Positions 1 through 64,000 of a DNA stretch of 64,000 nucleotides are shown here, in pieces. Both the position numbers and the translations under genes were made by a program. Position 1 is the stretch's first letter. Each line of letters opens with the position of its first letter. The notes under the pieces are model-generated. The model did not search any database, was not told the DNA's origin, and worked only from the letters and a program-made list of their open reading frames with translations. Origin of the DNA: Hyaloraphidium curvatum SAG 235-1 (Eukaryota > Fungi > Monoblepharomycota); assembly GCA_025558095.1 (NCBI GenBank), contig JAIVFI010000002.1:1054001-1118000 (forward strand), read 5' to 3'.

Positions 1-124
1 AGTCCATTGCGGTGCTGGCGCGTGACTCTGGCACCCAGCATCTCCCATTGTTCGTCTCCCCGTCCGCGCCTCCCAGTGCTGCCGGCAGTTCCCGCCCCGC
101 GCCTCCGCGCTCATCGACGGCGCG

Positions 125-1705
125 ATGGAGTCCCACGCGATCGAACGCGATCCGGAGGCGGGCGACGCGCCGGGCGGCGGCGGGGATCCGGATCCGGCCC
201 CGCTTCGGGACAAGCAGCCTCCCGCCCCGCCGTCCTCCTTCCCGGACGCGGTCCCTTTTGCCCTTTCGCCGTGGGAATGGCTCACGCTGTTCCCGATGGC
301 GCCCGTTCCCGACCACGACTCGGGATCCCCGCCGCCCCCGGACCCGGCGTTGTCCCTGCGCGCCGCCGACCCGCTCACCCCCGCCGCCATGCTCGCCGGC
401 CTCGGCGCCGCCTCCCCCGTGCTCCGCGGCTGGACAAGGGCGCAGCTTGCCGTGTCGCCGTGGGCCGCCGGCCGTACGCGGCTGCGGTTCGCGACCAACA
501 TCGGGTTGGGTCTCGCGCTGCTCTCGGTGCAGTGGACGTTCAACGGCGAGGCGGGGCGATTCGGCGTGCCGCAGCTGGCCGCAGCGACGGTGTGCACCGC
601 CACGGCGGGGATCGCCAGCCTCATGCTGGGCTTCTATACGGGAAGGAGGCGGTACGCCGGTCCAAAGGACCTTTCGACGCACCCGCTCGCGGTCGTCGTC
701 CGCTGGGTGCAGCTCCAGCAGCTTTCGGGCAAGGATGGGTCGCCGCTGCTGGCACACGATCCGGGAGACAAGCTCTGTCCTTGTTCCCAATGCGGCATGC
801 GGGTGGTCACCAGGGCGGCTTGGCTGCGGACCGCCGAGTTCGCCGTCAGGATCCTCGTGATCGGGACCGGGTTCATGTTCTACTTCTTTTGGATGCCGGC
901 CGTCGTCTACCGGAGCTACACGTGGAGCACCTCCTGGGCCGCCGTGCTCTGCGTCCTGTTTGCTATTTCGTCGTTCGAATTCCACGTCAACAACCTCCTC
1001 GTGGTGCAGCCCCTGACCGTCGGCCCGCTGGACCTCTCCCTGCGGCTGCACAACCGCGCCGTCTCGCTCGCGCTCGTGGATTTCCGGCGGCGGTACCGGA
1101 TCCTCCTGGCCGGCGCGGACGGGCCCTCGGTGACGCGCATGGTCCCGGAGGAGGAAACCTACATCGTGCTGCAGAGCTCCATGGTGCCGACCTGGATCCG
1201 GCGCTTGTCGATCGTCGCCTTCGGGCCCTTCTACTTCTTCGTCGTCGCGACGCCGAACCTGGTCGTCAGCCTGGTCGCGAGCCTGGCCGCGGGAAACTGC
1301 ATCCCCGCCGCGGTGCTGTTCGGCCTCGGATACCACCTCTGCATCGCCGGGACGGACCTCCTCAACTTTGCCGAGAGCAACGCGCACGTGTCGGTCGTGC
1401 GGGACCTGTACACGCGGACGCGCACCGCGCTGCTCGAGCTCGGCATCAAGTCGGACACGATGGAGGTGCGCGGCGGGACGGGGCGCAGGAGCCCCGCGGC
1501 CGTCGCCTTGCTGGAGCGGCACGACGCGCTCCTGGGGAGCTACATCGCGGCGTCGGGGAACTACCTGGCCCGCTACATGGGCTTTGCGGTGGACGGGGCG
1601 GTGGTCCGGAACGTGGTCGCGACGTTCGTGACCGTCGCCGTCGGCCTGCTGGGAATCCTGCGCGGATCCGGTGTGTACGTCACATGGAACATGGCCTGCG
1701 GGTGA
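125..1705 (+). CDS. 7-TM membrane protein, DUF3537/gustatory receptor-like (7TMIC) candidate, paralog 1
   Basis: Intronless 526-aa ORF with about 7 hydrophobic segments. Shares motifs with three paralogs in the window: EWxxLFP, LLAHDPGDKLCPCSQC, RLHNRAV and C-terminal LLGSYI...YMGFAVDGAVVRNVVATFVTVAVGLLGILRG. Confidence 0.8.
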   Translation: MESHAIERDPEAGDAPGGGGDPDPAPLRDKQPPAPPSSFPDAVPFALSPWEWLTLFPMAPVPDHDSGSPPPPDPALSLRAADPLTPAAMLAGLGAASPVLRGWTRAQLAVSPWAAGRTRLRFATNIGLGLALLSVQWTFNGEAGRFGVPQLAAATVCTATAGIASLMLGFYTGRRRYAGPKDLSTHPLAVVVRWVQLQQLSGKDGSPLLAHDPGDKLCPCSQCGMRVVTRAAWLRTAEFAVRILVIGTGFMFYFFWMPAVVYRSYTWSTSWAAVLCVLFAISSFEFHVNNLLVVQPLTVGPLDLSLRLHNRAVSLALVDFRRRYRILLAGADGPSVTRMVPEEETYIVLQSSMVPTWIRRLSIVAFGPFYFFVVATPNLVVSLVASLAAGNCIPAAVLFGLGYHLCIAGTDLLNFAESNAHVSVVRDLYTRTRTALLELGIKSDTMEVRGGTGRRSPAAVALLERHDALLGSYIAASGNYLARYMGFAVDGAVVRNVVATFVTVAVGLLGILRGSGVYVTWNMACG

Positions 1706-1833
1706 TTGGAAGGGGAAGTCTTGGCATTGCGGTAGCCCATTTAGTTGTTGATCCGGATCAGATTGGTGATCGAAGAAAAAGTCCGTTTTCTGCCACGTCA
1801 ACCTCCGTCACCCTCCCGCGCGTAGACAGGACA

Positions 1834-2458
1834 ATGGCCGCCGAGACCAGCGCGGAAAGTATTGCCATCGACGTCAATGTCAGCATCGGCGGTGCGGGAG
1901 AAACCGCGTCAAGGTTCACTATTGCCGTGAATCCGACTGGCGCGACCCGTCGCGACCTGCACCGCGCCGTAGCGGAGGAACTGCGCCTCACCAGACTCCA
2001 GCGCGGCTACCTGCGCCTGGTGGTCCCGAACGAGCCCAAGATGAATGCGCCTGCAACCCCAAGGGAACTCGCGAGACTGCTCGCCGTGGAGGAGCCGGTG
2101 CGCTCAGAGGAGGTCCTTGGGGACCGCCTTGTCCCCGGATGCTGGATCTACGGTGCTTGCAACGTCGCGTACGGTGCGTGGTTTTCGGTCAGCCGTGATC
2201 CGAGCAGGGGAACCAACAGCCTGCTGGGCCCCGCCAGCTGTGTACTGGGCCAATCGATCGATTGGCAACCACCTGGCTCACCATACCGTCTTTATATCTG
2301 TCACCCTCAGCGTCGTGGTGGGCCCCGTTGTTACAAACGTGATCCTGGCGGGTTTGTCGAGGGAATGGGCGGCACTGGTGCTGTGCATTCTTGGGGGCAT
2401 CATCGGCTTCCACCACTGGGGAACGAGCACGGACATTGGCGCACGATGGATCCTGTGA
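1834..2458 (+). CDS. Hypothetical protein; possible ubiquitin-like N-terminal domain plus C-terminal hydrophobic segments
   Basis: ATG at 1834 (MAAETSAESIAIDVNV). The hydrophobic tail VFISVTLSVVVGPVV...WAALVLCILGGIIGF lies in another frame, so splicing or a frameshift near 2175-2300 is needed. Structure uncertain. Confidence 0.4.
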
Positions 2459-3366
2459 TCATTGGTGCGCGACCAACGTAGATTCCTCGTAGGATAACTG
2501 TTCGATTTGTACCTTTCGGAGTCGAAAGGTGTAGTCGAGGTCCTCAGAATGTCAGGTCGGACTCCAACCAAACACGACCGGTCTCCCGGGCTCTTCCCGG
2601 GCTCTTCCGCCCCTCCTCAAAGCTCAGAATCAGAGATCACGAGGTTTCGGGACCTCCCGAACGCTAGGCAGGCGCAATGCAGGAAGAGGAGGCAGCTGCG
2701 ACGTCGCCTAGACGCGGACCTCTAGCTGTCGGGCGACCAGCGCTTCCTGCCATCACCAACAGCCTCCGTCGCTTACAGCCTTACGTTGCAAAGATCTGAA
2801 GACTTCCAAACGCCAGGCAGGCGCCGAGGAGGAGGGAGAATGAGGCGAAGCATCGCCACCCAGCACCACCTCGAGCATGGTGCCGAGTCGCGTGTTCGTC
2901 GCACCCATGCCCCGCCCGGTCCTCTCACGCGGACGGTTACCTTGGGAGTCAGCAGCCTGAGGGGCGGCGGCCCACTGGGGACTAGATCTGACACTTTCAC
3001 GGGCTTGGTTTGAAAACCTGCTCGCCAACCTCCATTTCCCCGGACAACGTCGCGCTGGCCAGCAAATCACCCCTGGAAAGCGGTAGAGGAAAGATGAAAC
3101 TGAATGAAGGTTCCAACGCCGTCACGGGGGCCGATCAGGCCTTTGTCGGACAAGATCTGGCCAAGCTTGCTCCCACAACAACCTTCGCTGCTGACAGGGC
3201 ACCAGATCAAGCTCGCTATGCGGATCAAGGTGGCTCCGACGCGAGGCAGCGACCCGATACTTCCGCGTCTATCGGGCGCGCGGCGTACCCAACCTCACGA
3301 GTCCGGAGCTGCACAGCCTGCTGCGAAGCACTTTCGCGTCCTCCACACTGGCAAGCAGCGTTGAGG

Positions 3367-3981
3367 ATGGCCGCAGCGGCGGCCGGGGGCGGCAGCGACG
3401 AGCCGTCCATCTGGCTGCGCGTGCTGCCGGACGCGGCGTTCGTGCGCGTGCCGCTGCGCAGCGCGACGGGCCGCCCGGTGCAGCACGACACGGACCTGCG
3501 CGGCCGCGTCGGCGCGGCGCTACGGCTGTCTGGCGCGCACACCGGCTGCATGCAGTTCGCGCTGTGTGCGCCCCCGGGTGGTGTCCCGTCGCGCGACGCC
3601 GCGCAGCTCGCGGCGTTCCTCCCCTCCGGCGCCGGCCCGGGCGCGCCTTTCGCCGCGCCCGACTCGCGGCTCGAGCGCGGCGCGTTCGTCGTCGCGCGCG
3701 CGGTGCCGGGCCGCTCGTGGCTGGGCGCCGTCGGGGGCGCCGTCGACGGCGCGCTGGACAGCCTGTTCGGCGCCGGCGGCGCCGGGGAAACCGCCGCCCG
3801 CTTCCGCAGCCCGGGCGACCCGCTGCCCCCGGGGCTGGAGACGTATGCGTACCCCGAACCCGAACCCGAACCCGAAGCCGGCACCGGTCCCGGAACCAGC
3901 CCCGCGGAGGCGCTGCCCGAGCTGCCCCGTGCGCCCGGGGTGCCCCGCGATCTCCGCGAACGCCACCCCAAGCGGGACTGA
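3367..3981 (+). CDS. Hypothetical protein with PEPEPE tract
   Basis: ATG at 3367, strong GC3 bias, (CCCGAA)n encoding PE repeats near 3853-3876. Weak similarity to the 1834 ORF. Confidence 0.5.
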   Translation: MAAAAAGGGSDEPSIWLRVLPDAAFVRVPLRSATGRPVQHDTDLRGRVGAALRLSGAHTGCMQFALCAPPGGVPSRDAAQLAAFLPSGAGPGAPFAAPDSRLERGAFVVARAVPGRSWLGAVGGAVDGALDSLFGAGGAGETAARFRSPGDPLPPGLETYAYPEPEPEPEAGTGPGTSPAEALPELPRAPGVPRDLRERHPKRD

Positions 3982-4208
3982 GCGCCGTGTGGGCGTTGAC
4001 TGTGGTTCCAGAGGTCGCTGCACGGGTGCCGTGGCTTCTGCCAGTCCGGCCCGTCTCCATCGCGTGGGGAGTCGAGTTGCTACACATCGACGGACCGTAG
4101 CCATTGGGACAGCCTTTGAGGGCGATCCGTCGAGAAGATTGCGAAGAGGGCGTGCTTCTTTGGTCTCGTGTGTGATTGGTTCCAGTGTACCATGCCCAGC
4201 TCTGTCTT

Positions 4209-5553
4209 CTAGAGGGTCTTCTTGCCTCCCGCCAGCCACTCCGACACCATCCCCACCACCAGGTCCGGCACCTCGTCCACGACAAAGTGCCCGATCCCGT
4301 CCAGCGCCCTTATCTCCATGTCCCCCGGCCGCTCCATGATGTGCTCCGGCAGCCCCGTCAGGCACGTTGCGGCGTCCAGCGCGATGTCGTTCAGGCCCCA
4401 GATGACCAGCGTGCGGCACTGGACCTTGCCGGGCAGCTCCAGGGTCGTCCGCGCGTTGGAGCGGTAGTAGTTCACCATCGCGGTGATGGCCCCGGGTTGC
4501 AGCGCGTTGAATCTGTGCACGTCCGCCGTGCGCTGGGGGAACATGGTGCTCAGGCCGCGGGCGTCCTCGCCCGTGAGGAGGAGCTCGGGGAGGCCGGGGA
4601 TTTGGAAGAAGATGACGTACCAGGATTTGCCGAGCTGGAGGGGCCGGTTAGGCGACAAGAAGCGGGGGCAAACGGTCCTCTCTCACCTGACGCCAGGTCA
4701 TGTTGCTGGCGTACAGCGATCCGGGCGGGCAGTTGATGATCACGAGGTCCGAAACCATCTCTGGGAACCTGGTCCGACGAATCAGCCTCGACGGGTCGGC
4801 CAAACCGCGTCCGCGCAATCACCTCTGTGTGTAGGCCCAGCTCAGCATCCCGCCCCAGTCGTGTGCGACGACGGCCGTCTTGCCGCCCTTCTTCCCCTTG
4901 CGCTCGAGCACCGCTTCCGCCACCGCCTTGAGGTCGTCCGTCAGCTCCTTGACCGTGTAGTGCTGCAAACCCGTGGGCCTCGACGATCCGCCGTAGCCCC
5001 GAAGGCTGACTGCGACCATGTGCCACCGCGACATCCTCTCGTCCGTGAGCAGCGGTTCCCAAGTGAACCACGATTCAGGAAACCCGTGGACGAGCATGAC
5101 GACGCCCGCGTCGGGATCGTCCACGGCACCGGCCTCGACGACCTGGAGCGAGATCCCGGGCTTGCCGCCGGGCAGCTTGCCGTGCTTCAGCTTCGGGTCG
5201 TCCACGCTGCTGGCGGGCTCCGGGCCGGTGTAGAGCGGCCCGAGCAGCCTCTTCCCGGCCTCCCTCTTGCGCTCCTCGGTCCACTGCGCCTGCTTCTCCT
5301 CGGCGCCGGGCTTGGCGCCGAACCCCAGCAACCTGGCGATCCCGCCGCCGATGCCGCGCACGACGATCGCCTTGAGGAATATCTCGACCACCACCACGCG
5401 CACGACCTGGTAGCTCCCGTAGGCGGCGAACATCAGGAAGCGCGAGAAGGGGTTGGCCCAGACGCGGCGCAGCAGGCGGTCCCAGAAGGTGATGGGCGGG
5501 ATCAGGCCCGCGGGGAAGGGGTGGCGGTGGATCTTGGGCGCGGGGGCGGACAT
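4209..5553 (-). CDS. Alpha/beta-hydrolase, epoxide hydrolase-like (spliced)
   Basis: HGFPE oxyanion motif, LRGYGGS, AHDWGG nucleophile elbow, NYYR lid tyrosines, IWGLND and GH catalytic His. Exons are split by two short introns (about 4770-4822 and 4630-4686). Confidence 0.88.
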
Positions 5554-5833
5554 GGCGGGGGCCCGAGCGCGGCGCGAGGATAGGAAGGGAGGTACGGCGT
5601 CCGCGCGGCACCCGGACGGCGGCGAGACGGGGGAGACCGGATGCGGATGAACGGTTTCCACGGTCCCCGATCGCGCGCCGCGCCGCGCGAGACTTTGTTG
5701 ACCGCGTCGATCGCGTCATTGCCGTCTGCCTCCTGCACTTCTCCAGGCGCGGAGTCGCTGAGTCGGACCACCGAGTCGGACCTTCGGCGTCACATCTTCG
5801 CGCTCGAACGCGGTCTGCCGCCCGACGATCGCG

Positions 5834-8109
5834 ATGCGGGGCCATGTCGCGCTTCTCGCCGCCCTCCTCAAGCTGCTCCTGCTCCTCGCCGGCCCCGCCG
5901 ATGCCGAGAAGCGCCGACCCTCCATCATCGTCTACGTGGTCGACGACCTGGACGTGCACATGGGATCCCTCGAATCCATGCCCCACGTCCGCGCGAGGCT
6001 CCTCGAGAAGGGCACGCGCTGGAACAATGCCGTCGTAACGACGGCTCTGTGCTGCCCGACGCGTTCGACCTTCCTCACGGGGCTGCTGGCGCACAACACA
6101 AACTACACGTCGACGATGGAGCCGTACGGGGGCTACGAGCCGTTCCTCACCAAGGGGCTGACGAAGGACTACCTGCCGATTTGGCTCCGGGACGCGGGCT
6201 ACGTGGGTCTCCCTGGCCAGGGGCGCGTGGAGCTCGCTTACCGGACGTGCTGGGGCAGAAAACGTACTTCGTGGGCAAGCTGGTCAACGGGGTCACCACG
6301 GCCAACTACATGCGGCCGCTGGAGGGATGGGACGTGTTCGACGTGATGCTTCTCCCTTACCTCTGTGAGCCACCTTTCGCTGGGCATCAGATCGGCACTG
6401 ACGAGATGGCAGATGACTATTTGAATCCCGTGTTTTCGAGGAACGGGAACCCGCCGAAGCACTACAGGGGTCAATACCAGACCGACGTCATCACCAAGAA
6501 GAGTGGGACCTCTTCCCTACGCTGTCTGGTCAACAGCCTTCCTGACGCGGCTTTCCAGCGCTCGACATCCTCGCCTCCACCCCCGCCGACCGCCCCTTCT
6601 TCCTCTACGTCGCCCCCGGTGCCGCCCACTCGACCTACAAGTTCCCTCAGGTCCGCAGCGCGCTCGCCAACCGCGACCCGGCCCTCCCTTACGAGGCATT
6701 GGGCCTGGGCTGGACCTACCCCATCCCCGCGGAGCGCCACGCGCACCTGTTCAACGACTCCAAGGTGCCGCGCGAGCCGTGGTTCGACCCCGAAGTGTTC
6801 GAAGGCAAGCCCTCGTGGCACGCCCACCTGAAGCGCAAGACGCCCTACGAGCTCGAGGAGATGGACAGGTGGCACCGCGCGCGCCTGCGCACCCTGCAGG
6901 CCGTCGACGAGGGCATCGAGCACCTCTTCCTCGCCCTGGAGCGGATGGGCAGGCTCGACGACACGTACTTTTTGTTCCTGAGCGACAACGGTTACCACCT
7001 GGGCCAGCTGCGGATGAACGTCGGCAAGTCGTCGCCGTACGAGACGGATGTGAGGATACCGTTCGTCGTGCGGGGACCCGGCGTGGGCAAGGGGGAGAGG
7101 AAGAAGGACGTGGTGACGGCGGCGGACGTGGCCCCGACGGTGCTGCGGATGGCGGGCCTGGAGGGGAAGCCGTGGTTCGACGGCCAGCCGATCGACCTCT
7201 CGGGCACGGGGGAGGGGACGAAGCGGGAGGGCTTCCTCGTCGAGTACTGGGGTGGGTTCGAACGTTGCTGCGGCTCCTCTGCTTGGTCCTGACCACGGTG
7301 GGACCACCTCCTCGCAGACCTCGCGGCCGACGAAGGGTTCCAGAACGTCTACCGAAACAACATGTACAAGTCCATCCGCATCGTCTCCGACGAGCACAAC
7401 CTCTACTTTGCCGTGTGGTGCACCAACGAAACCGAGTTCTACGATCTGCGCAAGGACCCCTGGCAGCTCAGCAACGCGATCGGGACGGCGAACCCGCGGC
7501 TGGTGTCGAGGCTCGAGGCCCTCGTCAAGACGATGAAGGAGTGCAAGGGGGCGGGGTGCAGGGAGCCGTGGGGCGTGTTGCATCCGGACGGGAGTGTCAA
7601 GAGCCTGACGGACGCGCTGGATCCGGTGGGTTGCAAGGCGACGGCCAGCAAGGAGGTGATCGGCTGACTTGCAGGCAACTCGCCAGAAACACGACGCCAT
7701 CTACGCCAAGATCAAGCCGTTCCGCTACGGCCGCTGCATGCGGCACCTCTCCCCGCGCAACGAAGGCGTGCGCCGGATACCCGACACGGGGAACCACCCA
7801 CCGCCGCTAGAGGTAGCCCGCGTGAGCGCCGAATCGGGCGAGATCGTGTGGACCCGGGAATCGGTGCCGGCTCCGGACGGCCCGCCGCCGGCGGGGCCGA
7901 GGATCCCGCTCCTGGAGGAGACGGGGGGGGAGCCGCTGGACCGGCATCCCGCGGCGCAGGATCTGCTGACGCCCAAGTTCGATCACGCGGGCTTTGGCTT
8001 CATTGACATTCCGGGGTATCTGATTCAAAGAGGGTGGCAGGCAACGACGATGGCGCTGTGGAACAACCTCGTCGGCGGCTTTGCCTGGTGGAACGGGTTC
8101 CTCGAATGA
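5834..8109 (+). CDS. Secreted S1 sulfatase (N-acetylglucosamine-6-sulfatase/arylsulfatase type), about 5 introns
   Basis: Signal peptide, RPSII..VDDLD, formylglycine motif CCPTRSTFLTG, YFVGKL, SDNGYHLGQ, GKSSPYETDVRIP, EFYDLRKDPWQL. GT-AG introns, e.g. 6203-6258. Confidence 0.92.
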
Positions 8110-8214
8110 TCTGCAATAGATGGATCTTCTGGACGGTTTCGACCTCGGCATGGTTCTTTCACGGGGGCGTGAGACGCGTGATTGAACCGTCAAGTCCGCC
8201 TATCCGTCGCCGCA

Positions 8215-9282
8215 ATGGCCAACGAGGTGGAGCTGTTTCTCCGGCGCAAGGAGCTTGACGAGGCCACGATCTCCGCGTTCCGGACCGCCGGCTGGGCCCA
8301 GCTTCGGCGACTGGCCATTCCCCCCTTCCCTCCCCCCTCTCTCTCCCCCCCCCCTCCCCCCTCTTTCCCCTCCCCCCCCTCCCCTCTCGGAATCGCCGCG
8401 GCGCTCGATCCGGCTCCGCAAGACGCGTCGTATCAGTCCCACACCCCCGTCGTCGCCGAAAGACGATGCTGGAGCGCAGAGCGACAACGAAAAGGCAGCT
8501 CAGGAAGTGCATTCGGCCGGATCGAGTGCTCGACCTCACACGCACATGCCGTCGCCGGGACCCTCCGATCTTGGGAGAGACTTGTTCGGAGATTCGGATA
8601 GCGAGCTCTCTGAGCACTCCGATTCCGACGACGAGGCAGGACCGCATGCCGGAGAAAACACCGGCGGATGTTTCCATAGTCGAAAGCAAATTCGCGCTAT
8701 GCTTGGCGGCAGTGACCAGCCAACCTTGCCCAACGTGAGGGTCTTCCTTTCGCGTGACCGCCGTGTCTACTTGCTGACATATCGCGTCAGTCCTTGACCC
8801 TATCCGGAACCGTTGGCGTCTTCCTGAGGCCGGATCAGAACGCACAGTGCGGCAATCCCGGCTGCGACAAGCTCGATTGCCCTGCTCTGTGTGCGGAGGA
8901 TGACACCAGCGTCCGCTTCCGGGCCAAGATGCCCAAGGTCGTCATCGTCACGTATCCAGAATACTGCGGCCGAATCGTGAAGTTCTGCGGGCCGGGTAAC
9001 GGCGGCGCCCTACCAATCTGGGTTCGCCGTGGGGAAAGGCGATGGGAGTACCTCGGACACTACCGGTTCGAAAGCGAAAGCGGGGCTGTTCCGCGGAAGA
9101 AGATGTGGCCTGAGCGCAAGGACTGCGTCGTGGATGGATTCGGCAGGGTGCTTGTGAGCGGAGCCAAAGTGGAGGGCCACCGAAAGCGGCAGTTCTGGCA
9201 CGCCATCACGATGGTCTTTGTTGGCTTCGACGACCCGGTGGAGAGGTACAAGCGGTTGGGGAGGGATCAGTATTGGTTTTAG
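8215..9282 (+). CDS. Hypothetical protein with DUF6697-like C-terminal domain
   Basis: RKQIRAMLGG..QP, WEYLGHYRF and ITMVFVGFD resemble the fungal DUF6697 pattern. The frame breaks inside a poly-C/T tract (8320-8386), with a probable intron from about 8736. Confidence 0.45.
8320..8386 (+). repeat. Polypyrimidine (C-rich) low-complexity tract
   Basis: Almost only C/T for about 65 nt; encodes poly-Pro and is a likely indel site. Confidence 0.8.
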
Positions 9283-9357
9283 GCATCTCCTGTCGGCGCC
9301 TTCGTCTCTTTTGGAACCTCCAGCATTGTTCTTGATCTTCACCCAATCCATTACACG

Positions 9358-10419
9358 CTACGTCATTGCCGCGTCGCGATCGGGAACCCAACCATCCGCC
9401 CGTGCCTTCTTGAGCAGCTCCGCGCACGGGTGCATTTCGCCCGCATCAATGAGCCTGTCCAGAGCGAGCAAGGGGGCCTCATCGTCCCGAAGGGCCTCCA
9501 ACCTAGCGAGGAACTGTGTCCGCGGCACATCGCCAGCTCCGTATGTCGCGTACTTGTACTGCAGGCCCATTCCAAGGTCCCAGAGCTTGAAGCCGCAACG
9601 CACCAGCAGCGCCGCCATCGAGTACATCTGCACCGTCCCCGCCCCGTCTTCCGAACAAAATCCCGAATAAGAGACGTAGATGGAGCCGACGCAAACGCCG
9701 ATCTCGCCGGCAACGAGGATCCGGTCCCGTTCGCCAGCGTCCACCATCTCATCGCCGTCAGAATCCCCGCCGTCCGCCCCATTCCCTTGCGGCGCCCAGA
9801 TTTCGAAGGAGACGATCCGAATCTTTCCGTTTCGGAGGTCACGCCGCCGCGACATGTCGCCCAAGGTCTCCCGCAACCGTCGGTAAAGCCAGGCCTCCCC
9901 GTGCCAGGTAACTATCTCGCTGCACACGCCCTCAAAGACCTTGGAAACGGTAATCGTGTGTTTCCGCTTCGTGGCGCGCTTGACGGAGGACTTTTGCGGC
10001 CGCGTGACGCGGGCAAAGTCCACCATGCACCGCTGGGTGTGGAGCTTCGGCGTCAGAAACTCCAGTCCCCGCGCGCTGCCCGCCATGGTGATGAAGCCGT
10101 GGTACATGAGGTCCGCGATGAAACGAGGGTCGAAGCTCGCTGCCAGGCAGAACTCAAGGCCTTCGTCGTCCTCGGCCGACGCGATGGCGGCGAGAGTCTC
10201 TGCCGATGGGGGTCCGTTCGCGAGCTCGGCTTCAAGGAGGCGGTTCCGGGTCTCGATCGCCTTTTGCCGGCCTTCCTCGAACCGGACCAGCGCCGCGATG
10301 AACGCATTGAGGTCCGTGGCCTGCGCGATAAAGGGGTGCGAGGACGTGTAGTTCGGGGCCACGCGCATCAGGGTGCCGAGCACCGCCCGCTCCGGAGGCG
10401 ACAGCGCGGCCGAGCTCAT
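9358..10419 (-). CDS. Leucyl/phenylalanyl-tRNA-protein transferase (Aat/ATEL1)-like
   Basis: Intronless ORF with PKLHTQRC, HGEAWL, SFEIW...LVAGEIG..VGSIYVSYSGF, GAGTVQM, GFKLWDLGM..YK...GA...R..FL. Confidence 0.8.
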   Translation of the reverse strand: MSSAALSPPERAVLGTLMRVAPNYTSSHPFIAQATDLNAFIAALVRFEEGRQKAIETRNRLLEAELANGPPSAETLAAIASAEDDEGLEFCLAASFDPRFIADLMYHGFITMAGSARGLEFLTPKLHTQRCMVDFARVTRPQKSSVKRATKRKHTITVSKVFEGVCSEIVTWHGEAWLYRRLRETLGDMSRRRDLRNGKIRIVSFEIWAPQGNGADGGDSDGDEMVDAGERDRILVAGEIGVCVGSIYVSYSGFCSEDGAGTVQMYSMAALLVRCGFKLWDLGMGLQYKYATYGAGDVPRTQFLARLEALRDDEAPLLALDRLIDAGEMHPCAELLKKARADGWVPDRDAAMT

Positions 10420-10582
10420 CGGCGTAGAAGCCTGATGGGCCGGATTGTCGGCGATCGAGGGTATACGGCAGCAGCAGGCGCCCATGCACGACGACAGGCT
10501 GCTACGCGCGTCGCATCTGGCTGAACACTTTTTCAAATCTCAAGTTGAGAGTCCAAACTCTCCGCCGGGCCCGCTGTAATGC

Positions 10583-11970
10583 TTGCTCGATTTGAACGAC
10601 GACGCGCTGATGCTTGTTCTGGAACGGCTGGACGGTCGGGTTCTGTTCAGCCTGGCTCGGAAGCTGTGCCGGCGACTGAGGACGGTGACCTGCCGGATCT
10701 TTGAAGCCCGTGTCCGCGTGGCGCTCAGCTCCGATGCCTCTGCTCGCCGCCGAGCAGCCTCTCAAATGGCAATGTGCTGGGCTGCCTCGCACGGAGTCCT
10801 TTCTCGCGTTCAGAACTTTGGGTCTGCCTTGGAATCGGGTTGCCGCCGGTTGGGCGGGCTCCTGCGGGCGTCAGCTTTTCGCGACGAAGATTTCACGGTG
10901 GCAACGGAAGAGTTTTCAACACCTTCTCGCGGACGCTGATAAGATTGATTGGCCAGAGCAACGAGGCGGAGTGCAGGGAGAGTCAGATACGCTCTCCCGG
11001 ACCTTTCAACGAGGTGTTCGCGGAAACGGAGCTTCTCCGCAGTGCCGCTTGGGCCCTGAGATTATCGGAACGTCGAGCTGCAGAGTTCTTCCGCCGTGCG
11101 GCCAATTTCCAGCTTCTACCGCGCAAGGGGTCACGTGAGGAATACCAGATCAGGTGCACTTTGCACTTCGCCCGCTTTCTTCGCGGGGACGTTCCAAACG
11201 GCAGAGCAGTGCCCTTGGAAAGGTCGTGGCTTTTTGATGGGGATCAGGAAGTTCCGTACATTGTCGATGCCCTTGTGCTGGCGTCGCAAAAGACCTTGAA
11301 CGGTGATAGCTACCGCTCCATTGCAGCCGGGCCAAAGCACTTTGCGTCCAAGGTCAGGTGGAGCCGGGTAGAGCTCGGCTTTAGGGATGTTGATCCCGTC
11401 GGCTTTGCGTCGCGGTTGGTGGACGCGATGATTTTGAATGACCCAGCAGTGGCACCCAGAGAACTCTGGAGGGCATGCCATTTGGTTACCGCGGAATCGG
11501 TCTACCCGGCGTTTAATGATAAGGCGGGGGATTCTCGAATGACGCAAGTCTTTGCTGGCGGATGTCCAAACCTCCGTGCGCGAATCGACGCGGATCCATC
11601 AAGAGCTGATTACCTCGTCTTTGCCGGACCCGACACATACAGAATCTGGGACGCGCATCTCATACGATTCCTCGTGGAAAGCCGCGGACGGCAGACTAGA
11701 TTTGGCTTGCTATTTGCCCCGTGACGGAAAGCGCATGGGATGGTTGCGGAAAAAGTATGGCGTCGAAACAATTTTCGGACTCGAAAGCAATCCGCAAGGC
11801 GACCGCTTGGTGGAGTTTCTGGCTTGTGGACCATGGCGTTGAAGGTTACGAGGACCATTTCAGTGAGCCGCTGAAGGCGGGGCCGTGGATGCCGTCCTTT
11901 AGGGAGAGGCTCTACAGCGCATTGGCAAGGTGCGGTGCGGATGCTGCTCGATTTGCCATGCAATGCATTC
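10583..11970 (+). pseudogene. F-box-containing protein, apparently frameshifted
   Basis: LLDLNDDALMLVLERLD...LSLARKLCRRLR is F-box-like, but the nearest ATG (10579) is out of frame. The product continues across frames 10583-10939, 10774-11724 and 11552/11721 onward. Confidence 0.45.
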
Positions 11971-12011
11971 CTTTCTGCGGTGACTCTCCGGTCGTTCCAA
12001 TCCAAGCCCCG

Positions 12012-14131
12012 TCACTCCACCATTTGCTCCCCCTCGCTCGCCGTCACCGCCTCCTCGTCCCCGTCGCCGTCCTGCTCCACCCAGATCTCTTCCAGCTCCG
12101 CCAGCACCGTCACCACGCGCTCCTTCATCTTGTTCCACTTGGAGATCCTCGAGTTCGGGTTCTCGTAGTCGAGCAGCTCCGTGTGTGGAATCTTATGCGG
12201 CATTAGACCTCGCCAAAAGCGCCGAACAGCACGAGACCCACCATCGGATTCACGCCCGACACCCACTTGCGCTCCTTCTTCATCCGGTCGAACACGTTCT
12301 TCCGCCGCCGCTTGGTCGGCGTGCCGCCGGGGCTCGGCTTGGCCTCCTTCTCCTTGCCCTTGCCCTCCTCGGCCGCCGCCTCGGACCGGCGCTTGCTGAA
12401 CCTCGCCACCCTCTCCCCGCCGTCCTCGCGCTCCTCCTCCTCCGCATCCGCGCCGTCCTGCTCCTTGAGCTTCTCCGCCCGCCGCTGCTGCACCGGGTCC
12501 GCGCGGGGATCGGTCAGCGGCTTGGGCGCTTTCGCCGCGTGCTTCGACGGGGTCGCCAGCGGGGCCCTCTTTGGCTGCGGCTGCTGCTCCTCCTCAGCCT
12601 CGTCCTCGGACGATTCGGAATCGGCTTCCGGTGCGGGCGCCTTGGCCGGATCGGCGGCCTCCTTGCCCTTGCCCTTCTTCTTTGCTTCCTGGTCCCTCTC
12701 GGCCGCGCGCTGCACGGCACGAAGCACGCGGGCGACCTTGCCCTCGTTCTGGAGCTGCTCGAAGCTCTGGTTGACGAGCTTGCTCGAAGGGTGGATGCCC
12801 TTGGGCGGCAGACACTGGATCACTTTGGCGGCCGTGAAGTTTTTCTGTTCCGAAGCAGGAGCGCCGAGGTCAATCAAACAGCAGGCCGGGAAACGGACGC
12901 ATGACCCACCCCTCTGGCAACGGACAGCGCCCTGACCGCGCCCGCCACAACAGCCGGGCCCCTAGTCCACCTTCGCCTCGCGGCTTCCGTTCCCTGGGAC
13001 AACGACTCGGCGTACGCATCCAAGACCGCTTCCAGGTCGCCGCGCCACTCGGGCAGCCCGAGCTTGTTGAGCAGCGCCGAAATGTCGGACGGCGTGAGGT
13101 GCACCGCGCCGTCGTCCGCGGCAGGGGAGCCGAGAGCCCGCGAAGCCGACGCCGGGGGCAGGTCGAGGTAGGAGAGGAGCTCCGCGCAGTGCTGCTTGAA
13201 GAGGTTGCGCTGCCCGGCTGCACCGCCCTTGGTGGGGAGCTGGGATTGGGCGATGAGCTCGTTGAGGTACTCGTTGTTCTCGCCGACGCTGAGGGACGGG
13301 GTGATCAGGCAGACGTTATGGCGGAAACACAGACGATACGAACATCTGGCAGGCGAGGTCGATGCAGCCGGCCTCGGGAAACCCAATAGGGGGAAACAGG
13401 TGGTTCAAGCCCCGCGACCGTCGCGACTGATAGCGGTCATAGAGGGACCTGGCCTTGTTCTGCACAGCCTCCGAAAGCGTACCGTTCAGGCCGAGACGGG
13501 TAATCAGGCTGACGGTCGCGTGCGTCGGGGTCCGGTTGCGCAGGTTCGCGATGCTGGTCGGCGTCGTCGCCCCATGCCGGCCAGTCGGCGTCTTTACGGG
13601 CGTCGGGTTCGATGACCTCGTCCGCGGCTTGCTTGGCGTCTCTGCGCCGTCGTCGTCCTCCGAGTCCTTTCCTTCTTCAGCGGGATCTGCCTGCCGCACC
13701 TTCGCTCCCTCGGCGAAGCGGACGCTCCGCGGCGTTGCCTCGGCCGGTTCCGCGCCGTGCCTTTTCAGCACCCCCTTGCCGGCAGGAGACGCCTGCGGGC
13801 CCTGAGACTGCAGCGTCAAGGCCGTCGACGGGGTGTGCGGAAGCGCGGCGCGGATCCTCGCGGCCGAGGGTGTGTCCGGCCGGCCCGCCGCGGAATCGCC
13901 GGCAGGCGAAATGCGCGGCCGCTTCCGCGGCGAGTACTGCGCGGCCTCGTCGTCCGAGTCGGCGGCGGCGGTCGGCAGGGGCGGCGTCGACGCATGCGGC
14001 GGTGGGCCGGGCGAAGGGCGGCCCGACACGGGCGCCGACTGCGCGCCGCCGACATTGCGCTTCCGACGTGTGAGCTTAACCGCCTTCGGGCCCGCCGAAC
14101 GAATGTTTGTCGACGGCCCTTGTCCGAGCAT
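12012..14131 (-). CDS. Origin recognition complex subunit 6-like (spliced)
   Basis: Disordered TP/SP-rich N-terminus, cyclin/TFIIB-like segment ITRLGL..SEAVQNKARSLY...AGCIDLAC, and C-terminal GVNPMIP..DY....KWNKMKERV matching the ORC6 terminal motif. Several introns. Confidence 0.55.
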
Positions 14132-14436
14132 CGCGGAGAGGGCCTAAGTGGAGAAAGGCGCGACCGCGGTCCCGCAGTCTTCAGTCGGGGCGACGCGACG
14201 GGTCCTCCGCAGCGCACTCTAATCCAAAAGGACTCAGCACTGTTGATGTGCTGAAGGAGCCCTCGGGCCCAAGAAAGAAGGGAGGAGCGGTGGGTAGAAG
14301 AGAATTCGGAGATCCGGGAGCTTCATCAATTCAATTTCATGGATGCCGCAACGTTTCGCGGTGCTGCGGAGCAGGAGAATCTACATTGGATTGCAATCAA
14401 GCTGTAGCTATTAGACTGTGCCCGGAACCATCTCAA

Positions 14437-15313
14437 TCAGATGTTGGTGCCGGCCACTTCGCGGAGTCTGTCGAGATTGAGCACACGAGCACCATCCAGG
14501 GCGCCGAAGGCGCGGCGCACCTCCTTGAAACGGTTCGCCGGAAACGCGGACAGCTCGAACCTCTCAAACGTCAGCCTTCGAAGGTTGGGCGGCAGCTGTA
14601 TGCCACGCAGGTCGGCCATGCTGGCATTGTAGCGAGTGAGCCTCCAGCCCGTGCACGCTGCGCAGCTCCGGCATAATCGGCCAAGCGCTCGCGAAATCCG
14701 TGCCCGGATCGAAGCTAATTTCCCTCGCTCTGAAGTGGCCGCTGCGAATGAGGATGGGGAGATCGCTTCCTTTCGAACACCAGCTGAGGGTTGTACAGGG
14801 TATTTTCGAGGAGCCTTGGGGAAAAACTCTCCAAGTGTTTAGCGTCGCAACGACGAAGTCCAAATGAGCTTCCTCGAGACAGGATTCCTCCACTCTGTGA
14901 AGGAAGTGGATACTAAAGTTGCCCGACAGAGAGATCCTCGTGAGGGCTGGGAGCTCTGGGAAGTCCATGGCATCTAGAACCGCAAGCAAACTGTCACGGA
15001 GGCTCAAACGCTGCAGGAGCGTGAACTCGGTTTTGGCGAAAGCTTTGACGGCGTCTTCGGAGGACGACGTGACCCGCATTTCCATCACGCGCGGAAACCT
15101 TCCGAGGGCGTGCCCGATCAGCCGGCGGTGGACCTTCCTGCTTTCCGCGACCCTGTACAATTGGCCATTCGAGTCCAGATCCAGGTCCCTGACGAGGCGA
15201 AGAGCGCCGCCCTTTTCGAGGCCCCGACGCACCTCCTTGGCGCGCCTCTCGCCCAGCGGGGTGATCCAAGAGAGGCAAAAAGACGAGTAGCGAGGTTCTG
15301 ACGCGCTCTGCAT
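14437..15313 (-). pseudogene. LRR-like hypothetical protein, frameshifted
   Basis: LVRDLDL, LLQRLSL, LPALTRISL and LPPNLRRLTF repeats are split over frames 14564-15313 and 14437-14619. Confidence 0.4.
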
Positions 15314-15923
15314 TGCTGCCGAAGGCCAGTTTGAAGATTTTGCGCGGTTGTGTCTTCGAGCACCAGAATTCGAAGTCCCGAGAGGTGCTAGGCGGCGTCC
15401 GGAGACTCCGGACCGGCGCCGGGCGCGGAAACACGCGCGCCTTCGAAAAGACCGCTGGGGAACGCGGGGCCCTGGTAGGAACCGCCGGCGCGCCCGGCCC
15501 CCCGGCGCGCGAGCGAGCGTCGCTGGCTGACTGGCTGGCTCCTGGCAGTGTACTCGAATCGAACAGGCGACACAGACTGCTTCATGCTTCCACTGGCGTC
15601 GTCCGCTAATGAGACAATGAATTCCTGGACGGCGTTTTAGATGATGGATTCCCTTTCCGCATTGCTCGATCCATCCGTCCCGGTCTGCCTCACTTTGCCT
15701 CGGCTGGCACTACCGAAAACCGGCATCATTGAGCGGGTGACACTGGCCCTTCAAATCTACAAAGGCCAGGTAATTATCCGGTTGCCCCGATTGAGGTGCT
15801 GTGTGAAGGTTGCGGAGAACGTGGGAACATTCCAAGGGGAAATTCGGGGATTTCCGCCATCAGCGCCAGCAGCCGCCCGGCCGCGGCCGAAACCAGCCCC
15901 GCCCCGCCGACGACCCCGCCCCA

Positions 15924-17593
15924 ATGAGTACGGGGACCTGGGGCTCCTCGCGGACCCTCCCGTCGCCTCATGCCTCCGGTCCGTTCCGCTTCACCAGCTC
16001 GGAGTGGGCGGCGCTCTTCCCCGCCGGCCCCGCTCCGCCGCAGACCCTTTCGTTGGCGTCCGCATCGCCGCCGGCCCGGCCGCGCCCGGAGCCGCTGACG
16101 CGGGCCGCCATGCTTGCGGCCCTGGAGCCCGCGCCGGTCCTGCGAGCGGTGGCCGCGGCGCAACTCGCGCTGGGACCCTGGTCGGCCCGTTTACTCATGC
16201 CAGTGAATCTCGGATCGGCCGTCTCGATGTTGTCCATGCTGGCGCCGCTGTGGGTGTTTGGAGCTGGCACATTCGGAACAAAAGACCTCGCGGCCTGTAG
16301 GTGGCCGCAACTTTGTTCCCGCCGAGCCGCCCGATGACCGTCCCACAGTATCGGCCACGTGCGTCTGGAGCTGCATCGGCATGCCAATGCTACTCATCAT
16401 CCGCGGCACCTCGGTCAAGTCCCGCGCGGCACCGGAGCCCGATGACGCGCTCTCGGTCGCCAGCTTGCCGAGGTCTGGAACGGGGGAGCCTGCGCTGGAT
16501 GACCACGTTCTTGCTGGCGTGGCGCGGTACTACCACCTCGCCCGCATGGACAGCGACTACAGGAAATCCCATGAGGAACACAAGGATGATCCAGAGCACG
16601 GTCATGGCACAGGGTTTTCCCGCCGGAACGAGGGCACGAGCCTGCTGCTGGCCCACGAGCCTGACGACGAACTTTGCCCGTGCCCACTCCCTTCGTGCGC
16701 CGGCTCTCGCGTCGCTTCGGCGGGCATCATCTGCATCGTCGAGGCGACCGTTCGCGCCATTTGGATGCTGCTCATGCTTTCTCTGATCCTGAACTGGACC
16801 GCATTCTGGACCTTTGCATCCCAGAACTGGTACACCTGGTGGTCCTGCATCCTCTCGATCGCCAACGTAGCTGTGCAGCTCCTGCTCGCCGTGCTCAAGG
16901 AGTACGGCACGGTATGGAGCAACGCCAGAATCCTCGGCTTGCACGAGAGGCTCCACCGCCGCGCCGTTTACCTCGCCCTGTCCACCTTCCTGCAGCGGCA
17001 CCGCGACGCCCTGCAGTACCCGGACATGGATCAGCCCGAGCCCGCTGGGCCCGAACCGTACCAGGAGCTGCACGCGAACCTCGCTTCGATCTGGCGCGGC
17101 CGCATTCCGTACATCGCCGACAACATGTACTTCTGATACCCTCGTCTTCACCGTCAACGGCGTATCGGCCGTGATCCTGGCCAGCACTGGCCTGTGCATT
17201 CCCCTCTGGCTCATCCTCCACCTCTCGCACGGCTTCCTCAGCCTGCTCGTGGACCTGGTCAACCTCAGCGTCTCGAACCACCAGATCAGCGCAGTGACCA
17301 ACCTTTACCACGATGCCATCCGCGAGATCCGCGAAACTGTGGCCAGTGGGCGCCGGACCGCCTGCCCCGCGCGCAAGGAGATCCTGGAATCGCTGCGCGA
17401 CCACGGCGCTGTGCTGCGGTCGTACCTCGAGGTGGACCGCTATCGGGCGAGGGTGTTTGGGGTGCCGGTGGACTTCGCGCTCGTGCGGACGCTGTTCATG
17501 GCGACGGTGACTTTGGGTGTTGGGTTGTGGACGGTGCTCAGGGGGAGCGGGCTGTACGTGACCGTCGAGACAGCGTGCCCTGCGGCGGGGTGA
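15924..17593 (+). CDS. 7-TM DUF3537/GRL-like paralog 2 (one intron, one apparent frameshift)
   Basis: SEWAALFP, intron 16297-16348, LLAHEPDDELCPCPLPSC, RLHRRAV, C-terminal LRSYL...VFGVPVDFALVRTLFMATVTLGVGLWTVLRG. Frame break near 17134. Confidence 0.7.
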
Positions 17594-17660
17594 GCCGCCT
17601 GTTTATTGGATGCGATGAAGTGCAATGAAACCATTCATTCTCGAGACAGATTACAACGCT

Positions 17661-19016
17661 TCAGGCGACGAGCTCCTTGGAGAGCCTGGGCACGATCTCC
17701 CCCTCGATCGCCGCGATCTCGACCTCCAGCGCGTGCACTTTGGCGCCCAGCTCCGGGTGGTTTGCGTCCGCCTGTTGCGCCTCGAGCAGGGCGTTCCGAG
17801 CTTGGGCTCTGCTGAACTTCGCGGCCGCCAGCTGCTTCTGAGCGGCCCCGAGAGCGCGGTAGGCCGCCACCCTCCTCGCCGCCCTGATCTGGTCCTCCTC
17901 GGGGTTGGCGACCGGCGGGTCGACCGCGACGGCCGACTGCTGTGCGAGGGAGGCGTTCGCGGGGGCCACCGAGCCGCCGTAGGGGCAGCTGGAGCCGTCG
18001 GGGCTCCAGTAGGTGATCACGGCGTAGCCTGCGTTCCCGCCGTAGCCCGAAGGGAGGACGCTGTAGCCCCTCGAGTTCATGGGGGCACCTTGCCCTGCGG
18101 CCGCCGGCGGGTTGATGGTCCAGGTGGGTGCCATCGAGGCAGCACCGAGCTGAGCTGGGGATTCGAGGCCGTCCTGCGCGAACACGCCGTCGCCCGCATC
18201 GCTTCCTCCGGCGCCGCCATAGAACCTGGTCGCCGGCGAGCCCTGGTTGTCCATGGTGTCGCCCCCGCCCTGGCCGCCGCCCGAGCCGTAGCCGGCCCCG
18301 CCGCCAGCGGCCATGTTCCATTGCGAGCCGCCCGTGTTGCTGTTGCCGGGGAGCCCGCCCTGCTCGTTGAGCGAGCCGCCCTTCCCGCCCACGTCCGGCT
18401 GGCCCGGGGTCGCGCCGTCGCCCGCTGCACCGGCCTGCATGGGGCCGTCGGCCTCGCCGCCCCCGCTGATGCCGTGGCCGAAGGCGCTCGCGTCGCTGCC
18501 GCCTCCGCCGCCAATGGCTCCGGCCCCGCCGCCTCCGCCCGCGCCGACGTCGCCGCTGGCCCCGGGCGGCCTGTAGTCCGTTTGCGCCGAGGCCCCTCCG
18601 CCTCCGCCCCCGACCTTGACGACGATGTCGTCCCCGGGCAGCGCGGTGAAGGCGAGCGTGACGCGGCCGCCGTCGCCGCCCACGGTGTCCGGCATCGCGT
18701 TGGCTCCGTCGCCGCCCCACGCGTAGAACCGGTTCTGGCCGACGGTGATGGCCGTCGAGCCGCCTCCTCCGCCTCCTCCGCGCTTGGTCCCCGACCCGCC
18801 GCCGCCTCCAACGAGGGTGACGTTGAACGGGAGCGGCGCGGCCGAGGCCGGGAGGGCCACGTTGAATGTGGTGACGACGTTGTTGATGCAAAGGACGCCC
18901 TGTTGCTGGGCGGCTGCCGGGGTTGCCAGGGCGAGGCCGGCCACGAGGGCGGCGGCGATCGAGGCCACGGAGCGGCGGCGGTGGGAGACGTTGGAGTTGG
19001 TTGCGGTTGGCGACAT
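17661..19016 (-). CDS. Secreted glycine-rich (polyglycine-II bundle-like) protein A with C-terminal coiled coil
   Basis: Signal peptide ending PAAA-Q. Pattern FNVTLVGGGGG...LPGD.IVVKVGGGGG...GYGGNAGYAVITYWSPDGSSC, then a helical tail. Confidence 0.85.
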   Translation of the reverse strand: MSPTATNSNVSHRRRSVASIAAALVAGLALATPAAAQQQGVLCINNVVTTFNVALPASAAPLPFNVTLVGGGGGSGTKRGGGGGGGSTAITVGQNRFYAWGGDGANAMPDTVGGDGGRVTLAFTALPGDDIVVKVGGGGGGASAQTDYRPPGASGDVGAGGGGGAGAIGGGGGSDASAFGHGISGGGEADGPMQAGAAGDGATPGQPDVGGKGGSLNEQGGLPGNSNTGGSQWNMAAGGGAGYGSGGGQGGGDTMDNQGSPATRFYGGAGGSDAGDGVFAQDGLESPAQLGAASMAPTWTINPPAAAGQGAPMNSRGYSVLPSGYGGNAGYAVITYWSPDGSSCPYGGSVAPANASLAQQSAVAVDPPVANPEEDQIRAARRVAAYRALGAAQKQLAAAKFSRAQARNALLEAQQADANHPELGAKVHALEVEIAAIEGEIVPRLSKELVA

Positions 19017-19113
19017 GTCGCGTTTCGGAATGGGATGAATCGTCGGTATTGGCAAAGTCAACGGGTTCTTTGTGACTGCGCGTGATTCCTGCTGCTCCGA
19101 GCCATCGCGGAGC

Positions 19114-19290
19114 TATATATCCTTGTCTCCCGGGTTTTAGAGCGCGCTGTTCGGGAAGCGAGGCGGAGCGGGCTGTGCCAAGGGATTGGATTACCCCGGC
19201 GAGTGCTCGCCAGAACCGTCGCGAGAACTGCTCCGAAACGTGCAATGCTCCGCCGCCGCCACCTCCAAAACCCGCACGACGCGTATATAA
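19114..19290. promoter_or_regulatory. Divergent promoter with two TATA-like boxes
   Basis: TATATAT at 19114-19120 and TATATAA at 19284-19290, about 100-125 bp upstream of the genes A and B start codons in a GC-rich background. Confidence 0.55.
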
Positions 19291-19413
19291 TGGCGCCGGG
19301 TGCAGGGGGCCCCATCACCAGCGCCAACGGACACACAGAGCAACCCAGCTACTCTCTCCGATTCTCGCTCGACTCCAACTCCAACCTTCTCATACATACT
19401 TCACTCCGATAAA

Positions 19414-20403
19414 ATGTCGACCGACACGCGCCGCAACGCGTCCCCCCTCCGCGCCCTGGCGCTTGGCCTCGCCGGCCTCGCCCTCATCGGCACCGCCGCG
19501 GCCGCGCCGCTCGCGGCCCGCCAGGCAAAGACCTGCACGACGGACATCCGCACGTACCTCGCCCGGCCCAACCCCTACAACGCGGACTTCTCCCTCGCCT
19601 TCACCCTCGTCGGCGCCGGCGGCGGGGCCGGAGGCAGCCACGGATCGGGAGGCGGCGGCGGGTCGACCGCCATCGCCGTGTCGTCGGATCCGACCGACAC
19701 CGACGGCAAGTCGGGATCGCGGCGCTACGCCGCCGGCGGGACCGGGGGCAAGAGCGCGTCGGGCGACAACCCCGGGGCCAACGGCGCCGTGGTCAAGGGC
19801 ACAATCACCCTCTCGGCGGGACAGTACCTCTTCGTCAAGGTCGGAGGCGGTGGCGGTGCGGGCGGCGGGTGGAGCAAGGACAATGCCGGCGGCGGCGGCG
19901 GCTCGGGTGCATACGGTGGCGGCGGGGGCTCGACCGGGAAGAACGGGGGCAACGGCGGGGAGGGCGGCAACGGAGAGTTCCACGGCGGCAACGGCGGCTC
20001 GGGCGACGCCTCGAACGGCGGCTTCGAGAAGGGCGGCTACGGCGCACCCGGCGTGGGCACGGGCGGGCAGGGCGCGACCGGCAACTACTCGCAAGCCTCG
20101 TTCGCCTACGCCTACGGCGGCTCGGGCGGGGGCTTCGGCTCGGGAGGCGGTTGCGGCACGCCCAGCGGCACCAAGGGCGCCAAGCAGGGCATGCCCGGCG
20201 GGTCCTTTGGCACGGACGGCGGGTCGTACTTTTACCCCTCGGTGCTGCTCGGCGGCAAGGGGGCGCTGAGCTTCGTCTCCACGGGCTCGCTGGATGCGCC
20301 GGCCGATGCGGGCAAGGGCGCGCTGAAGGGCGGCTACGGGGGGAACGCCGGGTACGCCATCGTCCAGTACGCCTCGCCGGACGGTGTCAGCTGCCTGCTG
20401 TAA
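19414..20403 (+). CDS. Secreted glycine-rich protein B
   Basis: Signal peptide. FTLVGAGGG...LFVKVGGGGG...GYGGNAGYAIVQYASPDGVSCLL*. Confidence 0.85.
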   Translation: MSTDTRRNASPLRALALGLAGLALIGTAAAAPLAARQAKTCTTDIRTYLARPNPYNADFSLAFTLVGAGGGAGGSHGSGGGGGSTAIAVSSDPTDTDGKSGSRRYAAGGTGGKSASGDNPGANGAVVKGTITLSAGQYLFVKVGGGGGAGGGWSKDNAGGGGGSGAYGGGGGSTGKNGGNGGEGGNGEFHGGNGGSGDASNGGFEKGGYGAPGVGTGGQGATGNYSQASFAYAYGGSGGGFGSGGGCGTPSGTKGAKQGMPGGSFGTDGGSYFYPSVLLGGKGALSFVSTGSLDAPADAGKGALKGGYGGNAGYAIVQYASPDGVSCLL

Positions 20404-21028
20404 AGTGGCTCTCGAAATGGATAATTGCTTGAATGAGTCGATTGCCGTCCTTGATGCCCGGGGTCCATTTCCAATCATGTCTCCTGCAAATCACTCTGGT
20501 GGACGAAGCCGCCCCCAATCTTACCGCATCGTCCTCAATCTCGGGCTCCCGCCGTCCTCCAGATGGGCTTGCCCGAAATTCGGGTCCGCTCCGTCATTGA
20601 GGGACACCGATCTCTGGGGGTGGACGTCCGTCTTCATGAGGCAGACGACAGGCGGCCCGGGACTATGGCCGAGCCGGATAGGCGACCGCGAGCAGTTCCT
20701 GATGAGCTGGCTGATGCAAGCCTCGGAGTACATTTCTGGACCAACAGAGCTCCGTTCCCCATTTGCTCCGCCGAATCAAAGGTGCCTCTGCAGGTCCGAA
20801 AACCAATTGAATTCCCCCACGACACTGCCGTCACCGGGCGGCATTCCATCCGAGTCCGAATTTCATGAAGATGCGAAAAGTACAGGATCTCCGGGCATGG
20901 GATTCGCGCGTCATTGGGCCGTCAGAACTCCGAGCCCAGCCGGCTGTGCTGTGCGTGGCGAAGCAGAACCTTCCACCATCCCCGCCAGAACGCGATGCGC
21001 TCCAAATCTCCGACTTTACGCGGCGCCG

Positions 21029-21035
21029 TATATAT
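21029..21035 (+). promoter_or_regulatory. TATA-like box of gene C
   Basis: TATATAT about 115 bp upstream of ATG 21148. Confidence 0.45.
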
Positions 21036-21147
21036 GCGGTGCCTCTGCAGATGTCGGCGGCACCATCCTGCGACGACCTGAGCGGCACTCAGGCCACAGA
21101 GCGGACCTCCTTCTTCACCTCAATATCGAACCAACACCAACAACAAC

Positions 21148-22479
21148 ATGCCCAGCCGCGTCGCGCTCATCGCGCTCGCCGCGTCCTCCCTTCTCTTGGC
21201 CTCGCCCGCCGCGGCCTCCCAGCTCCTCTGCGTCAACAACATCCCCGTGCAGTTCTCGGCCACGCTGGACGCCTCGGCCGCGCCGCTGCCGTTCAACATC
21301 ACGCTCGTCGGCGGCGGCGGCGGCTCGGGCGCCGGAGGCGGCGCGGGAGGCGGCGGCGGATCGACGGCCGTCACGGTCGGCGGCAACCGATTCTATGCGT
21401 GGGGCGGCGACGGGGGGGCGGCGGCGCTCACCACGGGCAACGACGGCGGACGCGTCACCCTGGCATTCTACGCGCTGCCGGGAGACGTCGTCACCGTCAC
21501 GGTCGGCGGGGGCGGCGGCGGAGGGGCCGAGTACTACCCGGCGAACTTCTTCTCCCCCAACTCGGACCCATGCTCGCTCGGCGGGGGCGGAGGCGGCGGG
21601 GCCGGCTCCGTGGGGGGCGGCGGCGGCACCGCCAACGACCAGCACGCCGACCGCGGGGGCGGCGGCGGCGAGGCGAGCGGGCCCCTCGCATGGGGCGCCG
21701 CCGGCAAGGGCGCCATGCCCGGCAAGGCCGGCGTGGGCGGCACGGGCGCCCGCAACCTCGGCTTGCAGGTGCAGGGCGGCGTCGGAGGCAACAATCTCGC
21801 GGGCGGCTCCGTGGGCGGCCAGCTCGCCGCGGGCTGCGGAGGGGGCTTCGGAGGCGGCGGCGGCCAGGGCACGGGGCAGGCAACCAACAACCCGGATCCC
21901 TCCGGTTACGACCCCGTGTACGGCGGCGGCAACGGCGGATCGGCCGGGGCCAACGGGCAGCTGTTCAGCACGAACCTGCCGGCGCCGCAGCCCCAGCTCG
22001 GCGCCAACGCCTTCGTTCCCACCGGCACGATCAACCCCCCCGCCGCCGCCGGGCTCGGAGGCATCAAGTACAGCACGGGCGACTACCAGATCCCCATGCT
22101 CGTGCCCTCGGGCTACGGCGGCAACGCCGGGTACGCCGTCATGACCTACTGGAGCCCCGACGGCGCCTCGTGCCCCCTCGGCGGGTCGCCGCCCGCTTCC
22201 GGCGGGGGCTCGGCGCAGAACGCGATCGCCGTGGACCCGCCCGTGGAGCACCCGGAGCGGGACCAGATCGGGATGGGGAGGATGTCGGCCCGCGAGCGCG
22301 CCGAGGAGGACCTGGCCGGTGCCAAGGCGTACCAAGCCCAGCTCGAGGACGCGATCGCGAGGGCCGAGGCGGCGGGGCAGGACACCGCGGCGCTGCGCGC
22401 GCAGGCGGATCGGGTGCGGATGGCGATCGCCAAGCGCGAGATGCCGGCGGCGCACCTGTTCAGGCGGTGCATTCGGTGA
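21148..22479 (+). CDS. Secreted glycine-rich protein C with C-terminal helical tail
   Basis: Signal peptide; paralog of A (LCVNN, PLPFNITLVGGGGG, NRFYAWGG, GYGGNAGYAVMTYWSPDGASC, AVDPPV). Confidence 0.88.
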   Translation: MPSRVALIALAASSLLLASPAAASQLLCVNNIPVQFSATLDASAAPLPFNITLVGGGGGSGAGGGAGGGGGSTAVTVGGNRFYAWGGDGGAAALTTGNDGGRVTLAFYALPGDVVTVTVGGGGGGGAEYYPANFFSPNSDPCSLGGGGGGGAGSVGGGGGTANDQHADRGGGGGEASGPLAWGAAGKGAMPGKAGVGGTGARNLGLQVQGGVGGNNLAGGSVGGQLAAGCGGGFGGGGGQGTGQATNNPDPSGYDPVYGGGNGGSAGANGQLFSTNLPAPQPQLGANAFVPTGTINPPAAAGLGGIKYSTGDYQIPMLVPSGYGGNAGYAVMTYWSPDGASCPLGGSPPASGGGSAQNAIAVDPPVEHPERDQIGMGRMSARERAEEDLAGAKAYQAQLEDAIARAEAAGQDTAALRAQADRVRMAIAKREMPAAHLFRRCIR

Positions 22480-22514
22480 ACTGCTTTGCATAAATGAAAA
22501 CTCAGTTTGCCATC

Positions 22515-22718
22515 ACAATTGTTCCGACACGCCCTCATTCGCGCCGGTGCTGCGCGCGCGAAGACACCCCCCACGGTGCCAGCTGCAATAGACCTCTGCG
22601 TCTATTGATCCGCTGGCCCCTGTCTAACCCAGGCAACCTCCCGGTCTCGCCGGCACGAGTGGACCGTGCGAACCGTCGTCGGGCTCCGGTTAGCAAGGAG
22701 ACAATTGTTCCGACACGC
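22515..22718 (+). repeat. 18-bp direct repeat pair ACAATTGTTCCGACACGC
   Basis: Exact copies at 22515-22532 and 22701-22718. Confidence 0.8.
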
Positions 22719-23100
22719 GCAGCCTCGCTGCTGAAGCATCCAGTCCTTGAAGGTCAATCCGCGAGATATGATAGTATCCTTCTGAGTCTCTCCACGGGCA
22801 TTTGCAAACAGGGCCTCCCTGGAGCCCGCGCACATGCATCCACCGCCTGAGGTCACCTTTGCTTTGGACAACTTTGCCCGTACGCATCTTGATTGAGCTT
22901 GCGCTAACCCGCTCGGATTCGAACAGCAGCATCTCGTCGGACTCGGACAGCACACAAGTTTGCCAATGTTTCCATTGATCGTCCTTTTCGTTTACATTAG
23001 AGGTTCCCCCGTTGAAATCCCGTCCCGCCCCGATGTCAAGCCTAGTTACCCCTCGGCGCCATGATGAAAACTTGGTTGCGCTATGAAGCGCGGTCGCCGC

Positions 23101-25505
23101 TCAGCAGCGCGGGCCCCAGTGGCCGCGGCCGCCGCAGTGGTGGGGAGGGCACATGCCGGGGCGGTGCCATCCGCCGTGACCGTGGTGGGGAGGAGGGCAC
23201 ATGCCGGGGCGGTGCCATCCGCCGTGGCCACCGTGAGCGGGAGGGCACATGCCGGGGCGGTGCCAGCCCCCGTGGTGGGGAGGGCACATCCCGGGGCGGT
23301 GCCATCCGCCGCGGCCAGGAGGGCACATGCCGGGCCCGTGCACGGGGACGTTGCCCGGCCCGCACGCGATGCGCTGCCACCCGTCGAGCGAACCGGCGAT
23401 CGTGCGGCGCTCGTCGGCCAGGGCGTCGAGCTTGGCCTGCGCGTCGCCGATCTCGCGATGGATCTTGGCCGACTCGCCGGCGATCTCCCTGATCCGGGCG
23501 AGCTTGGCCTGGCGCTCGGGGTCGGCATGCTTGGCGGGCTCGGGCTTGGCGGTCTTGCCGGCGGCGTCCGCGACGAGCTTCTCCGCCGCGGCCCCCGACT
23601 CGGCGGCGATCGCCGCCGCGCGCTTGCCCATCTGCTCGTACCGCACCCTCGCGCACCTGGCCCGCATCTCGGCGAACCTCGCGCGCTGCTCGTCCGTGCA
23701 CGCGGCCATCCTGATCTCCCTCCCGAGCGCGAACGCGGCGCGCGTGAGCTCCTTGATGGCGGCGTCGCGCGCGGCGGCGACCGAGGCCTCGGCAGGGGGC
23801 GCGTCGGCGCGCTTCTCGGCGAGCAGCGTGCGGAGCTGTTCCTTGAGGCGGTCGAGCTGCGCCTGCTTGGCGGTGTCGGCGGGCTTGGCGGATTCGGATT
23901 CGGCCGGCGCCGGGGCGTCGGCGAGCTTGGCGGCCTTGCGCCAGCGGCACACCGTCGGCGGCTTGGAGGCGCGGATGGCGGCGGTGATGGCGTTGAACTC
24001 GGTGCGCAGCTCCGCGGCGCGGGCCTCCCGGGCCTCGGCGATCGCGGGGTCGACGGGTGTGCCGGCGGCCTTCTCGGCGGCCGTGGCCTTGGCGATCTCG
24101 ACGAGCTCCTGCCACAGGGGCTTGAGCTGCTGCCTGGCCTCGGCCTCGTCGAACGGCTTGTCCTCGAGCGCGGTGTCGTCGGCGGGCTGCTCGGTGGCGG
24201 GCTTGGCGGCGACCTTGCGCGCGCACATGCGGTTGAACATGCAGATGCCGGCACCGCCCGCGGGGCGCACCACGAGCGAGAGCTCCTTGACCTGCGCGCG
24301 CAGCTCCGCGGCCTTGGCCTCGCGGGCCTCGCTGACGGCGGGGTCGACGATCGTGCCGGCGGCCTTCTCGGCGGCCTTGTCCTTGGCGATCACGACGAGC
24401 TCGGCAAAGGCCGACTTGAGCTGGGCCCTCTTGGCCTCGAGGTCCTCGACGGGGGTGGGCTGCACCTCGGAGGCGGGCACGTCGGCCTCGGCGGCCTTCT
24501 TGGCGCGGTGCTCCTCGCGCAGCCTGATCAGCTTCTCGCGGAGCTCCGCGATCTTGGCCTTGCGCTCGTCCGCGGCCCCGGCGGGCTGCTCGGCGAGCCT
24601 GGCGGCGCGGATCTCCTGCTGCACCGCAAACACCTTGGTGCGGAGCTCCTTGGCGCGGGCCTCGCGGGCCTCGTTGATGGCGGGGTCGACGGTGGTGCCG
24701 GCGGCCTTCTCGGCGAGCTTCTCCTTGCGGATCGCGCTGAGCTCCTGCCAGAGGCGGTACAGCTCGGCCTTGCGCTCGTCGGCGATCGGGGGCGCCGCGG
24801 CGGCGGGCTTGCCCTTGTTCGCGGCGAGCCAGGCCTCGCGGGCCTCGGTCTGCAGCCTGAAGATGTCGGCGCGGAGGGCGTCCAGCCTGGCCTGCCTCTC
24901 CAGCTCGGCCTTGGGATCGGCGGGGACGCCGGCGAGCTTCTCGACCCTGCGCTCCTCGGCGATGGCGCGCACGGCGGCCCACAGCGCGCGCAGTTCGGCG
25001 CGGCGGGGCTCGCCGGCGGGGTCGGACGCGGCGAGGGAGGCGCGGCGCTCCTCGCGGAGCTTGGCGATCCTGTCGCGGAGCTCGGCGATCTTGGCCTTCT
25101 GCTCGTCGGTCATGTCGGCGGGTTTGAGCGACCTGAGCATGGGCCTGGAGGGCGAAGGGGTCAGAGCGGTCCGCGAGAATGGCTGCGCAACACCGACCTG
25201 TTGGCCTTGAACAGGTAGACGGGCTTGACCGGGGCGAGCGCGGCCGCGGCGGTGACTTCTCCGGTCTGCGCGGGCGCGACGTCGAGCCTGGGCACGCCGG
25301 CCGCGAGCAGCTCGCGCAGCTCGTCGGTGGTCGAAACCGTCACGCGGTCGCCGTCGGCGTCGACGTACGTGGCGCGCAGCGCGCCCGCGATGCCGAACAC
25401 CTTCTTGACGCGCTCCTCGAAGCCGGCCCAGTCGGCCGACGCGAGCGGGACCATGCGGCCCTCGCCGGCGGAGAACACCTTGGCCTTGAGCACGGCGGGG
25501 TCCAT
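23101..25505 (-). CDS. PB1-domain protein with helical repeats and a His/Cys/Met/Trp repeat tail
   Basis: LKAK plus OPCA motif YVDADGDRVTVSTTDEL. Intron 25145-25197. Repeats of type DPAI.EAREARA.ELR and a C-terminal (GGWHRPGMCPP)n tail. TATAAA at 25621-25626 (minus strand). Confidence 0.85.
23143..23340 (-). repeat. Imperfect coding tandem repeat (5 PGMCPP units)
   Basis: GAGGGCACATGCCGGGGCGGTGCCA recurs with spacing of about 36-48 bp. Confidence 0.85.
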
Positions 25506-25993
25506 CGCGTGCTGTTGCGGGTTGGAACGGGTGGGTGCGAGTTGCAAGTTGGTTGCGAGTGCTATCGTCCGCTGTCTGATGACGGAAGACGATGGGGAAC
25601 GGCCCCGGGGAGACGGGCCCTTTATAGCTTGCGTCATGTGGCGGAGCTCCTCAGCGCGAACCCCACGTTCTTGACGTCACCGTGCATCGCCCTCCGGCCT
25701 CTGCACCCCGCTCGCACGCTCCGAAACGACCGATATAATTCTTTTGTCATCGCTCCGCGGCATCGGGGCCGAAAGCGGGGGCTAGGGGGTCCGAAACGGG
25801 GAGATGGGACTGGTGTACCAATCTGGATCCAATCGCGGTCCCACGGGCGCCCAGAGGCCCCAATCCACCTCCAAACCGCGGTTCTCGATAGTTTATTCGT
25901 CTAGATGCCCGCAATCCGGGTCTCTGTCTTGCAAACGGCGACCAATCGCCCCCCGACCCGCCGCACGGCCCCTTCCCCGCATGCGTCCCGGCC

Positions 25994-26809
25994 CTAGAAC
26001 CCCGCCATCCCCGCCCACCCCCTCAACCTCTCGTACGACACCCAAAAGCAAAGCTGCCACGGTCCCAGCCTCGCCCACGTCGGCCAGAACCCCCTGTACA
26101 GCCCCCTCAGTCCCTCCTCCCCCCACGTCCGCCATAGGCAGTCCCACGCCCCCACGTACCGCGGGTTCGACGGATCTTGCGCCATCAACCGGGTTTTCAC
26201 GACGTCGGCGGGGGTGGAGAGCAGGCTGGATACCAGGCCGGAGCAGATTGCCGCGCCCACGTGCGCCGCGAGGTTGTCGCCGCCCGCCAGGGGCACCACG
26301 CGCGCCTTGGCGGCATCGTAGGTGGCCAGTTCCCCGAGGTTGACGATCGCCGCGCGCTGCACGGCCGGCAGGCCCCCGCGGAACAGCCCCCGCGGCCCCG
26401 CTCCGACCGCCGTCCGCAACGCGGCCCCGAGGGTCGGGTTGGCCCGCGGGTCCGCGACCATCCTGATCTTTGCCAGGTCCAGCGGCACCGCAACCGCCTG
26501 CCCCGCCGCCCCCGAGACGAACCCGAACGCCAGGAGCGCGGGCAGCGGCGGCCTGCCATCGCTCCCCGTCCGCGACGCGTGCCACCGCTTCAGCGACTCG
26601 AACATGGCCACCCGCACCGACGTGTACGGCAAATGGCGGAGCACCGCGGCCGACACGCCCGCGTAGAGATGGCCCGTCCGGGGGGGGCCGGCGAGCTGCC
26701 GCCGCGTTTTGAACGCGTCGACGGGGTACGTGGCCAGCTCGGCCGCCGCCGCCGCGCAGGCGGATAAGGAGAGGCGGGGGGGGAGCGCGTCCGATGCGCG
26801 GGTCGACAT
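25994..26809 (-). CDS. Mitochondrial carrier, UCP4/SLC25A27-like uncoupling protein
   Basis: Three PxDxxKxR signatures, VQRAAIVNLGELATYD and FWPTWARLGPWQLCFWVSYE. Confidence 0.88.
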   Translation of the reverse strand: MSTRASDALPPRLSLSACAAAAAELATYPVDAFKTRRQLAGPPRTGHLYAGVSAAVLRHLPYTSVRVAMFESLKRWHASRTGSDGRPPLPALLAFGFVSGAAGQAVAVPLDLAKIRMVADPRANPTLGAALRTAVGAGPRGLFRGGLPAVQRAAIVNLGELATYDAAKARVVPLAGGDNLAAHVGAAICSGLVSSLLSTPADVVKTRLMAQDPSNPRYVGAWDCLWRTWGEEGLRGLYRGFWPTWARLGPWQLCFWVSYERLRGWAGMAGF

Positions 26810-27061
26810 CGCGAGGAGGTGCGAGGGCGCCAGAGCTGACTGGATCGGGTCTGCGGTCCCGCGTCGACGGGGCTCCTCGGATTGTGGCGAAAGCAACCTT
26901 GCTTTGCTGGGCACAGAGAGATGAGCATCGACTGCTCTGCATTCCGCAATCAAGCACGAAATCAGTACATGATCAGGCTGCCGGGGTTGAGAAGTGCCCG
27001 TGGCCCGTGGCCAACAGCCGATGACGACCGAAGCCTCACTAGCAACTGTCCCACGCCCCCA

Positions 27062-28624
27062 TCAGAAGATCGGACACACCGACTGCAGCGTCGTCCGGGT
27101 CCCCACGGCCCTCAGCACACCCCACAACCCCACCGCCACGGTGAAGCCCGAAGCCGCGACGGTCCCGACCAGCCCGAAGGTCACCCCGAAACCGAGGAAC
27201 TTTGTCCTGAGCCCGCCCACGTTGGCGAACGAGGCGAGCATCCCCGCGTGGGCCTCGAGCACCGCGATCGCGCGGTCGTCGGGCTGGGGGGCATGGGGAT
27301 CCGTGCGCGCCGCACGGCCGCGGAGGACCAGCATCCGCGCGCGCTCGACGGCCCCCGAATAGGCGACCGCCGCGCCGTCGATGTCGCGGTTGGCCGCGGC
27401 GCAGGTGAGCAGGTCGAATGCGAGGAACGCGGCGACCACGGCGACGTCGGCGATGTTGTAGGCCGTGAGGCAGCCGCCGGCAAAGAGGTTGCAGAGGCAC
27501 ACGACGACGGCACCGACGGCCGTGGACACGACGATAGAGCGGGAGGCCGTATACGACCGCAGCCTGGTCTCCCAAGAAGATACCAGCTGCCGATGCAGCG
27601 AGATGTAGGTCTCGTCGTCGGGCGGGGGCAGCGGGATCGGGTGCCCGCCAAAGGCGGAGGCTTCGCAGCGCGAGACGAGGTCGTCCAGCGTGAGGTCCAC
27701 AGCGCGCAGCCGCAGCCGTCGCTCCAGGGCAATCACTGAGAACGGAGGAAGCAGGGTCACTTGCCGGAAGTAGATGTCGGCGAGGTAGGTCGAGATGTAG
27801 ACAAGGAGGTAGATTGCTGCCAGCGTGGCGGCCCACGGTGCTTTCCACGTTGGGAGAAAGAAAAACTGGGTCCAGGTGAGCAAAATGACCCAGGCCATAA
27901 AGAACAAAACAAAGACCACCGCAAAACTCGAAAAGACCAGTGTCGGAGTGATTTGCACGAGCGAGGTGCCGCAGGAAGGTGACGGGCACGGGCACCGACC
28001 GGCCGCGCGGTCCTTCGAAGAGTGGCGGAGAAGGGCCGATGATGAATCTCCAGCAGCGAGCTCGAGCCAGCGGGCTAGCGGGGCAAGAGCATGGTGGTCC
28101 ATCTGCCCCGGTTGCGCCTGCGAGTCCTCGCTTTTGAGGCCCTCCTGCGGGCCATCCTTCTGCTGCTCGACATCAGCGTCGCCGAGACGAGCTTCCCTCT
28201 GGGCGGCCATGACGACACCGACGACGGTGCCAGCATACAAGATGCTGCGGAGGAGGACGCCCACGGTGGTCCCCGCCATTGCGGCGGTAGAAAACGCCCC
28301 CGTAGCCGGCGCCAAGGCCCAGAGGATCGAGATCCACGTCGCATCGATAAAGACCCTCATTCCGACCACCTTGCCGACCGAGTCGGTGCTGAAGAGCCTC
28401 ATAATCGGCGCCATGCCCACGGCGGCGGCCAGCGCGGGCGCGGCGCGGTCGAAGTCCGCGGCCATGCGCGGCAGCGTGAGCGGCGGCACCTCGCCCGGGG
28501 CACCATCTGCGGCAAAAAGCGCGGCGGTCTCGGCGGGCGAGAAGCGCAGCGGGGCGGCCGGAGCGGGGCGGTCTTCGCGCGGCGCGAGCCCCTCCGCGGC
28601 GGTGGAGGGCTCAGATTCCGTCAT
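27062..28624 (-). CDS. 7-TM DUF3537/GRL-like paralog 3
   Basis: ETAALFA, LLRHS..RCPCPSPSC, RLRLRAV, C-terminal MLASF...KFLGFGVTFGLVGTVAASGFTVAVGLWGVLRA. Confidence 0.8.
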   Translation of the reverse strand: MTESEPSTAAEGLAPREDRPAPAAPLRFSPAETAALFAADGAPGEVPPLTLPRMAADFDRAAPALAAAVGMAPIMRLFSTDSVGKVVGMRVFIDATWISILWALAPATGAFSTAAMAGTTVGVLLRSILYAGTVVGVVMAAQREARLGDADVEQQKDGPQEGLKSEDSQAQPGQMDHHALAPLARWLELAAGDSSSALLRHSSKDRAAGRCPCPSPSCGTSLVQITPTLVFSSFAVVFVLFFMAWVILLTWTQFFFLPTWKAPWAATLAAIYLLVYISTYLADIYFRQVTLLPPFSVIALERRLRLRAVDLTLDDLVSRCEASAFGGHPIPLPPPDDETYISLHRQLVSSWETRLRSYTASRSIVVSTAVGAVVVCLCNLFAGGCLTAYNIADVAVVAAFLAFDLLTCAAANRDIDGAAVAYSGAVERARMLVLRGRAARTDPHAPQPDDRAIAVLEAHAGMLASFANVGGLRTKFLGFGVTFGLVGTVAASGFTVAVGLWGVLRAVGTRTTLQSVCPIF

Positions 28625-28853
28625 CGCGCCGGCGCGTGTCAAAGCGACGAAGAGTGACAACTTCCAATAGAGAGACTTCCAATGCAAGGGCTCTTTGATG
28701 GTGGGATACACTTCCGACGCGTGGAAGATTCGCGCGGAAGCTGACTGCGGATTCGCGCCGTATCGTCTTCCCCGGTGACAGACGGCGGAGCCTAGACACC
28801 CAGCGCGGGACCGATTTCCTGCTCCTTATTTCGCCCTTAGCGCGATTCGCGCC

Positions 28854-30350
28854 ATGGCGGCCGAGATTGCCGCCGAGACGCTTGTGCCAATGTGCTGCAC
28901 GCCGGACGACGCACCGCCTGAGGCCTTCACGCCCCGCGAGTGGATCGCATTGTTCCCGGCCCCGGCCGTGCGCGCCCAGGGCTCGCTGGAGCCGCCGCCC
29001 GCCGACCCCGCGAAGCTGCTGCGGGCGGAATCGCCGCTCTCCCGGCGCGACCTCCTCGCTGCGGTCGGCGCCTCACCCGCGCTCGCGCTGCTCGTGCGTG
29101 CGCAGCTGTCCCTGGCGCCGTACGTCGTGCCCTACCACGGGTGGCGCGTCACGGCCTACTACGTCACGGGATTGGCGCTCCTGTCGGTGCAGTGGGCCTT
29201 TGTCGGCGACCTCGGCCGTTTCTCCACGGCGCAACTCGCCGTGGGCACCTTTGTGACCGCGCTGCACACCACGTTTGCCTTTGTCATCTTTGCTTTCTTT
29301 GCCGGGGTATTTACGAGGCGCATCGTGCTCCCCTCGGACCTCTCGGAGCACCCTTTCGCGGTCTTCGTGCGCTGGTCGCAGCTCTGCGACGAGGAGCCCG
29401 GTTCCCGCCTGCTGCGCCACGATCCCGCCGACGCACTGTGCCCGTGCCCCGCCGCGGGGTGCGCGGGCAAGCTGCTCGACCGGGCCGCGCTGCTTCGGGT
29501 GGTCGAGGTGGCCTCGCATATCTGCGTCGGGTTCCAGTTGTACTTCTTCATCTACCTCGTCATGCCCGCTGTGGCCTACGCGGCCTACAGCTGGACTTCC
29601 CCATGGGCCGCCACGCTGTGCGTTGCCAACGCTTTGCTGATCGCCGAAACCGTCATCCTCCAGGTCCTCGCCGGGGCGCGGCACAACGTCGCGACGATGC
29701 AGCTCACCCTGCGCCTGCATAAGCGGGCGTGCCGACTGGCCCTGGATGGCTTGCTCTCGCGGTACCGGGCCCTCGCCGCGGGCAGCCAATCCGGCCCGCA
29801 CCCCGTGCTGGTGGACGAGCCTTACCTCGCGCTGCAGGACTCCCTCGGGCCCACATGGCGCACGCGACTCCAAAGGGTGGCCTCCGGCCCGGTGTTCATC
29901 CTCACCCTCCCTCTGTACGCGCTGATCGTGGCCGCCGCGGGCATCGCCCTGGGCAACTGCATCCCCTTCGCCGCCGTCGGCGCCCTGATCATGGTGGCCT
30001 TCCTCGCCGCACTGGACCTCACCGTGTTCACCGCCAGCAACTCGCACGTGGCCGCCGTGGCGGAGCTCTTCGACGAGGCGCGGTCGGCCCTCCGCCGCGC
30101 GCGGTACGAGGCCGACGCCGCGGGCCCAGCGCCCTCGGTCGCGGCTCGGGAGCTCGGCGAGCACCACGACCGCCTCCTGTCGGCGTTTTCCCGCGCGCCC
30201 GAGGCGTTCTTTGCCCGCTTCATGGGGTTCAGGGTCGACGCCGCCGTGTCACGCAACGTGGCGGCGACCGCGATGACCCTGGCAATAGGGCTGTGGAGCA
30301 TCCTGCGCAGCTCGGGCGTCCGGCTGACCCTGTATACGACCTGTGGATGA
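28854..30350 (+). CDS. 7-TM DUF3537/GRL-like paralog 4 (divergent from paralog 3)
   Basis: EWIALFP, LLRHDPADALCPCPAAGC, RLHKRAC, C-terminal RFMGFRVDAAVSRNVAATAMTLAIGLWSILRS. Closest to paralog 1. Confidence 0.82.
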   Translation: MAAEIAAETLVPMCCTPDDAPPEAFTPREWIALFPAPAVRAQGSLEPPPADPAKLLRAESPLSRRDLLAAVGASPALALLVRAQLSLAPYVVPYHGWRVTAYYVTGLALLSVQWAFVGDLGRFSTAQLAVGTFVTALHTTFAFVIFAFFAGVFTRRIVLPSDLSEHPFAVFVRWSQLCDEEPGSRLLRHDPADALCPCPAAGCAGKLLDRAALLRVVEVASHICVGFQLYFFIYLVMPAVAYAAYSWTSPWAATLCVANALLIAETVILQVLAGARHNVATMQLTLRLHKRACRLALDGLLSRYRALAAGSQSGPHPVLVDEPYLALQDSLGPTWRTRLQRVASGPVFILTLPLYALIVAAAGIALGNCIPFAAVGALIMVAFLAALDLTVFTASNSHVAAVAELFDEARSALRRARYEADAAGPAPSVAARELGEHHDRLLSAFSRAPEAFFARFMGFRVDAAVSRNVAATAMTLAIGLWSILRSSGVRLTLYTTCG

Positions 30351-30477
30351 GTTGTGTCATATCTACTAGTGGCCCTTGCAGGAGTGGACTCAAGGTCCTA
30401 TGGGGCCGGATGCTTCAGCTGGGGGACAGCTCATCGGCCAACAATGAATAGACTGATTCATTTATTTGAAAGCAGCT

Positions 30478-31809
30478 TCACCGAATGCACCGCCTGAACA
30501 GGTGCGCCGCCGGCATCTCGCGCTTGGCGATCGCCATCCGCACCCGATCCGCCTGCGCGCGCAGCGCCGCGGTGTCCTGCCCCGCCGCCTCGGCCCTCGC
30601 GATCGCGTCCTCGAGCTGGGCTTGGTACGCCTTGGCACCGGCCAGGTCCTCCTCGGCGCGCTCGCGGGCCGACATCCTCCCCATCCCGATCTGGTCCCGC
30701 TCCGGGTGCTCCACGGGCGGGTCCACGGCGATCGCGTTCTGCGCCGAGCCCCCGCCGGAAGCGGGCGGCGACCCGCCGAGGGGGCACGAGGCGCCGTCGG
30801 GGCTCCAGTAGGTCATGACGGCGTACCCGGCGTTGCCGCCGTAGCCCGAGGGCACGAGCATGGGGATCTGGTAGTCGCCCGTGCTGTACTTGATGCCTCC
30901 GAGCCCGGCGGCGGCGGGGGGGTTGATCGTGCCGGTGGGAACGAAGGCGTTGGCGCCGAGCTGGGGCTGCGGCGCCGGCAGGTTCGTGCTGAACAGCTGC
31001 CCGTTGGCCCCGGCCGATCCGCCGTTGCCGCCGCCGTACACGGGGTCGTAACCGGAGGGATCCGGGTTGTTGGTTGCCTGCCCCGTGCCCTGGCCGCCGC
31101 CGCCTCCGAAGCCCCCTCCGCAGCCCGCGGCGAGCTGGCCGCCCACGGAGCCGCCCGCGAGATTGTTGCCTCCGACGCCGCCCTGCACCTGCAAGCCGAG
31201 GTTGCGGGCGCCCGTGCCGCCCACGCCGGCCTTGCCGGGCATGGCGCCCTTGCCGGCGGCGCCCCATGCGAGGGGCCCGCTCGCCTCGCCGCCGCCGCCC
31301 CCGCGGTCGGCGTGCTGGTCGTTGGCGGTGCCGCCGCCGCCCCCCACGGAGCCGGCCCCGCCGCCTCCGCCCCCGCCGAGCGAGCATGGGTCCGAGTTGG
31401 GGGAGAAGAAGTTCGCCGGGTAGTACTCGGCCCCTCCGCCGCCGCCCCCGCCGACCGTGACGGTGACGACGTCTCCCGGCAGCGCGTAGAATGCCAGGGT
31501 GACGCGTCCGCCGTCGTTGCCCGTGGTGAGCGCCGCCGCCCCCCCGTCGCCGCCCCACGCATAGAATCGGTTGCCGCCGACCGTGACGGCCGTCGATCCG
31601 CCGCCGCCTCCCGCGCCGCCTCCGGCGCCCGAGCCGCCGCCGCCGCCGACGAGCGTGATGTTGAACGGCAGCGGCGCGGCCGAGGCGTCCAGCGTGGCCG
31701 AGAACTGCACGGGGATGTTGTTGACGCAGAGGAGCTGGGAGGCCGCGGCGGGCGAGGCCAAGAGAAGGGAGGACGCGGCGAGCGCGATGAGCGCGACGCG
31801 GCTGGGCAT
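30478..31809 (-). CDS. Secreted glycine-rich protein C' (copy of C)
   Basis: Translation identical to 21148-22479. Confidence 0.88.
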   Translation of the reverse strand: MPSRVALIALAASSLLLASPAAASQLLCVNNIPVQFSATLDASAAPLPFNITLVGGGGGSGAGGGAGGGGGSTAVTVGGNRFYAWGGDGGAAALTTGNDGGRVTLAFYALPGDVVTVTVGGGGGGGAEYYPANFFSPNSDPCSLGGGGGGGAGSVGGGGGTANDQHADRGGGGGEASGPLAWGAAGKGAMPGKAGVGGTGARNLGLQVQGGVGGNNLAGGSVGGQLAAGCGGGFGGGGGQGTGQATNNPDPSGYDPVYGGGNGGSAGANGQLFSTNLPAPQPQLGANAFVPTGTINPPAAAGLGGIKYSTGDYQIPMLVPSGYGGNAGYAVMTYWSPDGASCPLGGSPPASGGGSAQNAIAVDPPVEHPERDQIGMGRMSARERAEEDLAGAKAYQAQLEDAIARAEAAGQDTAALRAQADRVRMAIAKREMPAAHLFRRCIR

Positions 31810-32553
31810 GTTGTTGTTGGTGTTGGTTCGATATTGAGGTGAAGAAGGAGGTCCGCTCTGTGGCCTGAGTGCCGCTCAGGTCGTCGCAGGATGGTGCCGC
31901 CGACATCTGCAGAGGCACCGCATATATACGGCGCCGCGTAAAGTCGGAGATTTGGAGCGCATCGCGTTCTGGCGGGGATGGTGGAAGGTTCTGCTTCGCC
32001 ACGCACAGCACAGCCGGCTGGGCTCGGAGTTCTGACGGCCCAATGACGCGCGAATCCCATGCCCGGAGATCCTGTACTTTTCGCATCTTCATGAAATTCG
32101 GACTCGGATGGAATGCCGCCCGGTGACGGCAGTGTCGTGGGGGAATTCAATTGGTTTTCGGACCTGCAGAGGCACCTTTGATTCGGCGGAGCAAATGGGG
32201 AACGGAGCTCTGTTGGTCCAGAAATGTACTCCGAGGCTTGCATCAGCCAGCTCATCAGGAACTGCTCGCGGTCGCCTATCCGGCTCGGCCATAGTCCCGG
32301 GCCGCCTGTCGTCTGCCTCATGAAGACGGACGTCCACCCCCAGAGATCGGTGTCCCTCAATGACGGAGCGGACCCGAATTTCGGGCAAGCCCATCTGGAG
32401 GACGGCGGGAGCCCGAGATTGAGGACGATGCGGTAAGATTGGGGGCGGCTTCGTCCGCCAGAGTGATTTGCAGGAGACATGATTGGAAATGGACCCCGGG
32501 CATCAAGGACGGCAATCGACTCATTCAAGCAATTATCCATTTCGAGAGCCACT

Positions 32554-33543
32554 TTACAGCAGGCAGCTGACACCGTCCGGCGAGGCGTACTGGACGATGG
32601 CGTACCCGGCGTTCCCCCCGTAGCCGCCCTTCAGCGCGCCCTTGCCCGCATCGGCCGGCGCATCCAGCGAGCCCGTGGAGACGAAGCTCAGCGCCCCCTT
32701 GCCGCCGAGCAGCACCGAGGGGTAAAAGTACGACCCGCCGTCCGTGCCAAAGGACCCGCCGGGCATGCCCTGCTTGGCGCCCTTGGTGCCGCTGGGCGTG
32801 CCGCAACCGCCTCCCGAGCCGAAGCCCCCGCCCGAGCCGCCGTAGGCGTAGGCGAACGAGGCTTGCGAGTAGTTGCCGGTCGCGCCCTGCCCGCCCGTGC
32901 CCACGCCGGGTGCGCCGTAGCCGCCCTTCTCGAAGCCGCCGTTCGAGGCGTCGCCCGAGCCGCCGTTGCCGCCGTGGAACTCTCCGTTGCCGCCCTCCCC
33001 GCCGTTGCCCCCGTTCTTCCCGGTCGAGCCCCCGCCGCCACCGTATGCACCCGAGCCGCCGCCGCCGCCGGCATTGTCCTTGCTCCACCCGCCGCCCGCA
33101 CCGCCACCGCCTCCGACCTTGACGAAGAGGTACTGTCCCGCCGAGAGGGTGATTGTGCCCTTGACCACGGCGCCGTTGGCCCCGGGGTTGTCGCCCGACG
33201 CGCTCTTGCCCCCGGTCCCGCCGGCGGCGTAGCGCCGCGATCCCGACTTGCCGTCGGTGTCGGTCGGATCCGACGACACGGCGATGGCGGTCGACCCGCC
33301 GCCGCCTCCCGATCCGTGGCTGCCTCCGGCCCCGCCGCCGGCGCCGACGAGGGTGAAGGCGAGGGAGAGGTCCGCGTTGTAGGGGTTGGGCCGGGCGAGG
33401 TACGTGCGGATGTCCGTCGTGCAGGTCTTTGCCTGGCGGGCCGCGAGCGGCGCGGCCGCGGCGGTGCCGATGAGGGCGAGGCCGGCGAGGCCAAGCGCCA
33501 GGGCGCGGAGGGGGGACGCGTTGCGGCGCGTGTCGGTCGACAT
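32554..33543 (-). CDS. Secreted glycine-rich protein B' (copy of B)
   Basis: Matches B except NADFSL versus NADLSL. Confidence 0.85.
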   Translation of the reverse strand: MSTDTRRNASPLRALALGLAGLALIGTAAAAPLAARQAKTCTTDIRTYLARPNPYNADLSLAFTLVGAGGGAGGSHGSGGGGGSTAIAVSSDPTDTDGKSGSRRYAAGGTGGKSASGDNPGANGAVVKGTITLSAGQYLFVKVGGGGGAGGGWSKDNAGGGGGSGAYGGGGGSTGKNGGNGGEGGNGEFHGGNGGSGDASNGGFEKGGYGAPGVGTGGQGATGNYSQASFAYAYGGSGGGFGSGGGCGTPSGTKGAKQGMPGGSFGTDGGSYFYPSVLLGGKGALSFVSTGSLDAPADAGKGALKGGYGGNAGYAIVQYASPDGVSCLL

Positions 33544-33940
33544 TTTATCGGAGTGAAGTATGTATGAGAAGGTTGGAGTTGGAGTCGAGCGAGAATCGGA
33601 GAGAGTAGCTGGGTTGCTCTGTGTGTCCGTTGGCGCTGGTGATGGGGCCCCCTGCACCCGGCGCCATTATATACGCGTCGTGCGGGTTTTGGAGGTGGCG
33701 GCGGCGGAGCATTGCACGTTTCGGAGCAGTTCTCGCGACGGTTCTGGCGAGCACTCGCCGGGGTAATCCAATCCCTTGGCACAGCCCGCTCCGCCTCGCT
33801 TCCCGAACAGCGCGCTCTAAAACCCGGGAGACAAGGATATATAGCTCCGCGATGGCTCGGAGCAGCAGGAATCACGCGCAGTCACAAAGAACCCGTGGAC
33901 TTTGCCAATACCGACGATTCATCCCATTCCGAAACGCGAC

Positions 33941-35296
33941 ATGTCGCCAACCGCAACCAACTCCAACGTCTCCCACCGCCGCCGCTCCGTGGCCTCGATC
34001 GCCGCCGCCCTCGTGGCCGGCCTCGCCCTGGCAACCCCGGCAGCCGCCCAGCAACAGGGCGTCCTTTGCATCAACAACGTCGTGACCACATTCAACGTCG
34101 CGCTTCCATCGTCGGCCGCGCCGCTCCCGTTCAACGTCACCCTCGTCGGAGGCGGAGGCGGGTCGGGGACCAAGCGCGGAGGGGGCGGAGGAGGGGGCTC
34201 AACGGCCATCACGGTCGGCCAGAACCGGTTCTACGCGTGGGGCGGCGAGGGCGCCAACGCGATGCCGGACACCGTGGGCGGCGACGGCGGCCGCGTCACG
34301 CTCGCCTTCACCGCGCTGCCCGGGGACGACATCGTCGTCAAGGTCGGGGGCGGAGGCGGAGGGGCCTCGGCGCAAACGGACTACAGGCCGCCCGGGGCCA
34401 GCGGCGACGTCGGCGCGGGCGGAGGCGGCGGGGCCGGAGCCATTGGCGGCGGAGGCGGCAGCGACGCGAGCGCCTTCGGCCACGGCATCAGCGGGGGCGG
34501 CGAGGCCGACGGCCCCATGCAGGCCGGTGCAGCGGGCGACGGCGCGACCCCGGGCCAGCCGGACGTGGGCGGGAAGGGCGGCTCGCTCAACGAGCAGGGC
34601 GGGCTCCCCGGCAACAGCAACACGGGCGGCTCGCAATGGAACATGGCCGCTGGCGGCGGGGCCGGCTACGGCTCGGGCGGCGGCCAGGGCGGGGGCGACA
34701 CCATGGACAACCAGGGCTCGCCGGCGACCAGGTTCTATGGCGGCGCCGGAGGAAGCGATGCGGGCGACGGCGTGTTCGCGCAGGACGGCCTCGAATCCCC
34801 AGCTCAGCTCGGTGCTGCCTCGATGGCACCCACCTGGACCATCAACCCGCCGGCGGCCGCAGGGCAAGGTGCCCCCATGAACTCGAGGGGCTACAGCGTC
34901 CTCCCTTCGGGCTACGGCGGGAACGCAGGCTACGCCGTGATCACCTACTGGAGCCCCGACGGCTCCAGCTGCCCCTACGGCGGCTCGGTGGCCCCCGCGA
35001 GCGCCTCCCTCGCACAGCAGTCGGCCGTCGCGGTCGACCCGCCGGTCGCCAACCCAGAGGAGGACCAGATCAGGGCGGCGAGGAGGGCGGCGGCCTACCG
35101 CGCTCTGGGGGCCGCTCAGAAGCAGCTGGCCGCCGCGAAGTTCAGCAGGGCACAGGCTCGGACTGCCCTGCTCGAGGCGCAAGAGGCCGGTGCAAACCAT
35201 CCGGAGCTGAGGGCCAAAGTGCACGGGCTGGAGGTCGAGATCGCGGCGATCGAGGGCGAGATCGTGCCGAGGCTCTCCAAGGAGCTCGTGGCCTGA
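33941..35296 (+). CDS. Secreted glycine-rich protein A' (diverged copy of A)
   Basis: Matches A, with substitutions clustered near the N-terminus and in the C-terminal tail. Confidence 0.85.
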   Translation: MSPTATNSNVSHRRRSVASIAAALVAGLALATPAAAQQQGVLCINNVVTTFNVALPSSAAPLPFNVTLVGGGGGSGTKRGGGGGGGSTAITVGQNRFYAWGGEGANAMPDTVGGDGGRVTLAFTALPGDDIVVKVGGGGGGASAQTDYRPPGASGDVGAGGGGGAGAIGGGGGSDASAFGHGISGGGEADGPMQAGAAGDGATPGQPDVGGKGGSLNEQGGLPGNSNTGGSQWNMAAGGGAGYGSGGGQGGGDTMDNQGSPATRFYGGAGGSDAGDGVFAQDGLESPAQLGAASMAPTWTINPPAAAGQGAPMNSRGYSVLPSGYGGNAGYAVITYWSPDGSSCPYGGSVAPASASLAQQSAVAVDPPVANPEEDQIRAARRAAAYRALGAAQKQLAAAKFSRAQARTALLEAQEAGANHPELRAKVHGLEVEIAAIEGEIVPRLSKELVA

Positions 35297-35393
35297 AACT
35301 TTGTAGTCTGTGGCGAGAACACAGTTTTTTACTGCCTATCAATGAGATTCGAAAGTTACTGCATGACGCTACTCGATGCCGCCGATCCACCAA

Positions 35394-36286
35394 TCACAGC
35401 TTCGCCTTCGACGCCCCCTTGGCGGTCTTGCCGCCCTCCCTATCCCACAGCGACCTGTACGTCTCCACGTTCTTGTTGGTCCCCGACACGCTCGCCCCGA
35501 AGATGCCGGGCGGCTTGCCGAGCTCCAGCTCGGCGATGACGTTGAGGTGCTGTGCGTCCGGCCCGTCGGCGAGGCGGATCGTGCGCACACCTGTCCACAT
35601 GCCCGAGAGTCCGCTGTCCTGGCTAACGCCGTGCGCGCCGTGCAGCTGGATGGCTTCGTCGAGGATCGACAGCGCCGCGCGCGGGGCCGCAACTTTGATC
35701 ATTGAGATGTACTTGCGCGCCTCCTTGAATCCCTTTTCGTCCGCAATGATCGCTGCTAAATAGCAAAGCTGACGGATCTGTGTGATGGCCAATCTCGCCT
35801 CGGCGACGGCACGTTTGACCGAGTCCTTCTCCGCAAGCAGGCCGCCGAACGCCGACCGGTGCTTGGCGCGGTGGATCATGCTTTCGAGCGCAATCTCGGC
35901 CAAGCCAACGGTGCGCATGGCGTGGTGGATGCGGCCCGGGCCGAGCCTGCCCTGCGCAATCTCGAACCCGCGGCCCTCGCCGAGCACTACGTTCTCCGCG
36001 GGCAGACCTACGCAGTCGAAAACCATCTCGGCGTGGTCGTGCGCGTGGCCAAACACGGCCATGGCGCGGAGTATCTTGACGCCGGGCCAGTCCATCGGGA
36101 CGATGATCATGGTCTGCCGCTTCTGGCCAGGTCCTTCGTCGCCCGAGCGGCCCAGCACCAGTGCAAACTTGCACTCGGGACGAATGGCTCCTGATATGTA
36201 CCATTTGTGGCCCCTGACGGAGTAAGTTCCGTCCGGCTGCCGCTCGATCCGGGTCGAAATTTGCGAGGCGTCCGAAGAGGCCACGC

Positions 36287-36320
<34 letters not shown>

Positions 36321-36779
36321 TCCGGCGAGCAGCGGCTCGAGGTACTTGGCCTTCTGCTCGGGCGACCCGAACTTGGCCAGCACCTCCATGTTGCCCGTGT
36401 CGGGCGCCGAGCAGTTCAGAGCTAGGTTGGCCAGCGGGAAGGCACCCAGAATCTCGGCCAGAGGCGCATACTCGAGGACCGAGAGCCGGGAAACCTCCTC
36501 CAGGAAGAGATTGAACAGGCCCCGCTTCTTCGCCTCGCCCTGGAGCTCCTTCAGGATCGGCGGCTGCGGCGTGTGAAGGTCGTCTGTGCCGAGCTGCTGC
36601 TTGAGCTCGCGGCGCTGGTCCGCGTACTTCTGGCGCGCCGGCAGCACGCGAGAAAACAGGAAGTTGACGAGGTCCTTGCGGACCTCGAAGAACCGCGGCG
36701 ACAGGCGTGCGCGGTGCGGCAGGAGCTCGTCCGGGAGGCCGTCGTCCGCGGACTTGAGCGCGAGCAGGGACTCGAGCAT
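35394..36779 (-). CDS. Peroxisomal acyl-CoA dehydrogenase (ACAD10/11, FadE2-like)
   Basis: NCSAPDTGNMEVL, RSCFAMTEPGVASSDA, AQGRLGPGRIHH, QLHGAHGVSQD, RLADGPD; C-terminal PTS1 -AKL. Confidence 0.93.
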
Positions 36780-37309
36780 CTTGTTCGGGATTCGCTGTCC
36801 GGGCGGCGCGCTACTCGTGGACGTCTCTACGGCGCGGTCTCGTCCGCTTTTGGGTGCGTTTCGCTTTTCAACAGATGCCTGAGCCGTGCAACGTTTCTCC
36901 GGTCCCCGGTCTGCGAGTGTCTCCCACTTCCCATCCCGTCCGCGGAAGCTATCGGAAGCCCGGGTGAGGACTGAGCTTGAGCTATTGTGATAACTTGCTA
37001 GCTCTACAGCTGAATTGTCATCGGCTGGAAGGGATAGCTCGATCGGGGTAGGATATGGCAACGGATGAGATGGCAATGGACCCCGAGTATGGCTCCTATA
37101 CTGAAGCGAGAAGGCAAGGCCCCTTGATTTCGTGCCGATTTCAGGGGATTGTTGTGGTGTACTGCGGAAGAAACGCCAATTAAGTCACCAGCGCACGCGG
37201 ACGAGCAGCGACTGCACAGTCACCAACCTGCGTGCGAACAAGTGAAAGACGGAGCGCGGGAAGGTGCTTCTTCCCTTCACCACACCCGCGTCGTCCGCAA
37301 CTCCACGCC

Positions 37310-38335
37310 ATGCATACTACTGCCACCCACCCTCCTGACTTCACGGCCCTCTTCAGCCGCGCGCGGGTCCTGGCAAAGGACTTCGACGAGGCGCTGGCGG
37401 CGATCGAGGAATCTTCCTCGGCCGCGGACGGCTCCAACGACGTCGCGAGGGCGCTGAAGGAAACTCGAGAGAAGGTTGAGGGAGCTGCCAGCGCCTTGAG
37501 CAGGCTGGGAGACGCGACAAGCGCGGCGGGGCGGCCTTTCAAGACCGCGCGCCACGAGCCCGCGTGGGAACTCTGGCTCCATGGTGGGCCAGAAACGGCC
37601 CAAGTCCTCAACGGGCTTGCCGGCACGAAAGGCGAAAAGCTGCGATCCATGTACTGCACGCTCTACGGGGCGGAGGAGGTGGCCGCGTTCGCGCAGCTCG
37701 CCTTGCCCGCTCTGAAGGACCTCGAAGTCTACGTGATCGAGCTCGAGGATGACGAGGAGATTTTCGAGATTGGGTTCGAGCAGTTCAGGCTCCCGCGGCT
37801 ACGCCGTCTCATCTACCGGGGCAAGATCTTGCAAGGCTTCTTCATCACCCTCGACGCCAGCTCTTTTTCCCTTGAACACATCGATCTGGCGCCCTTCGCC
37901 GCCGACGAGGCGCTGGAGCTACCCGACCGCATCCTCGTCGCAATCAGGTCCTTCGGCCCGCCGATCGACGTATCGGACGGCACCGCGGCGCTGGTGCGGA
38001 AGTCCACCTTCAGGCCCAGTGTCCTATGCCTGACGGACATGAACGAGTTCGATACCGAGTGGGCCGGGCTTTGCGGGGAGCGGTGGATAGGGGGACTTTC
38101 GGAGTTGAGGGTGCGGAGTTTCCCCACCCGCCTGCTGGCGAAGGCGCTGCCCAGCTGGTTCCCGACGCTCAAGATATAAAGCCTCACGCTCGATCACGAC
38201 GAGAACGACCATGAAGAGGTGATGCACGAGCTCAAGATGAGACCGGAGGCGACCAAGGGCGCTCGCCTTGCGCTGCCTGGCGGGTTTCTCGCTGCGATCT
38301 GCCCCGATTTCTCCGCCCCCGATCCCTGGGATTGA
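37310..38335 (+). pseudogene. LRR-like hypothetical protein with an in-frame TAA
   Basis: LPALKDLEV, LPRLRRL and LEHIDL repeats. TAA at 38177-38179 is followed by 51 more open codons to TGA at 38333-38335. Confidence 0.45.
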
Positions 38336-38437
38336 GCGGCCCGCCTGTGTACAAACCGAAGGCGTAGCTGGTATCTCCTTCCTCTCCCGATCATGTGGTA
38401 CACACAGAATCAATGGCTTCCTTTCCGCGATCAAGCT

Positions 38438-40436
38438 TCACCCGCTCATCTGTCCGCCGCGCATAGCCTTCCCGATCATCTCGCACTCGCTCTCCTTCCC
38501 CTCCCTTCTCGCGCTCCTGACCCCGTGGATCCCGTTCGTCCCCTTGTAGTCAGCCTTCTGGCAAGCCGCGGAGCAGTACGAGACCGCGATCGACCTGCAG
38601 CCGCCGCACCTTTTGAGCCTCTCCACGCCCGCTTCCTGCGCCGTCTTGCCGCAAAACAGGCACTGCAGCTTGCTCCAGAAGGCCTCCTTCGGTCCGGCTT
38701 CCGAGAGGGGCTTGTCATGGCCGCTGAGCACGTGCATGTTTCCGGCGAGGTGCTTGTACCGGAGCAGGGCGCTTTCGATCCGGGCCAGGGTGTCTTCGCG
38801 CTCCTGCGGAACGCCGACGTCGTCGCCCAGGATCCAGCGCGCATCCTTGAGGGGGTCCTTGGAGTGTTTTCCTTCGATCGCGTCGTCCGTAAGCTCGTTC
38901 TTGACGTCTTGCGGCAGCGACTTGTTCCCTCCGTACATCACGTTCCACGAAGGGAAGAGGGTTGTCAAGACGTCCCGGAACTGATCTTCGGTGTAGCCGA
39001 TGGAGCTTGCTTTCGATGCATCTGCACCGCGAAGGCGGCCGAGCCCCTCGAGCTCCCAGAGCGCCCGCCCCATGATCTGGGGCCCCTCAAAGCTCCCCGT
39101 GGCAAGCAGCCTATCGCAAATGCGGAACGTGTTCTCGAGAGAATCGATCTTCAGACCGCAGAGCACCTTCTCGACCTGGTCCAGCGGAACCCGGCATTCC
39201 GTCGCGATCGCACGAGCTCCGAAGCCCCGGACGGTCCCATGATCGAAGACGTCCTGCCCGGCATCGATGCCCGCGAGAATATCGCCGACCGGGCCGGCCT
39301 TGCCCAACCACTCCTTCGCCTTTGTGTGCGGTGCTGCGCGGAACGCCGCTTCCGGACCGGAAGCTGCTCGAAATGTTCAGGGCCGACTGCACGTAACCTC
39401 CGTCGAAAGCTCGTAGCCAGTACTCGTTTGCCTTTTTCGCGTTGGGCACCTGGCCTTCGAAACCTCTGCAAAGATTGCACGGGGCGATAAGATTCCCTAC
39501 TACTCGAATCAAGGACGGAGCTACTTACTAAGTATCAAGACACCCATGCTGTGCCACGCCCTGGCGATGTGCATGCGATCTTCGAGATCAGTGGAGCCCG
39601 CTTCGACGCACCGGTTCAGTGCTTTGAAGGCACGCGCAGACGCAGCTTTCTTGGGCATGCCGAGATCCCACGTGTCCCAAACCTTGGCCAGATTGCGGGA
39701 TGTCACGCAGATATAGTGCTTGACCAGCCCGATCTGTCTCGGCAGGGCACTCGGATCCATTTAATCCGTGGAACGCAATACCGGCCGCCATTAGCTCCGA
39801 GTTTTCGGTGAGCCTCCCCGGCGCCACGTCCAGCACGCCCAGAAGTCTTCCCGCGAGATCGACGAATGCTTTTCCGTCCCTTTTGTCGCCAGGAAGGTCC
39901 TCGCCAGCGGTAGCCGCGCAGTCGAGGGCCTGCATCGCATCGTCAAGCTCATCCGGGCCCAGATCGCCGCTTTTAAGCACCCTCAGGGCCAGCTCCCATG
40001 CCTTGAAAGCCATCGCGTGCGCCAATTCGAGGTCCGCGTTGAACCCGACTCGGCCCAGCAGGTTGAACCACGCAAGGGAGATGGAGCAGGCAACGTTTCG
40101 TGCACTGACGCCGGCGTCGAGGACGGACCTGGCAAAGCGAACAGCCGCGGGCGACGTCGGTAGCACCGTGAGATTCGGCGATGATATGGCGATGTCAGGG
40201 AAGTAGCCGATGAGGCGGGCCAGGCCGTAGAGCTGCCGGATATCGTCGGAGGCTTCCACAGCGAGGACGTCTCGGCCGGCCTCGGGGACGGGCGCGAGGC
40301 AGCGGGCGCAGAGCTTTTCGGGCGTGCATCGCAGGCAGCGGCGGGGCAGAGCGTAGGGCATCGTGCAGAACGCATAGCCGAAAAAGTCGTCCAGCAGGGG
40401 CTCGGAAAGTGCGCCTTGGGTTTCTTGGCGCCTCAA
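38438..40436 (-). pseudogene. Sel1-like repeat plus MYND zinc-finger protein, frameshifted
   Basis: C-terminal CLFC...KRCGGC...YCSAACQKADY (MYND). Sel1-like GVP...KAKEWLGKA is split by a frameshift near 39325, with another break near 39762. Confidence 0.6.
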
Positions 40437-40891
40437 ACGAGCGAGGAGTCGCTGTCCCGTGAGAGTGGTTTGTGCTTCAGCGGGTTGTTTGGGAGCAACC
40501 GACGTCTGCCGTCAGAGTGCCTCGGAATCATCACAGACCCGATCACAACAAGATCAGGCCAGGAGGCCGACATAGGGACGGGAAAAGCACAGTTCCACGA
40601 GGAGGAGCAGATCGACGCCCTGTCTGGCGGGCTATTCATATCGACCAGAGGATGGGGACGCAGACCGATGGCGGAAGCCCCGGTATATCGCGCGACGTGG
40701 TCCTCTAGGTCGATTTTAAGGACGAGGTGTGAAGAGACGGAAAGAGAATAGTGTAATCGAGGGCTTCACGAACAGTTGGATTGGGATCTGGGTAGAGCTT
40801 TCGTATCCGCGGGCGTTAATGAGAGTTGCCAGTTGGCTCCGGCCAGCGCAAGATCACCGGTATCTCGGGACCTCTGGAACAGGGCTTCAGG

Positions 40892-42729
40892 ATGTCTTCC
40901 GGGCTCTCCCTGGCGCTGCTGAACGACTATATTGCGCCGTCCGTCGAGTGCATAAAGCCGGTCGAGACGCTGCGGCCGGCGGAGCCTCTGGCGAGGGAGA
41001 TCCGGTTCGAGGACTCGGGGGCCGCCGGGCCGGCCAACGGCCACCCTGCGCCCGGCCAGGCCAACGGAGATGGCTTTTCGGCCAACGGGTTCGCGCTCGA
41101 CGGCTATCCGGCGTCGAAGGCGGCGGCCAAGCCGGTGCCCGCGGAGCCCGCGCCGCCGGCGACCATAAACCTGACCGACTGCCTCGCGTGCTCGGGCTGC
41201 ATCACAACCGCCGAGTCGGTGCTCGTCGCGATGCAGTCGCACAAGGACCTCGCCACCGCGCTGGACCGCAACGCGCGCGCGATGGCTGACAGCCCCGCCG
41301 ACCCGTACGCGGCCGGCTACCGCCGCCTAGTGGTCACCCTGTCGCCGCAGTCCCGCGCGTCGATCGCGAACAAGTACGGGATGAGCTCGCGCGAGGTGCA
41401 CGCGCGGTTGGCGGCGTGGCTGAGGTCGCTGGGCGTGCACGAGGTGTGGGATCTGGGATGGGCGCGCGAGCTCGCGTTGGAGGAGCTGGCGCGCGAGTTC
41501 GGGGAGCGCTGGGACGCTGCGCAATCCGGTGGCAGTTCCGCCAAGGTGGACGGGAAGAAGGTCGACGGGCGACGCGGTGGGCCGCTGCCCATCCTGGCTG
41601 CCTCCTGTCCAGGTTGGTTCTTCTCCCGCCTGGGGCTCCGGATCCTCTCTGACTGACGATTCGAATCATTCTTTCTTGCCTTGCAGGCTTCGTCTGCTAC
41701 CTCGAGACCACGCATCCGGCGTACCTGCCCCACTTATCTTCGGTCCGCTCCCCCGTCTCCTCCCTGGCCTCCCTCCTCAAAGCGCGCTCCTCGCGGCTTT
41801 TCAACATCCCGATGGAGCACGTCTGGCACGCCAGCATCCAGCCCTGCTACGACAGGAAGCTGGAAGCGTCGCGCCCGGAGCTCGGCTCGGGCTCGTTGCG
41901 CGATACTGACACGGTCATCACCACGGGCGAGCTCGAGACGTTCTGGCGCGAGATGGGCCTCCGCTTCCCGGACGACTTCCCGCTCCCCGAGGACCCGGCC
42001 CTCGCGGACCCGTGGTACCGCCCCCTGCACCTCCCCCTCTCGTCTTCCGACGCCTCCCTCCCGCACCTCCTCCTGCACTCCCTCCGCACCCTGTTTGCCA
42101 CCCCGGCCACCCCCGCGGACCTCGCCCGCGCCCTCGAATCCGGCGAGCACCGCTTCCCCAACGGCGTCGTGCTCTCGACCTCCCAGGGCCGCAACGCCGA
42201 CGTGCGCGACTGGGCCGTCTCGGTGCCCGACGGGGCCGGCGGCACCGAGGAGCGCCTGCGCATGGCGCAGAGCTACGGCTTCCGCAACATCCAGAACCTC
42301 CTTCGGAAGCTCCCCGCCCCCGCATCCGGCGCCGCCCCCGCGAAATCCCGCGCGGTGGTCCGCAAGCCCCGCGCCGGCAGGGAAACCGAGCGGCCGTACC
42401 ACTTTGTCGAGGTCATGGCCTGCCCCTCGGGGTGCCTCAACGGCGGGGGCCAGCTGCGCCCCGACCCCACGCCCGAGAACCCGTCGGGGTCGGCGGGGGA
42501 GGGGTGGTTGGAGGGGGTCAGGGCGCGGTACAATGAGGAGATGGCGGCGCCTGCTGCGGACGGCATGGACGTGGACGGCGAGTGGGAGGCGGCCGAGGCC
42601 GAGAGGCGGGCGCGGCTGGCGGAGATCTACGCGCTGCTGGGTGAGGGCGGGTCGGACCTGCTGCGGACCACGTACAGAGGCGTGGAGGAGGAGAACAAGG
42701 AGGCGATTGGGCTGGGGGCCAAGTGGTGA
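40892..42729 (+). CDS. NAR1: Cytosolic Fe-S assembly factor NAR1/CIAO3
   Basis: LNDYIAPSVECIKPV, INLTDCLACSGCITTAESVL, SCPG, IQPCYDRKLEASR, YGFRNIQN, VEVMACPSGCLNGGGQ and terminal W. Intron 41613-41686. Confidence 0.93.
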
Positions 42730-42762
42730 TCTTTTGGAATTCGGCATTTGAGGCGCGCTGCG

Positions 42763-43686
42763 TCACATGCCCAGGAAGGCCCTCGCGTTCTGCCCCGTCC
42801 TCTTGGCGCACTCCTCACGGGTCCACCCGAGCGCCCCCGCGACCGCGCCGCACACGGTCCACATGGCCGCGTCGACCTCGGCGGGGTGGTGCACGTCCGA
42901 CTCCAACAGGATCCGATCCTGCGGCACGCCAGACAGGCACGCGGGCGCGCCATGGCGCAGGTTCAGCGGCGAAAAAGAAAAGTAGAGGCGCGAGGCCGTT
43001 TCCTTGGGCAGCTTGTTCAGGAGCTGGGCCAGAACCTCGGGCTTGCCCGAGAATGAGTGAAGCATGATTCGAGGCGGCAGATCCGCCGGATCCGTCCCCT
43101 TCAGCACGTCGAACGCATGTCCGTGCGCTCGGACGATGTGCACAGAGGCCGGCAGATCCAACGCGGCGCCCAGCGCGAGCTGCGCGCGGAAGATCCGGAG
43201 CTGCGCCTCGAACGAGTATAGCTCCTTGGTCCCCGGCTTGGTCGCCACGCGGTCCAGTCCGAACTCGGCGAGCACCACGCGCCGGCCCGACGCGATCGCG
43301 GGCAGCAGATGGCCGTCCAGCAGGTCCCGGCCCCAATCCGTCCTCCGCAGCGCGTCCTTCACGTTGTCCCGCGTGGCACCCTCCGACAGCGCGTCCGTGC
43401 CGACGGCCTCGGCGAACCAAGGATGCACCGCGAATCCCGGCACGACCACGGCGGGTTCGGCCGCGGCGAACGCCTCGGCGGCCGCGAAATCGTTGGGCCG
43501 CGTGGCGAACGCGCACACCGTCCGCGTCCGGACGCCCTCCAGCAGCTCTCGCGCCCGCCGCACCGTCTCCTCGCCAAGTTCGGTACCCGCTGGCGAAGCT
43601 GGAGAGAAGCACGCCGGCGACGCGTAGTTTGTAAAGTCGGCAGAGAGCGAATGGTGGATATGCGATTTGGACTTCACACGCCACAC
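42763..43686 (-). CDS. TatD-family DNase/amidohydrolase-fold protein
   Basis: GFAVHPW, EFGLD, SVHIVRAHG, MLHSFSG, RILLESD. True start uncertain. Confidence 0.85.
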   Translation of the reverse strand: MWRVKSKSHIHHSLSADFTNYASPACFSPASPAGTELGEETVRRARELLEGVRTRTVCAFATRPNDFAAAEAFAAAEPAVVVPGFAVHPWFAEAVGTDALSEGATRDNVKDALRRTDWGRDLLDGHLLPAIASGRRVVLAEFGLDRVATKPGTKELYSFEAQLRIFRAQLALGAALDLPASVHIVRAHGHAFDVLKGTDPADLPPRIMLHSFSGKPEVLAQLLNKLPKETASRLYFSFSPLNLRHGAPACLSGVPQDRILLESDVHHPAEVDAAMWTVCGAVAGALGWTREECAKRTGQNARAFLGM

Positions 43687-43815
43687 TCCGGTACTTCGTA
43701 CCGTTCGTATGAGTGGATGAATAGCATGCGGTCCACCCCTTTCGGCTCATGTACTCCGCCGATATGTTGCGCGAATGCAATGATACAACGGATAGCAATG
43801 TTCTCGTCGCGCCGA

Positions 43816-44082
43816 TCACAACGACGCGCTCGCATTTCCCTTCCGCGCCCGCTCATCCGCCTCCCTCTTGCGCAGGATGTCCGCCGTCCCCGGCGGGAAG
43901 TACGGCGGCTTCAGCTCGCCCTCGAACGCCATCTCGACGAACTCGTTCCCAAGCTGGCCGTCCTTGCCGAGGTCCAGGACGCGGATCCCGTTGCGTGAAT
44001 CCTCCACATCGGGAACCAGCATCGTCGTGCCGGCCACGGAGTACGAAGGGACGCCCCCGTCCCGCATCCAGAGCTGATTCAT
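43816..44082 (-). CDS. Small hypothetical protein or gene fragment
   Basis: 88-aa ATG-initiated ORF with coding-like GC3; no recognisable motif. Confidence 0.3.
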   Translation of the reverse strand: MNQLWMRDGGVPSYSVAGTTMLVPDVEDSRNGIRVLDLGKDGQLGNEFVEMAFEGELKPPYFPPGTADILRKREADERARKGNASASL

Positions 44083-44224
44083 GTAATTTGTGGGCGGATT
44101 AATAGGTCTAGGACTGGACGTGGCGAAGTGGATGCGGAGCAGTGTCAGCAGATGTCAATTCAAAAGTCTACAATTCCCGAACAGTCCACCAAAGTCGGCA
44201 GGCTTCGTCTGAATCAGCATCACC

Positions 44225-47200
44225 TTACTCGCCCCCGCTTGAATCCTCATCGTTTTCAGTCGCAGCGCCTGTCTTGTAGATTGATTTCTTTGTCCGCTGC
44301 TGCGCGTACCGTGTACCGATAGTGTCGGCGTCCGTCACTTTCTTGTGCACGTCCAACACGGAATACGTGACACGGATGCGAGGACACCAAAGTATCGAGT
44401 CTCCAATGTCCAGTACCTTAAGACCGAGTGCGTTCTCGACTTCTGTGCCAAGGCTCCGGACAGATCTCGCCTCTTCTTTCCATCCGCGCCTCTCCCCCGG
44501 GGGCGGGAAACCGAGGCAATTCAGCATCAAATCATGAAATCCGTTCGACGAAAAGCCGCTGAAAAAGTCACCTGTCTGCACCTTCAAAAGGCCGAGGTCT
44601 CGCGTAGAAGAGAGTGCAGCATTGACCTGCTGACCGGAGAGCGCACGAGACTGGTCGTTCAGCCGGAAAAACAGATCATTATGCGCCTGGAGTTTTGTAT
44701 CGTACGAAATGTTCACGATAGGGCAGCCAAGGACCGTAAGCACGATGGCATTCGTGCCCTCGGCGGTGCTTGACCGCCCAATCTTTTGAAACACATGGAG
44801 GTGACCATGTCCAAGTCGTTGAACCCAACGATCATCGCTCTGCGCGTGCGTGGCGTACTTCGGAATGGCATCATCCGGAACCTGCCCATATCCTTGCGTG
44901 ACAACGTCCAGGAGCCGGAAAGGCCGGGTCATCCGCTCAGCGTGCAGAGGCCTGGCGACGCCTTTAGGAACCTCACCCATTTCCACGACGAACACTCGAT
45001 TGCTCGCAATTCGGTCGCGGGATTGCTTCGCGGCAAGCTTCGATGCAAGCTGGATGTGGCTCATCTTGGACACCAGCATCATGAACTCTTCGCGGTTGAA
45101 CTGCAGATCTTTGGGATGCTGCGGAAAAGATCCAGCAAAGATTGCGAGATCGCCTGGAGGCTCGCACATCCTGTCGCTCTTCCTCATGCGGCTCCCGAGT
45201 GGATGAGGGCTGCGCCACGCCTCGAGGAACTCCTTGGGAGCACCATCAAGCCCCAGAACGGACCACTCGGGCTCAGCAGAGCCTTGCCTGAATGTCACGT
45301 ACTTAGTGAGGAAGGATGCGTATATGATCTTTCCCTCAGCATCACGACGGACCTTCCCCAACTCGTCCATCATGGGCATGAAGAACGCATCGTTAATGGC
45401 GCCGTTGCACGCGGCATCGAGCTGCGCAACAACATCCATAGTCATAATGACGCTCTTGCCTTCAAAAGCTCGATTGGCGATAGCTGCTTGGCCGGGATGC
45501 CCACGAACCCTGAAGTGCGGGCTCGCCGTCGGACCGCTAAGAGACAGGGCCCCCTTTCTGATTGGTCCGATCAGGGGTTTGTATTCGTCCGTGACGATGA
45601 CTTGGCCTTCGTCGCGGACGTGCTTTGCCGATATCGGGTCCGTCAGGATCAGGTCCAGCATCGTGTCACCCTTCGCCTTGAAATCCGCCTCAAAAAAAGG
45701 ACGCCATTCGGCTTCCGTCGGGAGCTGTGAAAAGCTTTTGAACTCCGAAGCAACGTTCAGGTACTTTTGCATCAAGTTCCGAAACTTCTCAAGCTTCTCA
45801 TGCAGCGGTCCCACAGGGCGCGGTTGGACCCGCATGAGGCTGTGCCCCGCCGCGAGCGCGCGCCCGAGCTGGAGCTTGATCTCCTCGTTGCTCACGATGC
45901 CCTTCGTCCTCACTCGACCGTTCAACTTTGAATCGGAACCCCCGTACGAGACGATGATGGGCCGGTCCTTCTTTTGGATGGGGACGGACGGAACAGAGAG
46001 AAACCCCTCCGGGTGCTCATGGATCTCTTCCTGCGGCCAACCCTGCATTGTGTGCTCTCGCACATCATCCGCAATAAGGTTGAGACTGTATTTCAGGAGC
46101 GCGCAAATGCATATGTTTGACACCCTGCCGAGTCCCCGGTGGTTCCTCGAAGCAAACCAGCCGGGGACCCAGAACAGGTCGCTCTCATCAGCCAGCGTGA
46201 CCTTGCACCTATCCATGCCACGATACTTGAGCAGCCTCACGAAGAACGTGAGATGCGTATCAAGGAGCTGGAATGAAGCGTTCTTGTACAGCCCACCGTC
46301 GCCCGGCGTGAATAGCTTCAGCGCCATGGTTCTCATGGTTTCAGTCGTCAGGAACAGAATCGACTTCTTCACGACCTTGTAGTTCGCACTGTAGTCACAT
46401 CCTGGGACAAATATTGTGAACTCCAGGATGCCGGTTGTCTGGCTGACAATGGCGCCGATCGCTAAGTACGGGGAACCAGCCTTCTCTTTCCCACCAGGCG
46501 GGACGACCTGCTTCCGTTCTTTTGCCATGGTCTCGAGCAGGTCGATCGTCTCGGGAAACCGCGAGTCCAGGTTGTGCTCGGCAATCATGGCAGCCAGCTC
46601 CCTCTCGCGCGCCTTCGTGGGCAAGCGCTCCTTCGGTGCCTCGTCCGGATTGCAGTGCTCCCGGATGATCTTGTCCAACGTGGACGGCTTTTCCCGCATG
46701 ATTCCGATTGCACGCAGTGCCTCGCGCGCCTGTTCAGGCGTCTCACTGTCCACATCTTCGCGGTCTTGAACGTCATCGTCCGCCTCTTCCTCCTCGTAGT
46801 CGACGTCACCGAGCATTGTGGGTTCGAGGTAATCATCCCGATCTTTGTCCAGCGAAGCAAGGAACGCATCTCGCTCCGCTTCCGGTAGGGGGGCATTCTG
46901 AGGAGATCTCGATCCCCTTGGCCCACGCCGTCGCTGGCCCGGCCCCGCGGACACAGCGTCTGCGCCTGCCAGTGCATCGTCGAGCGCGTGAGTACGCTGG
47001 AGCCGAGCAACAGCGCCCGCAGCGTCCATTTCTCCTTCCTGCGGATTGGGTCCGGCAGATGATGCCTCGGAGTGAGCGCTCACTGCGCCGCCGGCTTCCG
47101 CCATCGGCACATCTTCGTCACCGCCTACAAACAGTCTGCGGAAAGTGGACAGTCCAGGCTGGGGCGCGGTGGTGGGCTCCACACCCCTCATCGGCGATCC

Positions 47201-47512
47201 CAGGTTACTGCTGCTCGTCATCCGGTAGCGGGGCGGGGACTGCGGCGCCTCCACCATCTCAGACCACATCGCCCATCCGCCCTCCTCATGTTGAAGGTAC
47301 CCGCCTTCGGGAAGGGGGAGGAGAGCCGACGACGTGGGACCCGGGATAGGAGCTGCGCCCGCACCCTGCGGAGGGCCGTGCGCGACTTTTTCCACGTCCA
47401 TCATGTAGTTGCCGTGCGGCGGAGTGGCCGGCACGGTGAACCCGGAGGGGGACAGCGGGGGAGGCCGCGGCCGCGGCGGCGAACTCTCGGGGGCGAGAAT
47501 GTCGGGCTCCAT
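44225..47512 (-). CDS. Large intronless orphan protein (~1095 aa)
   Basis: Uninterrupted ORF with protein-like composition and weaker GC3 bias than neighbours. Acidic/disordered N-terminus; no recognisable domain. Confidence 0.75.
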   Translation of the reverse strand: MEPDILAPESSPPRPRPPPLSPSGFTVPATPPHGNYMMDVEKVAHGPPQGAGAAPIPGPTSSALLPLPEGGYLQHEEGGWAMWSEMVEAPQSPPRYRMTSSSNLGSPMRGVEPTTAPQPGLSTFRRLFVGGDEDVPMAEAGGAVSAHSEASSAGPNPQEGEMDAAGAVARLQRTHALDDALAGADAVSAGPGQRRRGPRGSRSPQNAPLPEAERDAFLASLDKDRDDYLEPTMLGDVDYEEEEADDDVQDREDVDSETPEQAREALRAIGIMREKPSTLDKIIREHCNPDEAPKERLPTKARERELAAMIAEHNLDSRFPETIDLLETMAKERKQVVPPGGKEKAGSPYLAIGAIVSQTTGILEFTIFVPGCDYSANYKVVKKSILFLTTETMRTMALKLFTPGDGGLYKNASFQLLDTHLTFFVRLLKYRGMDRCKVTLADESDLFWVPGWFASRNHRGLGRVSNICICALLKYSLNLIADDVREHTMQGWPQEEIHEHPEGFLSVPSVPIQKKDRPIIVSYGGSDSKLNGRVRTKGIVSNEEIKLQLGRALAAGHSLMRVQPRPVGPLHEKLEKFRNLMQKYLNVASEFKSFSQLPTEAEWRPFFEADFKAKGDTMLDLILTDPISAKHVRDEGQVIVTDEYKPLIGPIRKGALSLSGPTASPHFRVRGHPGQAAIANRAFEGKSVIMTMDVVAQLDAACNGAINDAFFMPMMDELGKVRRDAEGKIIYASFLTKYVTFRQGSAEPEWSVLGLDGAPKEFLEAWRSPHPLGSRMRKSDRMCEPPGDLAIFAGSFPQHPKDLQFNREEFMMLVSKMSHIQLASKLAAKQSRDRIASNRVFVVEMGEVPKGVARPLHAERMTRPFRLLDVVTQGYGQVPDDAIPKYATHAQSDDRWVQRLGHGHLHVFQKIGRSSTAEGTNAIVLTVLGCPIVNISYDTKLQAHNDLFFRLNDQSRALSGQQVNAALSSTRDLGLLKVQTGDFFSGFSSNGFHDLMLNCLGFPPPGERRGWKEEARSVRSLGTEVENALGLKVLDIGDSILWCPRIRVTYSVLDVHKKVTDADTIGTRYAQQRTKKSIYKTGAATENDEDSSGGE

Positions 47513-47564
47513 TGTCCAAGATTCCGCCGCTATTCGCCGGCGCTCTTCAATCAACGCTCCTCCC

Positions 47565-47770
47565 TGCGAGCAACGCTCCAGCGGTCCTGTTGCGCGAGCG
47601 GCGCTCAGCGAAACCTCCCGCGAGCGGCGCTCAGCGAAACCTCCCGCGAGCGGCGCTCAGCGAAACCTCCCGCGAGCGGCGCTCAGCGGTCGTCCCCCGC
47701 GAGCGGCGCTCCAACGGGGCTCCTTGCGAGCAGCGCTCGAGCACTTTACTCCGCGAGCCGCGCTCGAGCG
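47565..47770. repeat. Array of about 8 palindromic GAGCGGCGCTC-type motifs, 26-28 bp period
   Basis: Three exact 26-mers CGCGAGCGGCGCTCAGCGAAACCTCC at 47593, 47619 and 47645, flanked by degenerate copies. Confidence 0.9.
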
Positions 47771-47916
47771 GTCCCAGCGATGTTGATCCCCGACCTGAAG
47801 TCAACCCCTACCCAACCCCAACACGAACGATCCGTCAATTCTCTTTTCTTCGCGGTTCCTCCGCGGCGTCAGCAGCGAAAGCAGAGATACACTAGTTGCA
47901 AGCAGAACACGAGCGA

Positions 47917-49258
47917 TCAGTTTTCCTGTGGCTTTTCCCCCTCTCCTCCGGCCGCCTTTCCTTCGATTGCCCCCAACCTATCCCCTCCACCCCCACCCTG
48001 CTCCGGCCCTTTCTTCGGGTCATCCTCGGGCCTCGGATTCCCCTTCTCATTCACGGGGTGGAAGTTACCCTCGAGATCGACCCACCAGCCCCCAGCAGCC
48101 TTGATGGTGACGAAGGCGGTGTACCCGTCAGAGGTCCAGTACCCCGGCAGCGTCGGATGCACTGGCTTGCCGGCCCTCTTGGCTTCCGCCCAGGCGCTCA
48201 TCATGTTCAGCGCTAGGCGCTTGCGCTCCTCCCTTTTCTCGGCAGTCTCCTTCCAACCCCCCTCGTCAACATCCATCTCGCGCCGCTGGTCTTGGTCGTC
48301 TTGCTTCGCCTCCGCGGCGGTCTCCGGCTTGAACGCGATGTCGGCGACCTGCATCGCTCCGACCGGAACAAGCGCATGGCGGGCGGTGCGGTGCGGTGAC
48401 TGCGAGCGACCCCGGCGATCGGCCCCTCCCTGCTGCGATCCGCCAGCGTGGCCGTCGCGGCGTCCACCGCCGGAGTCGCCGCGAGAAGGGCCGTAACCGC
48501 CGCCGCCTCCTCCGCCGTAGCCGCCTGCGCCGTAGCGCCCGTCGTGGTCCCGTCCGCCGTGTCCGCCTCCGTAGATCGACGCGGAGCCCGGCCCTGCTGG
48601 CGCTCCGTAGCGGTCCCCGCCGCCGCCACCGCCGTACCACGCGTCACCGGAGGGAGAGTAGGGGCTCCGGCCGTGACGAAATGGCTGCGATCTCTCGTCA
48701 CTGGCCGGCCTTTCGTCATTCCGGTTTCGACGCCGGCGCTCGCGAAGGTCTTCCAGGGTCAGCTGGTTCCGCAGCTGCGACAGGAAATCAGAAAGGGCTA
48801 GAACAACACACAGAAATGGGACTAACCTCCTTCGCAAACACGTCCGCCTCGAAGTCGCGCTGCTGCGTCGACTTGCTGTCCAGCTGCTGGCGAACCAGCC
48901 GTTCCGCGACATCGCCGAGATCACCGAGGTACGGATGACCGTGAGATCCACCGCCACGAGCACCTCGACCGCCGCGACCACCGGAACCGCCTCGTCCGCT
49001 GGGAAAGCACAAGAGGGTCGATGGCCGCCAGGCAACGACAGATGATACGGCTCCAACCTGGACGACCTCCTCTGCTGCCTTGGCTCCGCATCTGGCCAGT
49101 CCTCCGGACGAAGAGCATCGCACTTGCAACAGGAATCCTTGCTGCCGAAGACGTACGCCTTGCAGTGCGGGCACTCCCTGCGGGCCGCGTCAGCGCCATG
49201 ACGGGCCTGCGCGCGGCCTAGAGACGTACCAGTCGCCTTTCTTCGGACGTTCGGCCAT
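47917..49258 (-). CDS. RanBP2-type zinc finger plus RGG/GYG low-complexity protein (likely RNA-binding)
   Basis: Splicing intron 49178-49229 gives MAERPKKGDWECPHCKAYVFGSKDSCCKCDALRP. Two more introns join GRGGSGGRGGRG and the Gly/Tyr-rich region. Confidence 0.75.
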
Positions 49259-49584
49259 CGTGACGGAGCGCCAACCGAGGGAAGGTAAAATGCGAAAAGG
49301 AGGCGCTTGTGATGATTCGATGGCGTGAGAAGAGAAACCAGCCCGCGTTCGGAACGCTGACCTGTCCCCCAGGGGGCTTCAACTACCCGCGAATACACGA
49401 ATAGTTGGTGGATTCGTTTATTTCAATCTTCTTTGTTGGCATTTGACGCCCATGGCAACGCCTTGTATGGCAGAGGAGCGTATGGATCCAAAAGAGGTGC
49501 TTTCGCAGCCCTGACATCGACCTCTGCACAGTCGCAGGTACCGTCCCTCCATCGCACCAACGGCTACCATAGGACCACAATTGT

Positions 49585-50010
49585 ATGCGGCAACTTTGTG
49601 CCGCTCCAGCAGCGCGAGGAACCTCGCCCGCTCCTCTCGCCGGAAGCACTCGAGCCTGAAGTCGTCCGAGTGGAACATGGCCGCCCAGTGCGGCGGCAGC
49701 GTCGACAGCAGCTTCGAATCCGGCGGCGGTCCCCGTCCGTCCTCATCAGGATCGGTGGACCACGGGGGGTGGTGCCCGAACGCGAGCACCCGCTTCCCCT
49801 CGTGCTCCGCGAGCGTGCGTTCGAGCCAGGCCCACTGCTGCGCCTTCTCGGCGAGCAGGCCCGATTCCGGGCTCGCGTTGAGGACGACGGTGTCGAGCAG
49901 CACGAGCACGCAGCCCCCGATTTCGGCGGCGGACCAGGTGCTCTCCATCCCGTGGTCGCGGAGGAACTTGCGGTGCGTGGCGTGGTTCCAGATGTCGTGG
50001 TTCATGAAAT
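49585..50010 (-). pseudogene. Fragment of calcineurin-like metallophosphoesterase (CPPED1-like)
   Basis: NHDI, LLDT, QWAWLE..L and GHHPP motifs are present. The N-terminal DxH/GD motifs and the final GHxH are missing. Confidence 0.6.
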
Positions 50011-50334
50011 CGCTCCAAAGGGGATGCGCGGCCTCGGGAAGGTCGCCGGCAGAGGCAGAGGCCTTCGATAGCAGGGCCATGCCACGGCGATGCGGTCGTA
50101 GGCGCACGGGAGGGCGCCGGAGCCTCTCAAAGAAGTGTCGCATGGTGTGGGGCACCCGATTCATCACTTGGTTCGCTCTCGTGCTCGGAAAATGAAGTGC
50201 AGCAAGCTTCTATCTTTCGATGTGCAGATCGGAACATTCCAATGCAGGTAACACTACAGCCCTGCAGCCATGAACAAGGTTCAGTAAGCGTGTCTCGAGA
50301 CACATGCGTGGCCGTCCTCCCGACGGCATCGACT

Positions 50335-53300
50335 CTAGTTCGGTATTTCGATGAAGTCTTGCGACAGGAATGTTTGGCCCGAGGTGATCTGGATGTTCAG
50401 GTACGTGGTCCCGCTGGGCGGCACGGGCCCGTTAATGTACCCGTTCGGTTGCGCTGCCGAGGCCCGGTCAGGCTGCCGAAAAAGAGCGAACGCGCACCGA
50501 CGGAGACCCACTCTCGTAAAGATTCCAGGTGCCCGCAGGAACGGGATTGAACAAGAAAGTCCCCGTTTGAGGCTGCAAGGCAAGCGGGAGGAAGTCAGCG
50601 CGAGCGCACAGAGCTTCCGGGCAAGCGACCCACGTTGGTGAGCTGTGTAAAGCTCCGGAAAACCCCTGTCCAGTCGGTTCCATTTAACGTCATCAAAATC
50701 TGTCCAATTGGCGTGTCGATGACGTCCCCGTCGTACTGCTGATTCCCGTTGTCGTCCGAGTAGATGCGTCCGCCGATCGCCCCGGGCAAAGGGGTGGTCG
50801 AGGTCGTGCGCGTTTGCGACTTGGTGGTGGTCGCCGAACGCGTCGTCGAGGAGAGCGAGGTCTGCCGGGGATGGATATGGATGAGCGCTGTGGCGCAAGG
50901 GGGATCAAAGGCCAAGGACTCACCGATGTCTGCGACTTGGTCGTGCTGCTCCGCGTGAACGAGGTCGTGGAAGATGCCGAGAAGGTGGTCGTTCTGCTAA
51001 GACTCGACGTCGTGAAGGTGGTCGTTCTGCTAAGACTCGTCGTCGAAGTGCGCGTTTGCGACTTGGTGGCCGTCGAACTCGCGGTCGTCGTGCGCGACAG
51101 CGATGTCGTGCTCGTCAGCGACGTAGAACTCGTCCTCGTCAAAGTTCCCGTGCCAGTTGCCGTTCGGGAAGTGCTCCTCGTGAAAGAAGTGGTCGAGGAG
51201 CGCGTCTGTACGCAATGGTCAGTAAATGGGGCACCATGTCGCAAAGACGTGACCCACAAAGCTGGTCGTCGGAGTGCGAGTTTCCGAGACCGTCCTAGTG
51301 CTCGAAGTGCGAGTTTCCGTGACCGTCCTAGTGCTCGACGTGAGAGTTTGAGTGCCAGTGGTGGTCTGAGAAGTCTGCAGGCAAAACTGCGTGAGATGGC
51401 AGAGGCAGACGGCCGTCGCGCAACCAACCGTCCGCGTCCTCGAGGAGGTGGTAGGCGTGGCCGTCCTGGAAGTGCTGGTCCGGCTCGTGCTGCTCGTGCT
51501 GCTCGTCCGCGTCTGCGTCGTGAAGGAAGTGGAGGTGGTCTCGGTGGTCCGGGTCCACAGCACTTAAGGCCCGGTCAGTGCCCGGAAAAGCCAAGACAAA
51601 CAACCCTCAACCCACCGGTCTCGCCAAAGTCATTGTCCAGCTTCGAATCCCCGTTCAGCAGGACCACACCGAGAATCTCCTCCTGGGGGCCTAGCGGCGA
51701 ATTGCTGGCGCCCGCGGGCTGGCGCTGTAAGACGTCGTACGTGCCAGGACGCTGAACGGCAAGAAGAACTTAGAAACGGAGGAAGAATCAACAAGGAGAT
51801 CGCCGTACCAGGTTTGTGATGATCCAGGATCCGTCCGGCTTCGTAATCACGGTGCGGTTGACGAGTTGACCAAGGTCATTGATACCAACAACGTTGATGA
51901 CGCAGCCCGAAATGCCGGTTTCTGAAAAGGTTGGAAGGGGCTGTCAGCCAAGCAAAAGTACGTGGGCATGTGCAACTCACCGCTGTCATCGACGCCGTTC
52001 TCGTTCCAGTCCACGTAGACGCGACCGCCGATCTCTGCAGCCGGTGTGTTCGTGGAGGTCGAGGATGTCCGAGTCTCGCTCGTGGTGGTAGGAGTCTCGG
52101 TTTCGGTGGTCTGGAGGAAGGAGGAAGAAAGTGACGGAAGTTAGAGAGCAGGCCTAGAGGCGGACGAGTTGAGCTAACCGTTGTGGGCGTTTCACTCGTC
52201 GTGCGCGACGACGTGGTTTCGGTCGTCAAGGTCTCCGTCGTCAGCGACTCAGCCGTCACTGTCTCCGTCGTCAACGTCTCCGTGGTCACAGTCTCGCTCG
52301 TGCTGGTTTCCGTCGTGAGCGTCTCGGACGTCGAGCTCGGCGTTTCCGTAGTGAGCGTCTCGGACGTCGAGCTCGGCGTTTCCGTGGTAAGCGTCTCGGA
52401 CGTCGAGCTCGGCGTTTCCGTGGTAAGCGTCTCGGACGTCGAGCTCGGCGTCTCCGTAGTGAGCGTCTCGGACGTCGAGCTGGGCGTCTCCGTGGTAAGC
52501 GTCTCGGACGTCGAGCTCGGCGTCTCCGTAGTGAGCGTCTCGGACGTCGAGCTGGGCGTCTCCGTGGTGAGAGACTCAGACGTCGTGCTCGGTGTCGCCG
52601 ACTCGGAAGTCTGGAATCCGACGAGCATTAGAGCTGTCACTGGTTCGGTAGCAGGCAAAACAAACGAACCGTCGATGACGTGAAGGATTCGGACGTCGTG
52701 CTCGAAGTTGCGGTCTCGGTCGTCTGCGGGAACCAAAAACCAATCAGCAACCACCCGAAGACGTGCACCAAGACGACACAAACCTGCGTCTCCGTCGTGA
52801 GCGAAATCGTGAGCGAGGTCGAGGAGGTGAGCGACTCCGAAGTCGTGCTCGACGTCGCGGACTCCGAGGTCTGCGAGGAAGGCAGCCATGATCAGCACAA
52901 TTCTGGTGGCCAAACGCGAATGTCGCTGACCGTCGACGACGTGCTCGGCGTTTCCGTAGTGAGCGTCTCGGACGTCGAGCTCGGCGTCTCCGTGGTCAGC
53001 GTCTTGGACGTCGAGCTGGGCGTCTCCGTGGTGAGAGACTCAGACGTCGTGCTCGGTGTCGCCGACTCGGAAGTCTGGAATCCGACGAGCATTAGAGCTG
53101 TCACTGGGTTCGGTAGCAGGCAAAACAAACGAACCGTCGATGACGTGAAGGATTCGGACGTCGTGCTCGAAGTTGCGGTCTCGGTCGTCTGCGGGAACCA
53201 AAAACCAATCAGCAACCACCCGAAGACGTGCACCAAGACGACACAAACCTGCGTCTCCGTCGTGAGCGAAATCGTGAGCGAGGTCGAGGAGGTGAGCGAC

Positions 53301-56300
53301 TCCGAAGTCGTGCTCGACGTCGCGGACTCCGAGGTCTGCGAGGAAGGCAGCCATGATCAGCACAATTCTGGTGGCCAAACGCGAATGTCGCTGACCGTCG
53401 ACGACGTGCTCGGCGTTTCCGTAGTGAGCGTCTCGGACGTCGAGCTCGGCGTCTCCGTGGTCAGCGTCTTGGACGTCGAGCTGGGCGTCTCCGTGGTGAG
53501 AGACTCAGACGTCGTGCTCGGTGTCGCCGACTCGGAAGTCTGGAATCCGACGAGCATTAGAGCTGTCACTGGGTTCGGTAGCAGGCAAAACAAACGAACC
53601 GTCGATGACGTGAAGGACTCGGACGTCGTGCTCGAAGTTGCGGTCTCGGTCGTCTGCGGGAACCAAAACCAATCAGCACCCACCCGAAAACGAGCACCAA
53701 GACGACACTAACCTGCGTCTCCGTCGTGAGCGAAATGGTGAGCGAGGTTGACGAAGTGATCGACTCCGAAGTAGTGCTCGACGTCGCGGACTCCGAGGTC
53801 TACGAAGCAAAGTGACATATATCAGTACACACCAAGTGGCGAACGCGCCGCTCACTCACTGTAGTAAGCGTCTCCGTGGTAACGCTTGTGGAAGTCAGGC
53901 TGGACGTCGTGGAGGTCATCTGGATCTCGCCAAAGTCGTTGTCGAGCTTGGAATCGCCATTCAGAAGCACGACGCCGAGAATCTGCGTGCCGGGGCCGAG
54001 CGGCGAGTCCGTGAACCCGGCGGGCTGCACCTCGATCACGTCGTAGGTGCCAGGCCGCAAATTCGGGAACAGGTAGGTGCCGTCGGGGCCGGTGGTCGTC
54101 GTGAGGCTAACCGGGTTGCCGAGGTCATCCGTGCCGACCAGGTTGACCGTCACGCCTGGGATCGGGACCTCGCCATCGTCCACGCCGTTGAGGTTGGCAT
54201 CGACGTAGACGCGGCCACCAAGCTCCGCGGCCGGCGTGGGCGTGCTCGTCGCCGAGGTGAGGCTCGTGGTCGTCTCCGTGTGCTGGATCTCGCCAAAGTC
54301 GTTGTCGAGCTTGGAATCGCCGTTGACCAGCACGACGTTGAGGATCTGCGTGCCGGGGCCGAGGGGCGAGTCCGTGAAGCCCGCGGGCTGCACCTCGAAG
54401 ATGCTGTAGGTGCCAGGCGGCAGGTTCGGGAACAGGTAGGTGCCGTCGGGGCCCGTGGTCGTGGTGAGGCTGACCGGGTTGCCGAGATCGTCCGTGCCGA
54501 CCAGGTTGACCGTCACGCCGGGGATGCCAGTTTCTGGTGGAAGCAAGCAGTCAGGGAAAGATCCGCAATGCCAGTGCGCGCAACTCACCGCCGTCGTCGA
54601 CGCCGTTCAGGTTCGAGTCCACGTAGACGCGGCCTCCGAGCTCCGCGGCCGGCGTGGGCGTGCTCGTGCCGGAGGTAAGGCTCGAGGTCGTCTGCGTCAT
54701 CTGGATCTCGCCAAAGTCGTTGTCGAGCTTGGAATCGCCATTCAGAAGCACGACGCCGAGAATCTGCGTGCCGGGGCCGAGCGGCGAGTCCGTGAACCCG
54801 GCGGGCTGCACCTCGATCACGTCGTAGGTGCCAGGCCGCAAATTCGGGAACAGGTAGGTGCCGTCGGGGCCGGTGGTCGTCGTGAGGCTAACCGGGTTGC
54901 CGAGGTCATCCGTGCCGACCAGGTTGACCGTCACGCCTGGGATCGGGACCTCGCCATCGTCCACGCCGTTGAGGTTGGCATCGACGTAGACGCGGCCACC
55001 AAGCTCCGCGGCCGGCGTGGGCGTGCTCGTCGCCGAGGTGAGGCTCGTGGTCGTCTCCGTGTGCTGGATCTCGCCAAAGTCGTTGTCGAGCTTGGAATCG
55101 CCGTTGACCAGCACGACGTTGAGGATCTGCGTGCCGGGGCCGAGGGGCGAGTCCGTGAAGCCCGCGGGCTGCACCTCGAAGATGCTGTAGGTGCCAGGCG
55201 GCAGGTTCGGGAACAGGTAGGTGCCGTCGGGGCCCGTGGTCGTGGTGAGGCTGACCGGGTTGCCGAGATCGTCCGTGCCGACCAGGTTGACCGTCACGCC
55301 GGGGATGCCAGTTTCTGGTGGAAGCAAGCAGTCAGGGAAAGATCCGCAATGCCAGTGCGCGCAACTCACCGCCGTCGTCGACGCCGTTCAGGTTCGAGTC
55401 CACGTAGACGCGGCCTCCGAGCTCCGCGGCCGGCGTGGGCGTGCTCGTGCCGGAGGTAAGGCTCGAGGTCGTCTGCGTCATCTGGATCTCGCCAAAGTCG
55501 TTGTCGAGCTTGGAATCGCCATTCAGAAGCACGACGCCGAGAATCTGCGTGCCGGGGCCGAGCGGCGAGTCCGTGAACCCGGCGGGCTGCACCTCGATCA
55601 CGTCGTAGGTGCCAGGCCGCAAATTCGGGAACAGGTAGGTGCCGTCGGGGCCGGTGGTCGTCGTGAGGCTAACCGGGTTGCCGAGGTCATCCGTGCCGAC
55701 CAGGTTGACCGTCACGCCTGGGATCGGGACCTCGCCATCGTCCACGCCGTTGAGGTTGGCATCGACGTAGACGCGGCCACCAAGCTCCGCGGCCGGCGTG
55801 GGCGTGCTCGTCGCCGAGGTGAGGCTCGTGGTCGTCTCCGTGTGCTGGATCTCGCCAAAGTCGTTGTCGAGCTTGGAATCGCCGTTGACCAGCACGACGT
55901 TGAGGATCTGCGTGCCGGGGCCGAGGGGCGAGTCCGTGAAGCCCGCGGGCTGCACCTCGAAGATGCTGTAGGTGCCAGGCGGCAGGTTCGGGAACAGGTA
56001 GGTGCCGTCGGGGCCCGTGGTCGTGGTGAGGCTGACCGGGTTGCCGAGATCGTCCGTGCCGACCAGGTTGACCGTCACGCCGGGGATGCCAGTTTCTGGT
56101 GGAAGCAAGCAGTCAGGGAAAGATCCGCAATGCCAGTGCGCGCAACTCACCGCCGTCGTCGACGCCGTTCAGGTTCGAGTCCACGTAGACGCGGCCTCCG
56201 AGCTCCGCGGCCGGCGTGGGCGTGCTCGTGCCGGAGGTAAGGCTCGAGGTCGTCTGCGTCATCTGGATCTCGCCAAAGTCGTTGTCGAGCTTGGAATCGC

Positions 56301-59300
56301 CATTCAGAAGCACGACGCCGAGAATCTGCGTGCCGGGGCCGAGCGGCGAGTCCGTGAACCCGGCGGGCTGCACCTCGATCACGTCGTAGGTGCCAGGCCG
56401 CAAATTCGGGAACAGGTAGGTGCCGTCGGGGCCGGTGGTCGTCGTGAGGCTAACCGGGTTGCCGAGGTCATCCGTGCCGACCAGGTTGACCGTCACGCCT
56501 GGGATCGGGACCTCGCCATCGTCCACGCCGTTGAGGTTGGCATCGACGTAGACGCGGCCACCAAGCTCCGCGGCCGGCGTGGGCGTGCTCGTCGCCGAGG
56601 TGAGGCTCGTGGTCGTCTCCGTGTGCTGGATCTCGCCAAAGTCGTTGTCGAGCTTGGAATCGCCGTTGACCAGCACGACGTTGAGGATCTGCGTGCCGGG
56701 GCCGAGGGGCGAGTCCGTGAAGCCCGCGGGCTGCACCTCGAAGATGCTGTAGGTGCCAGGCGGCAGGTTCGGGAACAGGTAGGTGCCGTCGGGGCCCGTG
56801 GTCGTGGTGAGGCTGACCGGGTTGCCGAGATCGTCCGTGCCGACCAGGTTGACCGTCACGCCGGGGATGCCAGTTTCTGGTGGAAGCAAGCAGTCAGGGA
56901 AAGATCCGCAATGCCAGTGCGCGCAACTCACCGCCGTCGTCGACGCCGTTCAGGTTCGAGTCCACGTAGACGCGGCCTCCGAGCTCCGCGGCCGGCGTGG
57001 GCGTGCTCGTGCCGGAGGTAAGGCTCGAGGTCGTCTGCGTCATCTGGATCTCGCCAAAGTCGTTGTCGAGCTTGGAATCGCCATTCAGAAGCACGACGCC
57101 GAGAATCTGCGTGCCGGGGCCGAGCGGCGAGTCCGTGAACCCGGCGGGCTGCACCTCGATCACGTCGTAGGTGCCAGGCCGCAAATTCGGGAACAGGTAG
57201 GTGCCGTCGGGGCCGGTGGTCGTCGTGAGGCTAACCGGGTTGCCGAGGTCATCCGTGCCGACCAGGTTGACCGTCACGCCTGGGATCGGGACCTCGCCAT
57301 CGTCCACGCCGTTGAGGTTGGCATCGACGTAGACGCGGCCACCAAGCTCCGCGGCCGGCGTGGGCGTGCTCGTCGCCGAGGTGAGGCTCGTGGTCGTCTC
57401 CGTGTGCTGGATCTCGCCAAAGTCGTTGTCGAGCTTGGAATCGCCGTTGACCAGCACGACGTTGAGGATCTGCGTGCCGGGGCCGAGGGGCGAGTCCGTG
57501 AAGCCCGCGGGCTGCACCTCGAAGATGCTGTAGGTGCCAGGCGGCAGGTTCGGGAACAGGTAGGTGCCGTCGGGGCCCGTGGTCGTGGTGAGGCTGACCG
57601 GGTTGCCGAGATCGTCCGTGCCGACCAGGTTGACCGTCACGCCGGGGATGCCAGTTTCTGGTGGAAGCAAGCAGTCAGGGAAAGATCCGCAATGCCAGTG
57701 CGCGCAACTCACCGCCGTCGTCGACGCCGTTCAGGTTCGAGTCCACGTAGACGCGGCCTCCGAGCTCCGCGGCCGGCGTGGGCGTGCTCGTGCCGGAGGT
57801 AAGGCTCGAGGTCGTCTGCGTCATCTGGATCTCGCCAAAGTCGTTGTCGAGCTTGGAATCGCCATTCAGAAGCACGACGCCGAGAATCTGCGTGCCGGGG
57901 CCGAGCGGCGAGTCCGTGAACCCGGCGGGCTGCACCTCGATCACGTCGTAGGTGCCAGGCCGCAAATTCGGGAACAGGTAGGTGCCGTCGGGGCCGGTGG
58001 TCGTCGTGAGGCTAACCGGGTTGCCGAGGTCATCCGTGCCGACCAGGTTGACCGTCACGCCTGGGATCGGGACCTCGCCATCGTCCACGCCGTTGAGGTT
58101 GGCATCGACGTAGACGCGGCCACCAAGCTCCGCGGCCGGCGTGGGCGTGCTCGTCGCCGAGGTGAGGCTCGTGGTCGTCTCCGTGTGCTGGATCTCGCCA
58201 AAGTCGTTGTCGAGCTTGGAATCGCCGTTGACCAGCACGACGTTGAGGATCTGCGTGCCGGGGCCGAGGGGCGAGTCCGTGAAGCCCGCGGGCTGCACCT
58301 CGAAGATGCTGTAGGTGCCAGGCGGCAGGTTCGGGAACAGGTAGGTGCCGTCGGGGCCCGTGGTCGTGGTGAGGCTGACCGGGTTGCCGAGATCGTCCGT
58401 GCCGACCAGGTTGACCGTCACGCCGGGGATGGCAGTTTCTGATGGAACCACCAGTCAGAAGTAGGTCAGCGCAACCAGTGCGAGCAACGCACCGCCGTCG
58501 TCCACGCCGTTGAGGTTGGCATCCACGTACACGCGGCCGCCAAGTTCGGCCCGCACGGTAAACGTCGAGGAGGTCCTTGCCCGCGTCGAAGTGCTCGGCG
58601 ACAGCGTGCTGGTCGTCATCTGGATCTCGCCGAAATCGTTGTCGAGCTTCGAGTCGCCGTTGACTAGCACGACGTTCAGGATCTCGGTCTGCGGCCCCAG
58701 GGGCGAGTTCGTGAACCCGGCGGGCTGGATCTCGAACACGCTGTAGGTGCCCGGGCGCAGGTTGGGGAACAGGTAGGTGCCGTCGGGCCCCGTGGTCGTC
58801 GTGAGGCTGACCGGGTTGCCGAGATCGTCCGTGCCGACCAGGTTGACCGTCACGCCGGGGATGGCAGTTTCTGATGGAACCAGCAGTCAGAAGTAGGTCA
58901 GCGCAACCAGTGCGAGCAACGCACCGCCGTCGTCCATGCCGTTGAGGTTGGCATCCACGTATACGCGGCCGCCAAGTTCGGCCCGCACGGTAAACGTCGA
59001 GGAGGTCCTTGCCCGTGTCGAGGTGCTCGGCGAGAGCGTGCTGGTCGTCATCTGGATCTCGCCGAAATCGTTGTCGAGCTTCGAGTCGCCGTTGACTAGC
59101 ACGACGTTCAGGATCTCGGTCTGCGGCCCCAGGGGCGAGTTCGTGAACCCGGCGGGCTGGATCTCGAACACGCTGTAGGTGCCCGGGCGCAGGTTGGGGA
59201 ACAGGTAGGTGCCGTCGGGCCCCGTGGTCGTCGTGAGGCTGACCGGGTTGCCGAGATCGTCCGTGCCGACCAGGTTGACCGTCACGCCGGGGATGGCAGT

Positions 59301-62066
59301 TTCTGATGGAACCAGCAGTCAGAAGTAGGTCAGCGCAACCAGTGCGAGCAACGCACCGCCGTCGTCCATGCCGTTGAGGTTGGCATCCACGTATACGCGG
59401 CCGCCAAGTTCGGCCCGCACGGTAAACGTCGAGGAGGTCCTTGCCCGTGTCGAGGTGCTCGGCGAGAGCGTGCTGGTCGTCATCTGGATCTCGCCGAAAT
59501 CGTTGTCGAGCTTCGAGTCGCCGTTGACTAGCACGACGTTCAGGATCTCGGTCTGCGGCCCCAGGGGCGAGTTCGTGAACCCGGCGGGCTGGATCTCGAA
59601 CACGCTGTAGGTGCCCGGGCGCAGGTTGGGGAACAGGTAGGTGCCGTCGGGCCCCGTGGTCGTCGTGAGGCTGACCGGGTTGCCGAGATCGTCCGTGCCG
59701 ACCAGGTTGACCGTCACGCCGGGGATGGCAGTTTCTGATGGAACCAGCAGTCAGAAGTAGGTCAGCGCAACCAGTGCGAGCAACGCACCGCCGTCGTCCA
59801 TGCCGTTGAGGTTGGCATCCACGTATACGCGGCCGCCAAGTTCGGCCCGCACGGTAAACGTCGAGGAGGTCCTTGCCCGTGTCGAGGTGCTCGGCGAGAG
59901 CGTACTGGTCGTCATTTGGATCTCGCCGATTATCTGGATCTCGCCGAAATCGTTGTCAAGCTTCGAGTCACCGGCCTTCAGCGCGATGTTGAGGATCTCG
60001 GTCTGCGGTCCCAGCGGAGAGTTTTGGTACACGGCGGGCTGGATCTCGAAGACGCTGTACGTCCCGGGCGGCTGCGGGCGTGGTCCGGGTCAGCGAGGCT
60101 CAAGGGAGGCAAGGCCCGGCTCGGTGCTCACAAGGTTCGTGAACAGGTAGGTACCATCCGGCCCGGTCGTAGTCGTGCGATTGATGAGGAATCCGGCGCT
60201 ATCCGTGCCGACGAGGTTGATCGTGACGCCGGTGATTGCGATTTCTGTAGCAGGAATGGGGAGCCTTTAGCCGCGTTCAAAACCCGCAAAGGACCACGGC
60301 CTACCGTTGTCATCGACTCCATTCCTGTTTGCGTCGATGTAGACGCGTCCTCCGAGCTGTGCGGGGGCCGGGGGCTGCGCGGACGGTCAGCGAAAAGGCG
60401 GCGGTCCTTCTGAGACGGGCCAAACTCACCGCCGGGGGAGGCGGCGCGATGCAGCTGGTCATGGCTAGCGTGGCCACGCTGGAGGTCCGCACCCCATTCG
60501 CATCGATGACCGTGTATGAGAACGAATCGGTGCCCGAGAATCCCGTGGAAGGCGTGTAGATGAAGGAGCCGTTGGCGTTGATCTGCACCGGGAAGCCCTG
60601 CGCCGTGACGACGTTGCGCTCGACGATGGTGAGGAGCGCGCCGACCGAGTCTTTGAGCAGGCCTTGAGAAGCCGGGATGAACATGGGGATGCAGCTGTCG
60701 CCCGTGAACGTGGGGCTCGTGGCCACCTGCGGCAGGCAGGTCACGGAGGCGCCGCTGACGGTCGAGGTGACCCTGCGCGAAAGCGGGATGTTAGGCGATT
60801 CGGATGTCCAGTGCGCGGAGCAGCTACCCACGAGACGGTTCCGGCAGCCGTGAGGGTGGTTGTGAGGGTGGGCCCGACGTCCGACTCGGGATCGTGGGCA
60901 AACACGGTGCGGACAGTTGGGGGCCGCGTGCTCGTCTGGGTCACGATGGTCGTCGAGAAGACGGCCGAAAAGGTGCCGTTTCCGGTGGAGTCCTGCCAGA
61001 CGCAGTCGACCGACGCGACGTGGGTGGGCACCTGGCATCCACCGGTGCCTGCGAGCTGCACCACCCGGGTCGTGGTGCGCGTCGTCGTGGTGCGCCTCGT
61101 CGACAAGACCAGCTTTGTGCTGGTTCGGCGGTAGGTCCGGGTAGTCCACCGGGTCCTCCAGCACTGCGACTTCCACGTGGTGCACATGACCGCGCAGTTG
61201 CCCCAGTTGGTGCGCCGCTCAAGATCCAACAGATGGTCGGCATCCTCCTCCTCGTCGATTTCCGTAGCGTCCGGTGTGTCAAAGATTTCCTCAGGCTCCA
61301 GATCGCGGCGGACCAGCTGGCGGGGGCCGGGCTTGGACGCCCCCATGTCGATGGCCACCCCCGGCAGCTCATAGATCTGGTCCTCGACTTCGAGCGCGCC
61401 GGCCGAGAGCATGCCGGCGGCCGGGGCACCGATGCGGCGCCTGGCCCGCGCGGCGTCGGTCAGGTTGGTCTGCGGGCAGCTGACGACCACGCTGGCGGTC
61501 ACGAAGCGGGTCGTCGTGGGGGTGAGCGTGGTCGAGGCGGTCGAGCCGGGCAGATCCGTGTTGGCGGTGAGCGTCCGGGTCTTTGTGCTCCCGGACTGCC
61601 ACACGGTTGACGTGCTTTGCACCACGTAGGTGGCCTGGGAGGCCAAGCCGGTGGGGTCCATGCCGATGGTGGTCTTGATGCCCGTGATGATGGCCTGGGT
61701 CACCTTGGTGACCTGCAGCCGCACCACGGTCTTTGTCGTCGTGCGCTTGACGCGCTTTGTCGCCGTGACGAATTTGCCGGCCGTGCGGGTCTTCGTGCTG
61801 GTGCGCTGGCACGACGTGACCGAGCAGGTGTTGTGCCGCCGGAACAGGTTGCCGACACCGCGGCGGTACAGCTGCCTGCACTCCGGCGGCTTGTCGAACG
61901 TGCGGCGGTCGAGCGCGTGCGGCTCCTCGGCGGCGGCGGGGCCCGCGATCGCGAGGGCGACGAGCACGGCCGCGAGGAGGGGGACCAGCGAAAGGAGCCG
62001 CCGGAGCGCGCCGCGCCCCGGCCGGGCCCGCGCAGACCCGCGATCCGCACGGTCTGCCGCGGACAT
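50335..62066 (-). CDS. Giant secreted adhesin-like protein: signal sequence, Thr-rich region, Big_9/cadherin-like Ig domain, about 18 SdrD B-like domains, Ser/Thr stalk
   Basis: Hydrophobic leader LLSLVPLLAAVLVALAIAGPAAA; ANGSFIYTPSTGFSGTDSFSYTVID; repeats LGGRVYVDANLNGVDDGE..IPGVTVNL...TTTGPDGTYLFPNL.PGTY....QPAGF...DNDFGE. Many in-phase GT-AG introns. Confidence 0.85.
52310..52570 (-). repeat. 36-bp coding tandem repeat (ETLTTETPSSTS) about x7
   Basis: Visible in DNA and translation. Confidence 0.9.
52530..53800 (-). repeat. 465-bp exon/intron tandem unit, about 2.7 copies
   Basis: ORFs recur at a 465-bp offset (52892 and 53357). Confidence 0.85.
53905..58440 (-). repeat. 781-bp tandem unit (two SdrD-B domains plus 55-nt intron), about 6 copies
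   Basis: Identical ORFs every 781 bp (54551, 55332, 56113, 56894, 57675). Confidence 0.97.
58440..59925 (-). repeat. 432-bp tandem unit (one SdrD-B domain plus 54-nt intron), about 3.4 copies
   Basis: ORFs recur at 58455, 58887, 59319 and 59751. Confidence 0.95.
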
Positions 62067-64000
62067 GGCGGGCGACGGTGCGCCGCGGGGCGGATCCGAT
62101 GAAGGAAGGCGGGTCGGGGTTCGAAGAGCTGACGGCGAGGCGGGGCTGGTCGGTCGGCGCGGCACGGCTAGGGTCCGCAACCGGCCGACCGGTGCCGCGA
62201 TCCGCGGTCCCGCAGAACCGAGCACGGACGGCACCTCCCCGCAATCCAGGCTTCCGGAACGAGTTCTGCGTACTGATTGGACGATCCCGCGGCCCGCACC
62301 GCTGGTCCGGTCCGCCCGATGCCGTTTCGCCCGATCCCCACCTGGGGCGTCCGGACCCTATCCTTATTGCCGGAGGCCGACAACCCCCGCCGCTCACCCC
62401 AATCACCTCCCCTGGCCTCCACAGAATGCGCATAGCCACTCCATCAATCGAATCGAGCCACATCAACCATCGTTGTGCAGTGGCGAATCCCCCGGACGGC
62501 CACGCCGAATCGCCGGGCTGGTGACCGAGCGCTGCGCAAATTCATCCCGCTCATCCCGTGCGCCCAGAGAAACGCAGGACTAGCTGCCACCTGATCGCGG
62601 CAGAATCTCTAGGCCTTCTCCACGTCGCCGCCATGCATAAATGCCGCTCCAGTTCCGTTTTGTCCCGGGAAAAGATTGGCCCGACCGCAAGGCGGCGGCA
62701 CGGACTCGGACCCTGAGTCGCCGGACCCCCGCCCGGCCGTCACTCGCGCCGCCGGGGCGGACGCCGCCAAAACCGCCCGATTCCGATCCCATGGCCGGTC
62801 TCTACCCAGGCCGTCCCTTCCGCCCCGGTCCCGCGGCCCGCGCGACCGGCGCGCGGCGCGGCCGTGTCGGGTGGCGCAGCAATGCGGTGTCCGGCCCCGA
62901 CCGCGGAACGGCCGGCGGCGGCGCAATTCGGCCGCCTGGATCTCAGATGGGCCTCTGTATGGCCGGCCAGGGCAATTCGATGCCGCTTCCTCAGCGGACG
63001 GCGCTCCTCCACGCTAGGAATCATCGGCACGGCATCCTGGCCCCTTCGGGCCTTCGGACACGGCCGTCGGATGCACAGCCAGAACCACCGACCGGTGGCC
63101 GACCGGTGTATGGAAAGCCCCATCGCGCCGAGATCCCGCCCGGAATGCCACCGTCCGCGCCCAAGTGAGACCACGCCGGCCCGGGGACGTGATGTTCGCC
63201 CGGTGGCTAACCGGGCCTGGCCCCTGCCGACAGGGCCGACAGTGGGGATCGCAGGGATTCGAGCGCCGTCCCCGCCGTCAGGATCTGTGATCCGCAGAGC
63301 TCGGACCGCTGCGATTGCGGAGGGTGACCGGTTCGGAAGTCCATTGTTGGACTAGGAGCCCATGCCTGTTCATTCGCGGTGCTACGAGGTTGCGAGCGAC
63401 AGCCACCAGTTCCGCTGCCGTTCAGTCCCGTCCCGCCACGAGTCCTCGCCTATCCGTGCCGCCGTCACCTTGCGTCCCTCCGTGCCCACCTTCACCGCGA
63501 TCCGGTCGAGTGAAATCGGGCCCGTGCCAGGGCCTCGGCTCGGCGATCCTGAAACTGCACCGAGGGGGCAGGAGGTCGAGCTCCCTGGCGTCGGCACCGC
63601 GGGACAATCCCGTTCGCGGGAGCGGCATCCAGGCAGGCATCGATGCGGATGGCTTCCAAATGCCGGCCAGGCGAAGCGAAGAGACGGATCGTGCGGGGTG
63701 CGGGACTCCTAGCTGGCACCGCTGTGACTCTACACCGGTGCGCGGACGGACAGTGACTCTAACTCGCGCTGCGGAAGTCTCATCCGCGCCCCCGCCGCTC
63801 CCTATCTTGCAAGTTTTGCCGCGGAGCGGCCCCGCGAGCGCCAGCGAGCGCCGCGCCAGCGGGCACGTACCCACGCCGCAGGCAGGCACGTTCCCCCGCC
63901 GCTACCTGCCAGCTATCTTCGCGCGGAGCGCGCCCCGAGCGTCAGCGCGGCAAACGGGGCGGTGCGAATCGCCGCGGGAAGTGCGGGAGGCGGGCCGGAG

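What the first reader, a model, noticed from the sequence alone, without database searches (positions are those of the whole stretch)
50335..62066. Eukaryotic giant protein built from about 18 bacterial SdrD-B domains plus a Big_9-like domain
Seen: by my count 1+3+12+1+1 domains, each with a DxNxNGxxD Ca-loop, in a gene with many spliceosomal introns. It also has a mucin-like Ser/Thr stalk and no evident C-terminal TM or GPI signal (ends QDFIEIPN*). Known: SdrD/SdrG B domains are Ca-stabilised, mechanically very strong stalk modules of bacterial surface adhesins, and Big_9 repeats are also typically bacterial. Inference: horizontally acquired adhesin modules domesticated into a long fungal tether, holdfast or matrix fibre.
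Basis: partly seen in the sequence, partly recalled or inferred. Interest (0 to 1): 0.8.

Follow-up and report, generated by a model that had tools for sequence, protein, structure and literature searches.

The report
Fungal giant SdrD-type surface fibre protein
An early-diverging freshwater fungus (Hyaloraphidium curvatum) expresses one intron-rich gene for a roughly 3,300-residue secreted protein built of 18 calcium-loop "stalk" domains of a kind otherwise typical of bacterial adhesins. It belongs to a gene family long resident in that lineage, and social amoebae already offer a published precedent for such proteins.

Summary
Window 62066..50335 (minus strand) is one gene of Hyaloraphidium curvatum (GenBank KAI9033426.1, "hypothetical protein"). 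My model has 32 exons, 31 GT-AG introns of 52-68 nt, and 3,314 aa. Its order is: N-terminal hydrophobic signal or anchor, orphan Cys/Thr/basic head, one Big_9 domain, 16 tandem SdrD_B domains, a 429-aa Ser/Thr/Glu stalk, domain 17, a 207-aa Ser/Thr/Arg stalk, and a divergent C-terminal SdrD-like cap. There is no TM or GPI tail. Spliced RNA contigs confirm 15 junctions in the 3' 6 kb and correct the GenBank 3' end.

- The domain type is overwhelmingly prokaryotic, and the closest named relatives are bacterial (30-50% identity).
- This is not a fresh or unique transfer. The genome holds at least 6 such loci (at least 55 domains) with host-like composition and shuffled heads and caps.
- A second, unidentified eukaryote carries domain-by-domain orthologues.
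- The domain tree cannot name a donor, nor reject one common eukaryotic origin that includes Dictyostelid colossins.
- Colossin A is a published precedent: a giant eukaryotic protein of bacterial Cna_B-type repeats.

The scan had already noted SdrD-B genes on other pieces of this genome, and this same stretch. Function as a Ca-stiffened, glycosylated surface or matrix fibre is inferred, not shown.

The parts
50335..62066 (-). Whole gene: 32 exons, 31 GT-AG introns (52-68 nt), CDS 9,945 nt, 3,314 aa, about 344 kDa before glycosylation, pI 4.1
   Evidence: Splice-aware model. Agrees with GenBank KAI9033426.1 over aa 1-3001 apart from two splice choices. 15 junctions are confirmed by RNA contigs. 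Mass and pI.
61929..62066 (-). Start codon, Arg-rich N-region (aa 1-20) and the only hydrophobic segment (aa 21-46), followed by AAA/EEP: a signal peptide or a type II signal anchor
   Evidence: Kyte-Doolittle maximum of 2.63 at aa 24-42, with no other window above 1.6 in the protein. The C7 paralogue has an equivalent segment. No signal-peptide predictor was available.
60832..61928 (-). Orphan head (aa 47-412): Thr/Arg/Lys-rich with 8 Cys invariant between paralogues, an acidic stretch, and conserved RRR and LERR-T dibasic sites (possible kexin sites)
   Evidence: No Pfam family. Atlas best score 0.76. Only one paralogue in the genome, on C7, at 46% identity. The AF2 model was unusable, pLDDT 33.
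60372..60726 (-). Big_9 / cadherin-like Ig domain (aa 428-527), the only one in the genome above threshold
   Evidence: PF17963 5.1e-11 and PF17892 2.7e-8. Own-genome search finds one match. Big_9-like domains co-occur with SdrD_B arrays in bacterial hits P0233 and P0054.
59940..60356 (-). SdrD_B domain 1 (aa 533-631), split by two introns: one after the Ca loop, one before the PGTY strand
58626..59840 (-). SdrD_B domains 2-4: 432-bp exon+intron units, with 0-6 differences between units
   Evidence: TRF reports period 432, 4.0 copies, 97%. Unit comparison. Domains.
53926..58544 (-). SdrD_B domains 5-16: six two-domain units of 781 bp (a 726-nt exon plus a 55-nt intron inside every second Ca loop). 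Five units are identical, with 0-1 differences.
   Evidence: Pfam SdrD_B 1e-30. AF2 pLDDT 81 with SdrD 10ps as best PDB match. phmmer to SdrD B1-B2 1.9e-12.
52033..53925 (-). Stalk 1 (aa 2473-2901): Ser/Thr/Glu-rich, mucin-like, encoded by 87+54+144-nt exon triplets in 465-bp repeats plus 36-bp repeats
   Evidence: TRF. Composition T 41%, S 27%, E 13%. RNA joints 53799|53860, 53335|53396, 53188|53713 and the back-joint 53539>53135 fix the small exons.
51620..52032 (-). SdrD_B domain 17 (aa 2902-3000), split by two introns and followed by a conserved VLWT motif
   Evidence: RNA joints 51921|51981, 51751|51809, 51562|51616. A counterpart with the same VLWT continuation occurs in the second eukaryote.
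50778..51619 (-). Stalk 2 (aa 3001-3207): Ser/Thr/Arg-rich, net charge +21
   Evidence: RNA joints 51374|51429, 51205|51258, 50861|50924. Missing from the GenBank model, which leaves the frame here.
50338..50777 (-). C-terminal cap (aa 3208-3314): divergent SdrD-like domain 18 with a variant Ca loop, ending DFIEIPN. Conserved in three H. curvatum genes (C2, C34, C4) and in the second eukaryote.
   Evidence: Pairs with the other species' cap in the tree at 99/92*. RNA joints 50572|50634 and 50453|50512, and an RNA contig that runs 360 nt past 50300.

Best explanation
This is one expressed nuclear gene of the fungus Hyaloraphidium curvatum. It encodes a giant secreted, modular, acidic glycoprotein of about 3,314 aa.

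Order of parts: an N-terminal signal (or signal-anchor) segment; a Cys-stabilised basic head with no known relatives; one Big_9 Ig-like domain; a rod of 16 tandem SdrD_B beta-sandwich domains, each with an EF-hand-like Ca loop; a long Ser/Thr/Glu stalk that is probably O-glycosylated; one more SdrD_B domain; a Ser/Thr/Arg stalk; and a conserved SdrD-like C-terminal cap.

Likely mechanism (inferred). After entering the secretory pathway the protein forms a Ca2+-stiffened fibre some 0.1-0.2 micrometres long in the cell wall or surface layer. One end is held in the wall or matrix. The cap is shared by three paralogues and is the best candidate for a common attachment module. The other end, the variable head, engages a ligand or the wall.

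Place in the genome. The gene belongs to a family of at least 6 loci whose heads, stalks and caps have been shuffled. The domain type most probably came from bacteria, but long ago. The family has introns and host composition, has orthologues in a second eukaryote, and has since grown by very recent tandem duplication of exon+intron units.
For: Shown:
- Gene structure and open frame.
- Splicing and expression: 15 GT-AG joints and a 1,874-nt spliced contig reaching the 3' UTR in run X1. A contig at least 99% identical is present in a polyA freshwater metatranscriptome, X2.
- Identity with KAI9033426.1 of H. curvatum.
- SdrD_B and Big_9 membership.
- 17 canonical Ca loops plus 1 variant.
- A single N-terminal hydrophobic segment and no C-terminal one.
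- Family of at least 6 loci. The head is shared only with C7. The cap is shared with C34 and C4.
- Orthologues in a second eukaryote.
- Bacterial nearest relatives at 30-50% identity.
- Host-like GC3.
- Five identical 781-bp units.

From established knowledge: S. aureus SdrD B repeats bind Ca2+ and act as a rigid stalk. Ser/Thr-rich tracts of fungal wall proteins are O-mannosylated spacers.
Against: - No experiment or localisation exists; function is inferred from architecture alone.
- Signal peptide versus membrane anchor is undecided. The h-region is about 20 residues, long for a cleaved signal.
- No known fungal wall-anchoring signal is present (no GPI tail, no PIR repeats found), so how, or whether, it is retained at the surface is unknown.
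- Which end is proximal is a guess. In paralogue C4 the N-terminal head looks chitin-binding, which could mean that heads, not caps, hold the wall.
Two 5' splice choices differ from GenBank.
- The copy number of the identical units rests on one assembly.
- Bacterial origin rests on taxonomic distribution, not on a resolved tree.
Confidence: 0.7

Rival explanations
1. Freely secreted matrix or sheath protein. The fibre is not anchored to the cell but forms part of an extracellular mucilage or matrix, as proposed for Dictyostelium colossin A in the slug.
For: No GPI, TM or other C-terminal anchor. Conserved dibasic sites after the hydrophobic N-terminus could release it. Colossin A is described as a structural slug protein made of Cna_B repeats (PMC3188802). 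RNA contigs carry high word depth (depth is a poor measure of expression).
Against: The conserved cap and swapped heads fit a two-ended tether better than bulk matrix. Nothing shows that H. curvatum has a sheath. No localisation data either way.
Confidence: 0.25
2. Ancient eukaryotic family. SdrD_B-type arrays were present early in eukaryotes, or spread between eukaryotes, and were lost in most lineages. H. curvatum, its relative, dictyostelid colossins and thraustochytrid proteins would then share one eukaryotic origin rather than separate bacterial transfers.
For: In the careful tree, one split (97/83) places 20 of 22 eukaryotic domains on one side with only 3 bacterial rows. The AU test does not reject one clade of all eukaryotic rows (p 0.70). 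Thraustochytrium has many PF17210 proteins (PMC8917795).
Against: The three bacterial rows on that side interleave. P0056 and P0102 are sisters of colossin, and P0148 lies inside the H. curvatum group; P0056 and P0148 sit on clearly bacterial contigs, while the short P0102 contig carries no informative neighbours. Colossin is only 35% identical, against up to 50% for actinomycete proteins. No other fungus appeared in any search. Composition bias was flagged for the colossin rows. Massive loss would be needed.
Confidence: 0.12
3. Recent transfer of a whole bacterial adhesin gene into this locus, or bacterial contamination of the assembly.
For: The domain type and the Big_9+SdrD_B combination are typical of bacteria.
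Against: 31 spliceosomal introns with fungal-type donor, branch and acceptor sites, several inside domains. Spliced polyA RNA. GC3 equal to neighbours. The best bacterial identity is only about 50%. Paralogues lie on 5 other contigs. An orthologue exists in another eukaryote. The contig is 1.3 Mb.
Confidence: 0.02

Closest known systems
Staphylococcus aureus SdrD (and SdrC/E, UafA): MSCRAMM adhesins with B repeats
   Same: Same domain family and fold: PF17210 at 1e-30, phmmer 1.9e-12 to SdrD B1-B2, and best Foldseek match 10ps. Same Ca-loop motif at the start of each domain. Tandem array used as a stalk. Same overall order of head, B repeats, low-complexity Ser-rich region, C-terminal end.
   Different: Eukaryotic gene with 31 introns. 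The head is an orphan, not an N2-N3 IgG-like A region. The low-complexity part is Ser/Thr/Glu and Ser/Thr/Arg, not Ser-Asp dipeptides. There is no LPXTG or sortase signal; a conserved SdrD-like cap domain ends the protein. It has 18 domains rather than 2-5.
Dictyostelid colossins (colossin A-D), e.g. Cavenderia fasciculata colossin A, XP_004357925.1
   Same: Giant eukaryotic proteins made of tens to hundreds of bacterial-type Cna_B/SdrD_B repeats. Colossin A is listed as a candidate bacterial HGT and called a structural slug protein (PMC3188802). Colossin A is hit at 35% identity over 52 stretches.
   Different: Different supergroup (Amoebozoa versus Fungi). The domains match only positions 1-78 of the H. 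curvatum domain model. In both trees colossin's nearest rows are the bacterial P0056 and P0102, not H. curvatum. No shared head, stalk or cap. A common origin is not excluded (AU p 0.70).
Bacterial 'SdrD B-like domain-containing' giant repeat proteins (Actinokineospora, Crossiella, Gemmataceae, Isosphaeraceae, Chloroflexi; often TIGR01451/DUF11)
   Same: Closest non-self sequences: 30-50% identity, arrays of 10-40 domains, and some with Big_9 domains as well.
   Different: No introns, bacterial gene neighbourhoods, bacterial sorting modules, and no Ser/Thr mucin stalks or the H. curvatum head and cap.
Fungal cell-wall adhesins (Als, Flo, Epa type)
   Same: The logic of a secreted N-terminal binding head on a long Ser/Thr-rich, presumably O-glycosylated stalk. 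Rapid change of repeat number by tandem duplication.
   Different: No GPI-anchor signal. The stalk is mostly folded Ca-loop beta-sandwich domains of a family not otherwise reported from fungi in the papers I could search. No PA14, Als Ig or other known fungal head domain.
H. curvatum paralogues (C7 = KAI DFJ74DRAFT_489667; C4 = KAI9031487.1; C34, C15, C44)
   Same: C7 shares the head (46% identity), the linker wording and the stalk exon type. C4 and C34 share the cap. One C4 domain scores 148.9 bits with the C2 domain model.
   Different: C7's 12-domain array is one intronless 1,542-aa frame. C4 has hevein-like, chitin-binding-type heads. Only this gene has a Big_9 domain, and it has the largest domain count.

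Membership tests
SdrD_B domain (Pfam PF17210) | Profile score above the curated gathering threshold | tested here: met
   106.6 bits against a 29.7 cut-off for a two-domain exon. In the own-genome scan the 16 array domains score 40-62 bits. Domains 1, 17 and 18 are split by introns and were recognised with my own HMM and through the intronless orthologue in L024, which does hit PF17210.
SdrD_B domain (Pfam PF17210) | EF-hand-like Ca loop D-x-N-x-N-G-x-x-D at the domain start | tested here: met
   17 exact matches plus one variant. It aligns to the corresponding loop of S. aureus SdrD B1/B2.
SdrD_B domain (Pfam PF17210) | CnaB/prealbumin-like beta-sandwich fold as in solved SdrD B domains | tested here: met
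   AF2 model pLDDT 81, with domains above 90. Best Foldseek hit is SdrD A2-A3-B1-B2, entry 10ps, E 1.4e-8, followed by UafA and CnaB-type pilins.
SdrD_B domain (Pfam PF17210) | Ca2+ binding and Ca-dependent mechanical or thermal stability | not testable with these tools
   Needs ITC, DSF or AFM on recombinant domains.
Big_9 (Pfam PF17963) | Profile score above the gathering threshold | tested here: met
   43.7 bits against a 23.6 cut-off, covering profile positions 27-87 of 89. 46.5 bits in the own-genome scan.
MSCRAMM / Sdr protein family (whole protein) | N-terminal A region with IgG-like N2-N3 ligand-binding domains | tested here: not met
   No Pfam family in aa 1-411. No Atlas relative.
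MSCRAMM / Sdr protein family (whole protein) | Ser-Asp dipeptide repeat region | tested here: not met
   The stalks are Ser/Thr/Glu and Ser/Thr/Arg.
MSCRAMM / Sdr protein family (whole protein) | C-terminal LPXTG sortase signal with hydrophobic tail | tested here: not met
   Ends ...DFIEIPN. Kyte-Doolittle 0.07 over the last 19 residues.
Colossin-like eukaryotic CnaB-repeat giants | Eukaryotic, intron-bearing gene encoding a long array of bacterial-type CnaB/SdrD_B domains | tested here: met
   Precedent in PMC3188802.
Colossin-like eukaryotic CnaB-repeat giants | Common descent with dictyostelid colossins | tested here: inconclusive
   35% identity. Colossin groups with the bacterial rows P0056 and P0102, but AU does not reject a joint eukaryotic clade (p 0.70).
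GPI-anchored fungal adhesins | C-terminal GPI attachment signal | tested here: not met
   No C-terminal hydrophobic segment.
GPI-anchored fungal adhesins | Cleavable N-terminal signal peptide | tested here: inconclusive
   There is a hydrophobic segment at aa 21-46 after an Arg-rich N-region. Its length would also fit a signal anchor. No predictor was available.
Bacterium-to-fungus horizontal transfer | Nearest relatives bacterial and absent from other fungi; nested in a bacterial clade | tested here: inconclusive
   The nearest named relatives are bacterial and no other named fungus was found. However, a second eukaryote has orthologues, the searches list only top hits, and the tree is unresolved.

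The most novel reading that the evidence does not exclude
A single old transfer of a bacterial fibrillar-adhesin stalk module into the Hyaloraphidium lineage seeded a fungal family of surface fibres. These fibres independently re-created the MSCRAMM layout: swappable N-terminal heads, Ca-stiffened B-repeat rod, glycosylated low-complexity spacer. Instead of a sortase or GPI signal, they use a new, conserved SdrD-derived C-terminal cap as a wall-attachment (or tip) module. That would be a fungal surface-anchoring mode not described before.
Probability: 0.3. Interest if true: 0.65.

Novelty: new variant of a known kind. Interest (0 to 1): 0.5.

Why it matters
If the reading holds, an early-diverging fungus builds its surface fibres from a bacterial-type, calcium-dependent stalk domain rather than from the usual fungal Ser/Thr repeats alone. 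It would be a second eukaryotic case beside the Dictyostelium colossins, and the first I could find for Fungi.

- It gives a natural test of whether SdrD_B mechanics (Ca-dependent rigidity) carry over to a eukaryotic secretory and glycosylation setting.
- The conserved cap and the lack of a GPI signal point to an unstudied way of holding or tipping wall proteins.
- The five identical exon+intron units show repeat arrays growing together with their introns.
- Practically, the GenBank model of this gene has a wrong 3' end.

The concept itself, a eukaryotic giant built from bacterial CnaB-type repeats, is already published, which limits the surprise.

Tried and rejected
- AF2 on the N-terminal head with the only available two-sequence alignment gave pLDDT 33, so it was unusable and no fold search was run on it.
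- The Atlas feature search of the head gave a best score of 0.76, at chance level.
- Pfam on the small exons of domains 1, 17 and 18 found nothing because introns split the domains. I relied on my own HMM and on the intronless orthologue.
- The first gene model, with a heavy intron penalty, skipped small exons. It was replaced after inspection and RNA joints.
- The quick free tree was poorly optimised, since constrained trees scored higher. Its topology was not used beyond the strongly supported pairs.
- No bacterial donor can be named.
- Paper searches for PF17210, SdrD or Cna_B in fungi or chytrids, and for the SRR accession of the second eukaryote, gave nothing useful.
- The identity of that organism could not be established.
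- The search for related loci in bacterial genomes depends on exact peptide words and returned only 6 loci at 32-39% identity.
- Recent HGT and contamination were rejected (see rival explanations).
- The joined spliced protein was built and analysed only inside scripts. It was not sent to any search or fold tool; all searches were exon by exon or by reference, so no whole-protein search was done.
Full report
WHAT IS THERE

The window is GC-rich (60-72%). It is part of contig C2 of a 31.9-Mb, 55-contig genome. The finding lies on the minus strand. Open frames there are broken every few hundred bases by short inserts with GTGAGT...CTGAC...CAG signatures.

A small splice-aware dynamic programme, then inspection, then RNA evidence gave a model of 32 exons and 31 GT-AG introns of 52-68 nt. 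The CDS is 9,945 nt, from the ATG at 62066 to the stop at 50335, and encodes 3,314 aa. The protein would be about 344 kDa with pI 4.1.

The joined protein was built and analysed only in scripts. All database and fold searches were made exon by exon or by reference, so no whole-protein search was run.

EXPRESSION AND ONE-GENE STATUS

One public run (X1) holds 60% of the sampled words of 50335-60334. Laid on 50300-56299, its contigs skip exactly 15 GT-AG introns. These include every intron of the 3' end and the small 54-nt and 87-nt exons of the stalk.

One 1,874-nt spliced contig runs from 52337 through the stop and 360 nt beyond 50300. A polyA freshwater metatranscriptome (X2) holds a 280-nt contig at 99% identity or more.

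GenBank already models the locus as one protein: KAI9033426.1, DFJ74DRAFT_727665, 3,064 aa, "hypothetical protein", Hyaloraphidium curvatum. It equals my model for aa 1-3001 apart from two splice choices. It then leaves the frame after domain 17 and lacks the second stalk and the last domain. The RNA joints support my 3' end.

ANATOMY

- **N-terminus.** aa 1-20 are Arg-rich. aa 21-46 form the only hydrophobic segment (Kyte-Doolittle 2.6). There is none at the C-terminus, so no TM or GPI tail.
- **Head.** aa 47-412 form a Thr/Arg/Lys-rich head with no Pfam family and no Atlas relative. Its only relative in the genome is the N-terminus of a paralogue on C7, at 46% identity, with 8 invariant Cys and conserved RRR and LERR-T sites.
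- **Big_9.** aa 428-527 are a Big_9 domain, the only one in the genome above threshold.
- **SdrD_B domains.** Then follow 18 domains in the pattern 1+3+12+1+1. Seventeen have an exact D-x-N-x-N-G-x-x-D loop; the last has a variant.
- **Recent amplification.** Domains 5-16 are six 781-bp units, each a two-domain exon plus a 55-nt intron inside every second Ca loop. Five of them are identical. Domains 2-4 are 432-bp units with 0-6 differences. This is very recent amplification or homogenisation of exon+intron units; the copy number rests on one assembly.
- **Stalks.** Two low-complexity stalks (aa 2473-2901, Ser/Thr/Glu; aa 3001-3207, Ser/Thr/Arg) flank domain 17.

DOMAIN IDENTITY

- Pfam SdrD_B scores 1e-30.
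- phmmer against solved structures finds S. aureus SdrD B1-B2 at 1.9e-12, with the Ca loop and the DG-Y-F-NL-GxY strand aligned.
- An AF2 model of a two-domain exon (pLDDT 81) has SdrD 10ps as its best PDB match, followed by UafA and CnaB-type pilins.
- The whole protein is not an MSCRAMM: it has no A region, no Ser-Asp repeats and no LPXTG.

FAMILY IN THE GENOME

PF17210 hits lie on C2, C4, C7, C15, C34, C44 and C54. Five fetched loci add at least 40 domains.

- C7 (DFJ74DRAFT_489667) has the same head, a 12-domain array in one intronless 1,542-aa frame, and the same stalk exon wording.
- C4 (KAI9031487.1) has a hevein-like Cys motif and a domain almost identical to those here.
- The C-terminal cap occurs only in C2, C34 and C4.

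Heads, arrays and caps have therefore been recombined among paralogues. GC3 of this gene (0.875) equals that of neighbouring genes (0.87-0.92).

RELATIVES ELSEWHERE

An exhaustive HMMER search of 1.84 billion cluster representatives gave 15,039 hits at E of 0.001 or better. After the two H. curvatum proteins, the best were long repeat proteins at 35-50% identity.

All those with names are bacterial (Actinokineospora, Crossiella, Gemmataceae and others), except colossin A of the dictyostelid Cavenderia fasciculata at 35%. Three word-based searches in three length classes found only bacteria and H. curvatum among named proteins. The Atlas neighbours are prokaryotic, and bacterial genome loci reach 32-39%.

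One unnamed hit, P0316, is different.
- It lies on a 20.5-kb Logan contig (SRR23967301, GC 56%).
- Its neighbours are a kexin-like protease with EGF domains, a RINGv protein, and a carboxyltransferase 86% identical to H. curvatum's best exon.
- It is collinear with the C4 and C34 genes at 50-58% identity.
- It has a counterpart of domain 17, with the same VLWT continuation.
- The ORF that follows it on the contig, probably the same gene's last exon, ends in the same cap as this gene.
- In the trees, three H. curvatum domains pair one-to-one with its domains at 99*, 99* and 99/92*.

The multi-domain genes therefore predate the split of two eukaryotic species. I could not identify the second species.

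ORIGIN

The roughly 100-column domain tree is weak. In the careful tree, one split (97/83) puts 20 of 22 eukaryotic domains (H. curvatum, its relative, colossin) with three bacterial rows, against 58 bacterial rows plus one fungal pair. Two of those three rows sit on clearly bacterial contigs and all three interleave with the eukaryotic ones; the third contig is too short to tell.

AU tests reject neither a single clade of H. curvatum plus its relative (p 0.92) nor one that also includes colossin (p 0.70). The bacterial sample was biased to top hits.

My reading is as follows. The domain type is most probably of bacterial origin, because it is vast in prokaryotes and patchy in eukaryotes. One acquisition in this lineage is compatible with the data. 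It is old. Neither the donor nor independence from colossins or thraustochytrid proteins (PMC8917795) is established.

COMPARISON WITH WHAT IS KNOWN

[quoted passage not shown] The family is expanded in other dictyostelids (PMC4334915). The general idea is therefore not new.

I found no paper on such domains in fungi. New here are the fungal host, the MSCRAMM-like order of head, B repeats and Ser/Thr spacer, the conserved SdrD-derived cap in place of a GPI or LPXTG signal, and the intron-bearing repeat units.

MECHANISM (INFERRED)

The protein enters the secretory pathway through the N-terminal hydrophobic segment. It may be processed by kexin at the conserved dibasic sites; H. curvatum has kexin-like genes. 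The two stalks are probably O-glycosylated. The 18 acidic domains (net charge of the 16-domain array -179) would load Ca2+ into a stiff rod.

The result would be a fibre in the wall or surface layer. One end would be fixed, with the shared cap as my favoured candidate. The variable head would bind a ligand or the wall. A free matrix role is the main rival. "Holdfast" is unlikely for a planktonic unicell (my knowledge of the organism).

VERDICT

This is a new variant of a known kind, of moderate interest. The scan had already flagged SdrD-B genes on other pieces of this genome, and this very stretch. I checked the family and the organism name independently.

Noticed in passing
window 17638-22480 and 30477-35319: A 4,843-nt inverted repeat, 99% complementary, with 7,996 nt between the arms. 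It carries three pairs of ORFs with coding-like GC3 (0.87-0.92). This is a recent inverted segmental duplication around a central segment.
   Followed up: partly
window 50335-51620: The GenBank model KAI9033426.1 leaves the reading frame after domain 17 and ends early. It misses the Ser/Thr/Arg stalk and the conserved C-terminal cap. Six RNA junctions support the longer 3,314-aa model.
   Followed up: yes
L024 1-13735 (Logan contig of SRR23967301): An unidentified eukaryote (GC 56%) carries an orthologue of the H. curvatum C4/C34 SdrD_B genes with the same C-terminal cap. Its neighbours are a kexin-like protease fused to EGF domains, a RINGv protein and a carboxyltransferase.
   Followed up: partly
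L017 2626-7254 (G000 C7:17625-22253): The paralogue with the same N-terminal head encodes its 12 SdrD_B domains in one intronless 1,542-aa frame. The C2 gene has an intron in every second domain, and the C15 array has one ORF per 420-bp unit. Intron content of the repeat units therefore differs sharply between paralogues.
   Followed up: partly
L018 4103-6295 (G000 C4): The C4 paralogue has a hevein-like cysteine motif (chitin-binding type) upstream of SdrD_B domains. One of those domains is nearly identical to the domains of the C2 gene (148.9 bits with the C2 domain model), which suggests recent exchange of domains between loci.
   Followed up: partly
window 54092-54454: A polyA RNA-seq run of a freshwater metagenome (X2) contains a 280-nt contig at least 99% identical to the repeat. 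The organism, or a very close relative, therefore expresses this gene in nature.
   Followed up: no
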